A stretch of DNA of 64,000 nucleotides. It comes from Patescibacteria group bacterium UBA7396. GTDB taxonomy: Bacteria; Patescibacteriota; Gracilibacteria; BD1-5; UBA6164. Position numbers and translations under genes: made by a program. Every line of letters starts with the position of its first letter. Position 1 is the stretch's first letter. This document shows positions 1 through 64,000 of the stretch, piece after piece. The notes beneath the pieces were generated by a model. It had not been told where the DNA came from and made no database searches. It was given only the letters and a program-made list of their open reading frames with translations. The stretch spans positions 8,369 to 72,368 of the forward strand of contig DKNE01000024.1 of NCBI GenBank assembly GCA_002470645.1. The letters are read 5' to 3'.

Positions 1-536
1 TTAATATAATTTACTGCTTCAGTAGAAGAAAGATCTTTTAAATCAACCCCATTTGCTTCTACGACAATATCTCATTTTAATATACCATCCTTAAGTGCTG
101 GTGATCATTTTAAAACTCTATCAACTACAATTCAAAGTTCATGTTTATTAATAACTGCTCCTATTCATTCAAAATCTCCATTTAATGTATTTTCAAATTC
201 TTTAGTGATTTCAGGATTCATAAATTCAGAGAATTTATCTCAGAGAGATTTTACAAAACCGTCAATAACACCATATTGCAAATCCTTTTTATTTACTTCA
301 TCAGAAGAGTAATAATTTTGAGAAACTATATTATATACTTGCCAAAAAAGTTCTAAATCTAAATCTTTTTTTAATACTTTATCTTTTATAAAATTATCCA
401 CAAATACTTGATTTGATTGAGTATCTTTTTGAAAAACACTCATATTATTTGATATATAAAAACCAAGTGAAAAAGATGTTAAAAAGATTATAAAAAATAG
501 TAAAAATCTATTTGAATTTTTGTTTTGATCAGTCAT
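1..536 (-). CDS. Carboxy-terminal processing peptidase (S41 family), N-terminal ~178 aa; 3' end lies beyond the window start
   Basis: The ATG is at 536-534 and is followed by an N-terminal TM helix (RFLLFFIIFLTSFSLGFYI). With in-frame TGA read as Gly the frame stays open to position 1. It gives GFVKSLGDKFSEFM...NGDFEGIGAVI and a PDZ-like LKGSPALKDGILKGDIVVEANG, typical of Ctp/Prc. Confidence 0.8.
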
Positions 537-738
537 AATTTCTATAAATTGTTAAATAATATTTCACAAGTTTATAATAATGATTTACTCATTAAACACA
601 AGTCAATTAAAAAAAATAATTATTGTAAAAAAAATGTTAATATTTTTTATTACCTTATTTAAGCCAACTAAAATAAGTTTTTTGAAATAGTTTTTATATT
701 TTTTATTATTTTTATAGTATTTTGCTAGAAAAAAGTTT

Positions 739-767
739 TTGACAAAAAAGATTATTACTACTACTAT
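739..767 (+). promoter_or_regulatory. Sigma70-type promoter candidate (TTGACA-17 nt-TACTAT) for the 850..4177 gene string
   Basis: TTGACA lies at 739-744 and TACTAT at 762-767, with a 17-nt spacer. The site is in a 310-bp AT-rich divergent intergenic region. Confidence 0.4.
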
Positions 768-849
768 TTTATATTTATATATTAAATAATTTGTAAATAA
801 AGAAAAAATATGATAAAATGTTAAAAATTAATTTCTAAAATAAAAAAAT

Positions 850-1161
850 ATGATTTTGAATATTTTTAAAAAATACTCTGAAAAATCAAAAAAGAAAAAA
901 ATTATTTCAACAATAATTGAAAATCTAAATATAAATGAAAAACAAAAAAAACTTTATTTAGATAGTTTGGATTTTTTAGATGAAATCGGATTGGAAAAAC
1001 TTTATAAATCACTTGAAGTTTTTATGTGAGAAATAGAAAAAAAACAAATTAGTGATATTTCAAAAGAAAACTTTACAAAAATTGCAGGTATGAGAAAAAA
1101 AGAAGTGGTTGAAAAACAAAAAGAATTGAATAGTTTTTGATTTTTACTTAATAATTTATAA
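850..1161 (+). CDS. Hypothetical protein (103 aa, Lys/Glu-rich)
   Basis: ATG at 850, open to TAA at 1159-1161 under table 25 with two in-frame TGA. No family recognised. Confidence 0.5.
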
Positions 1162-1164
1162 TAT

Positions 1165-1422
1165 ATGTCAGAAAGAATTGAAAATGGATTATGAATCGAA
1201 ATGGGTGCTTCTAAAGAAGCATTAAAAAAATGAGATATTAATAAAGCATTATCATATCTGGGAGAACAAACAGATATAGTTGTAGAAGCAAAAAAAGAGG
1301 AATTAGCTGGTTGTTATGAATTAGCTGAGTTTACAAAAAACTTAAATCAAAATGATGATTATGTTGCATGAGTAGATAATATTTTATCTCAATTTTTAAC
1401 TCCTCAAAGTTTAACAGTATAA
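1165..1422 (+). CDS. Hypothetical protein (85 aa)
   Basis: ATG at 1165, 3 nt after the previous stop, open to TAA at 1420-1422. In-frame TGA are read as Gly. No family recognised. Confidence 0.5.
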
Positions 1423-1447
1423 TTTTATATTATAGAAAAAACACAAA

Positions 1448-2824
1448 ATGAAAAATTTTAAAGTAGAAGTTTCTAAGTGATTAGAAAAATATAATCTTAT
1501 CAGAAAGGCTGAATCAGAAAGTCTTTTAAAAGATATGTTACATAAAGAATGATTTTCTGTTTTATCCATACAAACTATGGGTGATATTGAAGTGGACGGA
1601 AATAAATTTTACTTTGAAATTATTCAAAATTGAGAGTTAAAAGTTTGAACTATCGTTTCAAAAGATATTTTTAAAGCATATGTAAAAATTAAAGATAACC
1701 TTAAATTTGATTTAAAGTATATTTATTTAGATAAAGATACGTCTCTAAATGAAAAAGAAAAAATTATTCATGAACTTCATGAACAATATAGGATTTATCT
1801 CGATGCAAATAAAAAAGAAATTCAAAAAAAAGAAGAAATAGAAAAAGATAAAATAAAAGTTGTAGAGGAGGCAAAAATAGAGGATTTTCATATGAAAAAA
1901 GAACTTGATGAAGTCTATGAAATTATTACAAAAGTTATGCAAAAATTAAGATATTTTATTGAATTACCAAATAATACATATCTAGATTTTGAAAAAAAAG
2001 AAAAATTGAAAGATTTACATAATACTTTAGTAAAGCTAAAAAATTCTACGAATATAACAAAGTTAAGACAAATTTGAGAATTAGCTTTAACAAAAGTTTG
2101 AGAATTAGAATTAAAAATACTTGAATCAACTAAAAATACTGAAGCTAAAAAATTATTATGAGAAACTAATAAGCTTTTAAAAGAAGTATGATCAAAAATG
2201 AATTTTGTTCCGAAAGAAGATGATATTTGATATATTATAAAAACTTTTTTACAAGATGTAGCAGGATTTTTAAAACCGAGTATTCAAAAAAAACAAAAAT
2301 TTAGTATAGATACTTCATCAAGTAGTTATTTAAAAACTAAATTACTTATTGAAAAATATGAGAAAAAATTAAAAATTCTTAATAAAGAAAAAAAGCAAAA
2401 ATTTATTGTTTATATTATTCCATCACCACAGAATAATAAAATAAAGGAAAATTTTTATTTAAGAGAAAAAGTAATTAAGCAAAACTTAGTAATTTTAAAA
2501 TCAAGACTTACAGGAAAAACATACTCTTATACTAAAATAGTAAAGTGATACTATACATTTTTGGAAAAAATTTTAGGATTGATTTATTTTTTAAAAACAC
2601 CACTGTTTTTTTTAATATTTTTTTATTGATCAATATTTTTATTTCTCAATATTTTAAATTTTATTTGATTATATCAAATGAATATTAATTTTTATGGGAT
2701 GTTTTATTTTTTATTTATAAATATAGCATTTCTTCTTCTTTCATTTGTGAGATGATTTTTTAGTTTAAGTTTTAATATTGTAATTTTAAGTTTTTTGTTT
2801 ATATTTTGAGTGATAAATTTTTAA
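1448..2824 (+). CDS. Hypothetical coiled-coil membrane protein (458 aa)
   Basis: ATG at 1448, in the same frame as track ORF 1892..2077, open to TAA at 2822-2824. The long Lys/Glu-rich helical N-terminal part is followed by several hydrophobic helices at the C-terminus (from about 2570 on). Confidence 0.6.
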
Positions 2825-2842
2825 TCACTCATTTTTTTGTTT

Positions 2843-4177
2843 ATGAGGTATTTATTTTTCTTATTATCTATTCTCTATTCATTTATTTTTTATGTTTTTT
2901 ATACTTTTTCTCAAAAAAAAGATATTTTTTGAAATCCATTAGAAATTCCACAAAATATAGTTAATCTTTCACTCAGAGAAAGTATTATTTTTTCTACTTC
3001 AGATACTATTATTCTTCAATCATTTTTTTGAAATCTTATTTTTGAAATCATTATTTTTTTTATTATATCACTTTTTTTATTTTTTTATTTTTCATCTTGA
3101 ATGACTGATGAAGTAGTTTGAAAAAAAGAAGAAAGTACTTTATCAAAAATTTTTACCTTTAAAAATCTAGTTATTTTTTTAAGAAAATTTTCTTATTATA
3201 TAGGATTTATTTTATTTTATCTTTCTCTTTATCTTATTTCTCTCAGTTTTGAATTTTTAAATTTCTCTCTTTTTATTTTACTTTTAAATATTTTAATATT
3301 TGCGTTTTATTTTTTCTCTCAATTTTCTGAAATATCGAGAAATTTTTTAAGAATTAATTCAGTTATTTTTTCACTGTTTTATGGAGTAAATTATTTTTTT
3401 ATTATTTTTAGTGATAATAATTATTTCAATTATATTGATTTACTTAATGGGTTTCTTATTCTTTGTATTTTTCCAATCCTTTTATATTATGAAAAAAATC
3501 TCTTAAAAAAGCAAAATTTTGATCATTCTTTACTCGTTCATTTTAGTTTGTATATTTTTTCATTTATTTTATTTTATTTTTATTATTATCTTTTTCATCA
3601 AAATCTCTTATTTTGGATGAGTATTATTTCCACTCTTTTATGAATTATTTGGTTTGAATATCTTCCAAAAATAAAACTCTTTGAAAGGGATAAAATTACA
3701 CTCAGATACATCGGAATTATTTTTACCTATATAGGAATCATTTTATGAATTATCTATCAATTTTTCTGATTTTCTTTCATTTTATTTTGTAGTTTACTTC
3801 TTCAAGTAGGATATAATTTTTTTATTCATAAAAAGTACACGAATTATATTTCTCTCGTGCTTTGAATTTTTGTATCTTTATATCTTGCTTTTTATGCAAT
3901 TATTTATTTTGAATTGATAGATTATAAATCAGTGTATTTTTTATTTTTTTGTCTATTATTATCATTTATAGGAGTGATTTTTAGTTATATATTTTCTATT
4001 TCTCGACTGATTGATAACTATATTATTCATATTTTTTGCCATATAATTAATATTTTTGGAGTTATATTATTTTTTATATTTAATAATTTTGAAATTCTCT
4101 ATATTTGAATATTATTACTTTTGGAATCTGTTTACTTTTTTTTAAGTTATTATAAATTAAATCCTAATAAAAAATAA
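2843..4177 (+). CDS. Polytopic integral membrane protein (444 aa), function unknown
   Basis: ATG at 2843, in frame with track ORF 3914..4108. I read the frame through to TAA at 4175-4177. The protein is extremely Phe/Ile/Leu/Tyr-rich with about 10-12 hydrophobic segments. Confidence 0.6.
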
Positions 4178-4179
4178 AT

Positions 4180-5580
4180 ATGTTACAAATTATAAATAAT
4201 TATACAGAAGTACAAAAATCAAATCTTTTTTTCTTATTTACCAATAAATTTGATGCAGAAAAATTAACTTTTCTTAACCTTTGAGAAAATATTTTATCTA
4301 AAATAGAATCTCTTTTTGAAAAACAAAAAAATACTTCCCTAAAAATATATCTTGGAAGAGATGATTTTGAAGAGGTTATTTTATTTTTTTACTTAGATAG
4401 AAAACAAGATATTCATCATTTTTTGTGAGAAAATATAGATAAAATTCCAGAAAAAATTACTTTTGAATATCATAAAGATAATATCCTCCTTGATAGTATT
4501 ATTCTTTGAAAGTACGATTATAGTGAATATAAACAAGAAAAAAAAGAACTTGAAATCAATCTTTTGTGTCCAGAAATATATAAAAAAAATCTTTTAGAAA
4601 GACTTTCTACTCTAAAAAATATTACCGATGCAAGAGATATAGTAAATAAACCATCTTGTGATAAAACTCCAGAAAAATATGTCAGTGCTATAAAAAATAT
4701 AAAGTTTAAAAATACTCGTGTCAAAGTGATTGATTATGAAGATATAAAAAGAGAAGGATTATGACTTTTAGAAGCTGTTGGAAAGGCAAGTAATTATAAA
4801 CCAAAACTGGTGATTTTAGAAAGAATAGTAGACAAAAAACTTCCATATGTATGATTTGTCTGAAAATGAATTACCTTTGATACTGGATGACTCAATATTA
4901 AAGTGGAAGACTATATGTATGGCATGAAAGATGATATGGCAGGAAGTGCGAGTTTACTTTTTATGATGAAAGAATTAGATGATAAAGAGTTGAATTGTAA
5001 TATTATTACAGCGCTTCCAATTGCAGAAAATAGTATTTCAGGAGATGCATATAGACCAGGAGATATTCTTACGTCATATTCATGAAAGACAGTAGAAATT
5101 ACCAATACTGATGCAGAGTGAAGACTTGTATTAGCTGATGGTATTAGTTATATTTCAAAAAATTATACTTTAGAAAGTATTACTACAATAGCTACTCTTA
5201 CGGGGGCTTGTATGGTAGCACTCTGATATAATTATGCTGGAATTATGTGAGATAATAGACATTTTATAGATCATTTATTACAAAATGAGACATTTGAATC
5301 TTATTGGGAACTTCCATTAAATGATTTTTATATAGAAAAAACAAAATGAAAAATTAGTGATTTTATTAATTATACTTCATGAGTGATGGCAGGAAGTAGT
5401 ATGTGATGAGCATTTTTAAAAAACTTTTGTTTGAAAAATGAAAAATTTACACACATTGATATCGCTTGAGTTTCTTTTGTAAAAGAAAAATATGGACTCT
5501 ATAATGTATGAGCAACTTGATTTTGAGTTGATAGTTTATCTACATTACTTTTAGAATATGGAAAAAATAGTGAGAGATAA
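4180..5580 (+). CDS. pepA: Leucyl aminopeptidase (M17 family), 466 aa
   Basis: The M17 signature NTDAEGRLVLADG is at 5104-5142, with its Gly encoded by TGA at 5119-5121. Track ORFs 4564..4764 and 4903..5085 are in the same frame. The stop is TAA at 5578-5580. Confidence 0.9.
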
Positions 5581-5854
5581 TATTATTCAAAAAATTCGTT
5601 CTCATTGAGAAAACCCTCAATTTAGACAAGTTTCTTGACAGGAAAAACTCGAATTTCTTTTTAAAAAATTAGTAGAGGAAGCTTTAGAACTTCAAAAAGA
5701 TAAAAATTTAGAAGAACTTGCAGATGTGGAAGAAGTAATTCTGGCACTCTATGCACATCTTGGATGGTCGAGAGAAGAGGTACAAGAAGTGAGGCTTCAA
5801 AAATTGGAAAAAAATGGGGGTTTTGAGGAAGGGTATATTTTAAAAATAGATTAA
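5558..5854 (+). CDS. MazG/HisE-like all-alpha nucleoside triphosphate pyrophosphohydrolase (98 aa)
   Basis: The ATG at 5558 overlaps the pepA 3' end by 23 nt. The sequence is LEFLFKKLVEEALELQ...EELADVEEVILALYAHLGWSREEV...KNGGFEEGYIL. The stop is TAA at 5852-5854. Confidence 0.6.
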
Positions 5855-5855
5855 T

Positions 5856-6554
5856 ATGAATATATTTAATATAATTAAAGATCTTCTTGCTCCAAAAAAG
5901 TGTTATTCTTGTAAAAAAGAGGGACACTTTTTATGTAAAAAATGTTTTGAAGAAATAGGGTATTTTGAATCTATTTGTCCAGTATGTAAAGAAAAAACTC
6001 GTGATTTTGAGGTTCATTTTTATTGTAAAAAAGAAACGATTTCCTTAGATAAAGTAATTATTTTGACACACTATCAAAATAAAATAATAAAAAAACTTAT
6101 AAAAGATGCTAAATTTTATGGAAAAAAAGATATTTTAGAAGATATAGCTCTTTATTTATGAGAAAAACTTTTTGATCATATAGAAGAAAATACGCAGGAT
6201 ATCATCTTAATACCAACACCGATGTATTTTTGGAAAAAGCTCAAAAGATGATATAATCAATCAGAAATACTTGTCAAAAATATGTCTAAAATATGTCAAA
6301 TAGATTATAATAACTCACTTATAAAGAAAGTAAGAAATACCAAAGCACAATCTCATCTTTCAAAAATACAGAGAATGGAAAATCTTCAAAAAGCTTTTTC
6401 TATTGATGAAAAATTGATACAAAATTTGAAAAATAAAACGTTTATAATTGTTGATGATGTGGTTTCTACAGGAAGTACTTTACATGAGATATCAACACTT
6501 CTCAAAAAATATGGAGTAAAAAAAATATATTGACTTTGTATAGCGTCTGATTAG
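5856..6554 (+). CDS. comFC: ComF family protein / amidophosphoribosyltransferase-like (232 aa)
   Basis: The N-terminus has a four-Cys motif (CYSCKKEGHFLCKKC...CPVCKEKT) and the C-terminus a PRTase motif (FIIVDDVVSTGSTL). Track ORFs 5856..6161 and 6282..6533 are in the same frame, joined through TGA. The stop is TAG at 6552-6554. Confidence 0.75.
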
Positions 6555-6621
6555 AAAAATTGACAAAAATAATATTTTATGTTAAAATAAAATTGTTATA
6601 TTAATATTAATTTTATTTTTA

Positions 6622-7098
6622 ATGAGGCAATTAGATTTATTTTCAGATACTCTAGAGGAAAAAAAATTACCTCCATCTCAACTAGAGCATCATACAGAGG
6701 ATATTAAAAAATCGACAGAGGCATTATTAGAGACCCGTAATTATGTTTTTCAATACTGAGAATATAAATCTTATAAAATATCAGTAGAAAATGAAAAAAT
6801 ATCAAAAGTTTATTTTTCTTTTTGAAATTATAAATTTTTAGTTCATTTAGATCAATACTCTTTTAGTTCTGAGAAAGTAGCGGTTCATAATTATTATGAA
6901 ACTGACCCAGAAGAAAGAAACCATACACTTTCAACTCAAACTTTGAAAGATTTTAAAATAATTTGAATGCAAAAAAAAGATTCTGTTTGATATTGAGCGT
7001 TTAAAAAAAATGTACATTATTTTAAATTTACATGAGTACATTATGCTCAATTAAAAATTTTTTTGGAAAATTTATTAAAAAAATATCATAATATTTAA
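6622..7098 (+). CDS. Hypothetical protein (158 aa)
   Basis: ATG at 6622, open to TAA at 7096-7098 with several TGA read as Gly. No family recognised. Confidence 0.5.
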
Positions 7099-7175
7099 AA
7101 TTATTCAAAAGCTTGAATAATTTTTTTTTTCCATATAATGGATATTTATGAATTTACTCGTTAATAAAAGAAAAA

Positions 7176-10007
7176 ATGTCTGAGTTTTTAGAAGTATATG
7201 GAGCAAAAACACACAATTTAAAAAATGTAAATGTAAAAATTCCCAAAAATAAGCTTACTGTTATTACTGGACTTTCTGGAAGTGGAAAATCTTCTTTAGC
7301 ATTTAAAACGATTTATAATATTGGACAACAAAAATATCTTGAATCACTTTCGAGTTATGCACGTATGTTTATTTGATGAATGAGTGAGGAAGCGCTTTAT
7401 GAAGATATAAAATGACTTTCTCCAACGATTTCTATTGATCAAAAAACAACCAATAGAAACCCAAGATCAACCGTTGGAACGATAACAGAAATTTATGATT
7501 ATTATAAACTCTTGTATTTAAATATCTGAGAAAGAAAGTGTATCAAGTGTGGAAATCAAATCAAAAAAGATACTTTGTCGAGTATTATAGAAGAAATTAC
7601 TTCCCACCAAATAGGAACAAAATTTATGATTAAGGTACCTATTTTAAAAGATATAGAAGATTTATCTTTAGAATTGGTAAAAAAAGAAGTATTAAAGTTG
7701 TGATTTATACGTTATTCACTTTGACAAGATGTTTATACTTTGAATGATGCACCAAAAATAGATGAAAAGTATAAAAATCAAGTGTATATTATACTCGATA
7801 GATTGATGGTAAAAGACTATTCATGAGATGATAATCTTGACTCAAAAAGACTCAAAGATAGTTTAAGTTTAGCTTTTAAAATAGGAAATGGACTTTTAAA
7901 TATTGATTTTATAACAGAAAATGTAACTATTTCTGAAAAATATTCAAATATTTTTGTTTGTTCTACTTGTGGACATATTCCACGTGAACTTGATATATCG
8001 AGTTTTTCATTTAATTCTCCTGCTGGGAGCTGTCCAGATTGTCACGGACTTTGAGAAAAACCAGTATTTTTAGAAGAAAATATTGTAAATCCTCGTCTGA
8101 CGATTGCGGAGGGAGCATTATTGCCTTGGTTTTGAAGTTGATATTATTCTGAGCTCGTACTTCAGGTTTGTAAAGCACATAAAATAGATGCTAATATAGC
8201 CTATTCAAAGCTCACAAAAAAACAAAGAGAAATTATTTTGTACGGAACTGGTGAAGAAACGTATAAAATGTCTCCTGAGAATACTTTTTCTTGAAAAGTC
8301 TACCATTCAAAATATAAATGACTTATTAATATTTTAACTGAGAAATATTTTTCTTCAGAATCAGAAGATGAAAAAATATCACAATATATCAGTAATATTA
8401 CTTGTCCATCATGTGATGGAAATAGACTCAATTCAGAGAGTTTATCAGTATATTTTCAATGACTGAACATTTGACAATTATCAAATAAATCAGTAAAAAA
8501 GACACTTGAGTTTTTTAAACATATCTCTTTGTCTAAAACCGAAGAAAAAATTGCAAAAAATGTGATGAAAAATATTATTGATAGATTAGAATTTCTAAGT
8601 GGAGTAGGACTTGATTATATGACAGTTTCGAGAAAATCAAATACTCTTTCTGGAGGAGAATCTCAAAGAATTCGTTTGGCAACTCAGATAGGAACCAAAC
8701 TCGAATGAATTATTTATGTTTTAGATGAGCCATCTATCGGACTTCATCCAAGAGATAACGATATGCTTATTGAAAACTTAAAAAAACTCAGAGATATTGG
8801 AAATACGCTTATTGTGGTTGAACACGATGAGGATATTATGAAAAATGCAGATTATATTATAGACATATGACCAGGAGCATGAATTCATGGTTGAAATGTT
8901 GTTGCAGAAGGAACTTTAGAAGAATTAATCCAAAATAAAAATTCTATTACATGACCATATTTAGCGAAACATATTTCTATACAAGTAGAAAGAAAAAAAA
9001 GACACATAAAACATTTTTTAGAGATTATAGGAGCGAGTCAAAATAATTTGAAAAATATTGATGTTCAAATACCTTTAGAGCATTTAACGGTTGTTACTTG
9101 AGTTTCAGGAAGTGGAAAATCATCACTCGTAAATCATATTTTAGCCAATTATTTGTCTAATGAACTCAATGGTGCAAAAAGAACGGTATGAAATGTAAAA
9201 GAAATTCGCGGACTTCAATATATTGATAAAGCTATTGTGGTTGATCAATCACCTATTTGAAAAACTCCACGTTCTAATCCAGCGACTTATACAGCTGTAT
9301 TTACTGCGATTCGTGAATTGTTTGCTTCGAGTGAGGAATCACTTGTAAGATGATATGGTCCAGGGAGATTTAGTTTTAATACTAAAGATGGAAGATGTCC
9401 ATATTGTGATTGAGATGGAGTGAAAAAAATAGAAATGCATTTTCTTCCACCAGTCTATGTAAAATGTGAATATTGTGAATGAAAAAGGTTTAATAAAGAA
9501 ACATTAGAAGTTACATTTAAAGGAAAAAATATAGCAGATGTGCTTGATATGACCATAGAAGAAGCATTAGAATTTTTTAAAAACCAACCGAGAATAGTAA
9601 AAGTTTTAGAAGTACTCAATGATGTTGGACTTTGATATATTAAACTTTGACAATCATCAACAACGCTTTCAGGTTGAGAATCTCAAAGAATTAAACTCGC
9701 AACAGAACTTTCTAAAAGATCAACATCGAAAACATTTTATATTTTAGATGAGCCAACGACAGGACTTCATTTTGCTGATACGCAGAAGTTACTGAAAATT
9801 CTTCACTCTTTGGTTGATAAAGGAAATACAGTTTTAGTTATTGAACATAACATGGATGTGATACTGAATGCTGACCATATTATAGATATTGGACCAACAG
9901 GAGGAGATGATGGTGGGAATTTAGTAATTGCTTGAGATATTGAAACAGTAAAAAAATGTAAAAAAAGTTTTACAGGAATGGCTATTAAAAAGTATTTAAG
10001 TGAATAA
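7176..10007 (+). CDS. uvrA: Excinuclease ABC subunit A (943 aa)
   Basis: There are two ABC ATPase modules: [12 protein letters not shown] at the N-terminus and a second P-loop T-G-V-S-G-S-G-K-S whose first Gly is TGA at 9099-9101. Also present are [12 protein letters not shown], zinc-finger Cys pairs, and DIGPGAGIHGGNVV with four TGA=Gly. The length matches the family. Confidence 0.95.
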
Positions 10008-10037
10008 AAAACAACATCCAAGTTGTTTTTTATTTTT
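10007..10037 (+). terminator. Rho-independent terminator after uvrA
   Basis: The stem is AAAAACAAC / GTTGTTTTT with a 6-nt loop, followed by a T-run. Confidence 0.65.
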
Positions 10038-10091
10038 TCTTGATTATACTTATGACATATTATTTTTAAGATAATTCAGTGAATAAAAAAT

Positions 10092-10976
10092 ATGCAAAAA
10101 ATCTTACAACAAAATATAGATATAACCGGATTATCTAACTTTAAAACCAAAGCAAAAACTAAATATTATTATGAAATAAATCAAATAGAAGATGTATTTC
10201 ATCTTAAAGATATTATTGATTTTTCAAAAGAAAATAAACTTAAACTCCTTTTTATTTGATGATGAACAAATTTATTGTTTGCTTTTGATACTTTTAAAGG
10301 AATTGTAATAAAAAATAATTTAAAATGATTTTATTACCAAGAAAAAAATCAAACATTAGAGGTCTACTCTTCAGAATCTATTTCCGATATAGCAAGAAGT
10401 TTAGAAATTGATTATGGACAAATATTATGGCATAGGTTTATATGATTGCCTGGAAGTATTTGAGGGGCTGTTTTTTGAAATGCGTGATGTTTTTGACTTG
10501 AAACAGAAAATAATTTTTTAGAGGCAGAAGTTTATAATATAGAGACGTGAGTTATAGAAAAAATAAATAAAGAACAGTCACACTTTTGATATAGAAATAG
10601 TATTTTTAAGCAAACAGAAAAATATTTTATAATAAAGGTAAAATTTGATTTATCTCATCTTGTAGAAAAATACTCTTCTGATGTTGATAATATAAAATTT
10701 AGACAAGAGGTACAGCCTATGTGAAATAGTTGTGGAAGTTTTTTTAAAAATCATTCAAAAGAGTATTCTGCTGGTAAGCTCATAGAAGAGGTTGGATTGA
10801 AGTGATATACATATAATACTGCTTTTTTTTCTGAAAAACATGCAAATTTTTTGATGACAAATAGAGATAATGGGGACTATAAAGATTTACTTTTTCTTAT
10901 AGATTTAGCTAAAAATAAAGTACAAAATGTATTTTGAATAGAACTTCAAGCAGAAGTTCGCATAATTCAAAATTAA
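10092..10976 (+). CDS. murB: UDP-N-acetylenolpyruvoylglucosamine reductase (294 aa)
   Basis: The sequence LSNFKTKAKTKYYYEI... and GLPGSIGGAVFGNAGCFGLE (several Gly as TGA) are typical of MurB. The stop is TAA at 10974-10976. Confidence 0.85.
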
Positions 10977-11066
10977 ATTACTCATTATTCAGAGTAAAAA
11001 GCAAGAGGTATCTATTTGAAAAAAATAAAAAAACTATATTATTGTTCCTTAGAAATAATTTTTTTT

Positions 11067-12038
11067 ATGCTAGAACAAAAATATACAGTATACAATAAAA
11101 TCATTGAAAAAATAAAAAAGGCTAAATATATAGCTCTTGTAAGCCATAAAAATCCAGATATTGATACTTTAGGATCTTCTAGTGGATTTTACCAAGCGAT
11201 ACAAGACAATTTTTTGTATAAAAAAGTAGATCTTGTATGTATAGATAAAATTCCACAAAAATATGGTTTTTTGGCACATATAGATAAATTTAAACAAGAA
11301 TTTTATCCAAAAAATTATGACCTCATAATATTTTTTGATAGTGGGAGTAAAACTCAAACAGGATTTGATGAAAAATTTCCTGAATTATTTGATTGAAAAA
11401 CCTATAATACGATTTCTATAGATCATCATATTACCAATGAACTTTATGCAAAGCAAAATATTTTAAATACCTCTTATTCTTCAACGACAATGATAGTATT
11501 TGAAATACTCCTCTTAACTCAGATGAAGATTTCAAAACAAACAGCGACTCATTTGCTTGCTGGAATATATACCGATACTGGTGGATTTAAACATTCAAAT
11601 ACCAATGAAGTTACCTATTTACTCGCAGGAAAACTCATTGAGTTATGAGCTGATTTTGAAAAAATAGTAGACAAATTTTTTAAAAATAATTCTTTGTCTA
11701 CTATAAAACTTTGGTGAAAAATACTCTCAGATAGTTTTATAGATGAAAAATGAGTATTATATTCATATGTAAATAAATCGATGTTGGAGAGTTTTTGAGC
11801 TCATTATGAAGATATTTCTGGGGTGGTTGATTATCTCAATATGTCAGAATGAATTACCTATTCTGCTCTACTCACACAAAAATGAGAATACGTAAAAGCT
11901 TCTTTGAGAACTCTTCGAGATGATATAGATCTCACTCAAATAGCAAAACAATTTGATTGAGGATGACATAAAAAAGCCTCTTGATTTACAACCAAAGCAC
12001 AATTAGAAGAAATAAAAAGCTTTAACTTAAAAATATAA
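11067..12038 (+). CDS. DHH/DHHA1 phosphoesterase (NrnA-like oligoribonuclease / pAp phosphatase), 323 aa
   Basis: The sequence contains VSHKNPDIDTLGSS, IFFDSG, SIDHH and the DHHA1 motif GGGHKKASG (Gly as TGA). I prefer the ATG at 11067 to the TTG at 11016 used by the ORF track. Confidence 0.8.
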
Positions 12039-12040
12039 TT

Positions 12041-12748
12041 ATGGAAAAATTGAGAATACATAAATACCTCTCACAAGCATGAATTTGTTCGCGCAGAAAA
12101 GCAGAAGAATATATTAGTGCCTGACTGATTACGGTAAATGGAAAAACTGCAGAAATTGGACAGTTAATTGACCCAACGACTGATAAAGTAGAAATGGGAA
12201 AAGAAGCGGTAAAAGAACAAAAAGAACTCCTTTATTATAAAGTGAATAAACCCAGAGGAGTTGTTACTACTTGTGCACAAAGTGATGAAAAAACGATTTT
12301 GGATGTGATTCCTCTCGATAAAAGAGTATTTCCTATTGGGAGACTTGATAAAGATACTACGGGGCTCATATTAATGACTAATGATGGAAGATTGGCAAAT
12401 TTTTTGATGCACCCTCGCTATAATCATGAAAAAGAATATGTAGTGGAAACCTTTTGACCGATTTCAGAGAGTAATTTGGAAAAAATGAGAAACGGACTTT
12501 TTATCCTCGGGAGTTATACTAAAAAAGCAAAAATAGAAAGATTGTCTTCATGAAAATTTAGTATCATTATCTCAGAATGAAGAAATAGACAGATAAGAAG
12601 AATGGTGGAAAAAGTTGGAAGTATCGTAAAAAAATTAAAAAGAATTCGTATAGAAAATATCGAACTGTGAAATATGAAAGAAGGAGATTATAAAGCCCTG
12701 ACTCAAAAAGAAAAAGACGAACTATTTAAAAGGTTGAATATACAATAA
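12041..12748 (+). CDS. rluB: Pseudouridine synthase, RluB/RsuA family (235 aa)
   Basis: An S4 domain (RIHKYLSQAGICSRRKAEEYI) and the catalytic motif FPIGRLDKDTTGLILMTNDG are present. Track ORF 12194..12457 is in the same frame. Confidence 0.85.
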
Positions 12749-12772
12749 AAAACTCCCCTCATGGGGAGTTTT
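12749..12772. terminator. Bidirectional rho-independent terminator
   Basis: AAAACTCCCC-tcat-GGGGAGTTTT forms a perfect 10-bp stem flanked by A-runs and T-runs on both strands. It serves rluB (+) and the small minus-strand unit at 12799..12940. Confidence 0.8.
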
Positions 12773-12798
12773 AATGTGCCAAACAGCAAACCTTTTCA

Positions 12799-12940
12799 TT
12801 ACTGATAGACTTCTTTTGTTCTATCAGAGATATGGATCACCTCCTCTCAGTTGGTTGACTGATCATGGTTTTTCATGATAGCATACCTCCTTACTTTAGA
12901 AATTGGTAATTAAATAATAGGTAAATAAAATAAATGTCAA
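12799..12940 (-). other. Orphan small transcription unit: promoter, strong SD, 25-codon mini-ORF (MKNHDQSTNGEEVIHISDRTKEVYQ), hairpin
   Basis: On the minus strand, TTGACA lies at 12940-12935 with TATTTA 18 nt downstream, and TAAGGAGGT at 12893-12885 sits 8 nt before the ATG at 12876-12874. A second AGGAGGTGATCC lies inside the ORF, which ends at TAA 12801-12799. An 8-bp hairpin is at 12802-12827. The unit ends at the bidirectional terminator. Confidence 0.3.
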
Positions 12941-13000
12941 GTTTACTTTTACTTTTTTTTCCTTATATTAAGGGGGAATTTATTTTTTGTATATGAAAAG

Positions 13001-15637
13001 ATGATTATTGCTTTAGATTTAGAAACTACGTGAATTGACTCAAAACGCGATAAAATTTTAGAAGTAGCGTTAGTGAAATTTGATGAAAATACTTTTGAAA
13101 TAATAGATACTTATTCCACTCTTATAAATCCTTGAATAGCTATTCCAGAAGTTATTTCTAATATCACAAATATTTTTGATGATGATGTAAAAAATGCTCC
13201 TATTTTTGATGATGAACAAATACAAAAAATAGAAAACTTTATTCAAGACTTCCCTATTTTATGACATAATACTAATTTTGATAGAGATTTTCTTTTACAA
13301 AATAGGGTGGACATAAAAGAAAATATTGTTCTTGATACATTTGTGTTGGCAAATATTATTTTCCCATATGAAAAATCACTTAATCTTTGAAATCTTTGTC
13401 AGAGTTTTTGAATAGATCTATCAGATGCTCATAGAGCTCTTGATGATACAAAAGCAACGGTAGAATTATTTCATGTTATAACAAAGCAATTTTTACAACT
13501 CTCTCAAGATAAAAAAGATATTTTAAATTTTTTATTTTCTAAGACAAATGTAGCATCATTTTCTTTTTATAAAGGCTTATTTAATTTTTCTCAAGATATT
13601 ATTGATGAAGAAAAATTTATAAAAAAAATATTAAAAATAGTTTGAAAATATAAATGAGAGGAAACTCAAGAAATATTTTTTGAAAAAGAAATTACCAATG
13701 AGTTTATAAAAAATATTTTTGAAACACTTCCACATTCAGAATTGAGAGAAAATCAACTTGAAATGGCATATAAAATAAAAGAAGTATTATTTGATGAGAA
13801 AAAAATAGCAATAGAAGCTCCTACATGAGTATGAAAAACATTTGCATATCTTATTCCATCTATTTTAAAATCGCTTAAGACAAAAGAACAAGTTATTATT
13901 TCTACTAATACAAAAGCACTTCAAGACCAAATTTTTTATAAAGATTTACAGTTTTTAGAACAAAATTTAGAATATAAATTCCAGTATTCAAAACTAAAAT
14001 GAAGAAAAAATTATTTTTCTATTTCCAGATATTTTGAATTTATTTTTTCAAATAGAGACTTTTATACTGATGAAATTTGATTTTTATCAAAAATTTCATT
14101 ATGGCTTTTTGATACTCAATTTTGAGAATTAGATGAACTTAATTTTTATCCTCAAGAAAATTATTTTGTAAAAAACATCCATTCAGATCATTTTCTTGTT
14201 TTGTTTGAAAGTAATGAATATAAACAATATGAATATATTTTTAAAGCAAGATCAAAAGCATCTCAAGCGCAAATAGTGATTATAAATCATTCACTTCTTA
14301 TTCAAGACACTCACTCAACACAACCAATTTTTGGACAAATTCAAAACTTAATTATAGACGAAGCCCATAACTTAGAAGATACACTTACGGATGCTATGAT
14401 AAAAACTTTCTCACTACAAAGCTTAAAAGATAGTATTGATAAAGTCCAAAACATTCTTAAAAAATCAAATTTTCAAATAGACAATCTTGACAAAAAATTT
14501 GAAAATTTATTTTCTCAAGTAAGTTTTTTATTTGATATATTTTCAGATTATGCAAATAAACAAAATACTTTTTGAAATGAGTCATTTCAAGCACTTATTG
14601 AACCAAACTTTTTCTCAGAGCATGAAAATATACATACTCTTATCCAAACAATAGAGATTCAATATGTAGAAATATTTAATTACCTTCAAACTTCACCTGA
14701 TAAAGTATTTCAATCTCTCAAAACAGAAATTTCAAATTTAGAAGAAGCATGAGAAATAATGAAAATATGTTCTAATAATGACTCAAGAAAATCATATATT
14801 CAAATGTTTTCTATTAATAGAAGTGGAAATAATACACTCTATTATACAGTATTAAATCCGGGAATATTTTTACAAAGTATTATTTGGGATAAAATACCAA
14901 ATATAGCGATTACTTCAGCGACATTGCAAATAAATAACTCTTTTGATTATATAAATAGCACTCTCCATTTAACAGATTTTGAATTTTTTGCACTTCAAAG
15001 TGATTTTGATTATTCTCGTCAAGCACTTTTATTTATTCCTAATGATTTAGGCTCTATTAAATACAACAATCCAAAGATAAATGAATTTGTTTTATCTTTT
15101 CTTACTTTAGTAAAATGAAAAACTCTTGTTTTATTGACCAGCTTTAATGCTATTCGTGATTTATATTTAACACTCAATCTACCATTAAAAAAAATAGGAA
15201 CATCAGTTTTAGCACAATGAGTGTGATGAAGTAAACATAAAATAGCGAATCATTTTAAAAAATATTCTGCATCAAGCGTGATACTTGGAACTGATAGCTT
15301 TTGGGAGTGAGTTGATATACCATGAGATGATTTAAAATACCTATTTATTCATAAATTTCCTTTCTTAGTTCCTACAGATCCGATTTTTAAAGCCAGAGGA
15401 AGTTTATATAAAGATTCTTTCAAAGAATATTCTATACCAAAAGCTATTATAAAAACAAAACAATGATTTTGAAGACTTATTAGAACTAAAAAAGATACCT
15501 GAATTGTTATTTTATTAGATGATAGATATTATTCTACTTCTTGGGGAGCTATTATGAGGGCAAGTTTTCCAGATAATATAAAAATAAAAATAGGAACTTC
15601 TCAAAATTTTTTAGAATTATTTAAAACTAAGTTATAA
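13001..15637 (+). CDS. dinG: Bifunctional 3'-5' exonuclease / DinG-family ATP-dependent helicase (878 aa)
   Basis: The N-terminus carries a DEDD exonuclease domain (MIIALDLETTGID...AHRALDD). It is followed by APTGVGKT (Gly as TGA) and a DEAH box, IIDEAHNLED. Track ORFs 14201..14575 and 14759..15118 are in the same frame. The stop is TAA at 15635-15637. Confidence 0.85.
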
Positions 15638-15655
15638 TTAAAACTTAGTTTTTTA
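15623..15655 (+). terminator. Rho-independent terminator overlapping the dinG stop
   Basis: AAAACTAAGTT / AACTTAGTTTT forms an 11-bp stem with a T-run. Confidence 0.7.
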
Positions 15656-15745
15656 AAAAGTCTAGTTAAAAATGTATGTGATTTTTTTGTAATTTATAAA
15701 AATATATGCTATTATTATTACGTTATATATTTTAATTTATAAACT

Positions 15746-16636
15746 ATGTTTGACAACAAAGAAAAAAAAGATTCTTCTCATCAAGAAAATTATACAGAAA
15801 ATATTTTTGAAGAATTATCATGAGAACTTGATTTTGGTAAAGATGCTCCTTGAAATCAATCAAAAAAGAAGCAACCACAAGATTATATGAAAATTTGAAT
15901 TACCGTATTTTCAATTTTAAATGTAATATTAATATTATTTTTTGCTTTCTCACTTTTATATGTAAAAGTACAAAAAAATCCTGAAAATACTTCAAAGTCT
16001 ATAATGGATCCATTTTGTTTTTTGATATTATGAGATTTAAGAGAAAAAAATCTCTCAGATTCATGTTCATCTTTAACTTCATTAAATAATGCATATGCTT
16101 GAAAAATAGAGGAAATAAAAAATCAATTTGCTACTAAAATGGAAGCATTGTTTTTAGACTTATATACTATTGAAAATTTTGGTTTTTCACAAGAAGTATC
16201 ATTTCTTATGGATAATAAAACAAATAAAATGAAAATTATAGATATGTTAAATGATTTTGATAAATTAAAAAATGACTATGCAGCTTGAGATAAAAAGCAA
16301 GTTGAGTGTAATTCTATCAAAGTAAATAGTGATAATACTCTCAATATGAGTTGTGAAGTCTATAGTTCAAGTTGGGATAGAGTTGATATTGGAAATGGAT
16401 TATGAATAGTTTGAGATACGTGAGATAGAAAAAATAGTTTGATAGAATGAACAAGTATATCAGCGGCAGCGAGTTTTTTGAACTTTATAGAAAAAAACTC
16501 ATCATATAATTTTCAAATCATAGAAAAACAAAAAATTTTTGGTGCTGAGGTGGTATGAGAATGACCATACGTAAGAAAAACAAAAGTTGATTTAAAATTA
16601 AAATATAATAATTTAAAAAATAATTTATCTTTATAA
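15746..16636 (+). CDS. Bitopic membrane protein (296 aa), probable pilus-assembly accessory component
   Basis: I read the frame from the ATG at 15746 through to TAA at 16634-16636. A charged N-terminus is followed by one TM helix (ITVFSILNVILILFFAFSLLYV). The gene lies immediately upstream of pilB/pilC. Confidence 0.5.
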
Positions 16637-16645
16637 TCTTTGAAT

Positions 16646-17914
16646 ATGGAAGACTTAAAATTAGAAAAAGAACTCTCTCTATTGAAAAATAAACTTATCC
16701 TTTCTTGAATTTTTACTATTCTTTTATTTGTTTTAATAGGAGTTTACACATATCCACAATTAAAATCTGTTTCTTTATTGAAAGCTGAAACTACTCAGAG
16801 AGTGAATGAATATGAAACATATGTTCAAAAATGAATTACTGATATATCTATTTTTGAAAATAAAATAAAAGAACCAGTAGTAAAAAAACTACTTGTTTCT
16901 GAAGAGGGGAAAAATTTTTTTACTACTGAATTTAAAAATGAAACTTCACAACCATATGAAACATTTCTTTGAGAAAAAGAAAAATATATAGATGATATGA
17001 AAAAATCATGAGTTATTGATGAAAGAAATCAACAAATTGCAAAAGTACTTCCATCATATACTGAATGATATTCAGTAGATGGAAACATGACTGATTTAGC
17101 TTTTGTTAACTATGTGGAATCTCTTTTAAGAACATTTCAATTAAGAACAACATCAAAAATTTGAATAGAAAATCTAGTTCCAGTAGATGAAACTCAAACA
17201 GAAGTAAGTACCCAAATTTTTTATATTCCATTGAGACTAGATCTTGTTTGAAGAAAAGCAGATATTGTTGAATTTTTATATTTTTTACAAAATGTATGAT
17301 TAGTGGCAACGATTGATGAAAAAAATAATAATGCCTTAGTATTCCATAGTGATAATCTTGTAAATAGAATTATTGCATGACAAAAAAGAACACTGAGTTA
17401 CAATATATATGAAAATAAATTAGTAGATATAGAGTCAGTAGAATTTAATTCATATATTGATAATTCAACTACTCCAAGACCAGCATCTCAACTATCCCCA
17501 CAATGATTTTTTACTTTTTTAAAAAATGGAAGTGAAAAAAATGATGAATATTCTATTTTAATTGATTTGAAATTTTATGTAAAATGACTTCCTACATATA
17601 AAATAGAAGTATTTGTCGAAAGTGTAATTAAAAAATACAGAGATATGAGTGTTCAAGTAGAATCAATTCTATCAGAAGCAAGAAATAGAAAAACTATGCT
17701 TTTAAATGGAAATATAGTTGAAATCATACCAACTATGAAAAGTATTGATACTTATTTAACTCAAGTAGAACCACAAATAAATAGATTACAAAATGGATTA
17801 AATAAAAAAGAAAATTTAAATAATATTTATAAATCTGCATCAGAATTGAATTATGAGTTATGAAATTTAGAACAATATATTACTTCTGTTCAATTGGACG
17901 AAAATAAAAAATAA
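16646..17914 (+). CDS. Bitopic membrane protein, PilO-like (422 aa)
   Basis: ATG at 16646, with one TM helix (ILSGIFTILLFVLIGVYTY) followed by coiled-coil segments. A segment IFYIPLRLDLVGRKADIVEFLYFLQN resembles the PilO core. Track ORF 17645..17863 is in the same frame. Confidence 0.5.
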
Positions 17915-17929
17915 AATTAATTTTTACTT

Positions 17930-19198
17930 ATGAATTATAAAGAAACTGTCAATAATCTTAGAGACCTTGTATATAGTTGAGAAAATGTCCAACTTATTTG
18001 TGACTATGTTATTTTATGAGCTGTTTTATCATGAGCATCAGATATACATATTGAACCATTATCTAGCTTTGTTCGTTTAAGATATAGAATTGACGGAGAA
18101 TTAAAAGAAATTCTTGAATATCAAAATTTTCTTCACACAGGTATTGTAGCTAGATTTAAAATATTGTCAGAGTTGAAAATTGATGAGTCGCGTATTCCAC
18201 AAGATGGAAGAATTTCTAAAACCATAGAAGAAAAACCACTTGATTTGAGAGTCTCAACTCTTCCAACGGTTCATGGAGAAAAAATAGTAATGAGAATTGT
18301 TGATAAATCAAAAAAAATTCCGAAACTTGAAGATTTATGAATAGAAGGTCAAAATTTAGATCTTATCAAGGCGGCAATTGCTCTTCCAAATGGAATTGTT
18401 ATAACATCTTGACCGACTTGATCTTGAAAATCTACTACATTGTATGCGGCACTAAGTTTATTAAATAAAGAGAATGTTAATATAATGACCTTAGAAGATC
18501 CTGTTGAAAATCAAGTAGATGGAATAAATCAAAGTCAAGTAAAACCACAAATATGATATACATTTGCATATTGACTCAGGACGGCATTAAGACAAGACCC
18601 AGATATCATAATGGTATGAGAAATTAGAGATAAAGAAACTATAGAAATAGCGATAGAAGCATCTCTTACTTGACATCTTGTTTTGTCTACAATACATACA
18701 AATTCTGCTGCTGAAACATTGACAAGAGTTATCCAAATGGGAATACAACCTTTTTTAATACCAGCATCATTTAATGCGGTAATTGCACAAAGATTAATTA
18801 GAAAACTTTGTCCACATTGTAAAAAAGAAATAGGAGTTCAAAATTTAGACAAAGATACTTTATATAATATCCAAAATGCATTGAAACTTACAAAAAAAAC
18901 AGAACTGACAACAAGAGTATCTCCAGAAATATTAAAAAGTCCAAAATTTTATGAACCAGTAGGGTGTGAACATTGTGACCATACTGGGTATAAGTGAAGA
19001 GTTTGATTATATGAGGTTCTTGAAATGACAGATGGAGTAAAAGAAATGGTTTTAAATGGACAAAGTGCCTTTAATATTAATAAGCAAGCCATACAAGATG
19101 GAATGATATCTTTAGAGCAAGATGGTATAATGAAAGCACTCAATGGACTGACTTCATTACAAGAAGTATATAGTGTTGCTAAGACTCAAAACAATTAA
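17930..19198 (+). CDS. pilB: Type IV pilus / type II secretion assembly ATPase, short form (422 aa)
   Basis: The sequence contains ASDIHIEP...RLRYRIDG and Walker A GPTGSGKST (all three Gly as TGA at 18410-18427). It also has the Asp box, Walker B DPDIIMVGEIRD, the His box LVLSTIHTN, and a tetra-Cys motif CPHC...CEHC. Confidence 0.9.
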
Positions 19199-19226
19199 AT
19201 ATTTATATTTATAACGATAGTGAAAT

Positions 19227-20384
19227 ATGTCAGATATATTTATATTAGACGAAGAGAATAAAAAAGTATCTTGATTATGAAATAATGCCAAGGCAAAAAA
19301 AACATTTCTTTCTAAAATAGATGATTATATTCTTTCAAAACAGTCTTTAACAATAAGAGATAAGGTTATTTTTTTCCGTCTTCTTTCAACAATGTTAAAT
19401 TCATGAATTACTCTTTCAAAATGAGTATCTATCTTGGAAAAACAGGAAAAAAGACCAACGGTATTAAAAAGTATTCTTAATAGATTTATTAAAGAACTAA
19501 AGGAATGAAAAGGATTGTCAGAGTGTTTAGCTATGTATCCAACATCTTTTTCTGCTGCTGAAGTATGAATGATAGAATCTTGAGAAAAAACTTGAAAATT
19601 AAATATTTCTTTGAAAGATTTAGCAGAGCAAGTAGAAAAAATAGCATCTATAAATGGAAAATTAAAAGCTGCTCTTATGTACCCTGCTATGATAGTTATC
19701 GTTATTATATGAGTAATAATTGTAATGATGACTATGGTTGTGCCTAAATTATTAGAAATTTTTGAATGATCAAATAATCTTCCGTGGACTACACAAGTGC
19801 TAATTTGAGTATCAGATTTTTTTGTTTATTATTGGTGGTTATTTTTATGAATTGTATTTTGTTCTGTTTTTGGAGTACTTATATGGAAGAAAACACCTTC
19901 ATGAAAATACTATTTTGATAAAATATTGTTGCGTATTCCTATTTTTTGAATGGTTTCACAAAAAATAATACTTTCAAAATTTTCTAGAGTTTTATCGTGA
20001 ATGTTGAAATCGTGAGTATCCATTGTTGAGTCTCTCAGAATCACTTCAGATGCAGTATGAAATGAAGTATACAGACAAAGAATTTTGTTTTTAAGAGATG
20101 ATATTAAAAAATGACTTAAAATATATGAATCACTTGAAGATGATCCTCTTTTTCCAGAAATGATGGTTTCTATGATTCAAATATGAGAACAAACAGCAAA
20201 AGTTGATGAAATTATATTAAAGGTAGCAGATTTTTATGATGAAGAGGTTGATAATACTATTTGAGCTATTAATAAATTATTAGAACCAATAATTATCGTA
20301 ACTATGTCTATAGTAGTATGATTCATAGCAATGGCTATTATGCAACCTATAATGAATTTGGCAGATACTGTTACGAATTCATAA
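19227..20384 (+). CDS. pilC: Type IV pilus / T2SS platform protein (385 aa)
   Basis: Two T2SSF-type repeats are present (RLLSTMLNSGITLSKGVSIL... and FSRVLSGMLKSGVSIVESL...) with three TM segments. The stop is TAA at 20382-20384. Confidence 0.9.
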
Positions 20385-20396
20385 CTCCATATTTTA

Positions 20397-20431
20397 AAAA
20401 CCTTAAAAAAGATCTTTAAGGTTTTTATTTT
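20397..20431 (+). terminator. Rho-independent terminator after pilC
   Basis: AAACCTTAAA / TTTAAGGTTT forms a 10-bp stem followed by a T-run. Confidence 0.7.
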
Positions 20432-20466
20432 TATGTGAAGAAAGTGTGAAAACTCAGATTTAATAT

Positions 20467-20493
20467 TTGACTTTTTTATATAAAATCTATAAT
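20467..20493 (+). promoter_or_regulatory. Promoter candidate P1 for the S-layer-like gene (TTGACT-15 nt-TATAAT)
   Basis: TTGACT lies at 20467-20472 and TATAAT at 20488-20493. The 15-nt spacer is short. Confidence 0.3.
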
Positions 20494-20550
20494 TTGAGCT
20501 AGTATTTATATGTGTTCCTTAAAATAATCTGAAAATTGTAAGTAAAAATT

Positions 20551-20579
20551 TTGTAATTTTATCATTTTTATGATAAAAT
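20551..20579 (+). promoter_or_regulatory. Promoter candidate P2 for the S-layer-like gene (TTGTAA-17 nt-TAAAAT with extended -10 TG)
   Basis: TTGTAA lies at 20551-20556, TG at 20571-20572 and TAAAAT at 20574-20579. This promoter would give a 5' UTR of about 300 nt. Confidence 0.4.
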
Positions 20580-20884
20580 CGTTTCACTTTAAAGTTTTCT
20601 CTTGAATGAGTGTGTTGTTATAACGCAGGAAAAAGAAAAATAGAGTTGAATATAATTGACTGTATTTTTTCTTTCCTGAGTTATGCATATGCAAACTTCA
20701 GGTTAAGGCTTTAACCTTTTTAGAGATTTTCTCTAAAAGAAGAGTATACCTAATTCTCTTTAAAAATTTAGGTTTGCTATTTTATATAGTAATAATTGGT
20801 CTGAAGGGGAAGCCTTTCAATCATGATATATTCTAAAATTATTTAGAATACATTGTATTTTATTTTTATAACTTATATTTTTAT

Positions 20885-23800
20885 ATGAGTAATACTTTAT
20901 TTAAAAAAGCTACGGCTTCTGCTGCTGCTTTATCAATAGTATTATCAGTAGTAGCTCCAGTTGTAGGAGTAAAAGCTGCTGATGCTTCTGTTGACGCTGC
21001 TAACAGATTAGCTTCTTTAGGAGTTATCGTTGATAATTCTGCAAATCCTTCAAGTTATAACTTAGGGTCAAGCATTACAAGAAGAGAAATGTTAAAAGTA
21101 ATGATGAATTTATCTTCAGTAGAAGTTACTGAAACTTGTGAAGGTAAATTTTCAGATCTTCCTGCTTCTGATTGGGGATGTAAATATGCTGAAGCTGCTT
21201 TAAAAGCTGGTTTCATTGCTGCTAATGCTAAATTCAGACCTAATGATTTAGTTACTGAAGCTGAAGCTTTAAAAATGATTATGCAAGCTAGAGGTGTAGC
21301 TGCTGCTGAAGGTGTTGAACCTTGGGGAGAAGCTTACAGACAAGCTGCTGTTACTGCTGGTGTTTTATCAGCTGGAACAACTGTTTCATCTACTTCTGCT
21401 GCTAAAAGATCAATGGTATTTGTTTCTGCTGATTCAGCAGTTTCAGTAACTACTGGAACTTCATCTGAAGAAGACGATACAGAAATCGATCTTGGTGATT
21501 TATTTGGTGATTTATTTGGTGAAGATGGTGAAGATTTAGAAACTAATACTGGTTCTACTTCTACTGGTTCAACTAATAATAATACTGGTTCTACAGTTGT
21601 AGTTACTGGAGGTGATGTTGAAGTTTCTTTAAACCCAGCTTCTCCTACTTCAGGAACTCAAATTCCTAATGTTGGTACTATCAGATTCGCTAAAGTAGAT
21701 TTTACTGCTGGTGATAAAGATGTATCAGTGAATACTATTGAATTAGGTTCAGTTGGTTTAGCTGCTGTTCCAACTTCAACTAGAGTATGGTTTGAAAAAG
21801 ATGGTAGAAGACTATCTGGAAGAGCTGCATTTTCTTCTGATAGAACTGCTGTAGTTTCTTTCGCTCCTGCTTACGTTGTTAAAGCTGGTTCTACTGAAAC
21901 TTTAGATTTATATGTTGAATTAAATACTGTTGCTGGAAATGATTTCCAATTTTCTGGAAAAATTACTTCTAGTTCAGCTGCTAATAACAAAGGAATGTTT
22001 ACAACTTCTGCTTTAAGAACAGCTTCTTATACAGTTGCTCCTATTGATTTTGAATCTTCTGGAGCTGGTTCTATCTATAATCAATCTGAAGATTATGTAG
22101 AATTAGGTAGATTTAGAGTTGCTAATAGAGATACTTCTTCTGAAACTAGAGATGTAACTTTCCAAAGTATTACTTTAAGACAAAATGGTAACGGAGACTT
22201 AACAGATCTTTCTGATTTATATATCGAAAGAAATGGTGTAAAAGTTTCTAAAGAAGTTTCTACTTCTGGTAAAGATGCTACTTTTGTTTTAAATGATACT
22301 GTTAAAGATGGTGCTTCAGCTATTTACTACGTAAAAGCTAAAGTATTAAATGTTCAAAATAATAATGGAGATACTTACCAATTCTCATTAAGAAATGATC
22401 AAGATTTAAGTGCTGTTGAAGTTCTTAACGGATACAGATCAACTGTAACTAGAGTTACTTCTGACTTAAATACTTACACTGTTAATGGTTCAGATGTTAC
22501 TTTCGCTAGAGATACTTCAGTTGAATTATCTAAAAACTATGCTAAAGGAACAAATGATGTAGTATTATTACAAGGTACTGTTACTACTAAAACTCCTATT
22601 ACATTAGAAGATCTTACATTACCATTCAATTCTAGCGTTGCTGTAAATCAATTATTTGATACAGTTTACCTACAAATTGGTGCATCTACTATGACTTGGT
22701 CAGCTTCTAGTGCTACTGGAACTACTGGTTCAGCAGTATTTAATGGTCTTGCTACTGTAAACAGTTCTGCAACTATTAAAATTTATGCAAAATTAAAAGA
22801 CAATGCTCCTGCTGCTAACTTCAGATTTGAAGATTTAAGATTAACTTCTTTTGCTACAAGAGAATATGTTTCTAATCAAAATAGAGTTGATTCTGCTGTT
22901 GGTACTATCTCTGCAGTTCAAGTATCTGTTGATTCTACTGGATTAAGCATTACTAGAGTTGATGGACTTGGTAATACAAATATCGCAGTTGGTTCAAAAG
23001 GTGTATTAGTAAATGGACTTAGTTTAGCTGTTACTCAAGGTAATGACGTAAACGTTTCTAATGCTGAATACTCACTAGTTGGATCATCTGGTTCATATGC
23101 TAATAATGCATTTGCTACATTATACGTTGATGGAACTCCTGTTTCTACAAAAACTATTAATGGAACTACTGTTAAATTTGATAACTTATCTAAAGTAGTT
23201 GGTAAAACTGCTGTTAAATTAGAATTAAGAGTTGATTTCTCTGATGCTTATGCTTCAGGAAAATTCGTAGCTAAATTATCTAATTTAGATATTATTGATA
23301 CTTTAACTTCAAATAGTATTACTACTTACTCTGTTCCTTCTTCAGCTGAATTTACAGTTGCTGATGCTAAAGGTATTCTATCTGTTTCAGATAATAATCC
23401 TAAAGCTTCACTATTCTTAGCTGGTGATAAAGATCAAAGAGTATTAGCTTTCAGAATTAAAGCTGAAAATGATTCTATTAAATTAAGAGACTTAGTGTTT
23501 ACTGGTTCTAACTTAGGTAACCTATCTAACTTCAGAGTTTTAACTCCAACAAATAAATACCTTGCTGCTACATTAAGTAATGGTACAAGTGTTGAATTTA
23601 AAAACTTAAATCCAGAAGACTCTATCGCTCAAGATAGAACTGAAACTTTCTACTTAGTTGCTGATATTAATACTAATGTTAATGAAACATTTAACGTTGC
23701 ATTAGATAAATCTCAAGTACAAGTAAGAGGATCTAATGGTACAATTAAAGCTATTGATGCTTCATCAGTAAATGTTGCTTCTAATCTACATTTAGTTGCT

Positions 23801-24241
23801 GAAAATAAAGCTGTAATTGCTAAATCATCTAACTCTTCTAAAAACTTAACTACTTCTGCATTAAGATTTACTGTAACTGCTTCTGGTAAAGATTCAGTAG
23901 TATTATCTGGTGCTACATTCGCTAACCTATTCTCTGGTTACGAAACTAGTAGTGGTAAAATAGTTGTTTATAAAGACTCAATTTCATCTAATAACAAATT
24001 AGGTGAAACTGCAGTTGGAACAACTACTGGAAATGTTACATTTACTGCTCAAAATACAGTAGATGCTGGTTCAACTAATGCATATATCGTAGTTCTTGAA
24101 GGAGTTGTTGCTCAATCAGGTGCTAATACATTAGATTGGCAAGTTTCACTTTCTAACTTAAACGTTGTTTCAGGAAGTGCTACAATTTCAGCTAACCAAT
24201 ATAACAATATGGGTGAATTCCCATTAACTGAAACTAGATAA
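20885..24241 (+). CDS. S-layer-like surface protein with N-terminal SLH-type domains and repeated beta-rich modules (1118 aa)
   Basis: This is the only long ORF that is intact in the standard-code track. It has a signal peptide (ALSIVLSVVAPVVGVKAADA) and two SLH-like segments (ITRREMLKVMMN; FSDLPASDWGCKYAEAALKAGFIAAN...VTEAEALKMI). An acidic linker and a Thr/Ser/Gly/Asn linker follow. After these come at least 5 repeats of a pattern like LAFRIKAENDSIKLRDLVF / LRFTVTASGKDSVVLSGATF. Codon usage is strongly biased (GCT/GGT/ACT/GTT/TCT). Confidence 0.75.
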   Translation: MSNTLFKKATASAAALSIVLSVVAPVVGVKAADASVDAANRLASLGVIVDNSANPSSYNLGSSITRREMLKVMMNLSSVEVTETCEGKFSDLPASDWGCKYAEAALKAGFIAANAKFRPNDLVTEAEALKMIMQARGVAAAEGVEPWGEAYRQAAVTAGVLSAGTTVSSTSAAKRSMVFVSADSAVSVTTGTSSEEDDTEIDLGDLFGDLFGEDGEDLETNTGSTSTGSTNNNTGSTVVVTGGDVEVSLNPASPTSGTQIPNVGTIRFAKVDFTAGDKDVSVNTIELGSVGLAAVPTSTRVWFEKDGRRLSGRAAFSSDRTAVVSFAPAYVVKAGSTETLDLYVELNTVAGNDFQFSGKITSSSAANNKGMFTTSALRTASYTVAPIDFESSGAGSIYNQSEDYVELGRFRVANRDTSSETRDVTFQSITLRQNGNGDLTDLSDLYIERNGVKVSKEVSTSGKDATFVLNDTVKDGASAIYYVKAKVLNVQNNNGDTYQFSLRNDQDLSAVEVLNGYRSTVTRVTSDLNTYTVNGSDVTFARDTSVELSKNYAKGTNDVVLLQGTVTTKTPITLEDLTLPFNSSVAVNQLFDTVYLQIGASTMTWSASSATGTTGSAVFNGLATVNSSATIKIYAKLKDNAPAANFRFEDLRLTSFATREYVSNQNRVDSAVGTISAVQVSVDSTGLSITRVDGLGNTNIAVGSKGVLVNGLSLAVTQGNDVNVSNAEYSLVGSSGSYANNAFATLYVDGTPVSTKTINGTTVKFDNLSKVVGKTAVKLELRVDFSDAYASGKFVAKLSNLDIIDTLTSNSITTYSVPSSAEFTVADAKGILSVSDNNPKASLFLAGDKDQRVLAFRIKAENDSIKLRDLVFTGSNLGNLSNFRVLTPTNKYLAATLSNGTSVEFKNLNPEDSIAQDRTETFYLVADINTNVNETFNVALDKSQVQVRGSNGTIKAIDASSVNVASNLHLVAENKAVIAKSSNSSKNLTTSALRFTVTASGKDSVVLSGATFANLFSGYETSSGKIVVYKDSISSNNKLGETAVGTTTGNVTFTAQNTVDAGSTNAYIVVLEGVVAQSGANTLDWQVSLSNLNVVSGSATISANQYNNMGEFPLTETR
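21494..21522 (+). repeat. 12-nt tandem repeat (GGTGATTTATTT x2.4) encoding GDLFGDLFGE in the acidic linker
   Basis: Direct reading of 21494-21522. Confidence 0.8.
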
Positions 24242-24282
24242 TTTTAGTTTGAGAGTTATAAAAAAATTATTCAATTAATTTT

Positions 24283-24317
24283 AAAAAGACTTATACGAAA
24301 GTATAAGTCTTTTTTTT
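24283..24317 (+). terminator. Strong rho-independent terminator after the S-layer-like gene
   Basis: AAAGACTTATAC-gaaa-GTATAAGTCTTT forms a 12-bp stem with a GNRA-type loop, followed by T7. Confidence 0.85.
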
Positions 24318-24365
24318 GCTTTTTGAGATGTTTTGTGTTATAATTGACTCAGTTATTAATAAAAT

Positions 24366-24863
24366 ATGATTATGGATTTTTCAAAATTGAAACAAAAAAC
24401 TTTAGAATTAAAAAATAAGGCAGTCGAAATGAAGGATAAAGCAGTTGAATTTTCAGCTGAAAAAATAAGTCAATCATGATTAGTTTTAAAAGAACAATCT
24501 GATTTAGAATCACTTATTTGAAAATCAGAAAATAAAATTATTACCTCAAAAGAATGAGATGAAAAGATTTTTGTAAAAAGAAGTATTTTAGTTGTTTGAA
24601 ATGGAGAAAAGGATTTTTTTAAAGAATTTTTAATCTCTATACCTGTTTTAGTTACTAAATCATTTTCACAAAGTCTTTCTATTAAAATTTTGGATATAAA
24701 CAATAAAAATATAAATATCGCTGAATATAATATTGACGATTTTCCTGCTCTGGTAGTATTTGAAAATAAAGAAGTTTATAAAATTATTACCTGAGAGGAT
24801 AATGTAAAAAAAGTTGTAAAAAGCTTAAATTTAGATATAAATAGAGCTATAGAAGAGATTTAA
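24366..24863 (+). CDS. Thioredoxin-fold protein without CXXC (165 aa)
   Basis: ATG at 24366, TAA at 24861-24863. The C-terminal part (ILVVGNGEKDFFKEF...IKILDIN...DDFPALVVFENKEVYKIITG) has a thioredoxin-like beta-alpha-beta pattern but no redox cysteines. Confidence 0.5.
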
Positions 24864-24901
24864 TGCTCTTTTACTTATAGGATATTTTTTAATTTTAAAT
24901 T

Positions 24902-25123
24902 ATGGAAGTGATAGAGATATTATACATTACTCTTACTATTTTTACTATTATTATAGGAACTCTTCTTTCTATAGTACTTTATAAGATTATAAAAGTTTTA
25001 AACATTATTATGGAAATAGTTGAAGTTTATAATAAAATAAAACAAATAATTAATTTATACTCACAAATTCCAGATATCATTTTTGAATATTTTAAAGATA
25101 TGATACTTTGAAAAAAGAAATAA
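24902..25123 (+). CDS. Small membrane protein (73 aa)
   Basis: Track ORF 24902..25111 extends through TGA to TAA at 25121-25123. One N-terminal TM helix is present (ILYITLTIFTIIIGTLLSIVLY). Confidence 0.45.
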
Positions 25124-25153
25124 AAAAATCGTGAATCATTTCACGATTTTTTT
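25124..25153. terminator. Bidirectional terminator between convergent genes
   Basis: AAATCGTGAA-tcat-TTCACGATTT forms a 10-bp stem flanked by A-runs and T-runs. It abuts the stop of the minus-strand PPIase gene. Confidence 0.7.
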
Positions 25154-26663
25154 AGTTTTTATATTCAACTAACTCTACTTCAAATTTTAAGTCTTTTCCG
25201 GCAAGAGGATGATTTAAATCTACTTTTACTGTAGTTGGAGTTACTTCTACTATTTCAAATTCACCATACATAGTTGGAAGTTTTACTCATACCTTTAATT
25301 CAAATCCATTATCTTCAAAATCTTTTAAATCCGTTTTTGGTACTTCTTGAATATTTTTTTCATCTCTTGGTCAGTATGCTTCTGATGCTTTTAGATTTAG
25401 AGTCTTTTTTTCTCCTGGCTTCATTCCTATCACTCAGGCATCAAATCAAGCTACTACTTGTTTAGGATCGGTTCATACCTCAAATTCAAAAGGAGTTCCT
25501 CTTGAGTAAGAGTTATCAAACTCTTTTCCATCATCTACAGTAGTTAATACATAATGTACAGCTATTTGATCTCATTTTTTTACAGCTCTATTTTTATTTG
25601 CTTCAAATTTTGCTTTTTTTTCATCTTCTGATTTTTTTAATTCTTCTTCTAGGCTGAAATCATATGGTTTTAAGCTTCCAGATTGATATTGAACCACCTC
25701 CATTTTTATAATTTTTATTTCTTTTTCAGGTTTATCATCTTTATCTGTTTTTGAGCTTGCGATTTTATCAACATTATCAAGACCATTTACTACTTGTCCA
25801 AAAACAGAGTGTTTATTGTCTAAAAAATTATTGTCTCTTTGGTTGATAAAAAATTGGCTTCCATTCGTGTTTGGACCTGAGTTTGCCATAGAAAGAGAAC
25901 CTCTGATATTGGTAAGTTTTGGAGTAAATTCATCTTCAAAAGCATCTCCATAAATACTTTCTCCTCCCATTCCAGTTCCTTCAGGATCTCCTCATTGAAT
26001 CATAAAGTCTTTTATAACTCTATGAAAAGTTAAATTATCATAGTATCCATTTTTAGAGAGAGCTAGGAAATTATTTGCTGTTTTTGGTACATCGCTGGTA
26101 AATAATTTAATTTCTAATTTTCAGTTAGTAGTGGTCATAATTACTCAAACATCACCTTCTTTAAATCATTCTAATTGGTAGGTATTTTTCATGGTTTCTC
26201 ATGTGTTAGTTGATAAATTTTCTCCCGTTCCAGAAACAGTTCCTGGGACAAGAAGTTCAGCTTGTAGTTCTTCGTAACTTATTTTTCCTCCACAAACTTT
26301 TTTGGTAATTTGTTTGTTTTCATCAAAGATAACAAAACTTGGTACATAGTCACATTTATCACCAGTTACTTCTTGGTAACTAATAGGATTTGAAGTATCT
26401 TGGGGAATAATATAATCACCTATAAATTTTTTACCATCAGTATTAATCAGTTGCATATTAACTTGGTCTTTATAATCTCTATAAAATTTATCAAGCACAG
26501 GTACTTCATCTCTACAGTGAGGACAAAAGGTTCCTACAAAACCTATAAAAGTTCTTTTTCCAGAAATATTATTTAAATCTATATTGGGATCAGTTTCTGG
26601 AGAGGCTTTTCCACAACTCACGAGAGCGAGACTTATAGCAAGTAGCGTAAGTATTTTTTTCAT
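25152..26663 (-). CDS. Predicted 503-aa lipoprotein fusing a thioredoxin-like (CPHC) module, a cyclophilin PPIase and a SlyD-like FKBP PPIase (under table 25). An internal ATG at 26192 would give a 346-aa cyclophilin-FKBP protein.
   Basis: The signal peptide has a lipobox (LALVSC), and the Trx fold carries FCPHC. The TGA at 26201-26199 is in frame with the ATG at 26192-26190. The cyclophilin module has [27 protein letters not shown] and [16 protein letters not shown]. The FKBP module has [22 protein letters not shown]...[13 protein letters not shown]...[18 protein letters not shown]. The first TAA/TAG in frame is at 25154-25152. Confidence 0.65.
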
Positions 26664-26719
26664 ATAAACAGGTTAAAAAATAACGGTTGTTATTGTATAG
26701 CTTTTTTAAAAAAATTCAA

Positions 26720-29700
26720 TTATTTTGTTTTGTCTAAGCTTGACTTTTTGATTTTAATAACTTTCCTTTCTGGATTTTTTTTCTTTTCTATCATAATATT
26801 ATAGAGATAGAGTAAAAAGTCTTCATCACCATGAAATTTTATACAACTACTTTTGAGACTTTGTAACGAGTGAACAATAAACTTGACTTCGCTATCTTTG
26901 TCGAGAAAATTTCTTAATTCCTCTAAGGAAATATCATTTCTAAATAGGATTTCATAGCTTACGCCATTCCTTTTTATGGAGCGTATTTTATAATCTCAGG
27001 CAATTATTTTTACTTCTAAGAGACGGAAAAGATTTTTATTTTCCTCTTTGAGTTCTCAAGAAAATTCTTTAAAATCCTCTATCAGATTATCCAATTCTTC
27101 CAGAGAGGATATGGATTCAATTTCTCTATAAAAGTTGAGTTTATCCAGATCAGAATCAAAAAAATCATCTTCGAGGTATGCCGATATATTGAGATCAATC
27201 GTGGTATCGAGTTTCTTTTTTATTTCTTCATTTTGAGAAGCATTTATTTCTTGAGAATATTTTAATTCCTCTACTTTATCTTCCAGGAGTTTTAAGTAGA
27301 CACTCATTCATACTTCACTTGATAATCCAGATTGATTGAGTCATAGTATATCTCATCCTCATCTGATCTCGAGATCTCTCATAGCCAGTTCAAACCCAGC
27401 TCATAAATGACTATATTCAACCATGGTAGTGAGCCTTTTGGCAGCATCTTCAGATATTTTTTCTCTTTTAAAGAGGAGATAACAGTATCCTGATTGATCT
27501 CATCTTCCCACTCTTCCTCTGAGTTGATGGATTTGACTGATTCAAAACTTGTAGGCTTCATTTATAATAATCGTATTTACATTTGGAAAATCGATACCAT
27601 TTTCAATAACGGTTGAAGAGAGGAGTATATCGTACTCTTTTCTTTTAAATGCCAAGATTCTGTCTTCGAGTTCGTGTCATGGGAGTTGTCCATGTGTTAC
27701 AACTACTTTTTTCTTTGGAAATAACTCACCCAGATATTTTGCCATACTTTCTATACTATCTACTCTGTTGTGAATAAAAAATAATTGTCATCATCTTTGA
27801 AATTCTTTATTTCCAGCATCTTTTATAATAGCATCATCAAATTTAGACACAAATGTTTCTACTCACTTTCTCATTGAGGGGGCTTTTGAGAGTATAGAAA
27901 CGCTTCTTATTCAGCTGAGCGCCATATTGAGACTTCTTGGTATTGGGGTAGCAGACATAGACAATATGTCTATATTTCCTTTCATTTCTTTTATTTTTTC
28001 TTTGTCTTTTACTCAAAATTTATGTTCTTCATCGATGACGAGAAGTCATAAGTCTTTATATTCAATGCTTTCTCCAAGGAGTCTATGGGTTCCTATGATG
28101 AGATCTATTTTTCCTTCTTTTAACTTTTTTAGGATTATATTTGCTTCTGAATTGGTTTGAAAGCGAGTGAGGAGTTCGATATTCAGAGGAAAACTGGAAA
28201 ATCTTTCACATGCTTTATTATAATGTTCATAAGCAAGTACTACGAGTGGAGAGATAATAATAGATTGTTTTCCACTCAGGAAAGCATTGTAAATCGCATT
28301 AAATGCTACTTCTGTTTTTCCAAATCAAACATCTCACACGAGAATTCTTTCCATAGGATTTTCGCTTCCCATATCTTGCATAATTTCTTCAATCGCATTT
28401 ATTTGATCTGGAGTATATTCATAGTCAAAACTTCTGGAAAATTTTGTCATTTCTTCTATATCATATTGGAAAGCAAACCCTTTAGAAAGTTTTCTTTTTG
28501 CATAAATTTCTAAGAGTTCTTCTGCTACTTTTTGGACATCTTCTCCAACCTTTTCTAGTTTTTTTGACCATTCTTTTGTAGAAAGTCCCGTAAGATTTGG
28601 ATGTTCATTCCCAATATATTTGCTCACTCTTGTTGTTTCTGTGATAGGAACAAAGAGTTTATCATTGTTTTTATAATGAATTTCTAGGTATTCTTTTTTT
28701 GAATTTCCGAGTTCTTTTTGGACAATTCATTCAAAGATTCAAATCCCGTGATCTATATGTACGACATAATCTCCAGGTTTGATTTGTAAGAGTAAATCAA
28801 GGTTTTGACTCAGAGATTTTTTGACTCTTTTTTTTACAAATATTTTAGACAAATTATCATCACAAATAACATAAAGTTGTTGTTTTTGAGAATTTCCTCA
28901 AAGAGTATTTATTTTTTTAAATGACTTTAAAATATTTAAATCAGTCGTATGAATTTCAATATTTTCTATGTTATTGTATTCTAAAAAAGTTTCTAGAGGA
29001 GTTTTATTTTTTGTATAAATAACTACTTTTGTATCTGATTTCAGGATTTTGATAAGATTTTCTAAATTGTCTATAAAAAGATCTGTGATATCAAGACTAG
29101 TTTGTTCAATGGAAGGATTTTTGAGTATATCTAAAGCAAAAATATTTTCGAGTTCTCAAAAATTTGGAGCTCACTCAAGTATATCAATATTGTCTAGAAT
29201 AAGATTTTTTTGTTTGATTAATTCGAGTAGTTCTTTATTAAAAGAATTTTCCAGAGAAAAAAAGTTTATATCTTCTATTTTTCAAAGAGTGATTTTGTCT
29301 ACATTTTTTGAATAAATTCCGTTTTCTATAAAGATACTTTCTACTGAATCTCACCAAAAACTTACGAGAATCGTTTCTTTTTTCCTTTTTAATTTTATAG
29401 ACAAGGTATCTCATGTTTTTTTATAGTTTCATCATTCTAAATGTTCACTGAAGCTATACCCAAAATCATTTAATTTTTTTAAGAGTTCATCTATTTCACA
29501 TGGCGTATCTTTTTCTAAAGTGATAGAATATTTATTTTCCAGTTCCCAATTATTTGGTAATTTGGCAAAAAATACATCGTAATTTACTATGAAGTTTCCG
29601 TTGTCGTTTTTGGCAAAATCTAAAAGCTGAGACAAGCAAGTTATCTCAGTGATGGGAGTGTTTAGGTATGGAAATATTTTCAAATATTTTTTTATATTTT

Positions 29701-29788
29701 CACTCTTGGTAATGATAAGAGAATTTTTTAAATTTTCTTGTATCAAAAGACTTCTGGAAAATATATTTCAGGTGTTGAGGTAGTGCAT
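26720..29788 (-). CDS. mfd: Transcription-repair coupling factor (1022 aa)
   Basis: The sequence contains [31 protein letters not shown], and RGGGDILGLNQSGL and [18 protein letters not shown] with Gly as TGA. I traced the frame codon by codon from 27510 to the TAA at 26722-26720. The start ATG is at 29788-29786, with a stop 15 nt upstream. Confidence 0.9.
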
Positions 29789-29814
29789 GATAGAGTTAAT
29801 TTTTTATTTTTAAA

Positions 29815-30018
29815 TTAAATCTTTTTAAAAAACTCAGTTCTTAAAACCATTTTTCCTGATTCTATGATTCCTTCTTCATCAGTGAGTTTTATGTTTTTAA
29901 ATTTATCGCCTCTTTTTATATCAGGAGCTCATTTTACTTTGAGGTCTTTTATAGCAATTACAGTGTCTCCGTCAGCCAAGATATTTCCATTTGCATCTTT
30001 TTGAATTATTTCGTCCAT
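29815..30018 (-). CDS. PhnA/YjdM C-terminal-domain protein (67 aa)
   Basis: The sequence [67 protein letters not shown] matches the PhnA C-terminal domain pattern (DGD.V..IKDLKVKG...LK.G). Confidence 0.7.
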
Positions 30019-30080
30019 ATATGTTTTTTAAAATCTAAAGTATTTTCATTATATAAAAACTCTTAAAAAATCATAATTTT

Positions 30081-30108
30081 TTGCATAAAAATTGAAAAAT
30101 AATATAAT
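30081..30108 (+). promoter_or_regulatory. Promoter candidate for tsaB (TTGCAT-16 nt-TATAAT)
   Basis: TTGCAT lies at 30081-30086 and TATAAT at 30103-30108. Confidence 0.45.
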
Positions 30109-30134
30109 TTAAAAAATTACTCCTAATACTCATT

Positions 30135-30689
30135 ATGAATATATTCCTAGATACTATTTCTGCAAAAAATGCACTGATACTTTTTGATGAAAAAAGAAAT
30201 ATTTTAGATACACATTTTTTTGATGTTCGCTTGAACGAATCAACCCTTTTAATAGAAGAATTTGATGCTTTTTTGAAAAAAAATAATGTAACATATACAG
30301 ATTTAGAAAATATCATTGTCGTGAATGGTCCCGGAAGTTTTACAGGAGTGAGAACGACAGTTTTACTCGTAAACACAATTAATTTTGTTTTGAAAAAAAA
30401 TATTACGACACTTACGTATTTTGATTTATTTGAAAAATATCCGATTGTAAAAACCTCTTCAAAGAGAGACTGTTTTATAAAAATGACACGCGAAAGTGAA
30501 ATAGAAATTATTCAAAATGAAGATTTGAAAGAAAAGTTTAAAGACACAAAAACTATTTATTGAGACATTGTTTTAGAATATATTGAAACGATAAGAGATG
30601 TCGATTATGAAAAAATTATAAAAAATATTTCCTTTCAAAATCAAAAAATTGCAGAAGCTTTTTATTTAAAAAAACCAAATATTTCTTAA
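30135..30689 (+). CDS. tsaB: tRNA threonylcarbamoyladenosine biosynthesis protein TsaB (184 aa)
   Basis: The motif VVNGPGSFTGVRTTVLLVNT is typical of TsaB/YeaZ. Track ORF 30135..30563 extends through TGA to TAA at 30687-30689. Confidence 0.8.
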
Positions 30690-30701
30690 AATGAAATTTC
30701 T

Positions 30702-31169
30702 ATGAAATTGAAAGAAAATGAAAAAATTATAAAAATTATTAAACCTCATTATTTTACTCTTTTGATATTGTGGTGATTTGCATGATTGAGTATAATTATA
30801 TCAGGAATAGTATATTTTTTACTCTGAGATTATCTTTATAAAATAATTATTTTTATAGGTTTATTACAAATAAGTGCTATTATTTTTTATTATCTTTTTC
30901 TCTCATTTGAACTTTCAATTTTTGTTGTTACAAATACAAGAGTTATCTATATTAAACAAATGAATATATTTCAACATAATTATGAGTACTGAAATTTTTC
31001 ACAATTACAGGCTATCAAGGTGGAACAAAAAGGATTTTTCTCAAATTATTTTTGATATGGAACTCTTATTATACAGACAAATTCATGAGAAAAAATATTT
31101 TTAAAATATATAAAAGAAGCTTTGTTAGAAGCTCAAGATTTGATAAAAATTATTAAAGATAATACATAG
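30702..31169 (+). CDS. Membrane protein with bacterial PH-like domain (155 aa)
   Basis: ATG at 30702. Two TM helices are followed by FVVTNTRVIYIKQ..., a YdbS/YdbT-like pattern. The stop is TAG at 31167-31169. Confidence 0.5.
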
Positions 31170-31234
31170 AATCTTGCTTTTTTGCAAAAAATAATTATTT
31201 TAAAACCAAAATTTACTTTTTAAATAGAAAAAAT

Positions 31235-32836
31235 ATGTTTGAATATGGAAATGAATCTCTTGATAGAATAGAAAAAATCAAAAAATTAAAAGAAGCCGGA
31301 GTTATAGTGTATGCAAATAATTATCACTGAAAACAAGATATTTCAGAAGTTGCAAAAAATAATTCAAATTTGAAAGAAGTAGAAGCTTTTCAAGAATCTG
31401 GAGCCGAAAAAAAATATCAAATTGCAGGAAGACTTATGAGTTATAAAAGTCATGGAAAACTTGCATTTGCAAAAGTTATGGACCAATCTGGAACTTTGCA
31501 AATTTGTTTTATGAAAGATAAAGTTCAATTTCATACTGGAAAAGATTTAGTTGATTCTTTAACTATTGAAGGAGAAGAAAAATCAGCATACAAAATCTCA
31601 GAAAAATTTATTAATGTTTGAGATTATATTTGAGTAAAATGAGATTTATTCCTTACAAAACATGGAGAACTCACTCTTTTTGTGAGTGAATTTCAAATAC
31701 TTTCAAAAGCAATTCGTCCACTTCCAGAAAAATTTCACTGAGTAACAGATCAAGAAACTCTTTATAGACAAAGATATTTAGATATGATTATGAATGATGA
31801 TTCATATCAAAGATTCATACTTAGAAGTAAATTTGTAAGAGCATTAAGAGATTTTTATGAAGAAAATAGATTTTTTGAAGTAGAAACTCCAGTTTTATGA
31901 AATGCAGCTTCAGGAGCAGCCGCAGCACCATTTATCACTCATCATAATGATTTTGATGAAGAATACTTTTTAAGAATTTCTCCTGAAACATTTTTAAAAA
32001 GAATTATGGTTTGAAGATTTGAAAGAGTAGTAGAATTTACAAGAAACTTCAGAAATGAAGGATCAGACCCAAGTCATATTCAAGAATTTTCTGCCATTGA
32101 ACATTATGCTGCTTGGTGGAATTTTGAAGATAATATGAAATTTACTGAAGAAATGTTTGAATATATTTTTGCAAAAGTACCAGAATTAAAAAAAGAAGTT
32201 TTAGTAAAAGATAAAGCTTGAGTAGAAAAATTAGTAAATTTTCAAACTCCTTGGCAAAGAATCGATTATGTTGAAGGAATTAAAAAAGTATGTGGTATTG
32301 ATGTTTCAATGTATTTTATTGGAGATGAGGAAAAATTAAGAGCTGATATTAAAGCAGCAGGAGTTGAATTTGAAGGAATGAATCAAATGGTAGTGCCAAC
32401 ACTTATTGATTATTTATTCAAAAAAGTTTTAAGACCAAGTATTGTTGGCCCAGCTTTTGTTTATAATTATCCAAAAACTATGCAACCACTTGCAAGACAA
32501 AATGATGAAAATCCAGCAATTGTTGAACAATTCCAATTAGTAGTAAATGGATGGGAAATTATAAAAGCCTATTCAGAACTTATTGATCCGAGTGTACAAA
32601 AAGCAAACTTTGATGCACAAGCAAAAGCAAAAGAAATGTGAGATGAAGAAGCAACTTCTTGAGATGATGATTTTGTATTTGCTATGGAATATGCAATGCC
32701 ACCACAATCAGGTTGGGGAATGTGAATTGAAAGAGTATTTTCTATTTTAACTCAGCAAGATAATCTAAGAGATGTAGTGCTTTTCCCACTTATGAAATCA
32801 CAAAAAAAAGATGAAAATAAAAAAGAAGGAAATTAA
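31235..32836 (+). CDS. lysS: Lysine--tRNA ligase, class II (533 aa)
   Basis: An OB anticodon-binding domain is present ([28 protein letters not shown]). Class II motifs are also present ([32 protein letters not shown], and GGGMGIERV with Gly as TGA). Track ORFs 31370..31621 and 32309..32641 are in the same frame. Confidence 0.9.
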
Positions 32837-33312
32837 TTTTCTTCTTTTTTTTGTCCAACTCCTAAAACTTGATTTAAAAAGTCAGCTATTTTTTGAGTTT
32901 CCATTTTATTTCTTGTATCATTAATTCAAAAAACTTTTTTTATGGTTTCAGCTCTTAAAAAAGTGGTATCAAACACTGTTCTGTTATCAACTTTTAAATC
33001 AATAATCGATTCTCTATCTCACTTTGTCCACCCATCTTCTCCGGCATAAAAGGGTGTATTATGTCAGGCTTTTGTGTATACAGAGATCATGTGTGCAATC
33101 AGTTGTAATGCTACTAATAAATCTTTTGAATTATAAAAATCTACTTCTAATTTTACTCCATTTATTTTTGCTTGAAAGACTCCATTTTCTTTTTTTTCAT
33201 AACTATAAAAATTATCTTGATGGTTGAGAGTATCAATTTTTGATTGTAGTGCATCCAAGTGACTATCAATTTGTTTTGATGTACTTTCAATTACTTCTTT
33301 TCCATTACTCAT
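32833..33312 (-). CDS. Hypothetical protein (159 aa)
   Basis: I traced track ORF 33064..33312 codon by codon through TGA to TAA at 32835-32833. Its stop overlaps the lysS stop within the palindrome AATTAATT. Confidence 0.5.
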
Positions 33313-33452
33313 AAAAATAGTATTATTAAATAATCTTTATCATCTTATCATACTTTTTCTCTATTTGCAAAAAATCAAACTTTTATGTTGTTAATTTTCA
33401 AAAAATAAGTATCTTACTTGTAAAAAATATTACTTAGTTACGAGTAAAAAGT

Positions 33453-36400
33453 ATGACATTTGTACACTTACATAACCACTCTCATTTTTCTATTTTAGAG
33501 TGACTTCCAAAGCCAAAAGATTATGTTAAAAAAGCAAAATCTTTATGAATGCCTGCGGTCGCGATTACTGATACTAACAATATTCACGGATGTCATGAAC
33601 TCTATAAATATGCAAAAGAAGAATGAATCAAACCAATTTTATGAACAGAGATTTATTTACAATCACTTTCAGATGATAAAATGTTTCATAAAACAGTACT
33701 TTTGGCAAAAAACTATGAAGGGTATAAAAATATTATTTTTCTGGTTTCTATTGCCAATTTAGAGCGCCCTGGTGCGAAACCGTATGTTACTTGGGAAGAA
33801 CTCAAAGAATACTCAGAAAATGTTATCTGTCTTTCTGGACCAATTTCTTGAGAAATTTCATATTATATTTTAGCTGGAATCTCAGAAGAAAAAATCATTG
33901 AGAGAATTAGGGAATATGAAAGAGTTTTTCCTGAGGATTTTTATGTCGAACTTCTCTATCATGATGATATTCCAAAACAAAGACTGGTAACAGATACTCT
34001 TATAGAGTTACATAAAAAATATAATTTCAAAGTAGTTGCTACGAATAATTGCTACTATATAGACAAATCTGATAAACAAACTCAAGATGTTATCATGGCA
34101 CTTGGAACAGGACATCAAATAGAAAATCCAGATCGTCACACCCTCATCAATGGAGATTATTCTTTTTTTAATGAAGAAGAGATGCAAATGCTTTTTTGAT
34201 TTCTTCCCTCAGCTCTTTCAAATACGCTTGAAATAGCTGAGAAAGTAAATATAAAAATAGAAACTGGATGAGTATTAATTCCGAAATATGAACTTCCTGA
34301 ATCAGATCAAAAAATATATGAAAAAGCCATGGAATCTGAGAAAAATGAAACAGGAATAAAAAAACTTACTTCTGATGAATGGTATTTGAGATACCTTTCT
34401 TTTAAGTGACTCAATTGGAGATATAACTATAATCTATCTCAAACAGAAATATTTAATCTCGTCAAAAAAATAGATGTTCCAGGGTTACAAAAAAAACTTA
34501 CTGAAAGCTCTCCTGAAGAACTCAAAGCTCTTTCAATTACCTTTTATAGTGAAGAAAAAAAAGCATTTATTTCAAAACTAGACAAAGACTTAATAGACAA
34601 AATAGACAGACTCGAATATGAGCTTGTAGTAGTGCACGAAATGGGTTTTGATGCTTACTTTCTCATCGTTGCTGACTATATCAATTGGGCAAGAAATAAC
34701 GGTATTCCAGTAGGACCCGGAAGATGATCAGCTGCAGGAAGTTTAATGGCATATCTATCTTGAATTACGGATATTGACCCCCTTCCATATTCACTCCTTT
34801 TTGAAAGATTTCTGAATCCTGCCAGAATTTCCATGCCAGATATAGACACGGATTTTGCTGATGATGGAAGAGATAGAGTAATCGAGTATTGTAGAAATAA
34901 ATATGGAGCTGACCATGTAGCACAGATTTGTACATTTGGTACTTTTGCTGCTCGTGCTGCGGTAAAAGATGTCGGAAGAGTTATGTGAGTAGATTTTGCT
35001 GAAATGAATGAACTCGCAAAACTGATACCAGAAAAACCTTGAACAAAATTAAAACAAGCTTTAGAAGAAAGTCTTGAATTTAAAATGGCGTATGAGCAAA
35101 ATCCAAAATATCAAAATATTATAGACAATGCCCTCAAGATAGAAGGAAATGTGAGACAAATCTGAGTCCATGCTTGTGCCGTAATTATCGCACCAAACAA
35201 GATGACTGATTATACAGCTCTTGCGCATCCTCCAAAAGACCAGAATGCTATTATTACACAATATTCTGCCTATCCGCTTGAGGATCTTGGGCTTTTGAAA
35301 ATGGACTTTTTAGGACTTAGAAATCTTACTATCATAAAAAGAGCATTAAAAATTATTAAAAATAATAAATGAGTGGATGTTGACATCTTAAATGTACCAA
35401 GAGACGATCAAAAAGTATTTGAAATATTTGCTGCCTGAGATACGACTTGAGTATTCCAGTTTGAATCTGACGGGATGAGAAAATATTTGATAGATTTACA
35501 ACCTAATAGTTTTGAAGATTTGATTGCGATGGTATCTTTGTATCGTCCATGACCACTCGCATATATTCCTTCATATGTTGAAAGAAAGCATGGAAGAGAA
35601 GAAGTAAAATATATGGCAGATAATTTGATAGAAATACTCAAAAGTGCTTGATATAGTGATAGTGAAATTGCTGAAGAAAAAAGAAAACTTGATGAGGATT
35701 TAGCACCTATTTTAGACGTATCAAATGGAATCGCTGTCTACCAAGAACAACTGATGTTTATTGTTCAGGTAATGGCATGATTTTCTCTTGGAGAAGCAGA
35801 TTTACTCAGAAGATGAATCGGAAAGAAAAAAATAGAAATCATTGAACAATTAAAATGAGAATTTATTACCAAAGCTGGACAATTTAAAAATTATAAACCA
35901 GAAACTCCAAAATATATTTATGAAGAGATGATTCAACCTGCTGCAAATTACTCATTTAACAAATCGCACGCGGCTTGTTATGCCTTCATAGCGTACCAAA
36001 CAGCTTATTTAAAAGCCTATTATAGAACAGAGTTTTTAACCGCTCTGATGGTGAGTGATGAGGAAAGTATGGAAAGAATTGTGATGGAAGTATGAGAATG
36101 TAATTCGAAATGAATTCAAGTACTCCCTCCAAGTATCAATGATTCGATGAAGCATTTTACCTATATCAATGATGCCACTATCAGATTTGGACTCAAGGCG
36201 ATTAAGTGAATTTGAGACTGACCAATTGAAGCTATTAAAAATGGAAGAAAAGATGGAAAATATACGTCTTTAGAAGATTTTATTGCCAGAGCTGGAAGAG
36301 AAGTAATCAATAAAAAATCCCTTGAAGCACTTATACTTTCAGGAAGTTTGGATGATTTTGGAGAAAGAGGACAACTTTATAAAAATATTGAAAATATTAT

Positions 36401-37334
36401 CAAATTTTCTCGTGAGTGAGAAAAGAAAAAAGAATCAAATCAAATAGGACTTTTTGATCATATCGAAAACTCAAATGCACTTGTTTTAGAAACAGTTTCA
36501 GAATTCAGTTTTGAAGAATTAATTAAATGAGAAAAACTGGTAATTTGATTTCCAATTTCTGGTCATCCACTCGATGGACTTTCTCGTTATATAGAAAAAA
36601 GAAGTCAAAATGCAAAAATTATGAAAATGAGTTTTGAAGAAATTGAAAAACTTCCAGAAAAACAAAAATCAAGAACCACCATTATTCAAGCGGTTGGATA
36701 TGTGAAAGATGTCAGAAAAATGATGACAAAATCAGGAGGAAATATGGTATTTTTATATTGCGAAAGTTTTGAATATGATTTTGAAGTCACTATTTTCCCA
36801 AAAGATTATGAAGCATTTAAAGATAAAATGGAGGCAGATAAAATTATTATCGTTTCTGGATGACTCAACATCAATGCTGAATATAAAAGAAAAGCTATCT
36901 TAGCACGTGATATAAAATCACTTGCTCTTACACAAGTCAGAGAACAAGCGCAATCATTATGACTTTTTGATAATAAAAAATATAATTCATTTACCAAAAA
37001 TGATGTTTTAAAACAAGCTCAAACTTCTCAAGAAATATCTCCTTCAAACAATGAATCTCAAGAAGAAAGTCAAGAGAGTGATTTTGTAGAAATTCAGGAA
37101 AATCCTCCTCCAACTTGCGCTGTTTTTGAGGAAAAAATGGACAAATATATTATTCAAATTCCTCCAACAACTCAAAAAGAAAATTTATTAAAATTGAAAG
37201 AATTTATGCTTAGTTTACCAAGTTGAGATATAAAAATATTTTTGAGTTTAAAATGACAAGAAATAGATACAAAACTTTCACTTGCAGGACTTGATGAAAT
37301 TTACTCATTTGAGAAAAAATATTTTTTAAAGTAA
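33453..37334 (+). CDS. dnaE: DNA polymerase III alpha subunit (1293 aa)
   Basis: The PHP domain starts [17 protein letters not shown]. Also present are [26 protein letters not shown], the PDIDTDF motif ([16 protein letters not shown]), and [10 protein letters not shown]. Track ORF 36621..36863 is in the same frame. The stop is TAA at 37332-37334. Confidence 0.9.
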
Positions 37335-37339
37335 AAAAT

Positions 37340-38389
37340 ATGAAATATAATATAGCAAAAGAATATTATGAATTATTTTCAATATTTTCACCAGATTTTC
37401 CAGAGTTTTTGCATGAGTTTTTAGAGGCAAAAAGTTTGAAAAGATTAGCAGATATTGGACAAAATTGTGGGACTGAATACACAAAATTTTTCAATTACAA
37501 ATTTGAAGCAAATCGTTTGTGACATAGTATTTGAGTTGCTTTGATTATTTGGAATTTTACTCATGATAAAAAACAAACTCTTGCTGGACTTTTTCACGAT
37601 ATTTCAAATAGTATTTTTTCTCATGCCTGAGATTATTTACTTTGAGATGTTCAAACTCAAGAAGCAGCTGAATTTTATATCACAGACATTCTTCAAAATG
37701 ATGAAAAAATTATGGAACTTTTAGAAAAATATCATATATCAATTGAGGAAGTGAATGATTATACCAAATATCCAATTGCAGATAATAAGAGTCCAAAACT
37801 TTCTTCAGATAGGCTTGAATATACTTTGGATGGAGGAATATATTTGTGATACAAAACTTTTGAAGAAGTGAAGAGAATGTATGATGATCTAGTTATTTTA
37901 AAAAATGAAAATGGAGAACAAGAGCTTGGTTTTCAAACGAAAAGCATTGCATTAGAATTTGCAAAATTATCTCTTTTAAATGATTCGAGTTGTTTTTCGA
38001 GTTTTGAAAGTCATATATCAATGTCATTTCTTTCAGAGATTTTAAGAGTTTCTATTCAAGAAAAAATAGTTTCGTTTTCGCAGTTATATAATATATGAGA
38101 AGCTGATTTTATTCAAAAAATATATACTTCAAAAAATAAAAAAGTGATACAAATGTGGGAATTTTTTATAAAAATGGAAAAATATGAATTATTTAAAAAG
38201 GAACCTCAGACTTCAAAATATTATGTGTATTCAAAGACAAAAAAGAGATATATTAATCCTTTGGTGCTAACGATTGATGGAGCGAAAAGAGTTTCTCAAA
38301 TTGATAGTGATTTTAAGAGTAAAGTTGGGGAACATCTTGGAGCACAGGAAAAGTGGATTGAGGTGGATTATGAGTATAAATGAAATTAA
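37340..38389 (+). CDS. HD-domain phosphohydrolase, COG1078/SAMHD1-like architecture (349 aa)
   Basis: The sequence contains RLGHSIGV...LAGLFHDISNSIFSHAGD and a later SSDRLEYTLDGG, matching the H..HD..D and DRLDY pattern. Track ORFs 37340, 37868 and 38144 are all in one frame joined by TGA. The gene starts 5 nt after dnaE. Confidence 0.6.
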
Positions 38390-38449
38390 CAGAAAAGAGT
38401 ATTATTATGAATATATAACTTAAACTAATGCTAAATATATAAAAAGTAG

Positions 38450-38477
38450 TTGATTATTCTATATTTATATATAAAAT
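38450..38477 (+). promoter_or_regulatory. Promoter candidate for the helicase cassette (TTGATT-16 nt-TAAAAT)
   Basis: TTGATT lies at 38450-38455 and TAAAAT at 38472-38477, in the 125-bp gap after the HD gene. Confidence 0.4.
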
Positions 38478-38514
38478 AATTAAGTAAGAGTAATTTACTT
38501 TCTTTTTTCAACTT

Positions 38515-39684
38515 ATGGCAAATTTTAAGTTTAATTCAATATCTTATGATAAGATAAAAGAATCTATACAATGAAAATATATGATAGAAGCTATAGATAG
38601 TCCTATAGATTGCAATTTATTAGTTTACTGATTACCTTGAGCATGAAAAAGTACTATTGCTGCTCATAGACTTGATAAATTTAATAGACAAAATAAAAAG
38701 GTTATTTATTTAACTTATTGAAAATTATTATCAGAATTTTTAAAACAATGAATAGATGATATTAGCGCTAAAGTAAAATTTAATTCTTTTTGGAAATGGT
38801 TTTATGAAATTAGAAAGAAACTAAATCTTAATTATATAAAAATAGAAAACATAAAATCAGAAGATGTAAAAGAAACTTTTTCTAAGTATTTAGAAAAATA
38901 TGGAAAATTTGATGTAATTATAATAGATGAATGACAAGATATTTTACAATATATTTATGAACATATTTGAATTTTGTCAAATCATATTTCTATTTTTGCA
39001 GATGATGCCCAACAAATAATTGTTAGAACTTGAGAAAATAAAATGACGGAAATTATAAAATGATATTTGAATACAGAAACATATCAATTAACATTAAATA
39101 GAAGAAATCCAAAAAGTTTATATGAATTTGCATTACAGTTGAATCCAAAAAATGTTGAAAAGTGAGATATAAAGTTAATGGAAAATAAACCAGAGCCAGT
39201 AATTTTTTATGATTGTTGTGATAAACAAACTGAATTAGTTCAAATATTAAAAATTATTGATGATAATAAATCTAAAAATATTGCTATATTATTTTCTCAA
39301 ATAGAACAAATTAGTTTATTTGAAACAGATTTAAAAAGTGAAAATTTTTATGATTATACTCTTTATAATAGTGAAAATAATTTTAATATAAATAATTTTA
39401 AAAGCCCTTTAATTACTACTTTCAAATCTGTGAAATGATTAGAAGTTGATATTGTTATAATTCCTAATTTATACCCAAGTATAGAATATAAATATTTAGA
39501 TAATAATCAGCTGTTTGTAGCTTTTACTAGAGCAAAAGAAAAACTTATTATTACTCATCATAGTTGATGAAGTCAGATAGAAAAAATTTTAAGTAAATTT
39601 GATTCTAATACTTATTCATCATATAAAATATGAAATGATTCTTGAAATAAGAAAGAGATAAGTATAGAAGATATAGAGTTTTAA
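38515..39684 (+). CDS. Compact SF1 (UvrD/RecD-like) P-loop helicase/ATPase (389 aa)
   Basis: Walker A is VYGLPGAGKST (Gly as TGA) and Walker B is VIIIDEGQD. The C-terminal UvrD_C-like motifs are TFKSVKGLEVDIVII and LFVAFTRAKEKLIIT. Track ORF 39178..39438 is in the same frame. Confidence 0.7.
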
Positions 39685-39713
39685 TAATATTTTTATTTTT
39701 TTAATCTAAAATT

Positions 39714-41339
39714 ATGGCTAAAAAATGAGAAACAACTAAAAAATCAAAAACAGTAAGTAATAGTAAAAAGTATATTCAAATTTCTCAATGAAATCTGTTA
39801 TATTTTTTGACAAAATGATTTATTTATCCAGTTAATATAAATGAAAATAAAAACTGGTTAGAAGAGAATGATTTATTTTATTTATTTAAAAATTATATTC
39901 CATTTGTTTCTAAAAAGATAATATGTAATTGAGTAAACATAGATAATATTATATTTTTAGAAGTAGATGAATTAAAAGATATTATTGACTTAAAAAATGA
40001 TATTTGGTTATATAATTGAATAATACCATTTAGTAAAGTTTCATCTATATATATTGAAAATAAAGCAGTATATGAATCTATAATTACTAGTAATTATAAT
40101 AATATTTTTATACCTAAAAATAAGATTAAGATACAAAAAATAAACTTAGAAAATAAAGAAATATCTAATACTCAATTAGAAGATAAAGAAAATGATAATA
40201 TTGAAAGACTTAAAGATATTTATAATAATAAAAATAAACAATTATGATGAAATCAAATGATAAAGTTTATTGATGAAGATATCTGGAAGCTTTTTAATAC
40301 TAAGAATACAAATAAATCTCAAGAGATGTTATTTTTTTTAAACAATTATTTAGAAAAAAAAGATAAAGATATAAATGATAAAATTTTATTATTTATAAAT
40401 GACTTAATAAACAAAAGAATAAAATTTGAAGGGAAAGAAAATTTAAAAAATTTATGAAATAAAATAAAAACTATTGTTAAAGAATTGAATATTCCTAGTG
40501 ATGATCAAAAAATATCTGAATTCTTAAAAAATTTAAAGAGTTATATTGATACGACTTCTCCATCTATATCAGATATAATAAATATAGAAAAAGATTGAGA
40601 TAATTATGGAATATTATTGTTTTTAATTTTATATAAATATTGAAATGAAAAATTAGAAAATTTTGATAAATATTGACTATCGTTGATTAAAGATAAAAAA
40701 ATAAAAATATTACTTTCTTATTTATATTGAGAATATAATTGATATAATTCTTTATATTCAGAATTAAAACTAAATGATGATATAACAAACAAATTAATTC
40801 ATGAATGAAACAAAATTGATTATAAAGAACTTGTTGATATTGTAAATGATGAAAATAAAATAAAAATAAAAAAACTGAAAACTATAAGAGATAGTAATAT
40901 TGTTTGGGCTTATGAAGAATTTTTTATTGATAAAAATAATATTGATTGATATACAGATTTGGAAAATAAATTAAATGATGAAATAGAAGCTAAAGATGAA
41001 CTACAAACTAAACTAAATAATGAAACTAAGGCCAAAGATGAACTACAAACTAAACTAGATGAAGAAAAAGAGAGTAGAAAAACTTTAGAAAAAGAACTAC
41101 AGAATATAAAAAATCAACTATCTACTAAAGAAAATGAGTTAAATAAAGAAAAACAAAAGAATGAAGATTTGAAAAAAAACATTGATCAAAAAGAAGAGAA
41201 AATAAAAGAATTTGAAACTAATAAAGAAGAATTATTGCAATATTTTCAAGAGTGAATAAATCAATTTAAATCTAACAAAACTCAAAACAATGAATCTAAC
41301 AAATGAGCAGATTGAAATTATACAGGCGGACTTTTCTAA
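39714..41339 (+). CDS. Hypothetical 541-aa protein: unknown N-terminal globular domain, helical middle, C-terminal coiled coil
   Basis: ATG at 39714. Track ORFs 40257..40457 and 40959..41255 are in the same frame. The C-terminal heptad-like stretch is AKDELQTKLNNETKAKDELQTKLDEEKESRKTLEKELQNIKNQL.... The stop is TAA at 41337-41339. No family recognised. Confidence 0.6.
40992..41057 (+). repeat. Exact 24-nt direct repeat (AAAGATGAACTACAAACTAAACTA) at 40992-41015 and 41034-41057, period 42 nt
   Basis: Direct reading. It encodes KDELQTKL twice within the coiled coil. Confidence 0.85.
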
Positions 41340-42759
41340 TATTCTTCTCATAAATGCTTTTGCTTGAACTTGAAAAACGACAACATTAGTGGAATTTTGT
41401 AAATCAAGACCAAATGATAATATACTTTATCTTTGCTATAATAGATGATTAAAAGAAGAAGCTGTTGAAAAATTTAAAAATCTAAAAAATGTAAAAGTTT
41501 CAACGATTCATTCAATAGCTTATAAAGAAATATGACATAATTATTCTCAAAGACTTTGAAATTTGAGGCCGTATGATTTAGCTAAATACTTTCATTGAGA
41601 TATGAAGTATTATTATGGATATTATACTTTGCTCATTTTTAAAGATTTTCTAAATTCATGAGATACATTTGAAACATATTTAAAAAATTTAGATAATGAA
41701 ATAGATAATATTTTAAAATGATTTAATGGAAAGTATAATTCAAATATGTTAATTAAGGCTTTTTCAAACATTTGGAAAGATTTATTAAATTGAGAAAAAT
41801 TAAAAATAGAACATGATGTTTATTTGAAATTGTACCAGTTATCAAAGCCTAATTTAAAACATTTTGATTATATTTTAGTTGATGAGGCACAAGATGTAAA
41901 TTGATGCATGCTGGATATAATTTTAAAGCAAAAAACAAAAAAAGTTTTTATTTGAGATTCTTTTCAGCAAATCTATCAGTGGAGATGAAGTAAAAATACT
42001 TTTAAAATATTAGAAAATGAAACTGATAAAGTAGAATTATATTTAACTTGAAGCTTTAGGTGTGCTAAAAATATTACTGATATTGCAAATCAATATTTAA
42101 AAGTTTTATGATCAAAATCAGAAATACAATGATTAAATAAAAAAAGAACAAACTTAGATAATCAAACAATTATTTGAAGAACAAATGCTGGAATTATGAA
42201 ATATATAATTAAAAATAAATGAAATGTATTTTATGTATGAGGATTTGAAAGTTATAATTTTAGTTTGTTGCTAGACATTAATTATTTGTATAATAATGAT
42301 TATACAAAAATAACTAACACTTTTGTAAAAATATTTTGAAGTTTTTGAGAGTTAAAAATGTATTCTGAGGAGTGAAAGGATCAAGAAATAAAAGCAATGA
42401 TTAAACTTTTTGAAGAAATTATTTGAAAAACAATTAATATTAAAGAATTAAGATGAGTTGATAATATAGAGGAATTGGTTTTTTTATTGAAAAAAGAGTT
42501 AACAACTGATTATTTATATTCCACTTATGCTGTTTCTTCAGCACATAAGTCAAAATGATTAGAGTGGGAAAATGTAGTTTTATTAGATGATTTTGAAGAT
42601 ATAAATGAAACTTTAAAAGAAATTGATAAATTATCATGAAACCAAAAGGAAGAAAAATTAGAGAAACTATTAGAAGAAGTAAATATTTTGTATGTAGCTT
42701 GCACTAGAGCAAAACAAAAAATACAGATAAATGATAGGTATTTAATTGCAGAAAAATAA
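41290..42759 (+). CDS. UvrD/Rep/PcrA-family SF1 helicase, compact form (489 aa)
   Basis: The sequence contains [63 protein letters not shown] and [13 protein letters not shown]. The ATG at 41290 overlaps the preceding gene by 50 nt. The stop is TAA at 42757-42759. Confidence 0.8.
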
Positions 42760-42797
42760 ACATACTTCTCCCTATTTCCAAAAAACATTTGCAATAA

Positions 42798-42833
42798 AAA
42801 ATAAATACTATATAATCTATAGTGTTTATTTTT
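42798..42833 (+). terminator. Rho-independent terminator closing the helicase cassette
   Basis: AATAAATACTATA-taatc-TATAGTGTTTATT forms a 13-bp stem with one G-U pair, followed by T5. Confidence 0.65.
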
Positions 42834-42850
42834 TAACTGAATAAAAGCGT

Positions 42851-44470
42851 ATGAAAGCATCAGACTTATTTGTAGAAATATTAGAAAAGAAATGAGTACA
42901 TACTATTTATGGAGTACCGTGAGAAGAAAATCTTGATTTAGTAGACAGTATTAGAAAATCTTGAAAAATAAAATTAGTTATTACAAGAAACGAACAAACT
43001 GCTGTATTTATGGCAGCAACATATGGAAGATTGACAGGAAAACTTTGAGTTGCTCTTGCAACACTCTGACCTGGAGCGACAAATATGGTAACATGAGTTG
43101 CATATGCACAACTTGGAGGATTTCCTATAATGGTTATTACTGGACAAAAGCCAATTAGAAAGTCAAAACAAGGACTTTTCCAAATTATTGATGTGGTTGC
43201 TATGATGAAACCAATTACAAAATATGCAACAACTTTGGTTTCTTGAAATAAAATCCCATATGTTTTGGATAATGCTTTTAGAATTGCTACTTCTGAAAGA
43301 CCAGGAGCAGTAGCTATAGAATTACCAGAAGATATAGCAGCAGAAATGGTTGAAAATCCAAATCTTAATATAAGTGTAGAAAAAATTAGGAGACCAATTA
43401 TAGATGAAAAAGCAATTGCATTATTAGTACAAGAGTTGCAAAAAGCTAAATCTCCAATTATCCTTGTTGGAGCTTGAGCAAATAGAAAAAGAATTACAAA
43501 ATATTTAACTGAATTTATTACAAAAAATAATATTCCATTCTTTGCTTCTCAAATGTGAAAATGAGTCGTAAGAGAAGATGTAAAACAGTATTTATGAACA
43601 GCAGCTTTAACAAGCAATGATTATATTCATGATGCTATTAAAAAAGCAGATTTAATACTTTCTGTTGGATATGATCCAATTGAAAAACCAACTCACTTAA
43701 TCGGAGAATGAGGAACAAAAAATATTCATATCAATTTTTATGAAGCAAATATTGATGAAGTTTATAATCCATATTTAGAAATAGTTTGAGATATTGGAAG
43801 TACATTTTGGCAATTATCAGAATCAAATATTGATACTGGAAATTGGAATTTCAAAGAAATCTATGAAATAAAAGAAAATTATGAGAAAAAGATTCAAGAA
43901 AATCTTGCTAAAGAAATTGGAGAATCTTGAGTAATGTGACCAAGACAACTCGTACAAGATGTAAGAGATGTATTAAAAAATGATGATATTGTAGCTTTAG
44001 ATAATGGACTTTATAAAGTTTGGTTTGCAAGAAATTATAAAACTTTTGAACCAAATACACTTTTACTTGATAATGCACTTGCTACTATGGGGGCAGGACT
44101 TGCATCAGGAATGGAGGCAAAAATTTTACATCCAGAAAAAAGTGTAGTAGTGATAACTTGAGACTGAGGACTGGTGATGAATCTTTGAGATTTAGAAACA
44201 GCAGTAAGACTTAATTTAGATATTACCGTAGTCGTTTTAAATAATGCAAGTTACTGAATGATTAAATGGAAACAAGTTGGTGCAAATATGCCAATGTGGG
44301 GGCTTGATTTTGGAAATCCAGACTTTGTGAAACTTGCTGAAAGTTTCTGAGGAAAATGATATAAAGTAGAAAATAAACATGAATTTCAAGAAACATTAAG
44401 AAGAGTAAATCAAGAAAAATGATTAAAAATTATTGATTTAGATTTTGATTATCCACAAGAAATAAAATAA
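42851..44470 (+). CDS. alsS: Acetolactate synthase-like thiamine-diphosphate enzyme (539 aa)
   Basis: The sequence contains VHTIYGVPGEENLDL..., ATLGPGATNMVTGVAYAQLGGFPIMVITGQ and FQIIDVVAMMKPITKY. A TPP-binding GDGG-type motif is encoded with TGA. Track ORF 43265..43477 is in the same frame. Confidence 0.8.
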
Positions 44471-44532
44471 AATTTACTATTCTTATTCATTACTTTATAA
44501 TGTACAATTATTTTATTTTATAAACATGAATT

Positions 44533-45897
44533 ATGGCAAAATTACAATCTATAAATCCTTATACAGAGGAATTAAATGCTGAATTTGAAACACTTACGTT
44601 GGAAGAAGTGCATAGAAAAATTGAAAAAGCACACCAAGCATATTTGACTTGGAAAGAAACTCCAAGTTCAAAGAAAAAAGAATTATTTTTAAAATTAGCA
44701 GATGAATTAGAAAACGATATAGAAGAATCATCAAAACTAGAAACTATTGAAATGGGAATGTTAAATCATGTTTCAAAAGCTGGACTTCAAAAAACAGCAA
44801 ATCTTATTAGATGGTTTGCGAATAATTTTGAAGAAATTTTAAAAGAAACATATTATGAAACTGAAGGATTAAAAGTAAGAGAAATGTATGACCCGATAGG
44901 AGTTATTTTTTGAGTAGCTCCATGGAATTTTCCATTTAACCAACTTTTAAGAGCAGCAGTTCCAAATATTTTAGCTGGGAATACACAAGTTTACAAACAT
45001 TCTTCAAATGTACCTTTAGTTGCTATAAAAATAGAAGAACTTTTCCAAAAAGCAGGTTTTCCAGAATGAGTGTATCAAAATATTTTTGTATCATCATCTC
45101 TGAGTGAAGATATTATAAAACATAAATATATTGCTTGAGTAAACCTTACTGGAAGTGAATGAGCTGGAAGTGCTGTTTGAGCTTTAGCTGGAAAATATTT
45201 AAAACCATCTGTTTTAGAACTTTGAGGAAATGATGCATTTTTAGTACTTGAAAATTCTGATATGAATCAAGTTATAGAATATGCGGTAAATGGGAGAATA
45301 AGAAATGGATGACAAGCATGTAATTCATCAAAAAGATTTTTGATACCAGAAATTTTTTATAGTGAGTTTGTAGAAAAATATACAAAGGCAATGTCAGAAC
45401 TGCTTATTTGAGACCCAATGGATGAAAAAACACAACTTCAACCATTAGCAAGTAAAAAGTCAGTTTTAGATATTGAAAAACAAGTAGAAAGAGCAGTCGC
45501 AAGCTGAGCAAAAATTACTACTTGATGAAAAGCATTAGATAGAAAATGATTTTTCTTTCCAGCAACTGTTTTAGTTGATGTAACAAGAGAAACATCATCT
45601 TTTAACGAAGAAATATTTGGTCCAGTAGCTTCTGTTATGAAATATAAAAATATTGAGGAAGCAATAGAACTTGCAAATGGAACAGATTTTTGACTTTCAG
45701 CAGTTGTATTTGGAAATGACCAAGAAGAAGCTATTGAAGTAGCAAAAAAATTAGATGGAGGAATGATTTTTATTAACAATATTGCAGGTTCAAGAGCAAG
45801 TCTTCCTTTTGGATGAGTAAAAAAATCTTGATACGGAAAAGAAAATGGACCAGATGGATTAAAAGCTTTTACCAATAAAAAAGTAATAGTCTATTAA
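44533..45897 (+). CDS. NAD(P)-dependent aldehyde (succinate-semialdehyde-type) dehydrogenase (454 aa)
   Basis: The sequence contains SINPYT...GVIFGVAPWNFPFNQ and a catalytic region with ELGGNDAF and CNSSKRF. EEIFGPVA is also present. Length and motifs fit the ALDH superfamily. Confidence 0.85.
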
Positions 45898-45963
45898 AAA
45901 TAAGAATGATAAGACAAAAAACCTCGTTTTTCTTTTGAAAAAATATAAAAATATGTTAGAATA

Positions 45964-48900
45964 ATGCTAAATAATTATTTTAACATTTTTTTTATGCAAA
46001 ATTATACAAAAATTCAAAAATTTCTCTCTTTTTTGCTCATATTTTCAATCCTTTTTTCTTTCAGTGTAAACATAACATTTTTTAGTTTTTTAGGAACTAT
46101 TTTTGCTCAGGATGCAAAAAACTATAATGTAGTTTCTATTTTTGTACAAGAAGAAATTTATTCTTGAGTGAGATCTAGTGTTGATAGATATGCAAGAAAT
46201 ATCCAATGAGTTTTAGAAAATACAAAAACAATGATTATCCCTATTTCTGGAGATACTCACCCATTTAATATTGCATCATTAAATGAAAAACTTTATTTTG
46301 AATGATATAATTGACTCGGTGGATTAACTGGCAATTCAAAATTAGTTGGAAGTATTTTTATTTGAGATATTGCTCTTCCTGTTGTTGAAAATAGAGGGAG
46401 TTATGAAAAAACAGTATTCCCTTATGTTGATTTTGATCAAAAGCTTTATATTTTTGATGAAACAAAAAAAATCTTTCAATTAAATAAAAATGTTATTTCC
46501 ACTCCAAAAGCAGAAATTTGGCATGGATTTATTTCTCCAAATACAGGAAATAGAACACAAGATATACAAGAAATTAATGAGTATTTTTCAAAAAATAATG
46601 ATTTTTATACAGGAGGATGATTATTTCAAAATACTCAGGGAATTATGAATGGGAAGCTTGATGAAGACTTATTATCAACATATGAACCACATGTTTTTTA
46701 TTATGATCAAATTAGAGAAACAAAAGCAGTAAAATATGTAGATTATAAAGCATATGAAGCTACTCTTCTTTATAAAGAAGATCTTTCATACAATAGATTT
46801 TCTGCTGAATTAGCTGAAAAATTAAAGGCGAACTATTTTTGAGCACAATCTGATTATATTGGAGATGTTGGAAGTATTTTTTGAAGTGGAATTGATTTAA
46901 GTACCATGTTATTATGACCAACTACACAAAATATACCTGATGTACAAACAAGACATATTATTCAAAATACTACTAAAAATTTTCTTCAAATTTTCAATGG
47001 AAGTGCGCTTGGTGATATGAGAAAAAATGTACATAATGCTGGAAGATATAATTCATGATCAAGTAATGTTTCGGTTGATTTAATACCAACGTTGTTAACA
47101 AGTCTTGATATGCTTTCTCAAACATCAGTAAAAAATGTAAATAATGATGTGGAAAAAATTATTGATGAAGTAGTAAAAAAAGGTCTTTCTAGAAATATTG
47201 CTATTCCAAGTGAATTTCAAGTAGGTTCATGAACATATATTAATTTTTTGTATTGAATGCAATGATGAAAAATTACCTCGGCTTGAGAGTGTAGTTTTTA
47301 TAGAGGTTCTACGTATAGTGGGGGGAATTTAGTAGGAGCAAATAGAGCTTTTAATATTAATAATGTCCAATGAGATATTGATATGTGTCAAAGAGCAGAT
47401 ACAAGATGATATTGGTGAGGAAATTCTCCGTTGAATCTTGATACCACAAATTCAGCGAACTGAGAAATTTGGAAATTAAAATTTAGTGATCCTACTAATG
47501 CTATAGTTCCTCTTTTTGATATTTTATGATGATTAAAAACCACTGATACAACAAAAAACCCAGATCCAAGAATGTGTTTTGATAACAATCTTATTTTAAC
47601 AAAAGTAGAGTGAAGTTCTTGAGAATGATGAAATTTAGAAACAAGTTATAGTGTTCCAGTCAATGGAAATCCTGCTATTAATTGGAGTTGTAGTTCTACA
47701 AATATTAAGTTTCCTTATACGTATTCTTTTGATGAGACATATAAAAATTTTCCAACACTCCCCGTAGAATCATGTGATGAGCATTATTTAAAATTAGATG
47801 GAAATACCATAAAAGCCCATACTGTTAATTGTTGAGAGTGATGATGATCATGAGGATGAGTTTCTACTCCAATTCGTGAATGAATGGAAAATGTTCATGA
47901 GAGAATGTGAAGTGGCTCTACTCAGACAATTTACAATTTTCATAAAATTGCTTCTTGGATAGAACATAAAGCACCAACATCACAAGAATTATATAAACAA
48001 ACTCAATATATGATTTCTCCAAATCTTCCAATAGACAAGGATAGATATATTGATTTTATTGCGGCAGATAATACTTATGCAAAGATTGAATATCCGTATC
48101 TTTTTAGAGTATCATCTCCTGAAAGCTTTAATTTTTCTGCTACAAAAACAGCATTAAAACAATATCTTGATCAGAAATCTCAAGAAATTAATGCTCTTAT
48201 TCAAGCAAAAGATCCATCAAAACTTACTGGAGAGGATTTAGCGATATATCAATTACTTACTACAGGAACTTATCCACAAGCAAATATTGATTTATATGCT
48301 TTACTTTTAGCAAAACCAGATAAGGAGATAGAAATTTTATGAGATAAAAAAAGTCTTAGTTATATTGATACTCTTACATTTTCTATATTATGGAATAATT
48401 TAACAAGTGTTTCAGCAAAATATGCATTTATTTTCGAAAATTATCTTTCAGATCAATTTTGATGAAATGATTATAATTTTTATCTTCCAAAAAATAAAAA
48501 ACAATATGAAATAGCATATTTATGAGCTCCTGGAGATCCTAGAAATATGTACATTAAGCTTGATCCAGAAGATAAGTGAGAAAATCCTTACACATCTATT
48601 TTACAAGCAAATCAAAATCTTGATAGTTATTTATTGAGTATAAAAGATAATAATGATACAAGTGCTAATTTTAAATGTGCACCTCCAGAATGAGTTCCAA
48701 TTTGGGAATGGATTCCAGCAGTAATGTGTCGGTTAAAAGATATGTTACCACCAAAAATTAGTATTAATGAGTGAAATTGTTGACTTCCAGCAATGTCTTT
48801 TTCAGATGATTGAGAAATAGAAGTGTGTACTTCTTGTCAATCTACTCAAACAGGTTCTCAAATATCATGAGAAGATTTGAATAAAAATGGGATTCCAGAT

Positions 48901-51900
48901 ATCTTAGAAAAAGATGTCAAAAATGCGGTACTATCATTAAATACAAATTCTTCAAAATATCCATATAATAAAACATGATTTATTGAGGCATCTCTTTTAA
49001 ACCAGTCTGGAGCACGTATTACTCATGATAGTTACTCAAATGTAGCTTTTGAGCTTATAAAAGTAGAAACACCTCTTGATGAACAAAAAGAATTTTCTTC
49101 ATCTAACACATATACTTTATTTGATAAAGAAAATAATACTCTTAATTCAGACCAAGCGAAAAAACAAGCAGAAGGATACATAAATTTTAGTGATATTCAA
49201 GTAAGATTGAATAGAGGAGTTTTTAAATATAATTTTTCTACAAAGTCAAAAGATGCTAATATTACTTTGAGGGTTATTCTCGAATTAAAAGCATATAATT
49301 GAGATGTTATTGAACGTAAGACACAAGATATTATATTGCAAATCAGAGGAGATTTATTGTATGCATCCAGTTATAAATTATCTCAATTTGATGGCGAATT
49401 ATCACTAGATTCTTTAAGTCAATGAATATCTGTTTCAGAGTACCAAAATATTTTTCTTATTGAAGAAAAGGATTTTGTAGATTTGAGATCAAATCTTTCA
49501 TCTCTTGATAATCTTTCTCTTGCAAAACAAAAACTTTTTTTAAGTCTTGAACACCAAGATAAAAAATGAAATAGAATTCCTATAACCTATCCATTATCGG
49601 TAACATTTTATAATCAACAAGCAGAAGTTGTTTTTAGTCAAACTTTGGCATCATTATCTTCCCCAAAATCATTATGAGCGTTTAAGGATTCTTGAATTTA
49701 TTCTCTTGAAATTAAAGACGCAACGGGTTTTATTTTAAAGAAAACACTCACTCTTCTTCCAGATATTGCTACAAAAATAGAACCAAAACTTTCTACAAAT
49801 TTGATGGAAAAATGAGGTGCTATCACGACTCATGTTTTTAGTATTTATGATAAATATGACAATCCAACACAAGCGGAACTTTATACTGTAGAAGCAGAAA
49901 TTTCTTGAAATAGTGTAGTTTTTGAAGATGGGACTAAAAAGCAAATATTTCAAGTGTATGACGGATATAGAGCATTTAGATTAAAAACTACTCCGGTAGC
50001 AGGAAATGCTAATATTACTTTTTCGTTAAAATACGCAGAACAAACTCTTGATAAAAAAACCGTACCAATTTCTGTTGTGGATAAAATTGATTTTGATATT
50101 ATATTACCTTCAGAGATAAAAGTTTGAAATAATGAGTATAAATATTCTCTTCAAGTTAAAAATCAATCAGAGAAAAGCAATTTTAATTCAAGAGCATATT
50201 TAGTGAGTAATGCGCAATATATTAAATCAGTTGATGGATATATTGATATTAAAAATTCTGTTTGAAGCTGAAGTTTTCAAACAAAAACAAAAGCTTGAGA
50301 AAAAATAAAACTTGAATTTAAAATAGAGTGAGTGAAAGATTCTATTTATAAAGAAGTAAATATTCTCCCAGAAGTATGATTGAAAATCGGGCTTACTCTT
50401 TCAAAATCAAAAATGGAGGCAAGTCCAACATCAACAGCTATTTTGTATGCGGAAATAAAAGATAGATATAATAACCTTGTATGGACAGATAATCAAACTC
50501 AGTTAGACTTAGAAATATTAGATAGATATTCAAATATTATTCGTGCGAATATATCTTCAAAACAAGTACAAAAGTGAAAAGCAAACTTTATTTTGAGTGC
50601 AACAGATATTCCTGGAAGTGCTTATTTTAAAGTAGGGTCTACTCCAAGTTTATCAGAAAATTCTTTTACACTTACTGGACAAACTCCTTTTACTAAAGAA
50701 ACATTAGATTCTTTAGCTGGCATGAGAGAAGACTGAATTTTAACAGAAATATGAAAAAAGTTTTTTACTGATTATGATAGTAAAAATTATAGATTTAAAT
50801 ATTATGATATTTCAATACTACAATCAAGCGAGGATTTTAAAGCACAAAATCCGCTTGTTCAAAATAGACTTCTCTCACTTTTTGAATCAAATAATACTAT
50901 TACAGTAAATGGAGTATGAGAAAACATATGAAAAATAGAAACATTTTATTTTTGGAATAAACAAAAAATAGAAGGCAATAAGTATAATTCTATTTATACA
51001 ACTCTTTTGTGAAGTAATTATTGAGATCTTACTGTTTCAGACAACTTGGCAAACTCTATTATTTTTGATAAAAATAATAAAGCTCTTTGAGTAACTACTC
51101 TTTTAAGTGATACTACAAAACATCAGGAAATTCTTAATATTAATCCTAATGGAAGTTTGGAGCTTCATTCTACCTTGAGTGATGTAGCATATGATATCAG
51201 TACATATTTTAATATTACTGAAAAAGGATGATTGGAAGCGGTTATGTATAATAACACTTTTGATACTCTTGTTTCAAGAGTGTATTATAATCTCAATTCT
51301 CCAAAAATTATTGATAGATGTACTACTTCAAATATTTCAGATTGTTTTGATAAACAAAAAACTACTGTTTTACTCCAATCTTTACAATCTGGATATACTT
51401 CGAAAGTTGATGAAAGAACTGGATTAAAATTTGCAAATTCTCAAAATCAAATTCTTTTTGAAATATCTCCAAGTGGAAATATAAAAAAATCTATTGATGT
51501 TACATTAGAATTAGCTAAAAATTATACAACAGGACTTGTCTTGAATATTAAACAAGGAAATAAAATAATTTGAATGTTTGCTATATCTTTTCCAAAAAGT
51601 AATGTAAAAATTATTAGAGATATGAGTCTTTTTGAGGAGGTAAAAGATTCTCAAGAAACAGGATGAATGATTATTTATTTAGAGGCAAGAGATTATTTTT
51701 ATAAAGCAAAATATCTCTGATCTTCTACAAAAGAGGATATTTGATATGTGATTGCATATAATGATCCATTTTCATCAAATACTCCATGAGTAAATCAATT
51801 TGGAACTTTTTTTAATTTTTGATATGAAAACTTTCATTCAAAAGATTGACTTGGGTGGAAAGAAGACAATAAAATACTTCTCTCATTTGCAGCTGGAAAA

Positions 51901-54900
51901 ACTATTTGACAGTCAACAAAAGATTTTATGACTTTTGGGCTTATTAATATTTGAGATCCTGTTGCGAGTTTAAAGCCTATTGCTAAAAAATTACCTTGAA
52001 CACAAAAAACAAGAAAATATGATTCAACGATTTGATATTTGATATCAAAGGATGAGGATAATTTAGAGTATGATGTTTTTGATTATAATAATGATGGGAA
52101 TGATGATGTCATTATTCTTAAAAGAGGATGATATGTTCAACTTCTTGAAGGAACTGATGTTTTTTGAGATTTTCTTGATAGAGGAAATGTAGTATATATT
52201 GCTGATATTTCACCAAAATCTCCAATTATTGCGTGAGATTTTTCAGGAGATGGTTTTTCTGATATAGTATTATTAAATAAAGATAGAAAAATTATATTTC
52301 TATCAAATCAAATTAAAGATTTTAGAAGAATAGATACCAATATTACTTTTGATGGAAATATCAGCCAAATTATATGATTTGATATGGATTTAGATGGAAG
52401 AATGGATCTTGTAATTCTGGATGATATGTGAGATTTATATATCTTTTATGGAACACAACAAGAATGAATTTTCCAAAAAAAATTGGTTGATTCTTGATTA
52501 TGAATAGTGCTGAGTAAAAAATCTAGGAAAGATAGAGGAGCTCTTTATTATGATTGATTATATCAAATTCCTCGTGATAAAACTCAAGAAAATTTACTTG
52601 ATAGTGAAGCTTTATTGAAACAACTAGAACAAAATAAAGCTACCCTTTCTTGATCTCAAAATACTTCTCAAAATGGTATAAATGAATCATTGATTGATAA
52701 GCTCATTTTTACACAAATGAATTATACTCCAGTTTCTGCACGTTCACAAACTTGAGGTATTGTTTCTCAAATGCCAGCATCTATTATGACGCCATGAATG
52801 ATTTCTGGAATACAAAACCAACAAAATTCTATCAATGATATTATAACAACTTTTTCTTGAACTGCGACACAAAAATCACCAGATCTATCAAATGGAGTAG
52901 CATGAGTAGAAAGATGAATACAAGATGCAATTACATGAGTAGAAGATATATTAAATAGTTATACAGATGACCCAAATACACAAGTTACTACTCAAGGGAC
53001 ACAATTATCCAATGATATAACTACTTTTTTAAAAAGTGAATATGCAGAATTTCAATGATTTGAAGTTTCTAAAACATATATTGATATAAATGATGATCCT
53101 CTGAGAGGGGGAGATAATGTTGAATTGGTTATAAAAATTAAAAATAATACAACTCAACCATTAAAAGATTTTGCTTATGCTGAAAAAATTTACAATATAT
53201 TTTCTCTTTCTTCAAGCTCAAAATTTTCTCTTCAAATTTGAGAAAAAAATATTGCACATGAAGATGTATATCTCCAATCTTCACCAAGTAGTCAGTTTAC
53301 ATTTTTGATAGATAGTTATTATGAAAATGGGCAAAAAAAATATATAAATCTTCTTGCGTGAGAAGAAATGACTTTACGTATTACTTTGACTACTAATGCC
53401 TTTGAATATGGACATATTGATGTATGATTTTTTGATAATCAAACAGAACATTGAGATATTATTTTTAAAGATAAAGATGAAAATTGTTGACAGGAAGTAG
53501 GATTGTATAAGTCAATTGCTGTCAGAGAATATGAAAGAACTATTCATGCTCCTTCATGTGAAAATACACTCCCTGATGAAGTAGATGAAAATGCAGTTGA
53601 TGAAGATGGGAATGGTATTCCTGATTATATAGATAAACTGTTAAGTGGGGAAAATAGTCATATGGATTATGCAAATGACCAACTTTGAGAGTTTAATAAA
53701 GATACAGATTGAGATGGTATTCCTGATAGAGATGATACTTCGCCTGGATATGATTCTAGCCAAGATGATTTCATGAATTCTTTAAATATGGCAGATATCA
53801 ATATAGATAAAATTATGCAATGAATAGATACTATATTGGCATGATTATCTTGTGGATTTTGATGATGATGATGTATATCTTCTCCTCTTAATTGGGCTCC
53901 ATTAGCTCCTTGAAACGATCCTACTCTTTTTGGTATGCCATTGTTAGATGGATTAAATATAGGTGAATGACTTCCGATTTTCTCTGCTTTAACATGACAA
54001 TGGTATGGGCCATATTGTTGACCATCAGTTTGGCCAGCAAGTCCACTCAATACAGTATGATGTTGAGATCTTTGAGCATGAGGTCGGCTTTGAATTAATA
54101 ACCCAGCCAATTTTATTAGAGTCTTTGTTACGCCAACACTTACTTGAGCAGTATGAATTGCGGTATGTTTTTGATGACCAGCATCTATTGCATGAAGAAC
54201 AAACCCTGAATGACTTCACCCATTTGTCCCATGATGAAATTGTGTAGTTGCGGCTACTCCAATGTTATGATGTAAAAATGATGGATCAGATGGAGAAATT
54301 TATAATCTTTGAAATCCTTGAGCAAGCATAATAAATGGAAACTGTTCTTGAAATAATAATACTTCGTCAACACCATATCTATGAGAAGTATGATGAGACT
54401 ATGTAAGCTATAAAAATACAGGAAGAAAATCACCAAAATTAGATGTAGATTTAAAAGAAATTCTTTCGACAGTTGCAACTTGACCATCTCAAAGATGGAG
54501 CTTGCCAAATGAACCACTCCTTAATATCTGAAATTCATCTAACCCAGATCTTTCAGTAGATATAGATTTTTGAGCTATTTCCGAATGAAATTTTCAAGAT
54601 GTTATTGATGTGAGTATGACAAGAATATCTCCATTCCCTGACTTTATTATGGAATGGGTTACTAGACAAATCGAGGAAATTGCAAATAAATTAACAGATT
54701 TTCCTACTCTTTATATTATTCTTCCAGATTTTAAATGAGTGTTTGATAATGATTGGGGATGATTTTTAGATAAACTCCAATCTTCATATAGTGCCTGAGA
54801 GCAAACTCAACAACAAAAACAAGCGTCTATTCAATCTCAAATAGATGCTAATAAATCTCAACTAGGGAAAATCAATTGTGATAACAATACTACAGAATGT

Positions 54901-57900
54901 TTATCATATGAACTTGAAATATCAAAATTGGAGGCTCAAAAAAATCTTTGAGCAAATCAAACTGTATGAGGGATTAAATCGGTATATGAATTTTTATCGA
55001 GTATGCCTATGATTAAAATAGAACCTCAAAAAGTAAACTTTAATATTCCTTGGCCATGAGATAAAGCAAGTATTGATAAAGCTATTGCTGATTTTGAAGC
55101 AACAAAACTTCAATGGCAGCAAGAATTTGAAAGAGCAAAATCCCAATGGAATATAAATAATTATGATTGTGTTGCGACTTCTTCTTCACAAGAATGTAAA
55201 AATATGCTCAATGTTCAAAGTCTTATTAATTCTATAGATAAAAATATTGAAATACTTAGAGGCTATAAAAATATTCCTGAGGATGTTTATAGAATGCTCA
55301 AAATAAAAGACATTCGGATAGAGCAAATCTTATGTAACATTGAAACTATTTCAAAAATTACAGGTTGACGGATTTGAGATAATGGAAAAAGATTTAAAGC
55401 TTGGGTAGAATTATATGTTCTTATTAAGGCTATATTAAAATCATGGCAATTATTGGTAGATGTATTTATAGATTATGATGCAGAATGTCATGAGTGTAAA
55501 AATGAAAGATATGATCTTTTATACTTTGTATGGAAGCTCATTAGTATGGTTATGCCAAAAATCCCAGTAATTCAATTTCCAAAATGGCCAGATATATATC
55601 TTGATTTACATAATATTAGAGTGTCTTTGGTAGTAGGACTTCCAGAGTTTGAGTTTAATCTGAGACCTATTGTTTTGCCAACTTTACCAGAATTATATCT
55701 TCCTAATAGTCCAAATGTAGGATTAAATTTACCAAATCTTCCATTGTTGCCAGAGTTTATTCTTCCGACTCTCCCTGATTTACCAACTCTGCCAACAATA
55801 GAGCTCCCTAATTTACCACCACCACCAAAATTACCAAAACTCCTTTCTGCAATAGAAGCGTTTTTAAATATTTTGAAATTGATTACAAAAGTGATGTGTA
55901 TTTTAAAAACGTCTCCTTTTGTACCTGAATGGAGAGCCTGAGACCAAATAGCATTTATTACAGAAAGAAGTGGGTATTTATGAATTGACTTTCTTGATAT
56001 GTCTCTTCCTCAATTTTCTTTCCCTTTTGTAGATGCGATTAAAGTATCAACATTTGTAAATTTAGAATTCGAAGTAGAATTTTTAGTAGAAATGGCAAGA
56101 CAAACAGCTCTTCCAATAAATGTTTTTGGAAACAATATTGCAAATATGCTGAATATTTGATTAGGAGATCTTGATTTTAGAGCAGCTACTCCAGAAGATA
56201 TTAATGTTGATGTAGAGAGAGATGGAAATATAGAAACAAGTTTTAAAGAGGATAAAAAAACAATTTCTTTGTTTGATTTAGCATCAATATTTTCAGAAAA
56301 TTTGATTCATTTATATGCTGGTATAGAAAAAAATTCAAAAATTGAACTTTCTAACACAGAATTTAAAAATGAAATATTACAACAACTTCCATACATTACC
56401 AATGAAAAAATAGTTTGAGTATGGAATGATGCACTTTGATATTCATTTACGAAAGAAGATGCAATTATAAAGGAATTGATATTAAATAATGAGGAAAAAT
56501 ATAGAGAAGTCGAATCTATTTTACAAGAAGAAAGAGAAAAAAATAATCAAATACTTTATACTATCCAAAAAGAATGAATTCAAGATACTCCAAAAAATAT
56601 TCTTGTGTATTCTAATGAAAAACAAAGTATATCAGATTATAATACAAGATTGAATCCATATAATAAAAAGGCATTAGATTCTCTTAATAATCTTTATATA
56701 GAAGATCAACAAGTGGGTGAAATTAGGACAGAATCAAAACAAATCTTAGCACAAGTACAGTCTTGATTAAATAATTTTTCTCAAAAAATGCAAGAATCTA
56801 AAGAGGCTTTTGAAAAAGTAGAAATAAGATGACAAAATCAATTATTAGCAACTAATACATCACCAACAGCGACTCAAAATATAGCACCCAATGAAAAAAA
56901 TACTTCTCAAACAACACCTCAAAGTTCACAATCATGTCAAATGAACTCAAATGGATATAGTTATATTTATAAATGAATTTATATTGTAGAACAATTTTTA
57001 AATAAAAAAATTAGTTACTATTTATTTGATTATTTAGATGAACTTTCTTGAAAAGAAATAATTAAAGAAAGAGATTTTGATAATGATTGAGACCAAGACA
57101 TTATTTATATGGTATGAGATGAAATTTACTTAAAACAAAATTATATCAGTAAAAAACAAGTAAAAAATATTTACTCAGGTTCTCCTATTATTCTTCCTTC
57201 TACAAAAAATGATTATATAAAATCAACCTTTATTTCTGGAGTAAATAATTTTGAAGAATCTGTGAGTGATAGTAATTTTATAAATATATCATTTGATGCA
57301 AAACAAAATCAAAGTAATTATAGGGTAGAATTTTTCCCAATAGTTGATAAATTTGACGATATGATAGCACCACAAGATACATACATTCCAAAAAATATTA
57401 AAAAATATATTATAGATGCTTTTACTGATATAGATAGACAGACACTGGACATGGAGACTAATGCTCAAAATACGGTAAACATCAGAAAAAATCTTGCATA
57501 TATTGATGCTATTTCAAATACTGCTGGAATACATTTATTTACGAAACAGTTAATAAATTTAGCAGATGATTTGAGTACAAATACTCAAGTAACACTTAAT
57601 GCAGGTTCAAAAATTTATTCATGAAAAGATTCTGTAAGGATTAGATATTATCTCTATAAAGAAAGGAATAATGAGTTAAAAATGAAAGAGATAAAATTAA
57701 ATGCTTTATCAAATATTGCTTTTAAAGATGATATTATAGTAGTTTGACTAGTCGGGGAAGCATATGTTGAGTGAAAAACATTTATTAATCTAACATGAAA
57801 TCAAATAGCGACGTATCTTAAAAAACCACTGTTACCATGAAGTATTTTCACATACAAAGATATGGAAATACCACTGAGAAATTCTTATGTAACAATAAAA

Positions 57901-59217
57901 TATTATGATGGAAGTGATGCATTATTAAATTTTCAAGATATAACATATTATCAATTATATGATTTATGAGCTACAAGACTTAAATACTCAATAAGAACAT
58001 CTCTCAAAAATGATTTCTATTATGCGAAAATAAGAAGTTTTAAAAAACAATTATTTTCAACTTACTCAAATCAAGTTCTTCTGTCACCGCAAAATGAATC
58101 TGATACAACAGCACCAGAAATTTCTAATATTTCAACACTTCGTCTTCCTGTTTATGTACAAAAAACATTTGATTTATCGGAAGCTATATTTGAAAATAGT
58201 TGAAATAATAATATTAAAGATATTTATATAGATTTTGATTTAGGGGTTGATAGTAATGCTGATTGAAACAAGACAAATGATAGAGATTTTGTTTTAGGAA
58301 ATATAAAAAATAATCTAAGAATTACAAAAGAATGAGCAAGAATTTTATTACAAGCAGGACCATTTACAGATCTTATAAATAAACAAATCAGATTGTATGT
58401 AATTGATGCTAATAATAATGTATGAGTGAAAAATATTAATTTTGTTGTTTATTCACCAATTCCAAGAATTGATTCTATAGAAAATAATAATATTTCTTGA
58501 ATATTGGATGAAGTACTTATGAAAGTTCCAGTAAGTTTTTATAGATTAAGGAATAATGAGCTGACTCGTCTTCAAGATTATAATAAAAATATGCAAACTC
58601 ATACTATAGAATGATGAAAATTTTTATTTAATACGTGAGTAAATACATCAACAGGAGCTACGGTTTCATATTCATGAGAGACATTATTTACATTAAATGA
58701 AGAGACAGGGAAAATTTATATTTCAGATATTTCTAAACTGAGAAATAAATTGAATATTAACGTTTATTCATCAAATAATAAAAATAATGAGTACCTATAC
58801 CCAAATATTGTTATTACTAAAGAAAATATTCCAATTTTTCACCAATATTTAGTGACTCCAAATACAGGAAAAGTACAATCAGTGACAAATTTTATTGAAG
58901 TGATAGAATGACAATATAAAAAACAACAATGAGTGTATTATATGCATCAAGCTTCAAATAATTTTTGATTTGTAAGTTTACCACTTTGATTAAAAAATAA
59001 CGCATGAGATTTATATGTATATTCACTTATTGATGAAAAAAAGGTACCAATTTTTACTATTTTTAAAGATGGAAGAATAGATGTAGTATGAGATTTATAT
59101 TATATTGAATATTCGACATACTGAGATTATATAGTTTATAATTTAAAAAGGAGATGATTAGAAACAACTATTTGAAGAGTACTTATTATTCCAGAGGAAA
59201 ATTATATAGTAAAATAA
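45964..59217 (+). CDS. Giant secreted multidomain surface protein (4417 codons from ATG 45964; 4407 from ATG 45994)
   Basis: Every 60-nt line of the listing starts in this frame. I read all codons from 45964 to 59217 and found no TAA/TAG until TAA at 59215-59217, with one to several TGA per line. The N-terminus has a signal/TM segment (FLSFLLIFSILFSFSVNITFFSFLGTIFAQD). Recognisable modules are Ig-like (about 49740-50700), FG-GAP/VCBS-like repeats (about 52080-52470) and TSP3-like Ca-binding DxDxDGxxD motifs (53590-53760). Further modules are a Gly/Cys-rich core (53821-54600) and an LP-rich segment (55630-55850). Confidence 0.85.
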
Positions 59218-59220
59218 AAA

Positions 59221-59250
59221 AATAAGAGAAAAAATTCTCTTATTTTTTTT
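59221..59250 (+). terminator. Rho-independent terminator after the giant gene
   Basis: AATAAGAGAA-aaaa-TTCTCTTATT forms a 10-bp stem followed by T6+. Confidence 0.8.
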
Positions 59251-59254
59251 ACTA

Positions 59255-59282
59255 AAAAAGCAACCTAATGGTTGCTTTTTAT
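59255..59282 (-). terminator. Rho-independent terminator after typA
   Basis: AAGCAACC-taat-GGTTGCTT has a T-run on the minus strand, 2 nt after the typA stop. Confidence 0.7.
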
Positions 59283-59283
59283 A

Positions 59284-61086
59284 TTAATCTTTACTTCTTC
59301 CGTATTTTTTTCTTTCGGTCTCAGTCAAATATTTTTTTCTTAATCTAATACTTAATGGAGTTACTTCAACGTATTCATCAGGTCCAATATAATCTATGGC
59401 TTCTTCTAAAGTCATTCTTTTTGGTGTTACAAGTCTAAGAGCTTCATCTGTACCAGATGCTCTTACATTCGTAAGTTGCTTATTTTTAGTAGCATTCACT
59501 ACGAGTTCACCTCATTTTAAATGTTCCCCGATAATCATTCCTTCATAAATAGCAACTGCTGGGTCAACAAATAATGGACCTCTTTCTTGTAATTTCCATA
59601 GTGAGTATGCCATAGTTGCACCAGTTTCACCTGAAACCATACTTCAAACTTCTCTTTTTTCAATAGGACCTTTATATGGAGCAAATTCTTCAAAAGCAGA
59701 AGTTAAAATTCATTCTCATTTGGTAATAGTTGTAAATTCTGATTTAAACCCTAAAAGTCATCTAGTTGGAACTTTAAATTCCATAGAAACTTGACCGTTT
59801 TCATCAATCATATTTATCATTTCTCATTTTCTTTTCCCAAGTTTTTCAATAACAGCTCCTGATGATTCACTTGGAACAGAAACTGCAACTCTTTCTATAG
59901 GTTCCATTTTTACTCCATTTTCTACGTGCATAATTACTTCTGGAGCTCAAACTTGAAGTTCATAACCTTCTCTTCTCATAGTTTCTATAAGTACAGATAA
60001 ATGTAATTCTCATCTTCCTGAAACGATATAATTATCTCAAGAATCAAAATCTATTTTCAATCCTACATTAGTTTCTAATTCTTTTTCAAGTCTATCTCTA
60101 ATTTGTCTTCCTGTAACCATTTTTCCTTCTTTTCCACAAAATGGAGAATTATTTACTAAAAATTCCATTTTTAAAGTTGGTTCATCAATAGTAATAGCTG
60201 GAAGTGCTGGAACATCCATATTTTCTGCGATAGTTTCTCATACGAAAATATCTGGGATTCAGGAAATTGTTATGATATCTCAAGCAAATACTTCTTTTAC
60301 TTTTATTTTATTGAGTCATTGATTAGTTAACACTTCTGCAATTTTTCCTTTTCTTTGTACTCAAGCATTGCTCGTAATAACTACTTCTTGTCCAACTTTT
60401 ACTTTTCACTCATATACTCTTCCGATAGCAAGTCTTCCTAAAAAGTTATCATATGCAAGATTTGCTACTTGCATTCTAAATGGTTTCTCTACTTCATTCG
60501 CTGCTTCTGGAACTTTTTCCAAAATCATTTCATATAGTGGAGTGATATCATTTGAGACATCTTCAAGATTTCTTTTTGCTATTCCATCTCTTGCAATAGC
60601 ATAACACACAGAAAAATCAAGTTGTTCATCATTGGCTCCAAGCGTAACAAAGAGATCAAATAATTGATCAACTACCCAATCTGGTCTTGCCGCTGGTTTA
60701 TCAATTTTATTAATAATAACGAGTGGTTTTAACCCAAGTTGTAACGCTTTTTTCAGTACAAATTTTGTTTGTGGCATTGGTCATTCGTAAGCATCAACTA
60801 CGAGACAAACACTATCAACCATTCTTAGAACTCTCTCCACCTCTGAACCAAAGTCAGCATGCCCTGGAGTATCAACAATATTAATTTTATTTCCCTTATA
60901 AAATATTGAGGTATTTTTTGCATAAATAGTAATCCCTCTTTCCTTTTCTTGATCATTACTATCCATTATTCAAGCTTCTACTTTTTCATTCTCTCTGAAA
61001 GTTCCAGATTGTTTAAGTAAAGCATCAACTAAAGTAGTTTTTCCGTGATCTACGTGCGCGATAATCGCGATATTTCTAAACGACAT
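59284..61086 (-). CDS. typA: Translational GTPase TypA/BipA (600 aa)
   Basis: The sequence contains [51 protein letters not shown] and INKIDKP. The C-terminal tail is [17 protein letters not shown]. Four track ORFs are in one frame joined by TGA. ATG at 61086-61084, TAA at 59286-59284. Confidence 0.95.
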
Positions 61087-61163
61087 AAAAAAAAATTAAA
61101 AATTAATAATGAATAATTATAATGAAGCAAATTTCATACTAAAATTATTGCTATAAAAAAAAG

Positions 61164-61190
61164 AAAAAGTATTTTTTGAAAATACTTTTT
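61164..61190. terminator. Symmetric hairpin with flanking A/T runs (second terminator of the rpsF operon or attenuator ahead of typA)
   Basis: The hairpin is AAAAAGTATTTT-ttg-AAAATACTTTTT. Confidence 0.45.
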
Positions 61191-61235
61191 TATTTTCGCC
61201 AAATAGTATAAAAAAAAAATTAAAAAAGTAAAATA

Positions 61236-61268
61236 AAAATGCTTTAAGAAATTTTCTTAAAGCATTTT
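61236..61268 (-). terminator. Rho-independent terminator after rpsR
   Basis: AAAATGCTTTAAGAA / TTCTTAAAGCATTTT forms a 15-bp stem with a 3-nt loop and a T-rich tail on the minus strand. Confidence 0.8.
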
Positions 61269-61273
61269 TATTT

Positions 61274-61492
61274 TTAACTATTAAAGTTTGGATCAAATCT
61301 GCTAACAAAAGGAAGTAATGCAACCATTCTTGCTCTTTTTATTGCTACAGCTAATTTTTTTTGATTTTTAAGTGATACTCCAGTATAATATCTTGGAGTA
61401 ATTTTTCCAAATTTTGTTATATACTTCTTTAGAAGTTCTACATCTTTGTAGTCAATTACAACCCCTTCTAAAGGACATTTTGAATTTGCCAT
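61274..61492 (-). CDS. rpsR: 30S ribosomal protein S18 (72 aa)
   Basis: The sequence ...[49 protein letters not shown] is typical of S18. The gene contains no TGA codon. Confidence 0.95.
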
Positions 61493-61517
61493 GGTAAGTT
61501 AATTATAAAAATAAAAA

Positions 61518-61916
61518 TTAAAATTTATCATCTTCTTCAATATGTTCATCATCATGATCAATTTCATCAATTGATTCAAAATCAGATTTTTTATTTAAGA
61601 AGATAAGGCTTGAAATTACGATTTCTGTTTTATATGATTTTGTTCCGTCTTCTTTTTCAACCACTCTTGTTCTGAGTCTTCATTCTACATATACGAGTTT
61701 TCCTTTTGTTAAGAACTTTTCAGCTCTTTCAGCTAAATTCCCCCATGCAACACAATTATGAAACTCACTTTCTGATTTATTTTCTCATTCAGAAGTTTTA
61801 TAATATCTGTTAGTAGCAAGAGAAAAGAGAGCTACTTTTTTACTATTATCAGTATTTTTCACTAAAGGGTCTCTGGTAACATTTCCGATTAGTATAACTT
61901 TGTTTACCGTTCTCAT
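61518..61916 (-). CDS. ssb: Single-stranded DNA-binding protein (132 aa)
   Basis: The sequence is MRTVNKVILIGNVTRDPLVK...[32 protein letters not shown].... The acidic tail ends in DDKF. Two Gly are encoded by TGA. Confidence 0.9.
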
Positions 61917-61934
61917 CTTATATGCATTAAAAAA

Positions 61935-62222
61935 TTAAACATCTTGTCTTACGAACATATGTCTCCAAATATTGAGATCTAAGTTCATAAGTTTAGTAAT
62001 TTCTACGATACTTTTCCCGTTCATTTCTAAAGTAAAAAGTACATAAAAACCTCTATCAGAAGAATTAATTTTGTAAGCAAGTTTTTTATCTCACCAAACA
62101 TCTTCTTTTTCAATTTTTGCTCCAGTATTTGTTAAAGCAGTTTTTACATTTTCTAAAGTTGTATTTCTATCAGCTTCAGAAATGCTTGGATTAACAATGA
62201 GCATAAGTTCATATTTTGCCAT
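61935..62222 (-). CDS. rpsF: 30S ribosomal protein S6 (95 aa)
   Basis: The sequence is MAKYELMLIVNPSISEADRNTTLENVKTAL...WGDKKLAYKINSSDRGFYVLF. It is part of the canonical rpsF-ssb-rpsR order. Confidence 0.9.
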
Positions 62223-62242
62223 ATATTTCCTATGGGTTAATA

Positions 62243-62263
62243 TCTTTCATGATTCATGAAAGA
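62243..62263 (-). promoter_or_regulatory. 10-bp perfect inverted repeat in the rpsF 5' leader
   Basis: TCTTTCATGA-t-TCATGAAAGA lies 21-41 nt upstream of the rpsF ATG, downstream of the predicted promoter. Confidence 0.4.
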
Positions 62264-62298
62264 AGGATATAAAATTGCTTTTATAAAAAGCTTGGAGT

Positions 62299-62326
62299 AT
62301 TGTATGAAAAATATGATTTTTGTCAA
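62299..62326 (-). promoter_or_regulatory. Promoter candidate for rpsF-ssb-rpsR (TTGACA-16 nt-TACAAT on the minus strand)
   Basis: On the plus strand, TGTCAA lies at 62321-62326 and ATTGTA at 62299-62304. Confidence 0.5.
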
Positions 62327-62411
62327 AAAATAATGTGGAAAATTCTGTAATAGTTTAAATGGATGGCTCGTTATTTATTCTATTTAAAGGTTTTTTTAAA
62401 ATTAATATATT

Positions 62412-62555
62412 GCCTAACGTTTAAGGATATGAGAAGTTTACAAAAATACCTTTGAATTTCAATTTTGAATTTTTGTAAACTTGGGAGAAAGAAATTTGAC
62501 TTCCTTTGAATATTTTTTGTTCCAAATTTCTTGAACCTCATATCCTTTGTTATGT
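62412..62555 (-). other. 144-nt structured element with attC-like organisation directly after the GNAT stop
   Basis: Read on the minus strand, ACATAAC (62555-62549) is followed by an 11-bp outer stem, AAGGATATGAG (62547-62537) pairing with CTCATATCCTT (62433-62423). Two internal hairpins follow, with 10-bp and 14-bp stems, and both loops carry the same 9-mer. The element ends AAAC-GTTAGGC (62418-62412). Confidence 0.35.
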
Positions 62556-62559
62556 GATG

Positions 62560-63046
62560 TTACAAAATTTTTTTGATCATTGTTATCAGTCTATCTTGAT
62601 ACCCTAGTTTTTGGTAAAAATTATGTGTCTTTTTATTTGGTTCAAATATATCAACTGAAATAATATTGCATTTATGAATTTGAAAATATTCCTCCATTTG
62701 TTTCATAAGCAAAGAGCCAATATTTTTGCCACGATATTTTTCACTAACAATTAATTCTAAAATTATTCCAACTTTTGAAGGAATACACTCCAATTTTTCT
62801 TCTTCTGAAGACTCTTCAATAATACCGGCTATTATACCAACTGGAATATTTTCAAATTCTGCTATATAGATTATTCCATGATTTTGTTCAATCTTTTTTA
62901 GTGTATTGTTGATATATATATCTCCATATTCAGGCAATCTTCTTAATCTTTGCAATGGATCTATTTGAAACCAAATAATCTTGCAACTCTTCAATTAGAT
63001 TCACAAGAACTTCTTTATTGCCATTATATTCAATAATTTTTATCAT
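62560..63046 (-). pseudogene. GNAT-family N-acetyltransferase with an apparent single-nucleotide frameshift near 62965-62980
   Basis: The frame with ATG at 63046 gives MIKIIEYNGNKEVLVNLIEELQDYLV. The rest of the fold lies in the +1 frame (track ORF 62560..62994), including the acetyl-CoA motif ELIVSEKYRGKNIGSLLM. That frame is closed by TAA at 62997-62995 just upstream and has no ATG until far downstream. Joined, the product is about 162 aa. Confidence 0.6.
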
Positions 63047-63088
63047 ATTTATAACGATGATTTACAGTATAAAAAATTTTGTAATTTT

Positions 63089-63154
63089 ACATAACGCTTG
63101 CTTCTATGAGATGTTTTGCGAAGTTGAGCAAAATATGGGAGAGTGAAGTGTAAC
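63089..63154 (-). other. Second, shorter copy of the TATGAGA-hairpin-TGGGAGA element, ending (minus strand) in GTTATGT
   Basis: On the plus strand the element runs ACATAAC (63089-63095), TATGAGA (63105-63111), an 8-bp hairpin (63112-63135), TGGGAGA (63136-63142), then GTGTAAC (63148-63154). Its flanks are the same as in the 62428-62488 copy but the stem sequence is completely different. Confidence 0.35.
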
Positions 63155-63321
63155 GAGGGTTTACCGTATTTCTTTTGGATTTATATTATTTTGTAAAAGC
63201 ATTTTTCTCTTTAAAAAAGAGGATTTGTTTTTAAATTTTAAAAAAGAAGGGGCTGGATGATAGTCCAGAGAGAGTTCCTCAGAGCTTGAATAAAATAAAA
63301 AACTTAGTTTTCCAAACTATA

Positions 63322-63350
63322 AAAAGATATAATTTTATATTATATCTTTT
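63322..63350 (-). terminator. Hairpin overlapping the serS stop (probable terminator)
   Basis: AAAAGATATAAT-tttat-ATTATATCTTTT forms a 12-bp stem. The serS stop codon lies in the loop. Confidence 0.5.
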
Positions 63351-64000
63351 CATAACATATATGGTCTTAAAACTTCTGGTATAATCACATTTCCATTAAC
63401 AGTTTGATAGTTTTCTATAATTGCAACAAGTATACGTCAACAAGCAAAAGCTGTTGCATCATTTGTATGTACCAACTCAAGATTTCAATTATTACGACGA
63501 ACACGTGTTTGTAATCTTCTAGATTGATAATCAGTCATATAATCTGCTGTATGTGTTTCACGATACTTATTTTGTCAAGGTAACCATGCTTCAATATCAG
63601 ATCATTTAGCATTTGGTTTACCTATATCAAAAGTACATTTCTGCAATTTTTGATATGGTAATCTTAATTTTTGCATCATATATTCTTGAATAGCTGAAAA
63701 AAATAAATGCTCATCATGTGATAATTCTGCAACAGAAAAACTTTCCATTTCTAATTTATCAAATTGATGCATACGAATAATTCATTCCATATCTTTTCAG
63801 TATGTTCAAGCTTCTCAACGAAAACTTGTAGCATATCATATATATCTTATTGGCATATCTTTTTCATCAAAAATTTCGTTTGCATGCATTGATCATAAAA
63901 CATGTTCAGCTGATCACTGTAACCACAAATCTTGACCTTCTATTTTGTAACGATCTTCTTTTGGTTCTAAACGATCCATTGCATCATACAAAGCTGTTTT
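63335..64000 (-). CDS. serS: Serine--tRNA ligase, C-terminal 221 aa; 5' end lies beyond the window end
   Basis: Class II motifs are present: [58 protein letters not shown], and HTNDATAFACGRILVAIIENYQ. Gly is encoded by TGA at several positions. The stop is TAA at 63337-63335. Confidence 0.9.

Follow-up and report, generated by a model that had tools for sequence, protein, structure and literature searches.

Why does a gene of 1118 codons contain no in-frame TGA when its host, which uses genetic code 25, reads UGA as glycine and has made it the majority glycine codon? The gene lies at 20885-24241 of the window, the 64,000-nt stretch of a Gracilibacteria (BD1-5) genome analysed here, and the host genome is called G000 below. 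A preliminary description, made from the letters of the DNA, had offered two readings of the gap: selection against UGA(Gly) in a very highly expressed native envelope gene, or recent acquisition from a donor with the standard code.

Glycine codons and layout of the locus

The open reading frame (+ strand, 1118 aa, stop codon TAA) is open alike under translation tables 25 and 11, because no codon in it differs between them. Its complete lack of in-frame TGA and its total of 82 Gly codons are exactly as first counted, and comprise 51 GGT, 30 GGA, 1 GGG and 0 GGC. The TGA/Gly counts given earlier for neighbouring genes were also exact: 3/3 in the PilB P-loop, 6/13 at 25152-25574 and 34/44 at 53821-54600. 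The depletion is frame-specific, with the trinucleotide TGA occurring 0 times in frame 0, 6 times in +1 and 65 times in +2. Genome-wide, TGA makes up 12725 of 23801 Gly codons (53.5%; 1002 called genes), and for 0 of 82 against this mean the binomial P is 6 × 10−28, making the gene the top outlier among the 1002. Set against GGA alone (genome TGA:GGA 64:36), 0 TGA versus 30 GGA gives P ∼5 × 10−14. The features of the locus are the following.

17930-19198, +: pilB, conserved syntenic neighbour upstream, TGA use normal (13/29)
19227-20384, +: pilC, conserved syntenic neighbour upstream, TGA use normal (21 in-frame TGA)
20385-20884, +: AT-rich intergenic region of 500 nt upstream of the CDS, which would contain promoter and leader
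20885-24241, +: CDS of the SLH-anchored envelope protein (codon counts; orthologs in relatives)
20885-20977, +: putative signal peptide of Sec type, aa 1-31, MSNTLFKKATASAAALSIVLSVVAPVVGVKA, predicted cleavage before ADAS (read from sequence)
20978-21448, +: triple SLH cell-wall-anchor module, aa 32-188 (Pfam, PDB profile, AF2)
21449-21607, +: acidic Thr/Ser/Gly-rich disordered linker, aa 189-241 (AF2 pLDDT <50)
21608-24238, +: all-beta body, a chain of Ig-like beta-sandwich domains, aa 242-1118 (AF2 and Foldseek)
24283-24324, +: intrinsic terminator with a perfect 14-bp stem, GAAA loop and U-run (terminator scan)

The 500-nt intergenic region begins with a terminator-like inverted repeat of pilC near 20400-20431. 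A candidate promoter follows (TTGACT at 20467, a 15-nt spacer and TATAAT at 20488); the promoter scan of 20385-20884 returned weak sites only, and no Shine-Dalgarno motif could be read before the ATG. The 'long leader' of the preliminary description corresponds to nothing more than this 500-nt intergenic stretch, in which a leader is putative. The terminator is as strong as had been claimed: the 100-nt region folds at −22.9 kcal/mol (z −4.1), better than any of 200 shuffles. ARAGORN found no tRNA within the window.

An SLH-anchored envelope protein

The putative signal peptide, recognized by eye, consists of a basic n-region followed by a hydrophobic h-region, with V-K-A as the cleavage motif. 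Residues 1-32 are disordered in the AF2 model (pLDDT <50), and the N-terminus of the protein is conserved among orthologs. SLH-like domains had been proposed, and they were recovered both by Pfam (SLH match at aa 88-128, E = 3 × 10−6) and by a PDB profile (aa 26-188, E = 1 × 10−16). A profile built from 38 orthologs matches the SLH trimers of Paenibacillus alvei SpaA (6cwc, E = 1 × 10−16) and Bacillus anthracis Sap (3pyw, E = 1 × 10−12), and the AF2 model places six helices within aa 32-187, which fits three SLH repeats. Paralogous copies of the anchor domain sit on further proteins encoded by the genome and do contain TGA. The body (aa 242-1118) is modelled at pLDDT mostly 85-94 with secondary structure consisting entirely of beta strands; it is presumed to be the lattice-forming or exposed part. 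A Foldseek search with the full model returned tandem Ig-like arrays only (PrgB, alpha-2-macroglobulin MG domains, integrin legs) at low TM-scores and no specific S-layer fold.

The genome also encodes a CsaB-like pyruvyltransferase (PF04230 at G000:C2:16417-17340, 101 bits versus a cut-off of 25), the substrate of which is putative. CsaB makes the pyruvylated cell-wall polymer that is bound by SLH domains. The combination of predicted Sec signal peptide, triple SLH anchor, linker and Ig-like chain makes it most likely that the product is an S-layer protein and, by inference, one of the proteins that the cell makes most abundantly. It resembles the Bacillota S-layer proteins (B. anthracis Sap/EA1, P. 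alvei SpaA, G. stearothermophilus SbsB) in its predicted signal peptide, triple SLH module and beta-sandwich chain, and the Bacillota SLH systems also in the CsaB-like enzyme and the strong terminator after the gene. It differs from them in that its host belongs to the CPR/Patescibacteria lineage and its body has no detectable sequence similarity to theirs, the structural matches being to generic Ig-like arrays; its lattice and abundance are presumed. In the published metaproteome of one Gracilibacteria MAG, an SLH-domain protein is far on top, with 106 counts versus 1-8 for EF-G, S1 and aminoacyl-tRNA synthetases (PMC11452946, Table S8). In the same table the few proteins detected for MAG WB02no18_25_26 (G007 in our set), of the same genus as the host, include no SLH protein; the table is shallow, at about 40 proteins, and so cannot settle abundance. 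Codon bias speaks for high abundance indirectly.

TGA use across genes, relatives and silent sites

In G000, the TGA share of Gly codons falls stepwise from the genome mean of 53.5% to 39% in ribosomal proteins (S10-spc operon: 88 TGA, 139 GGN), 25% in EF-Tu (10/40), 24% in EF-G (15/62) and 0% in the S-layer gene, with RpoB, L1 and Ndk likewise low. EF-Tu and the ribosomal proteins, on which the preliminary description had staked its reading, thus lie below the genomic average. Since ribosomal proteins still use 39% TGA, selection would be weak in ordinary highly expressed genes. The complete genome of a relative, G014, uses 77% TGA overall, yet 8% in EF-Tu (3/38) and 15% in EF-G (9/59). There the S-layer ortholog (1/74) is the top outlier and its paralog (1/60) the second. 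Per-gene TGA fractions in the two genomes are correlated (rho 0.40, p = 7 × 10−17, 413 ortholog pairs), and in the ribosomal-protein and elongation-factor genes of G014 the GGN/TGA shift is the largest among 13 synonymous contrasts.

Other codons point the same way. The noted bias to GCT, GGT, ACT, GTT and TCT, with AGA for Arg, is borne out by codon counts. GCT, ACT, GTT, TTA, AGA, TTC and TAC are raised in the S-layer gene and ATA and AGT lowered, in the direction of ribosomal-protein and elongation-factor genes but more strongly. All 12 non-TGA contrasts shift as in ribosomal-protein genes, mostly further. The gene ranks 833/843 for T4, 834/843 for C2 and 3/843 for ATA use, and on the codon axis it lies closest to EF-Tu and EF-G. 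The genome-wide correlation of TGA fraction with a codon-adaptation score, proposed earlier as a check, did not appear: a log-odds score derived from ribosomal proteins gave rho 0.05; it is confounded by AT-richness, TTA and ATT being shared by AT-rich low-constraint genes. The strongest genome-wide correlates of TGA fraction are gene GC (rho −0.59) and GC at codon positions 1+2 (rho −0.46), the latter being the best predictor taken singly, and in an unweighted RSCU PCA the expression signal is split across two axes. The score was replaced by separate indices in a binomial regression. With bias indices independent of Gly, the regression predicts 25.6% TGA for the S-layer gene, and the observed 0 has P = 3 × 10−11 (dispersion 1.8). 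Thus, the gene would need selection well above that on EF-Tu, or an extra factor.

The depletion is found throughout the clade. Orthologs are TGA-poorer than their neighbours in 19/19 genome contexts (18 significantly) and in 35/35 loci of GTDB species (median 1.6% versus 51%), and the ortholog lies below EF-Tu of the same genome in 14/14 genomes. Its TGA content is 0-1% in mid-GC relatives. Avoidance is not absolute, as some orthologs hold 13-29 TGA (17-36%).

Silent sites of the gene are under purifying selection. Compared with the relatives G006 and G008, its 4-fold sites differ by 0.10-0.12 while those of neighbouring genes differ by 0.44-0.59, so that they change ∼5 times more slowly. The CDS is 95% identical to that of G006, whereas the 500-nt upstream region is only 75% identical. 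A recombination tract was considered as the cause of the low silent divergence and ruled out, as the high identity to G006 and G008 ends at the CDS borders and the leader and 3' spacer have diverged like the flanks. Compared with G023, 33 of 63 conserved Gly codons differ; GGT and GGA swap freely and TGA is involved in none of the changes.

Explanations for the absence of TGA

We consider it probable that this is a native S-layer gene kept UGA-free by selection that scales with translation and opposes AT-biased mutation. Such mutation would keep turning GGA into TGA, a synonymous change in code 25, and this pressure may be how TGA came to encode most Gly across the genome. UGA would be the translationally inferior codon, read by one dedicated tRNA-Gly(UCA), with GGN read by one tRNA-Gly(UCC). 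The tRNA search returned one copy of each, RF2 is absent from the gene complement, and the absence of tRNA-Gly(GCC) was judged on the complete G014, since G000 also lacks His and Trp tRNAs. Selection against UGA would then grow with how often a gene is translated, giving the gradient of 53/39/25/0%, and in the S-layer gene it may be strong enough that TGA essentially never fixes while GGT and GGA exchange freely. The reading of the preliminary description, that highly expressed genes are selected to avoid UGA(Gly), is thus supported by the gradient and the clade-wide depletion. We infer that the driving factor is expression level, itself deduced, and that UGA costs the cell mostly elongation efficiency, as ribosome time per UGA, with missense damage at particular sites mattering less. 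TGA fraction showed no trend with position along genes, a test of a processivity or nonsense-error cost.

The other reading first offered, acquisition from a donor in which UGA is a stop, was rejected and is scarcely credible. The intact frame under table 11 would suit it, as would the tetranucleotide composition, the most atypical of 341 genome windows, and the GCT, GGT, ACT, GTT and AGA preferences may resemble those of low-GC Firmicutes S-layer genes. However, the gene has matches in 41/41 relatives, with full-length orthologs in three families; it follows pilB-pilC in 10 family genomes; the named homologs among the best 120 matches are all Gracilibacteria; many orthologs carry 1 to 29 TGA; and native genes that contain TGA have paralogs of its N-terminal anchor. 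Nesting within a standard-code lineage was therefore not found. The atypical k-mers expected with it are present, but they would follow from its extreme codon bias and from its amino-acid make-up: at 4-fold sites the gene is fully host-like, with 0.6% G+C against 35% in the truly foreign-looking ORFs of the genome. The gene is native and vertically inherited in a code-25 Gracilibacterium. A donor within code 25 is also very improbable. The allele might have recombined recently from a low-TGA Gracilibacterium, for instance of the mid-GC lineage with its 0-1% TGA, and be too young to have gained TGA. The protein is 96% identical to that of G006 and 54% to that of G001, when neighbouring genes are about equidistant from both and EF-Tu is nearer G001 (97%) than G006 (89%), and the atypical k-mers could be taken the same way. 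Against this, the silent sites have taken on host composition completely, the close match to G006 and G008 does not extend past the CDS, and relative to G023 exchange between GGT and GGA has reached saturation without any Gly codon turning into TGA. The depletion also recurs in 35/35 species at any baseline, with synteny conserved.

We give equally little weight to a mutational or compositional artefact, in which a local regime (transcription-associated mutation or higher GC) makes G-to-T at codon position 1 rare. The GC correlations described above and the 33% GC of the gene (genome 26%) speak for it, but the extra GC is due to amino-acid composition and the 4-fold sites are 99.4% A/T. The gene also holds 71 off-frame TGA, the adjoining leader and neighbour genes diverge normally, and the regression with GC terms still gives 25.6% TGA. 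Moreover, where heavy transcription leaves the coding strand more exposed as single strand, G-to-T would be expected to rise. A cost in accuracy rather than speed is the strongest competitor, although still unlikely. UGA would be misread by near-cognates such as tRNA-Trp(CCA), and a crystalline lattice may tolerate miscoded subunits badly. Enrichment proteomics of BD1-5 found Trp, Ala, Asp or Lys at UGA in single peptides versus 40 with Gly (PMC4032931), and both Shulgina and Eddy and a 2026 NAR paper indicate UGA/UGG ambiguity in code-25 lineages. That the S-layer gene exceeds its general codon-bias prediction, and EF-Tu in 14/14 genomes, would also fit. Akashi-type accuracy tests were divided: TGA in G014 is a little less frequent at conserved than at variable Gly sites (Mantel-Haenszel OR 0.84, Z −2.9), but in G000 it is not avoided at conserved sites (OR 1.08, Z +1.6). 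Avoidance is a property of the whole gene and follows other efficiency-type biases, and with 31% identity against 77% for PilB, the protein evolves fast and evidently tolerates single substitutions.

A more speculative idea, to which we attach a low probability, is that UGA-free genes, among them the main envelope protein and, in G014, a second paralog, form a code-robust core that insulates envelope synthesis should the single tRNA-Gly(UCA) fail or run short, whether through poor charging (A36 instead of the identity element C36), stress, or attack by phage or anticodon nucleases. Avoidance would then protect the cell against a decoding channel that is fragile and was added recently, beyond any gain in speed, and the per-gene UGA fraction would be a quantitative proxy for expression and essentiality in uncultivated code-25 bacteria.

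Translational selection on synonymous codons in bacteria is a classical phenomenon, associated with Ikemura and with the CAI of Sharp and Li. In it, bias peaks in envelope and translation genes, where synonymous rates are lowest. The present case, under selection on UGA, is similar: bias rises from average genes through ribosomal proteins and elongation factors to a presumably abundant envelope protein, and synonymous divergence is ∼5-fold lower. It is unlike the classical case in that TGA, the codon disfavoured here, departs from GGA at codon position 1 and used to be a stop, and it therefore reports the cost of a genetic-code change, not a wobble preference within a codon box. The UGA-free S-layer gene adds a bacterial case to a phenomenon already known from the trypanosomatid Blastocrithidia, where a reassigned stop codon is likewise distributed non-randomly: in-frame reassigned stops are depleted in ribosomal-protein and high-CAI genes, which was read as translational burden (PMC12153298). 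Blastocrithidia, however, is a eukaryote that reads UGA as Trp with a near-cognate tRNA-Trp(CCA), whose anticodon stem has 4 bp and which competes with a mutated eRF1 (PMC12153298), whereas the code-25 host is bacterial, lacks RF2 and has a cognate tRNA-Gly(UCA) dedicated to the codon. In the code-25 clade the reassigned codon is, moreover, the majority synonym (53-90% of Gly), and the conflict between mutation and selection is therefore far more visible. A full-text literature search, with the SR1 paper of Campbell et al. 2013 lying outside it, returned no report of expression-linked UGA use in code-25 bacteria.

If selection scaling with translation is the cause, a reassigned stop can become the majority codon by mutation pressure alone and yet be selected against under high translation load. 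The cost, seen as avoidance in 35/35 testable species of the clade, would thus persist long after reassignment, which bears on codon-capture and ambiguous-intermediate models. Per-gene UGA fraction may serve as a cheap, sequence-only proxy for expression in uncultivated Gracilibacteria and SR1 bacteria, and UGA-free genes should be expressible without recoding in standard-code laboratory hosts. Contigs rich in such genes may mislead genetic-code inference and binning. The S-layer gene product is a candidate dominant surface protein and a target for cryo-ET, antibodies and host-interaction work.

Glycine codon use in the S-layer gene and its host

The S-layer gene, named here for its most likely product, encodes an SLH-anchored envelope protein with the following parts.

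20885-24241, + strand: S-layer gene CDS, 1118 aa, same reading under translation tables 11 and 25
aa 1-31, + strand: predicted signal peptide
after the signal peptide, + strand: triple SLH module, with profile matches to the SLH trimers of P. alvei SpaA (E 1e-16) and B. anthracis Sap (E 1e-12)
aa 189-241, + strand: disordered linker
after the linker, + strand: body, all-beta, model mean pLDDT 83.8

It has 82 Gly codons and no TGA among them, exactly as claimed in the preliminary description; they comprise 51 GGT, 30 GGA and one GGG. The counts given there for neighbouring genes were also reproduced on recounting (TGA at 3/3 Gly codons in the PilB P-loop, 6/13 at 25152-25574 and 34/44 at 53821-54600). 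The TGA trinucleotide as such is not avoided, because the gene contains it 6 and 65 times out of frame, in +1 and +2 respectively. The host assembly was examined whole (1.21 Mb, 38 contigs, 26% GC), using 1002 genes called under code 25 as ORFs that begin with ATG, do not overlap and reach 90 aa or more (coding density 90%). TGA makes up 12725 of the 23801 Gly codons in these genes (53.5%), so that 0/82 has a binomial P of 6e-28, and no other gene of the genome deviates as strongly. Tested against GGA alone (0 TGA, 30 GGA), P is ∼5e-14.

The preliminary description had suggested selection at high expression as the cause of the lack of UGA. A per-gene, genome-wide comparison with ribosomal-protein and elongation factor genes agrees with this: the TGA fraction, TGA/(TGA+GGN), is 53% for the genome as a whole and declines stepwise through ribosomal proteins (39%) and EF-Tu plus EF-G (25%) to the S-layer gene (0%). 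Nineteen genes of the S10-spc ribosomal operon (contig C21) sum to 88 TGA and 139 GGN, or 39%, and TGA is scarce in EF-Tu (10/40), EF-G (15/62), RpoB (28/90), L1 (3/21), Ndk (0/11) and two more SLH proteins (3/50, at C11:6740-7810, and 17/74). The missing TGA is thus the end of a gradient rather than an isolated oddity; use is nevertheless lower than in the two elongation factors pooled (Fisher p 9e-8). Several SLH and envelope proteins of the host, the one at C11:6740-7810 included, are thus low in TGA. Beside the S-layer gene, a thioredoxin-cyclophilin-FKBP lipoprotein (25152-26663, − strand) has 11/44 (25%), about the 16th strongest case in the genome.

For nearly every amino acid, the preferences of the S-layer gene run in the same direction as those of the ribosomal-protein and elongation factor genes, but are stronger. 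GCT use is 0.88 (ribosomal proteins 0.55, genome 0.43) and ATA use 0.05 (0.21 and 0.36, respectively); TTC, TAC, AAC, TTA and AGA are used more often and AGT less often, and the bias described earlier, for example to GCT and AGA, was confirmed. On an unsupervised codon axis, EF-Tu and EF-G are the gene's closest neighbours, and its ranks are 833/843 for preferring T to A at 4-fold sites, 834/843 for two-fold codons that end in C and, at the low end, 3/843 for ATA. Since G+C at its 4-fold sites is 0.6%, TGA avoidance is not a GC effect. The GGN/TGA log-odds shift is 0.64 in ribosomal proteins, 1.25 in the elongation factors and at least 5.2 in the S-layer gene; for GCT/GCA the values are 0.36, 0.59 and 1.95, and in other contrasts the gene's shift is often 1.5 to 3 times that of the elongation factors.

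The preliminary description proposed correlating TGA use with codon adaptation. A simple score derived from ribosomal proteins does not predict the TGA fraction across the host genome (rho 0.05); it is confounded by genes that are AT-rich and under low constraint. What does work is a binomial regression on five indices independent of Gly, in which every term but one is significant. It predicts 25.6% TGA for the S-layer gene against the observed 0 (P 3e-11, dispersion 1.8).

The SLH-like domains of the preliminary description are borne out by the SpaA and Sap matches, and a CsaB-like pyruvyltransferase is encoded in the host; for the body there is no specific fold match, only generic tandem Ig-like arrays. 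The strong terminator corresponds to a 14-bp stem at the 3′ end, and what was described as a long leader is 500 nt of non-coding DNA preceding the gene. No Shine-Dalgarno motif is found before the start of this presumably highly translated gene (20855-20884), where the 30 nt are almost pure A/T. Metaproteomic backing for an abundant SLH protein is mixed: in a published Gracilibacteria metaproteome (PMC11452946), an SLH protein tops one MAG, with 106 and 49 counts, but the list for the same-genus MAG contains no SLH protein.

Native origin and selection at silent sites

Recent acquisition from a standard-code donor, the alternative offered in the preliminary description, would also leave a gene without UGA, and the tetranucleotide profile of the S-layer gene is the most atypical among 341 windows. 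Its extreme codon bias and Ala/Thr/Ser/Val-rich composition would, however, produce such a profile. The protein is matched in 41/41 relatives, with full-length orthologs spanning three families, and in 10 family genomes the gene sits immediately 3′ of pilB-pilC, with S-layer identity as low as 31% and PilB at least 77%. Among the best 120 of 197 homologs, every named one is annotated 'S-layer homology domain-containing protein [Candidatus Gracilibacteria]' or much the same, and native host proteins that carry TGA include paralogs of the N-terminal anchor. Two other TGA-poor ORFs of the host assembly do look as though they could have come from standard-code donors, or could be contamination:

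C2:84882-85631, + strand: TGA 0/18, GC 46%, outside the window
C2:7337-8596, + strand: TGA 1/31, GC 38%, outside the window

Both have 35% G+C at 4-fold sites in a genome of 26% GC. From ortholog spread, synteny, homologs, paralogy and the contrast with these host-unlike ORFs, standard-code acquisition of the S-layer gene is therefore rejected.

Silent sites are unusually conserved. At 4-fold sites the S-layer gene differs by 10-12% from two relatives (G006 and G008), compared with 44-59% for neighbouring genes. A recombination tract could also lower silent divergence, but high identity to G006 is restricted to the CDS (0.95), with the leader (0.75) and 3′ spacer (0.83) diverged like the flanking genes (0.79-0.83), which argues against it. 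Against a further relative, G023, 33 of the 63 Gly codons that are conserved show a difference, always an exchange of GGT and GGA and never TGA, whereas TGA/GGN accounts for most Gly codon changes in neighbouring genes. Thus, Gly codons turn over freely, yet TGA is not fixed.

Identity of the S-layer protein is 96% to that of G006 (L021) but 54% to that of G001 (L026), with EF-Tu at 89% and 97%, respectively; genes beside the S-layer gene are about equally distant from both. By sequence comparison, this mismatch suggests that one S-layer type has replaced another in this genus, or that the history of EF-Tu is discordant.

Conservation across the clade

In 19 relatives examined over 20-kb contexts, TGA use is 0-24% in the ortholog against 50-90% in its neighbours (0-1% against 13-27% in mid-GC genomes), significant in 18/19. 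A wider GTDB genome scan, counting loci whose context supplied 40 or more Gly codons, placed the ortholog below its neighbours in 35/35 (median 1.6% against 51%). TGA is absent from 9/40 orthologs and occurs at most once in 18/40, and the ortholog's TGA fraction is below that of EF-Tu in 14/14 low-GC genomes. As the genomes are related, none of these counts are independent trials. Two ortholog contigs (L101 and L106) sit in MAGs labelled Bdellovibrionales and Mycoplasmataceae, and are probably mis-binned or mislabelled Gracilibacteria.

The pattern was replicated in a single-contig relative, G014 (1.05 Mb, 23% GC), where TGA provides 77% of Gly codons.

C1:491824-495291, − strand: S-layer ortholog, TGA 1/74
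C1:487530-490271, + strand: second S-layer body paralog, 913 aa, TGA 1/60, divergently oriented to the ortholog
C1:191402-192445, − strand: DapD-like hexapeptide-repeat protein, 347 aa, within loci L050-L051

The ortholog is the top outlier and the adjoining paralog the second; another relative, G005, also has two S-layer gene copies. EF-Tu (3/38) and EF-G (9/59), assigned by reciprocal best hits, are again TGA-poor, GGN/TGA shifts more than any other of the 13 synonymous contrasts compared in ribosomal-protein and elongation factor genes, and the regression on Gly-independent indices replicates. Over 413 reciprocal-best-hit pairs, per-gene TGA fractions in the host and G014 correlate (rho 0.40, p 7e-17), so that the extent to which a gene avoids TGA is itself conserved. 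The DapD-like protein (0/41 TGA, 33 GGT) is the third strongest outlier, perhaps through high expression or transfer. From host to G014, as TGA goes from 53% to 77%, GGA collapses from 7128 to 915 and GGT rises from 2191 to 3329. This fits a mutational route from GGA to TGA, with GGT shielded because it is two steps away.

Decoding and the proposed cost of UGA

G014 has only two Gly tRNAs, UCC and UCA, in a total of 33 tRNAs, and the host assembly shows these two as well.

Host C7:10682-10760 and G014 C1:711876-711954: tRNA-Gly(UCA), 79 nt, anticodon at position 37

The acceptor of tRNA-Gly(UCA) carries the Gly identity elements G1:C72, C2:G71, G3:C70 and U73, and its length and anticodon position imply an enlarged D-arm or D-loop; both are common to the two genomes, which differ at most silent sites. 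RF2 was not found, the sole match being an RF1 paralog under the cut-off. GGT, favoured at high expression, must presumably be read by tRNA-Gly(UCC) via four-way wobble of U34 (superwobble literature is cited in PMC13092985).

An Akashi-type test for TGA avoidance at conserved Gly sites within genes was null in the host (OR 1.08) and showed weak avoidance in G014 (OR 0.84, Z −2.9). No trend of TGA fraction with position along genes was found, so a processivity signature is absent. Taken together, these results indicate a cost that behaves per gene and scales with inferred expression, favouring a model in which UGA would reduce elongation efficiency, the more so the higher a gene's expression. 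Misreading at UGA is a less likely cost, for which it counts that proteomics occasionally found Trp, Ala, Asp or Lys in place of Gly there (PMC4032931).

In Blastocrithidia, reassigned stop codons are avoided in highly expressed genes (PMC12153298). No report of the same avoidance in UGA=Gly bacteria was found in the literature searched, which did not cover the founding SR1 paper, and the S-layer gene adds a bacterial instance. Distinctive of the Gracilibacteria case are that UGA is read by a dedicated cognate tRNA with which no release factor competes, that the reassigned codon is the majority Gly codon, and that use falls to zero in one 1118-codon gene, with avoidance kept across the clade.

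Follow-up and report, generated by a model that had tools for sequence, protein, structure and literature searches.

A candidate mobile accessory cassette pairing SF1 helicases with an ADP-ribosyltransferase-domain protein in a bacterium that reads UGA as glycine

Introduction

Several described systems share features with the cassette analyzed here. DarTG consists of a DNA ADP-ribosyltransferase toxin, DarT, and a macrodomain antitoxin, DarG. In defense, DarT ADP-ribosylates phage DNA (PMC11825919), and CmdT ADP-ribosylates mRNA (PMC11618068). In DraT-DraG and similar ART-ARG pairs, an ADP-ribosyltransferase (ART) and an ADP-ribosyl glycohydrolase are paired as writer and eraser (PMC9503650); DraT and DraG are two separate small proteins with protein targets and without helicases. 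Tpt1/KptA, an RNA 2'-phosphotransferase of the ART superfamily, is a nucleic-acid-directed housekeeping enzyme of RNA processing and has no helicase partners. Operons of Bacteroidota, exemplified by Flavobacterium sp. N1719 (CP109993.1; locus L147, 7382-12276), encode an AlkB-like dioxygenase, a small SF1 helicase, a protein that combines the Pfam domains 2CompART and 2CompARG (PF22546/PF22545), and a methyltransferase-like protein. A literature search found no publications on this Bacteroidota ART-ARG system or on the B-type protein and cassette described below.

Results

The window, which is the whole 64,000-nucleotide stretch of DNA that was analyzed, contains a cassette of three genes; these and all other features given below are on the + strand. 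Table-25 ORF calling returned exactly three intact + strand open reading frames with zero internal stops, in agreement with a preliminary description of the locus. Gene A (38515-39684, 389 aa) encodes a minimal helicase/ATPase of SF1 (UvrD-type) that ends in an acidic tail resembling the SSB tip; gene B (39714-41339, 541 aa) encodes an ART domain, a helical, ARG-like region, a beta region, a coiled coil and a conserved tail; and gene C (41290-42759, 489 aa) encodes a compact, FBH1-like SF1 helicase of the UvrD family. All helicase motifs listed in that description were found, both in A (GLPGAGKST, IIDEGQD, KGLEVDIVII, FTRAKEKLII) and in C (AFAGTGKTT, LVDEAQD, QQIYQWRG, GSFR, HKSKGLEW, VACTRAK). 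The 50-nt overlap of B and C noted there (41290-41339) places C in the +1 frame relative to B, and by gene coordinates an overlap of 47-59 nt was kept across all C-bearing loci.

Reading UGA as glycine restored the Walker A glycines, and in TGA-dominated alignment columns the top sense residue of the other homologues was G in 22 cases and W in none (the GGN background for this comparison was 0.8%). Both results support the UGA=Gly assignment. Heavy use of this codon and an AT-richness above that of the neighbors had been reported, and both were borne out. TGA accounted for 85-94% of the Gly codons in the cassette vs. 43-50% in the flanking HD gene, dnaE, alsS and aldehyde dehydrogenase gene, and the GC of A, B, and C was 0.208, 0.184, and 0.224, compared with 0.27-0.32 in the same flanking genes. 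The window version of the cassette was confined to UGA=Gly organisms. Purifying selection acts on A, B, and C alike, with dN/dS values of 0.06-0.14 for A (pairs with measurable divergence), 0.11-0.16 for C, and 0.33-0.39 for B, which is thus functional yet the fastest-evolving of the three.

The cassette travels as a mobile unit. Blastn comparison with copies of the cassette from unrelated contexts delimited the common DNA to 38513-42764: locus L003 matched 38513-42764 at 90.6% identity, locus L005 matched 38513-42746 at 94.7% identity, and homology ended sharply at the start of A and the stop of C. Inspection by eye revealed no flanking repeats at these boundaries. The flanks are unrelated, and at least three contexts were observed at 90-95% DNA identity, with the cassette lying between the HD gene and alsS in the window, between tilS and RhuM in L003, and downstream of a ParA-like gene in L005. 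Diverged copies (B 34-58% identical) occur in further contexts with the A-B-C order retained. A, B, and C were found together in seven of the eight loci examined; the remaining locus (L011) has A and B only. The B family comprises 8 cluster representatives among 1.84 billion. The preliminary description had proposed that conservation and synteny, co-occurrence, and the family of B be checked. All three checks were run and favored its interpretation: the genes are rare and non-syntenic, they co-occur elsewhere, and B matches a conflict-system ART domain rather than a housekeeping family.

Trees of A and B agreed whereas that of C was discordant, and these comparisons indicate that the A-B pair is the conserved, co-evolving core and C an exchangeable third part that was swapped separately. 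A HigB-like/Panacea toxin-antitoxin pair adjoins the cassette in three lineages, and RhuM, integrase, reverse transcriptase, and DUF87 ATPase genes are among the neighbors of the cassette or of related loci. Genes of DNA metabolism are also found nearby (dnaE in the window, xseB/xseA in L010 and L011, photolyase in L009).

Pfam labels agree with dnaE and the TPP enzyme (alsS-like) previously named as neighbors in the window. The upstream gene described as an HD hydrolase matched only weakly (Pfam HD, E = 0.009) and does not move with the cassette. None of the flanking genes in the window is a phage or plasmid gene. Promoter-like hexamers proposed at 38450-38477 are present (9 of 12 matches) but at chance level, with 39 promoter-like sites found vs. 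46.9 +/- 6.6 in shuffles and hence no enrichment; the sequences upstream of the cassette are unrelated between loci. The proposed terminator corresponds to a real AT-rich hairpin of 18 bp followed by a T run (42795-42835; -15.3 kcal/mol, z = -4.3), which fails a scan for G+C-rich terminators and is a plausible local terminator. Both elements lie beyond the shared, mobile DNA, the hairpin being outside the L003/L005 homology, and so neither belongs to the mobile unit as had been supposed.

Gene A matched UvrD_C, Viral_helicase1, and the SLFN-g3 helicase in Pfam, and its Walker A, Walker B, and motifs III-VI were invariant across six lineages. Its acidic C-terminal tail reads IEDIEF, with ...[DE]IPF in other lineages. 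Gene C matched UvrD-helicase and UvrD_C and aligned end to end with the helicase domain of FBH1 (PDB F-box DNA helicase 1; E = 9.4e-42, residues 3-479) and with the phage family PHROG 1967 (E = 2.9e-87). FBH1 is an anti-recombinase helicase; unlike FBH1, C has no F-box and is encoded behind, and overlapping, the gene for an ART protein. Relatives of C in the phage collection numbered 316 records at about 30% identity, one of which lies in a genomic island of Salmonella beside conjugative transfer (tra) genes. The C homologues inspected (in a phage and in a genomic island) were solitary, without A or B partners.

PADLOC models for Gabija GajB, Nhi, AbiO, and NERD+UvrD matched C and A at 1e-22 to 1e-9, which identifies both as SF1 helicases of a kind found in defense systems, although each match is partial and of a kind that the UvrD fold gives in general. 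Pfam and PADLOC profiles detected no GajA (OLD/TOPRIM nuclease), NERD domain, or any nuclease in the cassette. Neither B homologues nor ART-ARG proteins are represented in PADLOC v2. The architecture, which the preliminary description recognized as no named system, is nevertheless partly known, since Pfam already has the models 2CompART and 2CompARG, built for the B-type protein.

The N-terminus of B, previously left unassigned with no toxin domain recognized, carries an ART domain (residues 20-139; 39771-40130) whose predicted fold is closest to DNA- and RNA-modifying enzymes. PF22546 (2CompART) matched the window B at E = 2.2e-6 (28.3 bits, cut-off 27; profile positions 3-119 of 120) and matched seven of seven diverse B homologues (best E = 4.9e-14). 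An AF2 model of the domain (pLDDT 85) was searched against the PDB with Foldseek, a check proposed earlier, and the search returned an ART fold nearest to Tpt1 and DarT. Ranks 1-11 comprised Tpt1, eight DarT/DarTG entries (ranks 2-7, 10, and 11), and the uncharacterised protein CC0527, and rank 14 was Scabin, a DNA-targeting ART toxin. The best match was Tpt1 7yw4 (E = 7e-4, TM 0.55/0.62), and the DarT entry 7omw had E = 5e-3 and probability 1.0; with the whole-protein model DarT ranked first. These structural matches are of modest strength (TM 0.53-0.62, E 7e-4 to 5e-3). Sequence-level comparison gave no match of B to the DarT family or to Tpt1, and B also lacks the N-terminal RNA-binding lobe of Tpt1.

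The B group and the Bacteroidota group are 23-26% identical, and nonetheless nine residues are invariant in both: the polar Y20, N27, D53, E83, and S107, and G35, I37, P39, and P134. One homologue (P0011) has K instead of E83. The position of the classic ART strand-1 histidine is occupied by Q/E in the B group and by S/P in Bacteroidota, which makes the active site non-canonical.

The middle of B (residues ~170-413; 40221-40952), a helical and small beta region, is collinear with the 2CompARG (ADP-ribose glycohydrolase) region of the Bacteroidota proteins. The AF2 model has helices followed by a beta domain. Comparison of B with the Bacteroidota ART-ARG proteins by hhalign gave a probability of 95% (E = 2.4e-8), and full-length B aligned collinearly at E = 8e-9 with the signal coming from the ART part; the middle region alone scored E = 0.52. 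The B motifs LGGxQM and KIKILLSYLYGExNGY align with MGGFAAMK and KKEGLALIFGLNKGY of the Bacteroidota proteins. The Pfam 2CompARG model did not match the window B, and the middle region had no fold match in the PDB, nor any ARH-like structure. The region is a putative glycohydrolase-like counterpart, with homology statistically not established.

The coiled coil (residues ~414-515; 40953-41258) matched coiled-coil proteins only, and its length varies widely among homologues. The internal repeat reported within it is real (40963-41071; unit NNETKAKDELQTKL; TRF period 42, 2.6 copies, listed as 2 copies), and relatives have one, two, or three copies (one in L006, three in L005). The C-terminal tail (41259-41339) overlaps the start of C in part and contains the motif NExNxGTxGNxxLxI; a tail of similar kind (GNNLLQI) is present in L011. 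Some B homologues have an N-terminal SAP domain, and the Bacteroidota B-type proteins have a C-terminal Rho_N/SAP-like domain, both in keeping with an association with DNA. B would be a dimer-forming protein in which an ART domain is joined to a helical region placed like the 2CompARG of its Bacteroidota relatives.

The nearest relatives of A outside table-25 organisms belong to four separate operons of Bacteroidota type, which the profile of A reaches, and in each of these the helicase gene directly precedes that of a 2CompART+2CompARG protein; A is 27% identical to the helicase adjoining the Flavobacterium ART-ARG gene (E = 3e-18). The window cassette shares with these operons the position of the small helicase directly upstream of the ART protein, the collinear build of the B-type protein (an ART domain, then a helical region and a coiled coil, with a SAP/Rho_N-type DNA-binding domain in some members), and a tight operon in a mobile context, the Flavobacterium operon adjoining an integrase. 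It differs in the lack of a 2CompARG score for B, in the absence of an AlkB-like dioxygenase gene upstream in the window, in the SSB-tip-like tail of A, which Bacteroidota helicases lack, and in the third gene, which encodes the FBH1-like helicase rather than a protein of 480-490 aa (with a SAM-methyltransferase motif in Flavobacterium). From these comparisons we conclude that the cassette is, by sequence, a divergent variant of a helicase plus ART/ARG system.

DarTG is similar in that DarT is among the nearest solved structures to the ART domain of B and in its writer-plus-eraser logic, the eraser in B being putative. Unlike DarTG, the B system has no macrodomain or NADAR, carries writer and putative eraser in one polypeptide, includes two helicases as obligatory partners, and has other residues in place of the strand-1 histidine. 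Unlike DraT-DraG, B would unite both activities, if each is real, in a single protein, and its fold relatives act on nucleic acids.

Discussion

The candidate-defense reading of the preliminary description is supported by the mobility, variable location, and rarity of the cassette, by the ART domain of B, and by the co-occurrence of A, B, and C. We consider the chances about even that the cassette is a mobile accessory system of the conflict or defense type whose core is the minimal SF1 helicase A and the ART protein B. Its activity would most likely be ADP-ribosylation of nucleic acid exposed by the helicases. In a possible anti-phage mechanism, the ATP-driven helicases would load onto DNA that is foreign or being replicated and make single strands or ends accessible. 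To these the ART domain of B would attach ADP-ribose from NAD+, like DarT on single-stranded DNA, so that the invader, or else the infected cell, could no longer replicate. The glycohydrolase-like region of B may act as an in-cis eraser or brake that replaces a separate antitoxin. The acidic ...IPF tail of A, similar to the C-terminal tip of SSB, could engage SSB-binding partners at forks or dock A to B or C.

It is hardly credible that the genes encode housekeeping helicases from the core set of this lineage (UvrD/PcrA/Rep-type) and a structural coiled-coil partner. The SF1/UvrD motifs and the nearby dnaE would suit such a role, which is contradicted by the variable genomic context, the rarity of B, the anomalous GC and codon usage, and scores of 20-50 bits where the NCBIfam equivalog cut-offs lie at 540-1170. 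Derivation from a phage or plasmid module for replication or recombination, of which the cassette would be a remnant with A and B as accessory replication factors, would explain why C belongs to a type of helicase common in large phages and present in conjugative elements, with its PHROG 1967 and tra-linked relatives, and would suit the ParA-like gene before the cassette in L005. Such an origin is improbable given that B homologues are absent from the phage collection and from IMG/VR as scanned with one motif pattern, that the Bacteroidota ART-ARG protein has no relatives in the phage or plasmid collections or in that pattern-limited scan, that the genes beside the cassette in the window are not phage or plasmid genes, and that the C homologues inspected have no A or B partners.

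An accessory module for DNA repair or damage tolerance, as opposed to a toxin-type immune effector, appears unlikely. The helicases would then unwind DNA at sites of damage or at forks that have stalled, and B would bind NAD+ or ADP-ribose, or write or remove DNA ADP-ribose marks, for instance as a countermeasure against toxins that ADP-ribosylate DNA. The frequent DNA-metabolism neighbors (dnaE, xseAB, photolyase) and the AlkB-like dioxygenase, a fixed component of the Bacteroidota operon, fit this role, as do the anti-recombinase FBH1 as nearest relative of C, the SSB-tip-like tail of A, and the non-canonical ART site. A repair role is harder to reconcile with the movement of a very rare cassette among unrelated loci, the toxin-antitoxin, RhuM, integrase, and reverse-transcriptase genes nearby, the rapid evolution of B, and scores far under the NCBIfam cut-offs for UvrD, Rep, RecB, and HelD. 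We also think it unlikely that the cassette is a selfish addiction module in which an ART toxin, restrained by the glycohydrolase-like region or by the helicases, stabilizes the element or host DNA and has no anti-phage role. The mobility of the cassette and its linkage to a classical HigB-like/Panacea pair are in keeping with addiction, and the combination of a writer with a putative eraser in a single protein resembles the DarT-DarG and DraT-DraG pairs (PMC9503650), but a pair of ATP-dependent helicases whose motifs are all conserved is more than a classical toxin-antitoxin module requires. Toxin-antitoxin function and the defense role favored here are not exclusive, since DarTG does both.

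Gene Content, Genetic Code and Composition

The cassette comprises three uninterrupted table 25 (UGA=Gly) open reading frames on the + strand of the window: gene A (38515-39684, 389 aa), gene B (39714-41339, 541 aa) and gene C (41290-42759, 489 aa). Calling of open reading frames with table 25 reproduced the coordinates and lengths given in the preliminary description, as well as the 50-nt overlap between genes B and C. The proposed reading of UGA as glycine was also sustained: it restored the Walker A glycines of the gene A and gene C products, and alignment columns dominated by TGA supported Gly and not Trp. In those columns, GGN glycine codons were the commonest in the other homologues (22 cases vs. 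a background of 0.8%), and Trp did not occur (0 cases). The cassette is more AT-rich than its neighbors, as first noticed by inspection (GC 0.18-0.22 vs. 0.27-0.32), and TGA makes up 85-94% of its glycine codons; in the genes around it (HD, dnaE, alsS and aldehyde dehydrogenase) the share is 43-50%. The DNA of the window is identical to that of a JGI metagenome contig (L001).

The host is a Gracilibacteria-type organism that reads UGA as Gly, and annotation tools that use the standard code mistranslate its gene products. Public protein sets carry the A, B and C gene products as table 4 translations with Trp for each UGA, which lowers Pfam scores, and such annotation could hide systems of this kind from view. 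Most entries for the related database proteins P0001-P0012 are table 4 translations, and P0001 has no precomputed 2CompART match.

The ADP-Ribosyltransferase Domain of Gene B

The N-terminal domain of the gene B product was at first considered unassignable, a view overturned by the match of residues 20-139 to the full profile of PF22546, "2-Component system ADP-ribosyltransferase domain" (2CompART; 28.3 bits, cut-off 27). PF22546 was matched by seven of seven diverse B homologues (best 4.9e-14), one of which additionally bears a SAP DNA-binding domain at its N-terminus. The AlphaFold model of P0007, a B homologue with the correct table 25 translation, comprises an alpha/beta domain, a long helical region and a small beta domain (pLDDT 82). 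DarT structures ranked first in a Foldseek search with the whole model. When the ADP-ribosyltransferase (ART) domain was used alone (pLDDT 85), the top match was yeast Tpt1 (E 7e-4, TM 0.55/0.62); ranks 1-11 contained Tpt1, eight DarT/DarTG entries (four organisms, E from 5e-3) and the uncharacterised protein CC0527, with Scabin at rank 14 and LT-IIB also lower down. Residues 20-139 are thus predicted to adopt an ART fold, and the named top matches of the modelled domain are ART-superfamily enzymes acting on nucleic acids. Foldseek gave no matches to the helical and beta regions, and a PDB sequence search with B profiles returned coiled-coil noise alone.

Comparison of the B family with the Bacteroidota ART-ARG proteins described below, two groups that share 23-26% identity, revealed nine invariant residues in the ART domain (Y20, N27, G35, I37, P39, D53, E83, S107, and P134), as would be expected of a conserved active site. 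E83 is a Glu on a core strand, and Y20, N27, D53, and S107 are the other polar residues among the invariant positions; one B homologue has Lys in place of E83. The strand-1 position is occupied by Q/E or S/P where the canonical triads (H-Y-E, R-S-E) have H or R. The active site therefore looks non-canonical, and ADP-ribosyl transfer by B is a predicted activity. The middle region is followed by a coiled coil of variable length and a conserved C-terminal tail. A tandem repeat in the coiled coil (40963-41071; unit of about 42 nt or 13-14 residues, NNETKAKDELQTKL) is present in two copies in the window, three in the homologous locus L005 and one in L006, so that the length of the coiled coil differs between near-identical cassettes.

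The Helicases Encoded by Genes A and C

Domain matches identified the gene A product as a minimal UvrD-type SF1 helicase/ATPase, whose Walker A, Walker B and motifs III-VI do not vary across six lineages; it has no close relative among solved structures. Its C-terminus (39664-39684) is an acidic tail, IEDIEF, in the clade of the window and ends in [DE]IPF in six lineages (loci L008-L013 and L153). The C-terminal tip of bacterial SSB, ...DDDIPF in E. coli, recruits genome-maintenance proteins, and we take the acidic [DE]IPF tail of the gene A product to resemble it. The SSB encoded in the window (61518-61916, - strand) has the C-terminus ...HIEEDDKF, not the canonical ...DDDIPF, and the gene A product of other lineages consequently bears a more canonical SSB tip than does the SSB of the window.

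Gene C encodes a compact helicase of the UvrD family. Among solved structures, the helicase domain of F-box DNA helicase 1 (FBH1) was the best match, aligned end to end (E 9.4e-42), and the phage helicase family PHROG 1967 was matched at 2.9e-87. Homologues of gene C with ~30% identity occurred in 316 records of the phage collection, and one lies next to genes for conjugative transfer on a genomic island of Salmonella; the phage and island homologues inspected were stand-alone.

Relation to Bacteroidota ART-ARG Operons

A profile of gene A detected ~345-aa SF1 helicases in standard-code bacteria (matches 1e-38 to 1e-27). Such a helicase is encoded directly upstream of a 587-654-aa protein in Flavobacterium sp. 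N1719 and in three lineages known from metagenomes. Two Pfam domains, 2CompART (E 1.5e-32) and 2CompARG ("ADP-ribose glycohydrolase", PF22545; E 1.7e-41), are present in this protein together with a coiled coil and a C-terminal Rho_N/SAP-like domain; the adjacency of an A-like helicase to an ART-ARG gene was seen in loci L147-L152. The Flavobacterium operon (L147 7382-12276, CP109993.1) encodes an AlkB-like dioxygenase, the SF1 helicase, the ART-ARG-coiled coil-Rho_N protein and a protein of 480-490 aa. The 5' gene of the Bacteroidota operons encodes an AlkB-like 2OG-Fe(II) dioxygenase wherever the contigs reach far enough, and the last gene product (480-490 aa) has SAM-methyltransferase motif I (IYDWGCGQG) in the Flavobacterium copy. 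The Flavobacterium AlkB-like protein matched the PADLOC model CARF_2OG at 2e-54. An integrase gene (Flavobacterium), or reverse-transcriptase, NUDIX and YjiT-like genes, were found near these operons, which may combine two writer/eraser pairs with one helicase. A metagenome scan with the ART-ARG alignment detected two further loci and no more; relatives of the Flavobacterium ART-ARG protein were not found in the phage and plasmid collections by tblastn or in IMG/VR by a short-pattern scan.

The window cassette resembles the Bacteroidota operons in having an ART domain that scores above the cut-off and, in the position just upstream, a gene for a homologous small SF1 helicase. The gene A product and the Flavobacterium helicase share 27% identity (E 3e-18), and hhalign aligned the B family with the Bacteroidota proteins at a probability of 95% (E 2.4e-8). 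The full-length alignment was collinear, and short motifs were in common. The middle region of B aligned alone was not significant (E 0.52), and B had no Pfam match to 2CompARG at E <= 10, a search in which HMMER filters discard most matches above 0.1. In contrast to the Bacteroidota operons, the window cassette has a second helicase in place of the AlkB-like and third (methyltransferase-like) genes, both of which are absent from the window and all table 25 loci; the third gene of the window, for the UvrD helicase, is unrelated to the third gene of Flavobacterium. The window cassette differs further in the SSB-tip-like tail added to the gene A product, which the Bacteroidota partner helicases lack, in a barely recognizable putative eraser region (the glycohydrolase-like middle of B) and in its restriction to UGA=Gly bacteria.

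Distribution, Mobility and Module Exchange

A word-index protein search with B detected five close relatives, on whose contigs A-B-C was intact and the flanks varied. The cassette lies between a tilS-like gene and a RhuM-family gene in L003 and follows a ParA-like ATPase gene in L005; the contexts of L006 and L007 are the same as that of the window. Positions 38513-42764 of the window matched L003 (90.6%) and 38513-42746 matched L005 (94.7%) by blastn; the homology thus begins two bases 5' of the gene A ATG and ends near the gene C stop codon (5 nt past it in L003, 13 nt short of it in L005), and the DNA on both sides of the homologous block is unrelated. No flanking repeats or att-like sites were seen by eye at the cassette boundaries.

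When 1.84 billion cluster representatives were searched exhaustively with phmmer, only eight B clusters were detected, all of them from UGA-recoded contigs. One contig among these loci is labelled Candidatus Gracilibacteria. Genes A, B and C occur together at the loci of the B clusters, as in L013 and in L010, where A-B-C adjoins xseB; the exception is L011 and L012, where A-B is followed by xseB and xseA and gene C is missing. Genes for a Gp49/HigB-like toxin (136-138 aa) and an HTH-SocA_Panacea antitoxin (228-230 aa) precede A-B-C in L008 (310-1390), L009 (7731-8817) and L153/L154 (L153 8894-9986), and do so throughout this one clade. The toxin-antitoxin pair shows 64-87% identity between lineages, is better conserved than A or B, and may form a five-gene unit with A-B-C in this clade. 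A DNA pattern that allowed TGA or GGN matched all 13 known loci (13/13); in a GTDB scan with this pattern, a known Gracilibacteria MAG alone was confirmed among the matches listed. B homologues were not found in IMG/VR by scans with short patterns or in the phage collection by tblastn, and a word-index search with the ART profile returned one fragment and nothing else.

Close copies with measurable divergence had dN/dS values of 0.06-0.14 for gene A, 0.11-0.16 for gene C and 0.33-0.39 for gene B, indicating that all three genes are functional and that B evolves fastest. The identity matrices of A and B have one tree with three clades in common, from which C departs. Compared with the window, L013 and L153 share 83-85% identity in C vs. 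44-51% in A and 36-44% in B; A and B of L153 are nearest to those of L009, and the C proteins of these two loci are 67% identical. This mismatch and the occurrence of A-B-only loci point to A-B as a co-evolving core and to C as an exchangeable third part. The gene C product of L010 (3015-4898) is 627 aa in length and has a ~130-aa C-terminal extension with no counterpart elsewhere.

Comparison with Known Defense Systems

The PADLOC matches of the cassette helicases to GajB, Nhi and AbiO appear to be generic UvrD-fold matches; gene C matched many GajB models (best 2.8e-22), mostly over ~100-residue stretches common to all UvrD helicases. Gabija was rejected since the cassette and its flanks contain no GajA OLD-family ATPase/TOPRIM nuclease. 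Membership in DarTG was likewise rejected: B had no DarT-family (DUF4433) match in Pfam or among PDB sequences, and no macrodomain (DarG) or NADAR antitoxin was found in A, B, C or the neighboring genes. The likeness of B to DarT is confined to the predicted fold. Furthermore, the transferase of DarTG and CmdTAC is a small free toxin checked by a separate antitoxin, whereas that of B is built into a large predicted dimer with a possible eraser.

Neither B nor the ART-ARG protein of the Bacteroidota is covered by a model in PADLOC v2. Pfam models exist for the domains, so curators have seen a protein of the B type; a literature search found no publication on a 2CompART/2CompARG or ART-ARG plus helicase system. 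We rate the window cassette as a divergent form of a helicase plus ART/ARG kind for which Pfam domain models exist and no experiment was found.

Proposed Role of the Cassette

The best-supported interpretation is that the cassette is a mobile conflict or defense-type system, with a core of a helicase and an ART-bearing dimer that is extended here by an FBH1-like second helicase. Helicases A and C would expose single strands or ends, the ART domain of B would mark these with ADP-ribose by analogy with DarT, and the glycohydrolase-like region of B would serve as an in-built eraser or brake. We infer the catalysis, target and phenotype of the cassette alike. DarT is reported to ADP-ribosylate single-stranded DNA and to block phage replication (PMC11825919), and DarT-DarG and DraT-DraG provide precedents for the combination of writer and eraser (PMC9503650). 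DarTG and CmdTAC exemplify a recently recognized immune mechanism, the ADP-ribosylation of DNA and RNA. The constant pairing of the B transferase with an ATP-driven helicase suggests targeted, motor-delivered marking of nucleic acid. Should the mechanism hold, B would provide a new pair of enzyme activities that write and erase ADP-ribose on nucleic acids, and perhaps tools akin to the DarT2-based editors (PMC11601458).

A repair-type role is a serious rival to a conflict role because the ART active site is non-canonical and genes of DNA metabolism (dnaE, xseAB, photolyase, AlkB) recur near the cassette. A housekeeping role is contradicted. Against the NCBIfam equivalog models for housekeeping UvrD, PcrA, Rep, RecB and HelD, both helicases score far below the cut-offs: 20-24 bits for gene A, and 23-50 bits for gene C against cut-offs of 543-1168. 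We consider it less likely that the cassette is a pure addiction module or a remnant of mobile-element replication.

A bolder form of the conflict interpretation, which we regard as speculative and less likely than not, is that the cassette represents an immune or conflict machine of a new class. Writer and eraser would be joined in one coiled-coil dimer, carried on DNA by SF1 helicase motors and marking the exposed single-stranded nucleic acid of an invader, with the SSB-tail mimic on A targeting replication forks and no separate antitoxin; in the relatives from Bacteroidota, another writer/eraser pair (methyltransferase-like and AlkB-like) would come on top. If true, helicase-coupled ADP-ribosylation of nucleic acid would be a defense of ultra-small, UGA-recoded bacteria of the candidate phyla.

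Signals and Genes around the Cassette

The hairpin noticed after gene C is real (42795-42835). A promoter-like site (TTGCAA, 16 nt, TATAAT; 42788-42816) overlaps it just upstream of alsS, and the region may be both a terminator for the cassette and a promoter region for alsS. The promoter candidate suggested upstream of gene A (38450-38477) is no better than expected by chance in AT-rich DNA. A conserved promoter of the cassette's own was rejected, as upstream regions are unrelated among the loci and promoter-like sites are not enriched.

The upstream gene described as an HD phosphohydrolase (37253-38389) has only a weak HD likeness (Pfam E 0.009; PADLOC dGTPase E 0.006). A part in the system was rejected for it because the gene is absent beside the cassette in other contexts. 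The public gene call has a later start (about 37340; 349 aa), with which the apparent overlap with dnaE disappears. Two genes downstream of the cassette, a giant open reading frame of 4417 aa (45964-59217, + strand) has a weak FG-GAP repeat match and likely encodes a surface protein.

What the first reader, a model, noticed from the sequence alone, without database searches (positions are those of the whole stretch)
45964..59217. A 13.25-kb single ORF encodes a giant secreted protein of about 4400 aa that is invisible in the standard-code track
The listing's 60-nt lines all begin in this reading frame. I read every codon from the ATG at 45964 to the TAA at 59215-59217. There is no TAA/TAG, and most lines contain one to several TGA.

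The product has an N-terminal signal/TM segment and no obvious C-terminal anchor. It is a mosaic of the following parts:
- Cys-rich stretches (about 47250-47900).
- A Ca-binding-like NKNGIPDILEKD motif (about 48880).
- Invasin/Big-like Ig domains (about 49740-50700).
- FG-GAP/VCBS-like repeats (about 52080-52470).
- TSP3-like DEDGNGIPDYID / DTDGDGIPDRDD motifs (53590-53740).
- A Gly/Cys/Trp-rich core (53821-54600).
- A Cys-containing coiled-coil region (about 54780-55330).
- An LP-rich segment (55630-55850).
- About 3 kb of unassigned beta-rich sequence.

The gene occupies 21 percent of the window and has its own strong terminator. Giant adhesin-like proteins are plausible mediators of host-cell attachment in episymbiotic CPR bacteria. 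Most of this protein has no family I can name.
Basis: partly seen in the sequence, partly recalled or inferred. Interest (0 to 1): 0.65.

Follow-up and report, generated by a model that had tools for sequence, protein, structure and literature searches.

The report
Conserved giant surface protein of Gracilibacteria
The 13.25-kb stretch is one real gene, read with a genetic code in which TGA means glycine, for a roughly 490-kDa exported surface protein that nearly all sampled Gracilibacteria share end to end; its job, probably contact with other cells, is still unknown.

Summary
Window 45964-59217 (+) is one ORF of 4,417 sense codons with 179 in-frame TGA, no TAG and a single terminal TAA. TGA means Gly (code 25), shown by catalytic motifs in neighbouring genes and by GGN-Gly at the same positions in high-GC orthologues.

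The gene is not an assembly artefact. Collinear orthologues of 4,000-4,600 aa occur in at least 50 other species (GC 20-59%, 31-79% identity). dN/dS is 0.15-0.24, with purifying selection in every 200-codon bin.

The protein has a cleavable-looking Sec signal and no C-terminal, LPxTG or lipobox anchor. It has 26 conserved Cys and no internal repeats. Only one Pfam family matches, FG-GAP/VCBS at aa ~2040-2150.

More distant collinear relatives of 3,900-6,066 aa, one of them from Peregrinibacteria, carry Ig-like, DUF11, TSP3 and C-terminal SLH wall-anchor domains. This places the family on the cell surface.

The best-conserved part (aa 2600-3400) matches nothing known. Both AlphaFold models were poor, so no fold could be assigned.

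It is less a shuffled mosaic adhesin than a conserved, single-copy surface protein. Orthologues already sit in GenBank as "VCBS repeat-containing" or "hypothetical" proteins. It is therefore a new member of a known kind. A host-contact function is inferred, not shown.

The parts
45935..45962 (+). Promoter-like site: TTGAAA, 16-nt spacer, TG-TAGAAT.
   Evidence: Consensus scan, 10 of 12 matches plus an extended -10 TG. The number of such sites in the region is no higher than in shuffles, so this is weak evidence. Its position favours Met11 (45994) as the start codon.
45964..59217 (+). Giant ORF of 4,417 aa under code 25, with TAA at 59215-59217. The probable true start is ATG 45994 (Met11), which would give 4,407 aa.
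   Evidence: Orthologues align from Met11 to the last residue (P0034 1-4400 against 11-4417). The C-terminus '...NYIVK' is conserved in tier-1 relatives.
45994..46107 (+). Sec-type signal peptide or N-terminal anchor (aa 11-48), with a probable signal-peptidase I site IFA|QD.
   Evidence: This is the only strong hydrophobic segment, Kyte-Doolittle 2.08. The '..(V/I/L)FA|' end is seen in the window protein and in several N-termini listed. There is no Cys before aa 443, so no lipobox. Cleavage is inferred.
46111..47643 (+). Conserved N-terminal domain (aa ~50-560) of unknown fold. Motifs include SKLVG..(I/L)(V/I)GD(I/L)xLPVV, PYVDF, EIWHG, PYVFYYDQ.RE and NAGRYN. Conserved Cys at 443, 475 and 538.
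   Evidence: 40-51% mean identity over 50 orthologues. Also conserved in distant tier-2 giants. No Pfam, NCBIfam or PDB match. AlphaFold model poor.
47941..48813 (+). Second conserved region (aa ~660-950) with conserved Cys 905, 922 and 939.
   Evidence: 41-64% identity in the family alignment. Aligns to tier-2 relatives. Cys conservation.
48874..48915 (+). Ca-binding-like motif DLNKNGIPDILEKD (aa 971-984).
   Evidence: Pattern match D.[DN].[DN]G..D. Motif level only.
48961..50763 (+). Beta-rich, probably Ig-like region (aa ~1000-1600).
   Evidence: There is no Pfam hit in the window protein. Window aa 1265-1518 aligns to P0119 1118-1372, which overlaps the Glyco_hydro2_C5 Ig-like hit at P0119 1125-1221. 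In P0085, Invasin_D3 (aa 970-1064, above its cut-off) and Big_1 (aa 1091-1144, below its cut-off) lie at the equivalent relative position in the protein, but P0085 has no BLAST pair to this window region.
52051..52473 (+). FG-GAP/VCBS repeats, like blades of an integrin-alpha beta-propeller (aa ~2030-2170). DxNxDG motifs at aa 2040 and 2140.
   Evidence: Pfam PF13517 E=1.1e-8, 35.9 bits against a 26.9 cut-off, 3 stretches. The same hit occurs in orthologues L062 and L054 and in 10 of 11 tier-2 relatives.
53101..53373 (+). Possible DUF11-like Ig domain (aa ~2380-2470).
   Evidence: P0085 aa 1935-2250 aligns to window aa 2380-2766 (E 7e-4), and P0085 has a weak DUF11 hit at 1934-2021, below Pfam's cut-off. 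Tentative.
53599..53739 (+). Two TSP3-like Ca-binding motifs, DEDGNGIPDYID and DTDGDGIPDRDD (aa 2546-2592).
   Evidence: Pattern matches. Pfam TSP_3 and TSP3_bac are not hit in the window protein at E<=1. TSP3_bac is hit in relatives, but near their C-termini.
53821..54363 (+). Gly/Cys-rich signature module (aa 2620-2800). Motifs: GLSCGFGGGxC..P.NWAPLAPG, FR.F.TPTLTG..G.A.CFG and PGGNC.V.A.P...C..DG. Eight highly conserved Cys.
   Evidence: 53-60% family identity. Invariant columns in A5. Cys conserved 0.90-1.0. The same motifs are recognisable in tier-2 relatives. No known family matches.
54616..55383 (+). Motif R(I/V)S.FPDF.M.WVTRQ.EE...KL...PT..I.LPDF followed by a long helical region with partly conserved Cys pairs (aa 2885-3140).
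   Evidence: Family alignment. AlphaFold predicts long helices in the orthologue P0001 (elements H530-557 and H576-643). Block-mean pLDDT reaches 70-88 only over P0001 residues ~531-560 and 571-610; the rest of the long helix is 41-58. The only PDB sequence 'hits' are non-significant matches to influenza HA2, E 0.16-0.8.
55381..56163 (+). Most conserved module (aa 3140-3400). It holds amphipathic helices WVELYVLIKAILKSWQ (3147-3168), 3185-3203 and 3293-3314, a CxxCxNER motif, PKIPVIQFPKWPDI.LDLHNIR, a Pro-rich LPxLP linker (aa 3223-3292), and PFVPEWRAGDQIA..TER.
   Evidence: 60-78% identity over 50 species with no gaps. pN/pS is 0.08, the lowest of all bins. Hydrophobic moment 0.52-0.54 at mean hydrophobicity ~0.4. 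Hydropathy is below the usual transmembrane threshold when averaged over the family. This module drove the hits in 123 GTDB species. The broader core profile A8, which contains it, gave the 671 representative clusters.
56164..59214 (+). C-terminal ~1,000 aa of beta-rich sequence without family assignment. It includes an FG-GAP-like DFDNDGDQD at aa 3704 and ends at a conserved terminus without an SLH domain.
   Evidence: 17-49% family identity. aa 3980-4255 aligns to tier-2 relatives just upstream of their SLH triplet. No Pfam hit.
59216..59280 (.). Two A-run/stem/T-run hairpins (59216-59249 and 59255-59280) between the giant gene and the convergent typA gene. They look like bidirectional intrinsic terminators.
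   Evidence: Sequence. RNA fold -27.9 kcal/mol, z = -8.67, and 0 of 200 shuffles fold as well. The consensus scan missed them.

Best explanation
This is one genuine, monocistronic gene of a Gracilibacteria (BD1-5) genome that decodes TGA as glycine. It encodes a ~490-kDa acidic protein.

The protein is exported through Sec by an N-terminal signal. It is stabilised outside the cell by conserved disulfides and Ca-binding motifs. It is displayed on, or loosely attached to, the cell envelope.

It is the Gracilibacteria version of an old, collinear family of 4,000-6,000-aa surface proteins. More distant members of that family, at least one of them from Peregrinibacteria, are fixed to the cell wall by a C-terminal SLH module.

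I think it most likely works as a long, low-copy surface structure. The Ig-like domains would act as a stalk. The integrin-like FG-GAP propeller and flanking domains would make contact with another cell, either the host or prey, or with its surface polymers. The invariant 800-aa Gly/Cys-rich, helical and Pro-rich core would be the family's assembly, anchoring or effector module, with unknown chemistry.

Shown: the gene is real, the genetic code is 25, the family is conserved, the FG-GAP repeats are present, and relatives have a surface anchor. Inferred: export and signal cleavage, disulfides, stalk and adhesion roles, copy number, and what the core does.
For: Genetic code:
- TGA sits at the PilB Walker A glycines, the UvrA LSGGE motif, and the leucyl aminopeptidase GKGITFDTGG and NTDAEGRL motifs.
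- In the giant gene, TGA positions align to GGN-coded Gly in six high-GC orthologues 43% of the time. GGN positions give the same 43%. TGG positions align to Trp 63% of the time.

The gene is real:
- 50 full-length collinear orthologues share 31-79% identity across genomes of 20-59% GC.
- dN/dS is 0.15-0.24, and pN/pS is 0.08-0.45 in every 200-codon bin.
- In the seven loci with shorter ORFs that I examined, the homologue is full length and interrupted by one or a few frame changes.
- Both protein ends are conserved.

Surface location:
- There is a single N-terminal hydrophobic segment ending in an ..FA| motif.
- 26 of 32 Cys are conserved.
- FG-GAP_3 scores above Pfam's cut-off.
- Tier-2 relatives are collinear. 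They carry SLH in 11 of 11 and FG-GAP_3 in 10 of 11, plus Invasin_D3, Glyco_hydro2_C5, TSP3_bac and a below-cut-off DUF11 hit.
- One tier-2 relative is annotated as an S-layer homology domain-containing protein of Candidatus Peregrinibacteria.

Literature:
- Giant membrane or surface proteins of 1,392-4,163 aa are proposed to mediate host attachment in the code-25 predator Vampirococcus (PMC8080830).
- Large extracellular proteins, including integrin FG-GAP proteins, are reported in Peribacteria (PMC4736985).
- A 'VCBS repeat-containing protein' was detected by metaproteomics in WB Gracilibacteria 25_16 and 25_26 (PMC11452946). These are the MAGs that yielded orthologues L037 and L008. NCBI names an orthologue 'VCBS repeat-containing protein'.

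Low abundance:
- 58% of the giant's Gly codons are TGA. The SLH-bearing S-layer candidate in the same window uses 0 of 82.
Against: - No binding, localisation or expression data exist for this protein. The link to the metaproteomic VCBS protein rests on name and MAG only.
- The window protein has no recognisable anchor. There is no SLH, LPxTG or lipobox, and no convincing transmembrane segment after the signal. It could be released into the medium.
- Adhesins that track hosts are usually variable, repetitive and fast-evolving. This protein is none of these, which fits a housekeeping envelope role at least as well.
- More than 95% of the sequence has no family. Both AlphaFold models were poor, with mean pLDDT 40.7 and 46.8, so the fold-level claims (Ig stalk, propeller) rest on Pfam hits in relatives.
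- There is no conserved neighbouring gene to suggest a partner system.
Confidence: 0.55

Rival explanations
1. It is a structural envelope component rather than a host-binding adhesin. It would be a conserved scaffold or spacer of the Gracilibacteria cell surface, associated with the S-layer or the wall, needed for envelope architecture or division whatever the host.
For: - Single-copy, collinear and near-universal: it was found in 123 GTDB species genomes by a two-peptide pattern scan alone.
- Uniform purifying selection and no hypervariable or repeat region.
- The sister subfamily carries the classical SLH triplet of S-layer proteins.
- An SLH-type S-layer candidate lies in the same window.
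Against: - The Gracilibacteria proteins lack the SLH module.
- The high TGA-Gly usage (58%, against 0% in the S-layer candidate) argues against a very abundant structural protein, if TGA avoidance does mark high expression. That link is an inference.
- FG-GAP, Ig-like and TSP3-type parts are typical of ligand-binding surface proteins (established knowledge of integrins and invasins).
Confidence: 0.25
2. It is a membrane-active attack device. The conserved core would insert into, or fuse with, the host envelope to open a route for nutrient or DNA uptake. The core consists of a Gly/Ala-rich hydrophobic segment, long helices, amphipathic Lys-rich helices and a Pro-rich linker. The N-terminal 2,500 aa would serve only to reach and recognise the target.
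For: - The conserved hydrophobic segment FVTPTLTGAVGIAVCFGG (aa 2720-2738) is followed by long predicted helices.
- Two invariant amphipathic helices have a hydrophobic moment of ~0.53 at a mean hydrophobicity of ~0.4.
- This is the most constrained part of the protein, pN/pS 0.08.
- The top, non-significant PDB sequence matches of the core profile are several influenza HA2 chains over the helical region, E 0.16-0.8.
- Relatives of these bacteria are epibiotic predators (PMC8080830).
Against: - The HA2 matches are not significant and cover a low-complexity coiled-coil-like stretch.
- The 'fusion-peptide-like' segment holds invariant polar and Cys residues, more like a folded disulfide-bonded domain.
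- Family-average hydropathy is below the transmembrane threshold.
- The AlphaFold model was too poor for any fold comparison, and Foldseek found nothing.
- No pore-forming or fusogen family was detected.
Confidence: 0.1
3. It is not a single functional gene. It would be an assembly chimera, a pseudogene, or several adjacent genes that happen to share a frame. Alternatively the organism uses code 4 (TGA=Trp), as Mollicutes do.
For: - Public gene calls fragment the orthologues into pieces, for example 903 aa from a 1.27-Mb contig.
- Many deposited translations show 4-8% Trp.
- In 7 loci with shorter ORFs that were examined, the ORF is interrupted.
Against: - The fragments come from code-11 calling and the Trp excess from code-4 calling of code-25 genomes.
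- Independent assemblies from at least 50 species give the same uninterrupted ~4,300-codon frame.
- Selection acts on the whole length.
- TGA aligns with Gly, not Trp.
- The chance of such an open frame is ~10^-139.
- In the loci examined, the interruptions are one or a few frame changes within full-length homologues.
Confidence: 0.02

Closest known systems
Uncharacterised GenBank orthologues: 'VCBS repeat-containing protein' MCD5380636.1 (4,004 aa, partial) and 'hypothetical protein PHS92_04120' MDD2487531.1 (4,224 aa), both Candidatus Gracilibacteria
   Same: They match the whole core profile (E ~1e-290 and 1e-273), have the same size class, and come from the same lineage and genetic code. 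They belong to the same family as the window protein.
   Different: They are different species, and nothing is known about their function. Many other deposited copies are fragmented (code 11) or carry Trp in place of Gly (code 4).
SLH-bearing giant proteins of related CPR bacteria, one of them from Peregrinibacteria (MBI2464194.1, 'S-layer homology domain-containing protein', 4,699 aa); others reach 6,066 aa
   Same: They are collinear with the window protein over the N-terminal domain, the Ig-like region, the FG-GAP region, the Gly/Cys core, the helical and Pro-rich module, and part of the C-terminal region. Profile E-values are 1e-70 to 1e-100.
   Different: They share only 22-30% identity, with insertions that take them up to 6,066 aa. 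Their C-terminus carries three SLH domains plus bacterial TSP3 repeats, which the window protein lacks. The one with a taxon name comes from a lineage generally reported to use the standard code (own knowledge; not tested here). Only MBI2464194.1 carries a taxon name, so the lineage of the others is unverified.
Giant membrane/surface proteins of Vampirococcus lugosii (Absconditabacteria). The largest is VAMP_16_20, a hypothetical protein of 4,163 aa (PMC8080830)
   Same: It comes from a code-25 CPR lineage, is the largest protein of a ~1-Mb genome, falls in the same size class, and is proposed to recognise and attach to the host.
   Different: Homology could not be tested because the sequence is not held here. 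The paper assigns no domain to VAMP_16_20 and does not describe a conserved family.
Integrin-alpha-like FG-GAP/VCBS beta-propeller adhesins
   Same: FG-GAP_3 repeats with DxDxDG Ca-binding loops at aa ~2040-2150.
   Different: The repeats make up about 3% of the protein. Only three stretches were detected, so a full seven-bladed propeller is not shown. There are no long VCBS arrays.
Repeat-built giant adhesins exported by type I secretion (LapA/Bap/SiiE/RTX-type)
   Same: The size, the acidic Ca-binding character and the presumed role in attachment.
   Different: There are no tandem repeats and no RTX or C-terminal secretion signal was detected. It has a Sec signal at the N-terminus. The host bacterium is generally described as lacking an outer membrane, for example Sieber et al. 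did not find PilQ (PMC6851277). It evolves slowly and collinearly.

Membership tests
Genetic code 25 (Gracilibacteria/Absconditabacteria: TGA = Gly) | In-frame TGA at positions where homologues have conserved glycine, not tryptophan or a stop. | tested here: met
   TGA sits at the Walker A, LSGGE and aminopeptidase motif glycines in neighbouring genes. In the giant gene, TGA positions align to GGN-Gly at the same rate as GGN positions (43%), and TGG positions align to Trp at 63%.
Gracilibacteria ~4,300-aa orthologue family (unnamed) | End-to-end collinear alignment including the signature core (GLSCGFGGGxC..NWAPLAPG; IKAILKSW; PVIQFPKWPDI; PFVPEWRAGD). | tested here: met
   50 full-length orthologues at 31-79% identity. 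Invariant motif columns. 123 GTDB species matched. 671 representative clusters.
FG-GAP / VCBS repeat proteins (Pfam PF13517, PF01839) | Repeats that score above Pfam's gathering cut-off. | tested here: met
   PF13517 scores 35.9 bits against a 26.9 cut-off, E 1.1e-8, 3 stretches, best at aa 2092-2151. Confirmed in orthologues.
FG-GAP / VCBS repeat proteins | Seven repeats that close a beta-propeller. | tested here: inconclusive
   Only 3 stretches were detected. The structure prediction did not cover this region and the other models were of low confidence.
SLH-anchored S-layer / S-layer-associated proteins (PF00395) | One to three SLH domains. | tested here: not met
   There is no SLH hit in the window protein or in the orthologues L062 and L054 at E<=0.1-1. 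SLH is present in 11 of 11 tier-2 relatives and in the separate window gene 20885-24241.
Sortase-anchored (LPXTG) or lipoprotein surface proteins | A C-terminal LPXTG motif with a hydrophobic tail, or an N-terminal lipobox Cys. | tested here: not met
   There is no LPxTG-like motif and the first Cys is at aa 443. There is no C-terminal hydrophobic segment in the window protein or in 74 large relatives.
Invasin/intimin-type bacterial Ig-like domains (Big_1, Invasin_D3) and Glyco_hydro2_C5 | A Pfam match above the cut-off. | tested here: inconclusive
   None in the window protein. In the distant relative P0085, Invasin_D3 scores 41.7 bits (cut-off 33) and Glyco_hydro2_C5 83.8 bits, while Big_1 falls below its cut-off. 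P0119 also has a Glyco_hydro2_C5 hit that overlaps the part aligning to window aa 1265-1518.
Thrombospondin type-3 / bacterial TSP3 Ca-binding repeats (PF02412, PF18884) | A Pfam match, or tandem DxDxDGxxDxxD repeats. | tested here: inconclusive
   No Pfam hit at E<=1. Two motif-level matches lie 34 aa apart at aa 2546 and 2580, and one more at aa 971. TSP3_bac occurs in tier-2 relatives at a different, C-terminal position.
Repeat-type giant adhesins / RTX proteins | Long arrays of tandem repeats, and a C-terminal type I secretion signal with RTX nonapeptides. | tested here: not met
   Self-BLASTP finds no internal repeat at E<=10. No RTX or HemolysinCabind hit.
Class I viral fusion proteins (influenza HA2-like) | Significant sequence or fold similarity, and a fusion peptide at a cleavage-generated N-terminus followed by heptad repeats. 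| tested here: not met
   The best HA2 matches have E 0.16-0.8 and are not significant. Foldseek finds nothing, on a low-confidence model.

The most novel reading that the evidence does not exclude
The invariant ~800-aa core (aa 2600-3400) is shared by at least 671 representative clusters of 4,000-6,000-aa proteins from Gracilibacteria and related CPR bacteria, at least one of them from Peregrinibacteria. It comprises a disulfide-bonded Gly-rich module, long helices, Lys-rich amphipathic helices and a Pro-rich linker. The most novel reading is that this core is a previously undescribed membrane-active or envelope-penetrating machine. These host-dependent bacteria would use it to breach or fuse with the host cell envelope, and the rest of the giant protein would serve as a targeting stalk.
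Probability: 0.12. Interest if true: 0.85.

Novelty: new member of a known kind. Interest (0 to 1): 0.45.

Why it matters
Gracilibacteria have genomes of about 1-1.5 Mb (complete genomes seen here are 1.0-1.5 Mb). They still keep a 13-kb gene, roughly 1% of the genome, intact and collinear across the whole group. That implies the protein is central to their host-dependent way of life.

It is a concrete, conserved candidate for the still unknown machinery by which these uncultivated bacteria contact their hosts. Its 800-aa core is a large piece of well-conserved protein sequence with no known fold.

There is also a practical point. Public gene calls for this family are often fragmented (code 11) or mistranslated (code 4, Trp for Gly). 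Surveys of giant proteins and of CPR surface proteomes therefore under-count and mis-model it.

Tried and rejected
Searches that failed or found nothing:
- Searching homologues with the full 4,417-aa query timed out.
- Pfam and NCBIfam on the window protein and on high-GC orthologues gave only FG-GAP.
- Profile searches against PDB sequences with the core (A1, A5) and the N-terminal region (A3) gave nothing significant.

Structure prediction:
- I therefore predicted orthologous fragments: P0001 for the core and P0014 residues 1-1042 for the N-terminus.
- Both models were poor, with mean pLDDT 40.7 and 46.8.
- Foldseek against PDB gave no match with E<=0.001 for either model. The third fold search, against the viral library, was not used because the models are unreliable.

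Other negative results:
- Synteny shows no partner gene conserved across the family. One subclade has a convergent cluster downstream whose genes I did not identify. The window's neighbours are housekeeping genes.
- There are no tRNA or Rfam elements in the window.
- There are no internal repeats.

Ideas rejected:
- Code 4 / Mollicutes origin.
- A cysteine-protease (caspase/gingipain-like) reading of the N-terminal 'IWHG' motif. This was my own recollection, and there is no conserved Cys at the expected place.
- A membrane-hairpin anchor at aa 3185-3314. Hydropathy is below threshold and the helices contain Lys and Glu.

Left unproven:
- Whether the metaproteomic 'VCBS protein' of PMC11452946 is the L037/L008 orthologue. 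The supplement gives no sequence or length.

Full report

Yes. The frame from ATG 45964 to TAA 59215-59217 contains 4,418 codons: 179 TGA, 26 TGG, no TAG and a single TAA at the end. The preceding in-frame TAA/TAG ends at 45948. The window has 27% G+C. At that composition, a TAA/TAG-free run of this length has a probability near 10^-139. Under the standard bacterial code the longest ORF inside the region is 187 aa, so the gene is invisible to standard gene calling.

The 'strong terminator' exists. Two A-run/stem/T-run hairpins lie at 59216-59249 and 59255-59280, between the giant gene and the convergent typA gene. Together they fold at -27.9 kcal/mol, with z = -8.7 against shuffles.

**2. Which genetic code?**

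TGA means glycine. In neighbouring housekeeping genes TGA falls on invariant glycines. These include the PilB Walker A (S-g-PT-g-S-g-KST), the UvrA LSG-g-ESQR motif, and the leucyl aminopeptidase V-g-K-g-ITFDTG-g and NTDAE-g-RL motifs.

The giant gene gives the same answer. I looked at its 179 TGA positions in six high-GC orthologues that hardly use TGA. Those positions align to GGN-encoded Gly 43% of the time. That is exactly the rate seen at the window's own GGN positions. TGG positions align to Trp 63% of the time. The organism therefore uses code 25. The closest loci in public genomes are Candidatus Gracilibacteria MAGs.

**3. Is it one real gene?**

Public protein databases at first suggested otherwise. 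Two searches with parts of the protein returned only 9 and 18 fragmentary hits. Reading the underlying contigs showed why.

- The genes had been called with code 11 and so were chopped at TGA codons.
- Others had been called with code 4, giving proteins with 4-8% Trp and 1-3% Gly.
- Retranslated with code 25, a 1.27-Mb contig (GC 45%) and a second contig (GC 47%) each carry one ORF of about 4,360 codons. Both are collinear with the window protein from end to end.

A pattern scan of one genome per GTDB species found relatives in 123 species. I fetched 80 loci from that scan. In the loci that hold a complete gene, the code-25 ORF is typically 4,000-4,600 aa. Their GC ranges from 20 to 59% and they contain 2-297 in-frame TGA. 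I examined seven loci with shorter ORFs. In each, the homologue is full length and interrupted by one or a few frame changes.

Fifty full-length orthologues align with the window protein at 31-79% identity. Against the three closest, dN/dS is 0.18, 0.15 and 0.24. Every 200-codon bin is under purifying selection, with pN/pS 0.08-0.45. Both ends are conserved. Orthologues start at the window's Met11 (MQNYTKIQK...) and end with ...NY(I/V)(I/V)K.

I conclude that this is a single, functional gene. The start codon is probably ATG 45994 rather than 45964. This also fits a promoter-like TTGAAA-16-TAGAAT that ends at 45962.

**4. Anatomy of the protein**

The mature protein would be about 489 kDa with a pI of 4.9.

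- The only strongly hydrophobic segment is N-terminal (aa 17-42). It ends in ..IFA|QD, and several orthologue N-termini end the same way, so it looks like a Sec signal.
- There is no lipobox, LPxTG motif or C-terminal hydrophobic tail.
- There are 32 Cys, and 26 of them are conserved in at least 80% of orthologues. This suggests extracellular disulfides.
- There are no internal repeats.
- Pfam recognises only FG-GAP_3 at aa ~2040-2150, above its cut-off. The same is true for two high-GC orthologues.
- NCBIfam finds nothing.

Conservation along the protein is uneven but never lost.

- The N-terminal ~950 aa are 40-64% identical on average.
- The Gly/Cys-rich block at aa 2600-2800 is about 55% identical.
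- The block at aa 3100-3400 is 60-78% identical, has no gaps, and has the lowest pN/pS of the protein, 0.08.

That last block contains two or three amphipathic, Lys-bearing helices, a CxxCxNER motif, the motif PKIPVIQFPKWPDI.LDLHNIR, a 70-aa LPxLP linker, and PFVPEWRAGDQIA..TER. Short indel-rich spots lie near aa 600-650, 1550-1650, 2250-2350 and 3600-3650.

**5. Wider family and what it says about location**

I ran an exhaustive HMMER search with a profile of the core against 1.84 billion representative proteins. It found 671 clusters at E<=0.001 and 346 at E<=1e-30. Of the best 149, 74 are 3,587-6,066 aa long.

- Tier 1 matches the full profile. These are the Gracilibacteria orthologues. Two carry NCBI names, 'VCBS repeat-containing protein' and 'hypothetical protein' of Candidatus Gracilibacteria.
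- Tier 2 scores E 1e-70 to 1e-100. These are collinear with the window protein over the N-terminal domain, the Ig-like region, the FG-GAP region, the core and part of the C-terminal region. The only one with a taxon name is an 'S-layer homology domain-containing protein' of Candidatus Peregrinibacteria.
- All 11 tier-2 members scanned carry SLH domains (best E 7e-30), and 10 carry FG-GAP_3. Some also hit Glyco_hydro2_C5 and Invasin_D3 above their cut-offs, Big_1 and DUF11 below theirs, and bacterial TSP3 repeats. Their alignment shows three SLH domains followed by TSP3 repeats at the C-terminus.

SLH domains anchor proteins to wall polymers (established knowledge). The family is therefore a cell-surface family.

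The Gracilibacteria branch ends before the SLH module. How the window protein stays on the cell, if it does, is unknown. The window does encode an SLH-bearing S-layer candidate elsewhere, at 20885-24241.

**6. Structure attempts**

Both models were poor. The core model had mean pLDDT 40.7, and only parts of the long helices reached 70-88. The N-terminal model had mean pLDDT 46.8.

Foldseek against PDB gave nothing at E<=0.001 for either model. Profile-versus-PDB sequence searches were also negative. The top hits for the core were several influenza HA2 chains at E 0.16-0.8. These are not significant and lie in a coiled-coil-like stretch. The folds of more than 95% of the protein remain unknown.

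**7. How it most likely works**

- Shown: one gene, code 25, a conserved family, FG-GAP repeats, and a surface anchor in relatives.
- Inferred: Sec export with signal cleavage, and disulfide and Ca2+ stabilisation outside the cell. Also inferred are an elongated architecture and a core that serves assembly, anchoring or an effector role. In that architecture, Ig-like domains would carry a propeller and the conserved N-terminal domains away from the cell.

I favour a role in contact with another cell, at confidence 0.55. Three things point that way.

- The recognisable parts are ligand-binding types.
- Related lineages are epibionts or predators whose giant surface proteins have been proposed to mediate attachment (PMC8080830; PMC4736985).
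- A 'VCBS repeat-containing protein' was detected by metaproteomics in the two MAGs that yielded orthologues L037 and L008 (PMC11452946). Its identity with the giant protein is not proven.

The main rival, at 0.25, is a host-independent structural envelope role. The unusually even conservation, the single copy and the lack of variable or repeat regions fit it well. One observation counts weakly against a very abundant structural protein. The giant gene encodes 58% of its Gly with TGA, whereas the S-layer candidate avoids TGA completely, 0 of 82.

A membrane-active or penetrating function for the core is possible but has only circumstantial support, at 0.10.

Synteny gives no help. The neighbours are housekeeping genes (an aldehyde dehydrogenase-like gene upstream, typA downstream), and no partner gene is conserved across the family.

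**8. Comparison with the known, and novelty**

The protein is a member of an unnamed orthologue family that is already present in GenBank as hypothetical or VCBS-repeat proteins. It belongs to the 'giant surface proteins of CPR bacteria' noted in several papers.

It is not any of the following.

- A repeat-type or RTX adhesin.
- An SLH-anchored protein.
- A sortase substrate.
- Demonstrably a fusion protein.

It is therefore a new member of a known kind. I did not find the following points in the papers searched.

- The family is collinear, apparently single-copy and nearly ubiquitous in Gracilibacteria.
- It shares an ~800-aa signature core with SLH-anchored giants, at least one of them from Peregrinibacteria.
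- It is systematically fragmented or mistranslated in public protein sets.

**9. Verdict**

It is right on the ORF, the code, export and FG-GAP. It is indirect on the Ig-like and TSP3 parts. It is unproven on adhesion, and 'mosaic' is misleading.
- Interest is 0.45. This is a solid, conserved, largely uncharacterised protein that matters for CPR biology, but it is not a new kind of system on present evidence.

Noticed in passing
window 20885-24241 (+): This 1,118-aa Ala/Ser/Thr/Val-rich secreted protein has an SLH domain (Pfam E 3.3e-6, above the cut-off), so it is an S-layer candidate. It uses no TGA at all for its 82 Gly codons. Other genes in the window encode 25-88% of their Gly with TGA. 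Its GC3 is native-like (0.087), so the pattern looks like selection against TGA-Gly in a highly expressed gene rather than recent transfer.
   Followed up: partly
public proteins P0010-P0013, P0016-P0019, P0022, P0025-P0027, P0034, P0037, P0041, P0044-P0049 and others: Many deposited translations of this family (JGI, ENA, Logan) carry 3-8% Trp and only 1-5% Gly, because code-25 genomes were translated with code 4. Others are chopped into pieces by code 11. Both errors corrupt alignments and structure predictions built from these databases.
   Followed up: partly
window 17930-20384 (+): Type IV pilus assembly ATPase PilB (17930-19198) and platform protein PilC (19227-20384) lie just upstream of the S-layer candidate. 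Two further secreted or membrane ORFs precede them (15746-17914). Together these form a small cell-surface gene neighbourhood about 25 kb from the giant gene.
   Followed up: no
window 38515-42759 (+): Three adjacent genes use TGA for nearly all their Gly codons (for example 16 TGA against 1 GGN). They are a P-loop/UvrD-like protein (38515-39684), a 541-aa protein with a Lys/Glu-rich coiled-coil tail (39714-41339), and a UvrD/PcrA-like helicase (41290-42759). This may be a defence or mobile-element module, but it was not examined.
   Followed up: no
L066 and L067 (contig CALDZW010000037.1): The same 27,956-nt contig gave two hits in opposite orientation with identical ORF statistics. This suggests a palindromic (inverted-duplicate) assembly artefact in that MAG.
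   Followed up: no
L009 and 16-19 other loci, downstream of the giant gene: In one Gracilibacteria subclade the giant gene is followed by a conserved convergent cluster. It holds an 891-aa secreted protein, a 450-aa multi-pass membrane protein and a 372-aa cytoplasmic protein. None of the three was scanned against family libraries. The cluster is absent from the window's lineage.
   Followed up: no
L016, L019, L041, L059, L061, L038, L008: The orthologous genes here are full length but switch reading frame one or more times. These could be MAG sequencing errors, pseudogenes or programmed frameshifts. I did not distinguish between them.
   Followed up: partly

What the first reader, a model, noticed from the sequence alone, without database searches (positions are those of the whole stretch)
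62412..63095. The GNAT gene looks like an integron-type gene cassette, with G/TTRRRY-like core sites at both ends and a 144-nt attC-like folded element after the stop
Read on the coding (minus) strand, the layout is as follows:
- GTTATGT (63095-63089) lies 43 nt upstream of the ATG.
- The GNAT ORF follows.
- Four nt after its TAA comes ACATAAC (62555-62549), the exact reverse complement of that upstream 7-mer and close to the attC inverse core RYYYAAC.
- An 11-bp perfect outer stem follows (AAGGATATGAG ... CTCATATCCTT), enclosing two hairpins. Both hairpin loops carry the same 9-mer, CCTTTGAAT on the plus strand (62449-57 and 62503-11).
- The element ends AAAC-GTTAGGC (62418-62412), a perfect GTTRRRY core site.

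In integron cassettes, the first bases of a cassette derive from its own attC R' site and pair with R''. That is exactly the relationship seen here.

The gene also uses no UGA for its 9 Gly, which is consistent with import from a standard-code donor, and it is frameshifted. GNAT acetyltransferases are among the commonest cassette cargos.

Caveats are substantial. There is no intI in the window and only one cassette. The 7-mer matches could arise by chance in AT-rich DNA, and the L box has no obvious extrahelical bases.
Basis: inference. Interest (0 to 1): 0.6.

Follow-up and report, generated by a model that had tools for sequence, protein, structure and literature searches.

The report
Stranded integron-like gene cassette, Gracilibacteria
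The small acetyltransferase gene is a mobile gene cassette of an integron-like system found in Gracilibacteria (bacteria that read UGA as glycine), whose recombinase lacks the domain thought to define integron integrases; in this genome the cassette is stranded next to the rpsF operon with no working recombinase.

Summary

- **Site family.** The 144-nt element (62412-62555, minus strand) is the only complete site of its kind in this 1.2-Mb genome. A covariance model built only from related sites in other genomes finds it.
- **Arrays in relatives.** Such sites lie in co-oriented arrays (at least 16 in one genome). Homology stops right after GTT. The bases after GTT in one site are the reverse complement of the next site's left end.
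- **Platform.** Arrays sit beside a divergent tyrosine recombinase and a conserved attI-like junction. The recombinase is closest to Vibrio IntI but has 13 residues where IntI has its 68-residue specific insertion. The sites have no extrahelical bases.
- **This genome.** Only a recombinase remnant and an attI-like site survive (contig C12). The site upstream of the GNAT has lost its left half.
- **Frameshift.** It is one extra T, private to this assembly.
- **Cargo.** The GNAT has no TGA (p about 0.001). A standard-code Patescibacteria genome carries a 74% identical copy without any site.

This scan has reported the same system before in other genomes. I found no paper describing it.

The parts
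63126..63299 (-). Element A. A repeated intergenic module of about 170 nt, starting about 30 nt after the stop of the extra serS. It has a terminator-like hairpin CTGGACTATCATCCAG followed by a T-run. In relatives it directly precedes a complete B-type site.
   Evidence: 84-90% identical copies in G002, G009, G012 and G013, with or without a B site behind them.
63085..63181 (-). Truncated B-type attC-like site. It keeps the TCTCCCA box, the inner hairpin TTTTGC...GCAAAA, L' CTCATAGAAGC (63110-63100), the spacer AAGC (63099-63096) and R' GTTATGT (63095-63089). R'' and L'' are missing, through a deletion between two CTCGTTrCACT repeats of an A+B unit.
   Evidence: Model R1 scores 53.8 bits, E 6.6e-14, with the left pairs broken. 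Compared with full copies in relatives.
62418..63094 (-). The GNAT cassette as delimited by the two G|TT points: TTATGT... at 63094 down to the G of GTTAGGC at 62418 (677 nt).
   Evidence: The cassette rule: GTTATGT is the reverse complement of R'' ACATAAC. The same block is nearly identical in L144, L145 and L146.
62560..63046 (-). GNAT N-acetyltransferase gene (161 aa when intact). Here it is frameshifted by one extra T at 62968-62970. It has no TGA codon.
   Evidence: PF00583 E 8.5e-17. An intact 99% identical copy, P0121, lies on 3 other contigs. TGA statistics.
63071..63095 (-). 5' arm of the 25-nt inverted repeat: R' GTTATGT plus the extension ...TTACAAAATTTTTT.
   Evidence: I1, 22/25. 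An equivalent extended stem with a different sequence occurs in the G198 cassettes that carry the same site subtype.
62549..62573 (-). 3' arm of the 25-nt inverted repeat. It overlaps the end of the ORF (KKIL stop) and R'' ACATAAC (62555-62549).
62412..62555 (-). Complete attC-like site of the 144/151-nt subtype. In order:
- R'' ACATAAC (62555-62549)
- A (62548)
- L'' AAGGATATGAG (62547-62537)
- hairpin 1 (62532-62523 / 62498-62489)
- TCTCCCA box (62488-62482)
- hairpin 2 (62482-62469 / 62447-62434)
- L' CTCATATCCTT (62433-62423)
- AAAC (62422-62419)
- R' GTTAGGC (62418-62412)
   Evidence: Fold statistics. R1 scores 28.1 bits with all 14 R and L pairs formed. It is the only structural hit in the genome. 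Two 151-nt homologues lie in the G198 array, and their homology ends after AAACGTT.
62223..62334 (-). Conserved rpsF promoter and leader. This marks the right-hand limit of the variable DNA. It is not part of the cassette.
   Evidence: 76-91% identical in most relatives. In G001 a B-type site abuts the same leader.

Best explanation
The GNAT gene with its 144-nt 3' element is one gene cassette of an integron-like system native to Gracilibacteria (UGA = Gly).

**The system in relatives**
- A tyrosine recombinase of about 270 aa. Its nearest solved relative is Vibrio IntI. It lies at the cut-off of the archaeal XerA model and lacks the IntI-specific insertion.
- A conserved attI-like site about 100 nt from the recombinase start codon: ...AAATCAAr...TTCrGATArAGnGTAG|TT.
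- A co-oriented row of cassettes, each ending in a folded attC-like site: R''(...AAC)-A-L''(11 nt)-variable hairpins-L'(11 nt)-AAAC-R'(GTT...).

**Shown by comparison**
- The R-core, L-box and inner-hairpin pairings are kept by compensatory changes.
- Sequence homology between sites stops right after GTT.
- The bases after GTT belong to the next cassette and pair with that cassette's own R''.
- The first site's R'' predicts the attI junction.

**Inferred, not shown**
- The recombinase cuts and joins at G|TT on a folded single strand. The bottom strand is weakly favoured.
- The asymmetric 1-nt/4-nt spacer replaces extrahelical bases as the cue for polarity.

**In this genome the cassette is a relic**
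- The recombinase is reduced to a fragment of about 40 codons beside an intact attI-like site on contig C12.
- The site upstream of the GNAT has lost R'' and L'', so the cassette can no longer be excised by site x site recombination.
- The ORF carries a 1-nt insertion in this assembly.
- The cargo has no TGA and has a 74% identical homologue in a standard-code Patescibacteria genome. It was most likely imported from a standard-code donor.
For: **Site family and structure**
- Alignment of 29 sites: L box 93% paired, 5 of 11 pairs compensated, AAC/GTT 98% paired.
- 65 sites aligned to the model: 93.9% paired, 165 doubly changed cells against 42 in shuffles, and slid controls reach at most 45% paired.
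- The model built without the window's element finds only the two window sites in the whole genome.
- Structure-only scan: 1 hit, against 0-1 in shuffled genomes.

**Homologues of the 144-nt element**
- Two copies lie in the G198 array. Their second hairpin is compensated and homology ends at GTT.

**Cassette rule**
- Consecutive sites match at 5.12 of 7 positions, and 20 of 34 pairs match at 6 or more.
- Random pairings give 3.03 +/- 0.26 (maximum 4.0 in 5000 draws). Within one site the value is 3.09.

**Recombinase linkage**
- Co-occurrence in 201 genomes: 18 both, 14 site only, 11 recombinase only, 158 neither (Fisher 3e-10).
- The two lie on the same contig in 11 genomes, and all 16 linked sites are on the divergent side.

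**attI**
- The predicted 9-10-nt junction is found in 9 of 11 platforms.
- In 7 of them it lies 96-113 nt from the start codon, behind a conserved motif.

**Array anatomy in G198**
- Cassettes of 0.46-4.1 kb with co-oriented ORFs. Cargo includes restriction-modification genes, methyltransferases, SDR and GNAT enzymes.

**This genome**
- Remnant recombinase and attI-like site on C12. Strain L145 joins era, the remnant, attI, a 208-aa cassette, the GNAT cassette and rpsF in one contig.

**Codon evidence**
-.
Against: - No experiment shows that this recombinase recombines these sites. All evidence is comparative.
- The defining IntI domain, reported as necessary for integron recombination (Messier and Roy 2001, cited in PMC9668308), is absent.
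- The window holds only one complete site, and the genome has no intact recombinase.
- Comparing L145 with the window, near-identity starts about 20 nt upstream of G|TT, at L' with the shared AAGC spacer, not at G|TT. That left boundary therefore reflects a rearrangement inside the upstream site, not a clean cassette exchange.
- 14 of 34 consecutive site pairs fit the rule poorly. This may come from missed or decayed sites.
- The IntegronFinder attC model could not be run.
- Kin are not independent, so the Fisher p-value overstates the association.
Confidence: 0.85

Rival explanations
1. Same cassette system, but recombination is Xer/dif-like on double-stranded DNA, as in pdif modules or IMEX elements, and not on folded single strands. 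R and L would then be ordinary duplex binding arms.
For: - The recombinase reaches the cut-off of the archaeal XerA model (220.8 against 220) and stays below the integron-integrase cut-off (209.9 against 265).
- It lacks the IntI insertion that contacts extrahelical bases.
- The sites have no extrahelical bases.
- A recurrent variant that keeps only L'-AAAC-GTT exists.
Against: - L'' and L' lie 60-110 nt apart. Their outer halves vary freely (GCTTC, AAGGA, CAGTA, GCCTC) but always with the complementary change. That is expected for base pairing, not for a protein reading a fixed duplex sequence.
- R'' pairs with a sequence at the far end of the same cassette. This only makes sense in a folded or circular form.
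- A separate housekeeping Xer is present in all 41 relatives sampled.
Confidence: 0.1
2. A canonical integron cassette, made and moved by a classical IntI (with the additional domain) from another organism, that merely landed in this genome.
For: - GTTAGGC is a perfect GTTRRRY.
- GNATs are common cassette cargo.
- The cargo has no TGA.
- One relative's bin has a contig (G012:C110) with a TGA-free match to the integron-integrase model that covers the IntI-specific region.
Against: - None of 41 relatives has a match above the integron-integrase cut-off.
- The site family is tied to the short recombinase, which itself uses TGA for Gly: 4-13 in-frame TGA per gene.
- The sites lack extrahelical bases and have a fixed A / AAAC spacer.
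- The family is conserved at 76-98% within Gracilibacteria.
Confidence: 0.03
3. The 144-nt element is an RNA-level feature and its resemblance to attC is incidental. It would be a terminator or 3' UTR structure of the GNAT, or an upstream regulator of rpsF.
For: - It folds strongly as RNA (z = -5.7).
- It lies between a stop codon and the rpsF promoter.
- Its two loops share a 9-mer.
Against: - No Rfam match.
- The conserved rpsF leader starts about 80 nt further on and occurs without the element in most relatives.
- Homologues follow unrelated genes in an array and lose homology right after GTT.
- The element obeys the R'/R'' rule.
- A secondary role as a terminator is not excluded.
Confidence: 0.02

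Closest known systems
Sedentary chromosomal integrons (Vibrio superintegron type: IntI, attI, arrays of homogeneous attC sites)
   Same: - A divergent tyrosine recombinase gene with an attI-like junction next to it.
- Long co-oriented arrays of mostly single-ORF cassettes, each ending in a folded R''-L''...L'-R' site.
- The junction lies at G|TT, and each cassette's first bases pair with its own R''.
- Sites are homogeneous within the lineage, cassettes are duplicated, and cargo is of the defence and accessory type.
   Different: - The recombinase has 13 residues where VchIntIA has residues 174-241, the IntI-specific domain, and falls below the integron-integrase model cut-off.
- The L box is a perfect 11-bp helix with no extrahelical bases.
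- The spacer is asymmetric (A against AAAC).
- One site subtype carries a three-way junction and an extended R stem.
- The host reads UGA as Gly.
CALIN / SALIN elements and cassettes inserted outside att sites (IntegronFinder 2.0, PMC9024848; Loot et al., bioRxiv 10.1101/2022.09.11.507474)
   Same: The window holds a cassette with its attC-like site but no integrase nearby, away from the platform remnant. This matches clusters of attC sites, or single ones, that lack an integrase.
   Different: - The site is not shown to match the canonical attC model.
- The cassette probably reached its present place by rearrangement of a former array (strain L145 still has it behind attI), not by insertion at a genomic GTT.
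Archaeal integrons (Ghaly et al. 2022, PMC9668308)
   Same: Integron architecture outside the classical bacterial phyla, proposed as a route for gene transfer across deep lineages.
   Different: Archaeal IntIs are reported to keep the IntI-specific additional domain. The Gracilibacteria recombinase does not.
Xer-dependent modules (pdif modules of Acinetobacter plasmids, IMEX elements; from general knowledge)
   Same: Gene modules bounded by sites for a Xer-type tyrosine recombinase. The recombinase here scores at the cut-off of the XerA model.
   Different: - Here the arms are 60-110 nt apart and covary as base pairs.
- The recombinase is an accessory gene with patchy distribution (29 of 201 genomes), dedicated to the array and additional to the housekeeping Xer.

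Membership tests
Integron (IntI / attI / attC) | Integrase carries the IntI-specific additional domain around patch III | tested here: not met
   The best PDB match, VchIntIA 2A3V, aligns in two blocks. IntI residues 174-241 correspond to 13 residues here. TIGR02249 scores 209.9 bits against a cut-off of 265. No match above the cut-off in 41 relatives. The top 120 family members are all about 270-290 aa.
Integron (IntI / attI / attC) | Tyrosine recombinase gene adjacent to the cassette array and divergent from it | tested here: met
   Met in relatives: 11 genomes, with all 16 linked sites on the divergent side at 0.4-25 kb. In this genome only a remnant survives, at G000:C12:11035-11163.
Integron (IntI / attI / attC) | attI insertion site next to the integrase gene, with cassette junction at G|TT | tested here: met
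   The reverse complement of the first site's R'' is found as a 9-10-nt exact match in 9 of 11 platforms. In 7 it lies 96-113 nt from the start codon, behind a conserved motif. An attI-like site is also present on G000:C12 at about 11250-11290.
Integron (IntI / attI / attC) | attC: R''(RYYYAAC)-L''...L'-R'(GTTRRRY) imperfect palindrome of 57-141 nt that folds | tested here: met
   GTTAGGC fits perfectly. ACATAAC has one deviation. The site is 144 nt, and the B type is about 102 nt. Fold z is about -6. Across sites only GTTR is conserved in R'.
Integron (IntI / attI / attC) | Extrahelical bases in the L box and an unpaired central spacer | tested here: not met
   The L box is a perfect 11-bp helix in the window and is 91-93% paired family-wide. 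An asymmetric spacer, A against AAAC, is present instead.
Integron (IntI / attI / attC) | Cassette rule: bases after G|TT belong to the next cassette and pair with that cassette's own R'' | tested here: met
   5.12 of 7 matches against 3.03 for random pairings and 3.09 within one site. Window: GTTATGT / ACATAAC.
Integron (IntI / attI / attC) | Match to the curated attC covariance model (IntegronFinder) | not testable with these tools
   The model is not in Rfam or in the tool set. Rfam gave no hit.
Integron (IntI / attI / attC) | Recombinase-catalysed excision and integration of cassettes | not testable with these tools
   Needs an experiment or read-level junctions.
XerA-type chromosome-resolution recombinase | Score at or above the NF040815 cut-off | tested here: inconclusive
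   220.8 bits against a cut-off of 220. This is borderline.
XerA-type chromosome-resolution recombinase | Housekeeping gene present in essentially every genome of the lineage | tested here: not met
   Found in 29 of 201 genomes, patchily, and tied to arrays. A different Xer-like gene is present in all 41 relatives.
GNAT N-acetyltransferase (cargo) | Acetyltransf_1 domain | tested here: met
   PF00583 E 8.5e-17, 61.9 bits against a cut-off of 20.7, on the read-through protein. The substrate is unknown, and no NCBIfam equivalog is reached.

The most novel reading that the evidence does not exclude
Gracilibacteria carry a working integron-type system of gene capture. Its recombinase does without the IntI-specific domain, and its attC sites do without extrahelical bases. 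The system also acts as a one-way gate that brings standard-code genes (without TGA) into a lineage that reads UGA as glycine. If so, the 'additional domain' is not a requirement for recombining folded sites, and this recombinase could represent a simpler, Xer-like form of integron integrase, either an earlier stage or a secondary loss.
Probability: 0.6. Interest if true: 0.85.

Novelty: new variant of a known kind. Interest (0 to 1): 0.7.

Why it matters
- **Definition of integrons.** Integron biology rests on the view that IntI's extra domain and the extrahelical bases of attC are what allow recombination of folded single-stranded sites. Detection software defines integrons by that domain. 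A lineage-wide system with integron anatomy but neither feature would widen the definition and give a natural minimal system for studying the mechanism. It would also show that current surveys overlook such elements in CPR bacteria.
- **Gene flow across genetic codes.** Many cassette genes in the G198 array, including this GNAT, have no TGA at all, although the host encodes half or more of its glycines with TGA. Cassette capture may therefore be a main route by which recoded bacteria take up genes from standard-code neighbours.
- **This window in particular.** It adds a strain-resolved picture of decay: the platform reduced to a remnant, a site that has lost its left half, and a cassette fixed beside an essential operon.

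Tried and rejected
- **Rfam** on 61800-63500 at E up to 10: only chance-level hits.
- **BLAST of the 144-nt element** against its own genome and 40 relatives: no real copies, except a 70% match in G016 that I did not follow.
- **Empty-site comparison** at serS-rpsF: not possible. The window's serS is a second copy absent from relatives, and the DNA upstream of rpsF differs in every same-genus genome.
- **Same GNAT in G198?** I expected the G198 cassettes ending in the 151-nt sites to carry the same GNAT. They carry a P-loop ORF instead.
- **Left breakpoint in L145.** I expected it to fall at G|TT. It lies inside the upstream site.
- **serS2 as a cassette.** Not supported. It is the last gene of a TGA-rich operon, and no site was found upstream within 5 kb.
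- **Recombinase fragment at the end of C8.** It shows only weak similarity (29%, E 0.004) and is not the array recombinase.
- **MITE or transposon reading of the 25-nt inverted repeat.** Rejected. The repeat is the R'/R'' pairing plus a stem extension that recurs, with a different sequence, in another cassette of the same site subtype.
- **Tree of the recombinase against IntI and Xer.** Not built, because no IntI sequences were at hand.
Full report
**1. Setting**

The window comes from a 1.2-Mb Gracilibacteria genome, G000 (38 contigs; the window is C3:8369-72368). It reads TGA as glycine: under table 25 typA, ssb and a 4417-aa ORF become continuous. On the minus strand the order is as follows.
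- A seryl-tRNA synthetase gene (63335 onward).
- A 288-nt gap.
- The GNAT ORF (63046-62560).
- A 337-nt gap that holds the 144-nt element (62555-62412).
- rpsF-ssb-rpsR-typA.

**2.

The element folds as a three-way junction: an 11-bp outer stem enclosing a 10-bp and a 14-bp hairpin. The fold has z = -5.7 as RNA and -6.25 as DNA. The inverted repeat around the gene is longer than reported, 22 of 25 nt between 62549-62573 and 63071-63095. The two reading frames of the GNAT switch near 62970.

**3. First tests inside this genome looked negative**
- The element has no second copy.
- There is one full tyrosine recombinase, on C10, which scores far below the integron-integrase cut-off.
- Rfam has nothing.

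**4. Relatives changed the picture**

The DNA upstream of the GNAT (63306-63086) matches multi-copy intergenic repeats in several genera at 84-97% identity. When read out, the repeat called B here is a site of about 102 nt:

[variable ...AAC]-A-GCTTCTATGAG-(about 55 nt with an inner hairpin)-CTCATAGAAGC-AAAC-GTT[variable]

CTCATATCCTT-AAAC-GTTAGGC. Among the copies, conservation stops right after GTT. The left ends fall into classes that match the right-end classes, for example GTCTGACAAC with GTTGTCAGAC and CGCCTAAC with GTTAGGCG. The window's upstream copy keeps only the right half. Its R'' and L'' were lost by a deletion between two CTCGTTrCACT repeats.

**5. Structure is conserved by compensation**
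- In 29 full sites, the L box pairs in 93% of cells, with double changes at 5 of 11 positions. The AAC/GTT core pairs in 98%. The R extension within one site pairs in only 47%.
- In 65 sites aligned to the model, 93.9% of cells pair and 165 cells carry double changes, against 42 in shuffles. Slid controls reach 45% at most. That alignment is fitted to the model, which favours the structure.

**6.
- A covariance model (R1) was built from B sites only. In the latter all 14 R and L pairs form and the unpaired A, GGUUC and AAAC are identical.
- A sequence-free structural scan finds only this element in G000, and 0-1 hits in shuffled genomes.

**7. The system in relatives**
- B sites occur in 32 of 201 genomes sampled from the order (14 of 54 genera), often 0.4-2 kb apart.
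- A second tyrosine recombinase occurs in 29 of the same 201 genomes.
- Co-occurrence is 18 both, 14 site only, 11 recombinase only and 158 neither (Fisher 3e-10; kin are not independent).
- In 11 genomes the two share a contig, and all 16 linked sites lie on the divergent side.
- G198, a one-contig genome, has at least 16 sites on one strand over about 25 kb (316.5-341.3 kb), ending 2.4 kb from the recombinase gene.
- Its cassettes are 0.46-4.1 kb with co-oriented ORFs. They include restriction-modification genes, methyltransferases, an SDR, GNATs and duplicated cassettes.

**8. The cassette rule**

For consecutive sites, positions 4-10 after GTT match the reverse complement of the next site's R'' at 5.12 of 7 positions, and 20 of 34 pairs match at 6 or more. 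Random pairings give 3.03 +/- 0.26 (maximum 4.0 in 5000 draws). The same site against itself gives 3.09. In the window, GTTATGT upstream and ACATAAC downstream follow the rule.

**9. attI**

The rule predicts that the reverse complement of the first site's R'' lies between the recombinase gene and the first site.
- It is found as a 9-10-nt exact match in 9 of 11 platforms.
- In 7 of them it lies 96-113 nt from the start codon.
- It follows a conserved stretch: TTCGyAT ... AAATCAAr ... TTCrGATArAGnGTAG|TT.

**10. The recombinase**
- The best solved relative is the Vibrio integron integrase (2A3V, E 1e-43). The alignment is in two blocks, and IntI residues 174-241 correspond to 13 residues here.
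- NCBIfam gives XerA 220.8 bits (cut-off 220) and integron integrase 209.9 bits (cut-off 265).
- The family is large, uniformly about 270 aa long, and named only generically.
- The literature defines IntI by that domain, and IntegronFinder requires it. I found no paper linking integrons to Gracilibacteria, Absconditabacteria or CPR attC sites.

**11.

Two 151-nt sites in the G198 array share its R'' (CATCACATAAC), its L box, hairpin 1 and the TCTCCCA box. Their hairpin 2 is compensated, and homology is lost after AAACGTT. Their cassettes carry a P-loop ORF, not the GNAT.

Those cassettes also show an extended stem between the cassette start and the stretch before R'': 9 bp, a 2-nt mismatch, then 11 bp. 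The paired sequence differs from the window's 14-bp extension. The 25-nt repeat around the GNAT is therefore structural. Its role is unknown.

**12. History of this copy**
- An intact 161-aa GNAT, 99% identical, lies on three other contigs.
- Two of them (L144, L146) match the window at 99.8% with one gap. The window has one extra T at 62968-62970.
- The third (L145) has thioredoxin, era, a 66-aa ORF, a 208-aa ORF, the GNAT and rpsF.
- The 66-aa ORF is a remnant of the recombinase N-terminus and is followed by an attI-like site. The same era-remnant-attI block lies on G000:C12, and homology to L145 ends about 9 nt after G|TT.
- The GNAT cassette therefore once stood second in a small array behind attI. 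In G000 and L144 the array was broken inside the upstream site and joined to the serS2 operon.
- That serS is a second copy, 48% identical to the core serS on C19, and is absent from same-genus relatives. It belongs to a TGA-rich operon.

**13. Origin of the cargo**
- TGA makes up 52.9% of Gly codons in G000, so zero TGA in 9 Gly has P = 0.0011.
- A 74% identical GNAT lies in a Patescibacteria genome that uses the standard code: none of its nine genes has an in-frame TGA, and one ends in a TGA stop. That copy has no site beside it.
- Most G198 cassette ORFs also have no TGA, while a few use TGA for about 90% of Gly.

**14. Which strand folds**

In 55 distinct full sites, stem mismatches on the ORF strand are 17 A.C against 6 G.T. 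The opposite (bottom) strand therefore pairs slightly better, as in classical integrons. This evidence is weak.

**15. Verdict**

The element is a cassette site, but it belongs to an integron-like system that fails two defining integron features: the IntI domain and extrahelical bases. In this genome it is a relic.

Earlier notes of this scan describe the same system in other genomes. I treated them as leads, and my tests here were made independently of them.

Noticed in passing
window 63335-64000 (-) and G000:C3:72369-77405: A second, divergent seryl-tRNA synthetase (434 aa, about 48% identical to the core serS on G000:C19), absent from nine same-genus genomes. It is the last gene of a TGA-rich operon with a DegT/DnrJ/EryC1 aminotransferase and a 685-aa GFO/IDH/MocA plus kinase-like protein. 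It may be an amino-acid-activating enzyme of a sugar or small-molecule pathway.
   Followed up: partly
window 63126-63299 (-): Element A: an intergenic module of about 170 nt with a terminator-like hairpin and a T-run. It is 84-90% identical across genera and occurs with or without a B site behind it (five or more copies on G002:C13). Its function is unknown.
   Followed up: partly
G002:C13 8644-8740; G013:C4 (L034 10209-10318); L145 2855-2962; L079: A recurrent, conserved 'left-truncated' variant of the B site (...AAAAAGTAGAyrTAAAGGGTyrTTGyACTTCGCTCTCCC...L'-AAAC-GTT) that cannot form the R and L boxes. It may mark immobilised cassettes or act as a duplex 'simple site'.
   Followed up: no
G002:C13 8741+ and 13790+; G013:C4 (L034 10319+); L145 1950+; G000:C12 11300+: Two families of conserved cassette 5' leaders of about 100 nt that start right after G|TT. 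Different ORFs share them. In at least one cassette the leader is complementary to the cassette's 3' end over about 100 nt.
   Followed up: no
G198:C1:316467-343728 (L127, L128): Glycine coding among cassette ORFs is bimodal. Most have 0 TGA among 4-32 Gly, and a few have about 90% TGA. This suggests a mix of recent imports from standard-code donors and native genes.
   Followed up: partly
G012:C110:2667-3477: A TGA-free match to the integron-integrase model (126 + 202 bits) that covers the IntI-specific region. It may be a canonical IntI on a contaminant contig or a standard-code contig in that bin.
   Followed up: no
G000, not located: One ORF of 1118 codons with 82 Gly and no TGA, the only one of 596 long ORFs with that property. 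It is another likely import from a standard-code donor.
   Followed up: no
window 62223-62334 (-): The rpsF promoter and leader (TTGACA...TACAAT plus a palindrome) are 76-91% conserved across the family. The variable DNA always ends just upstream of them.
   Followed up: no
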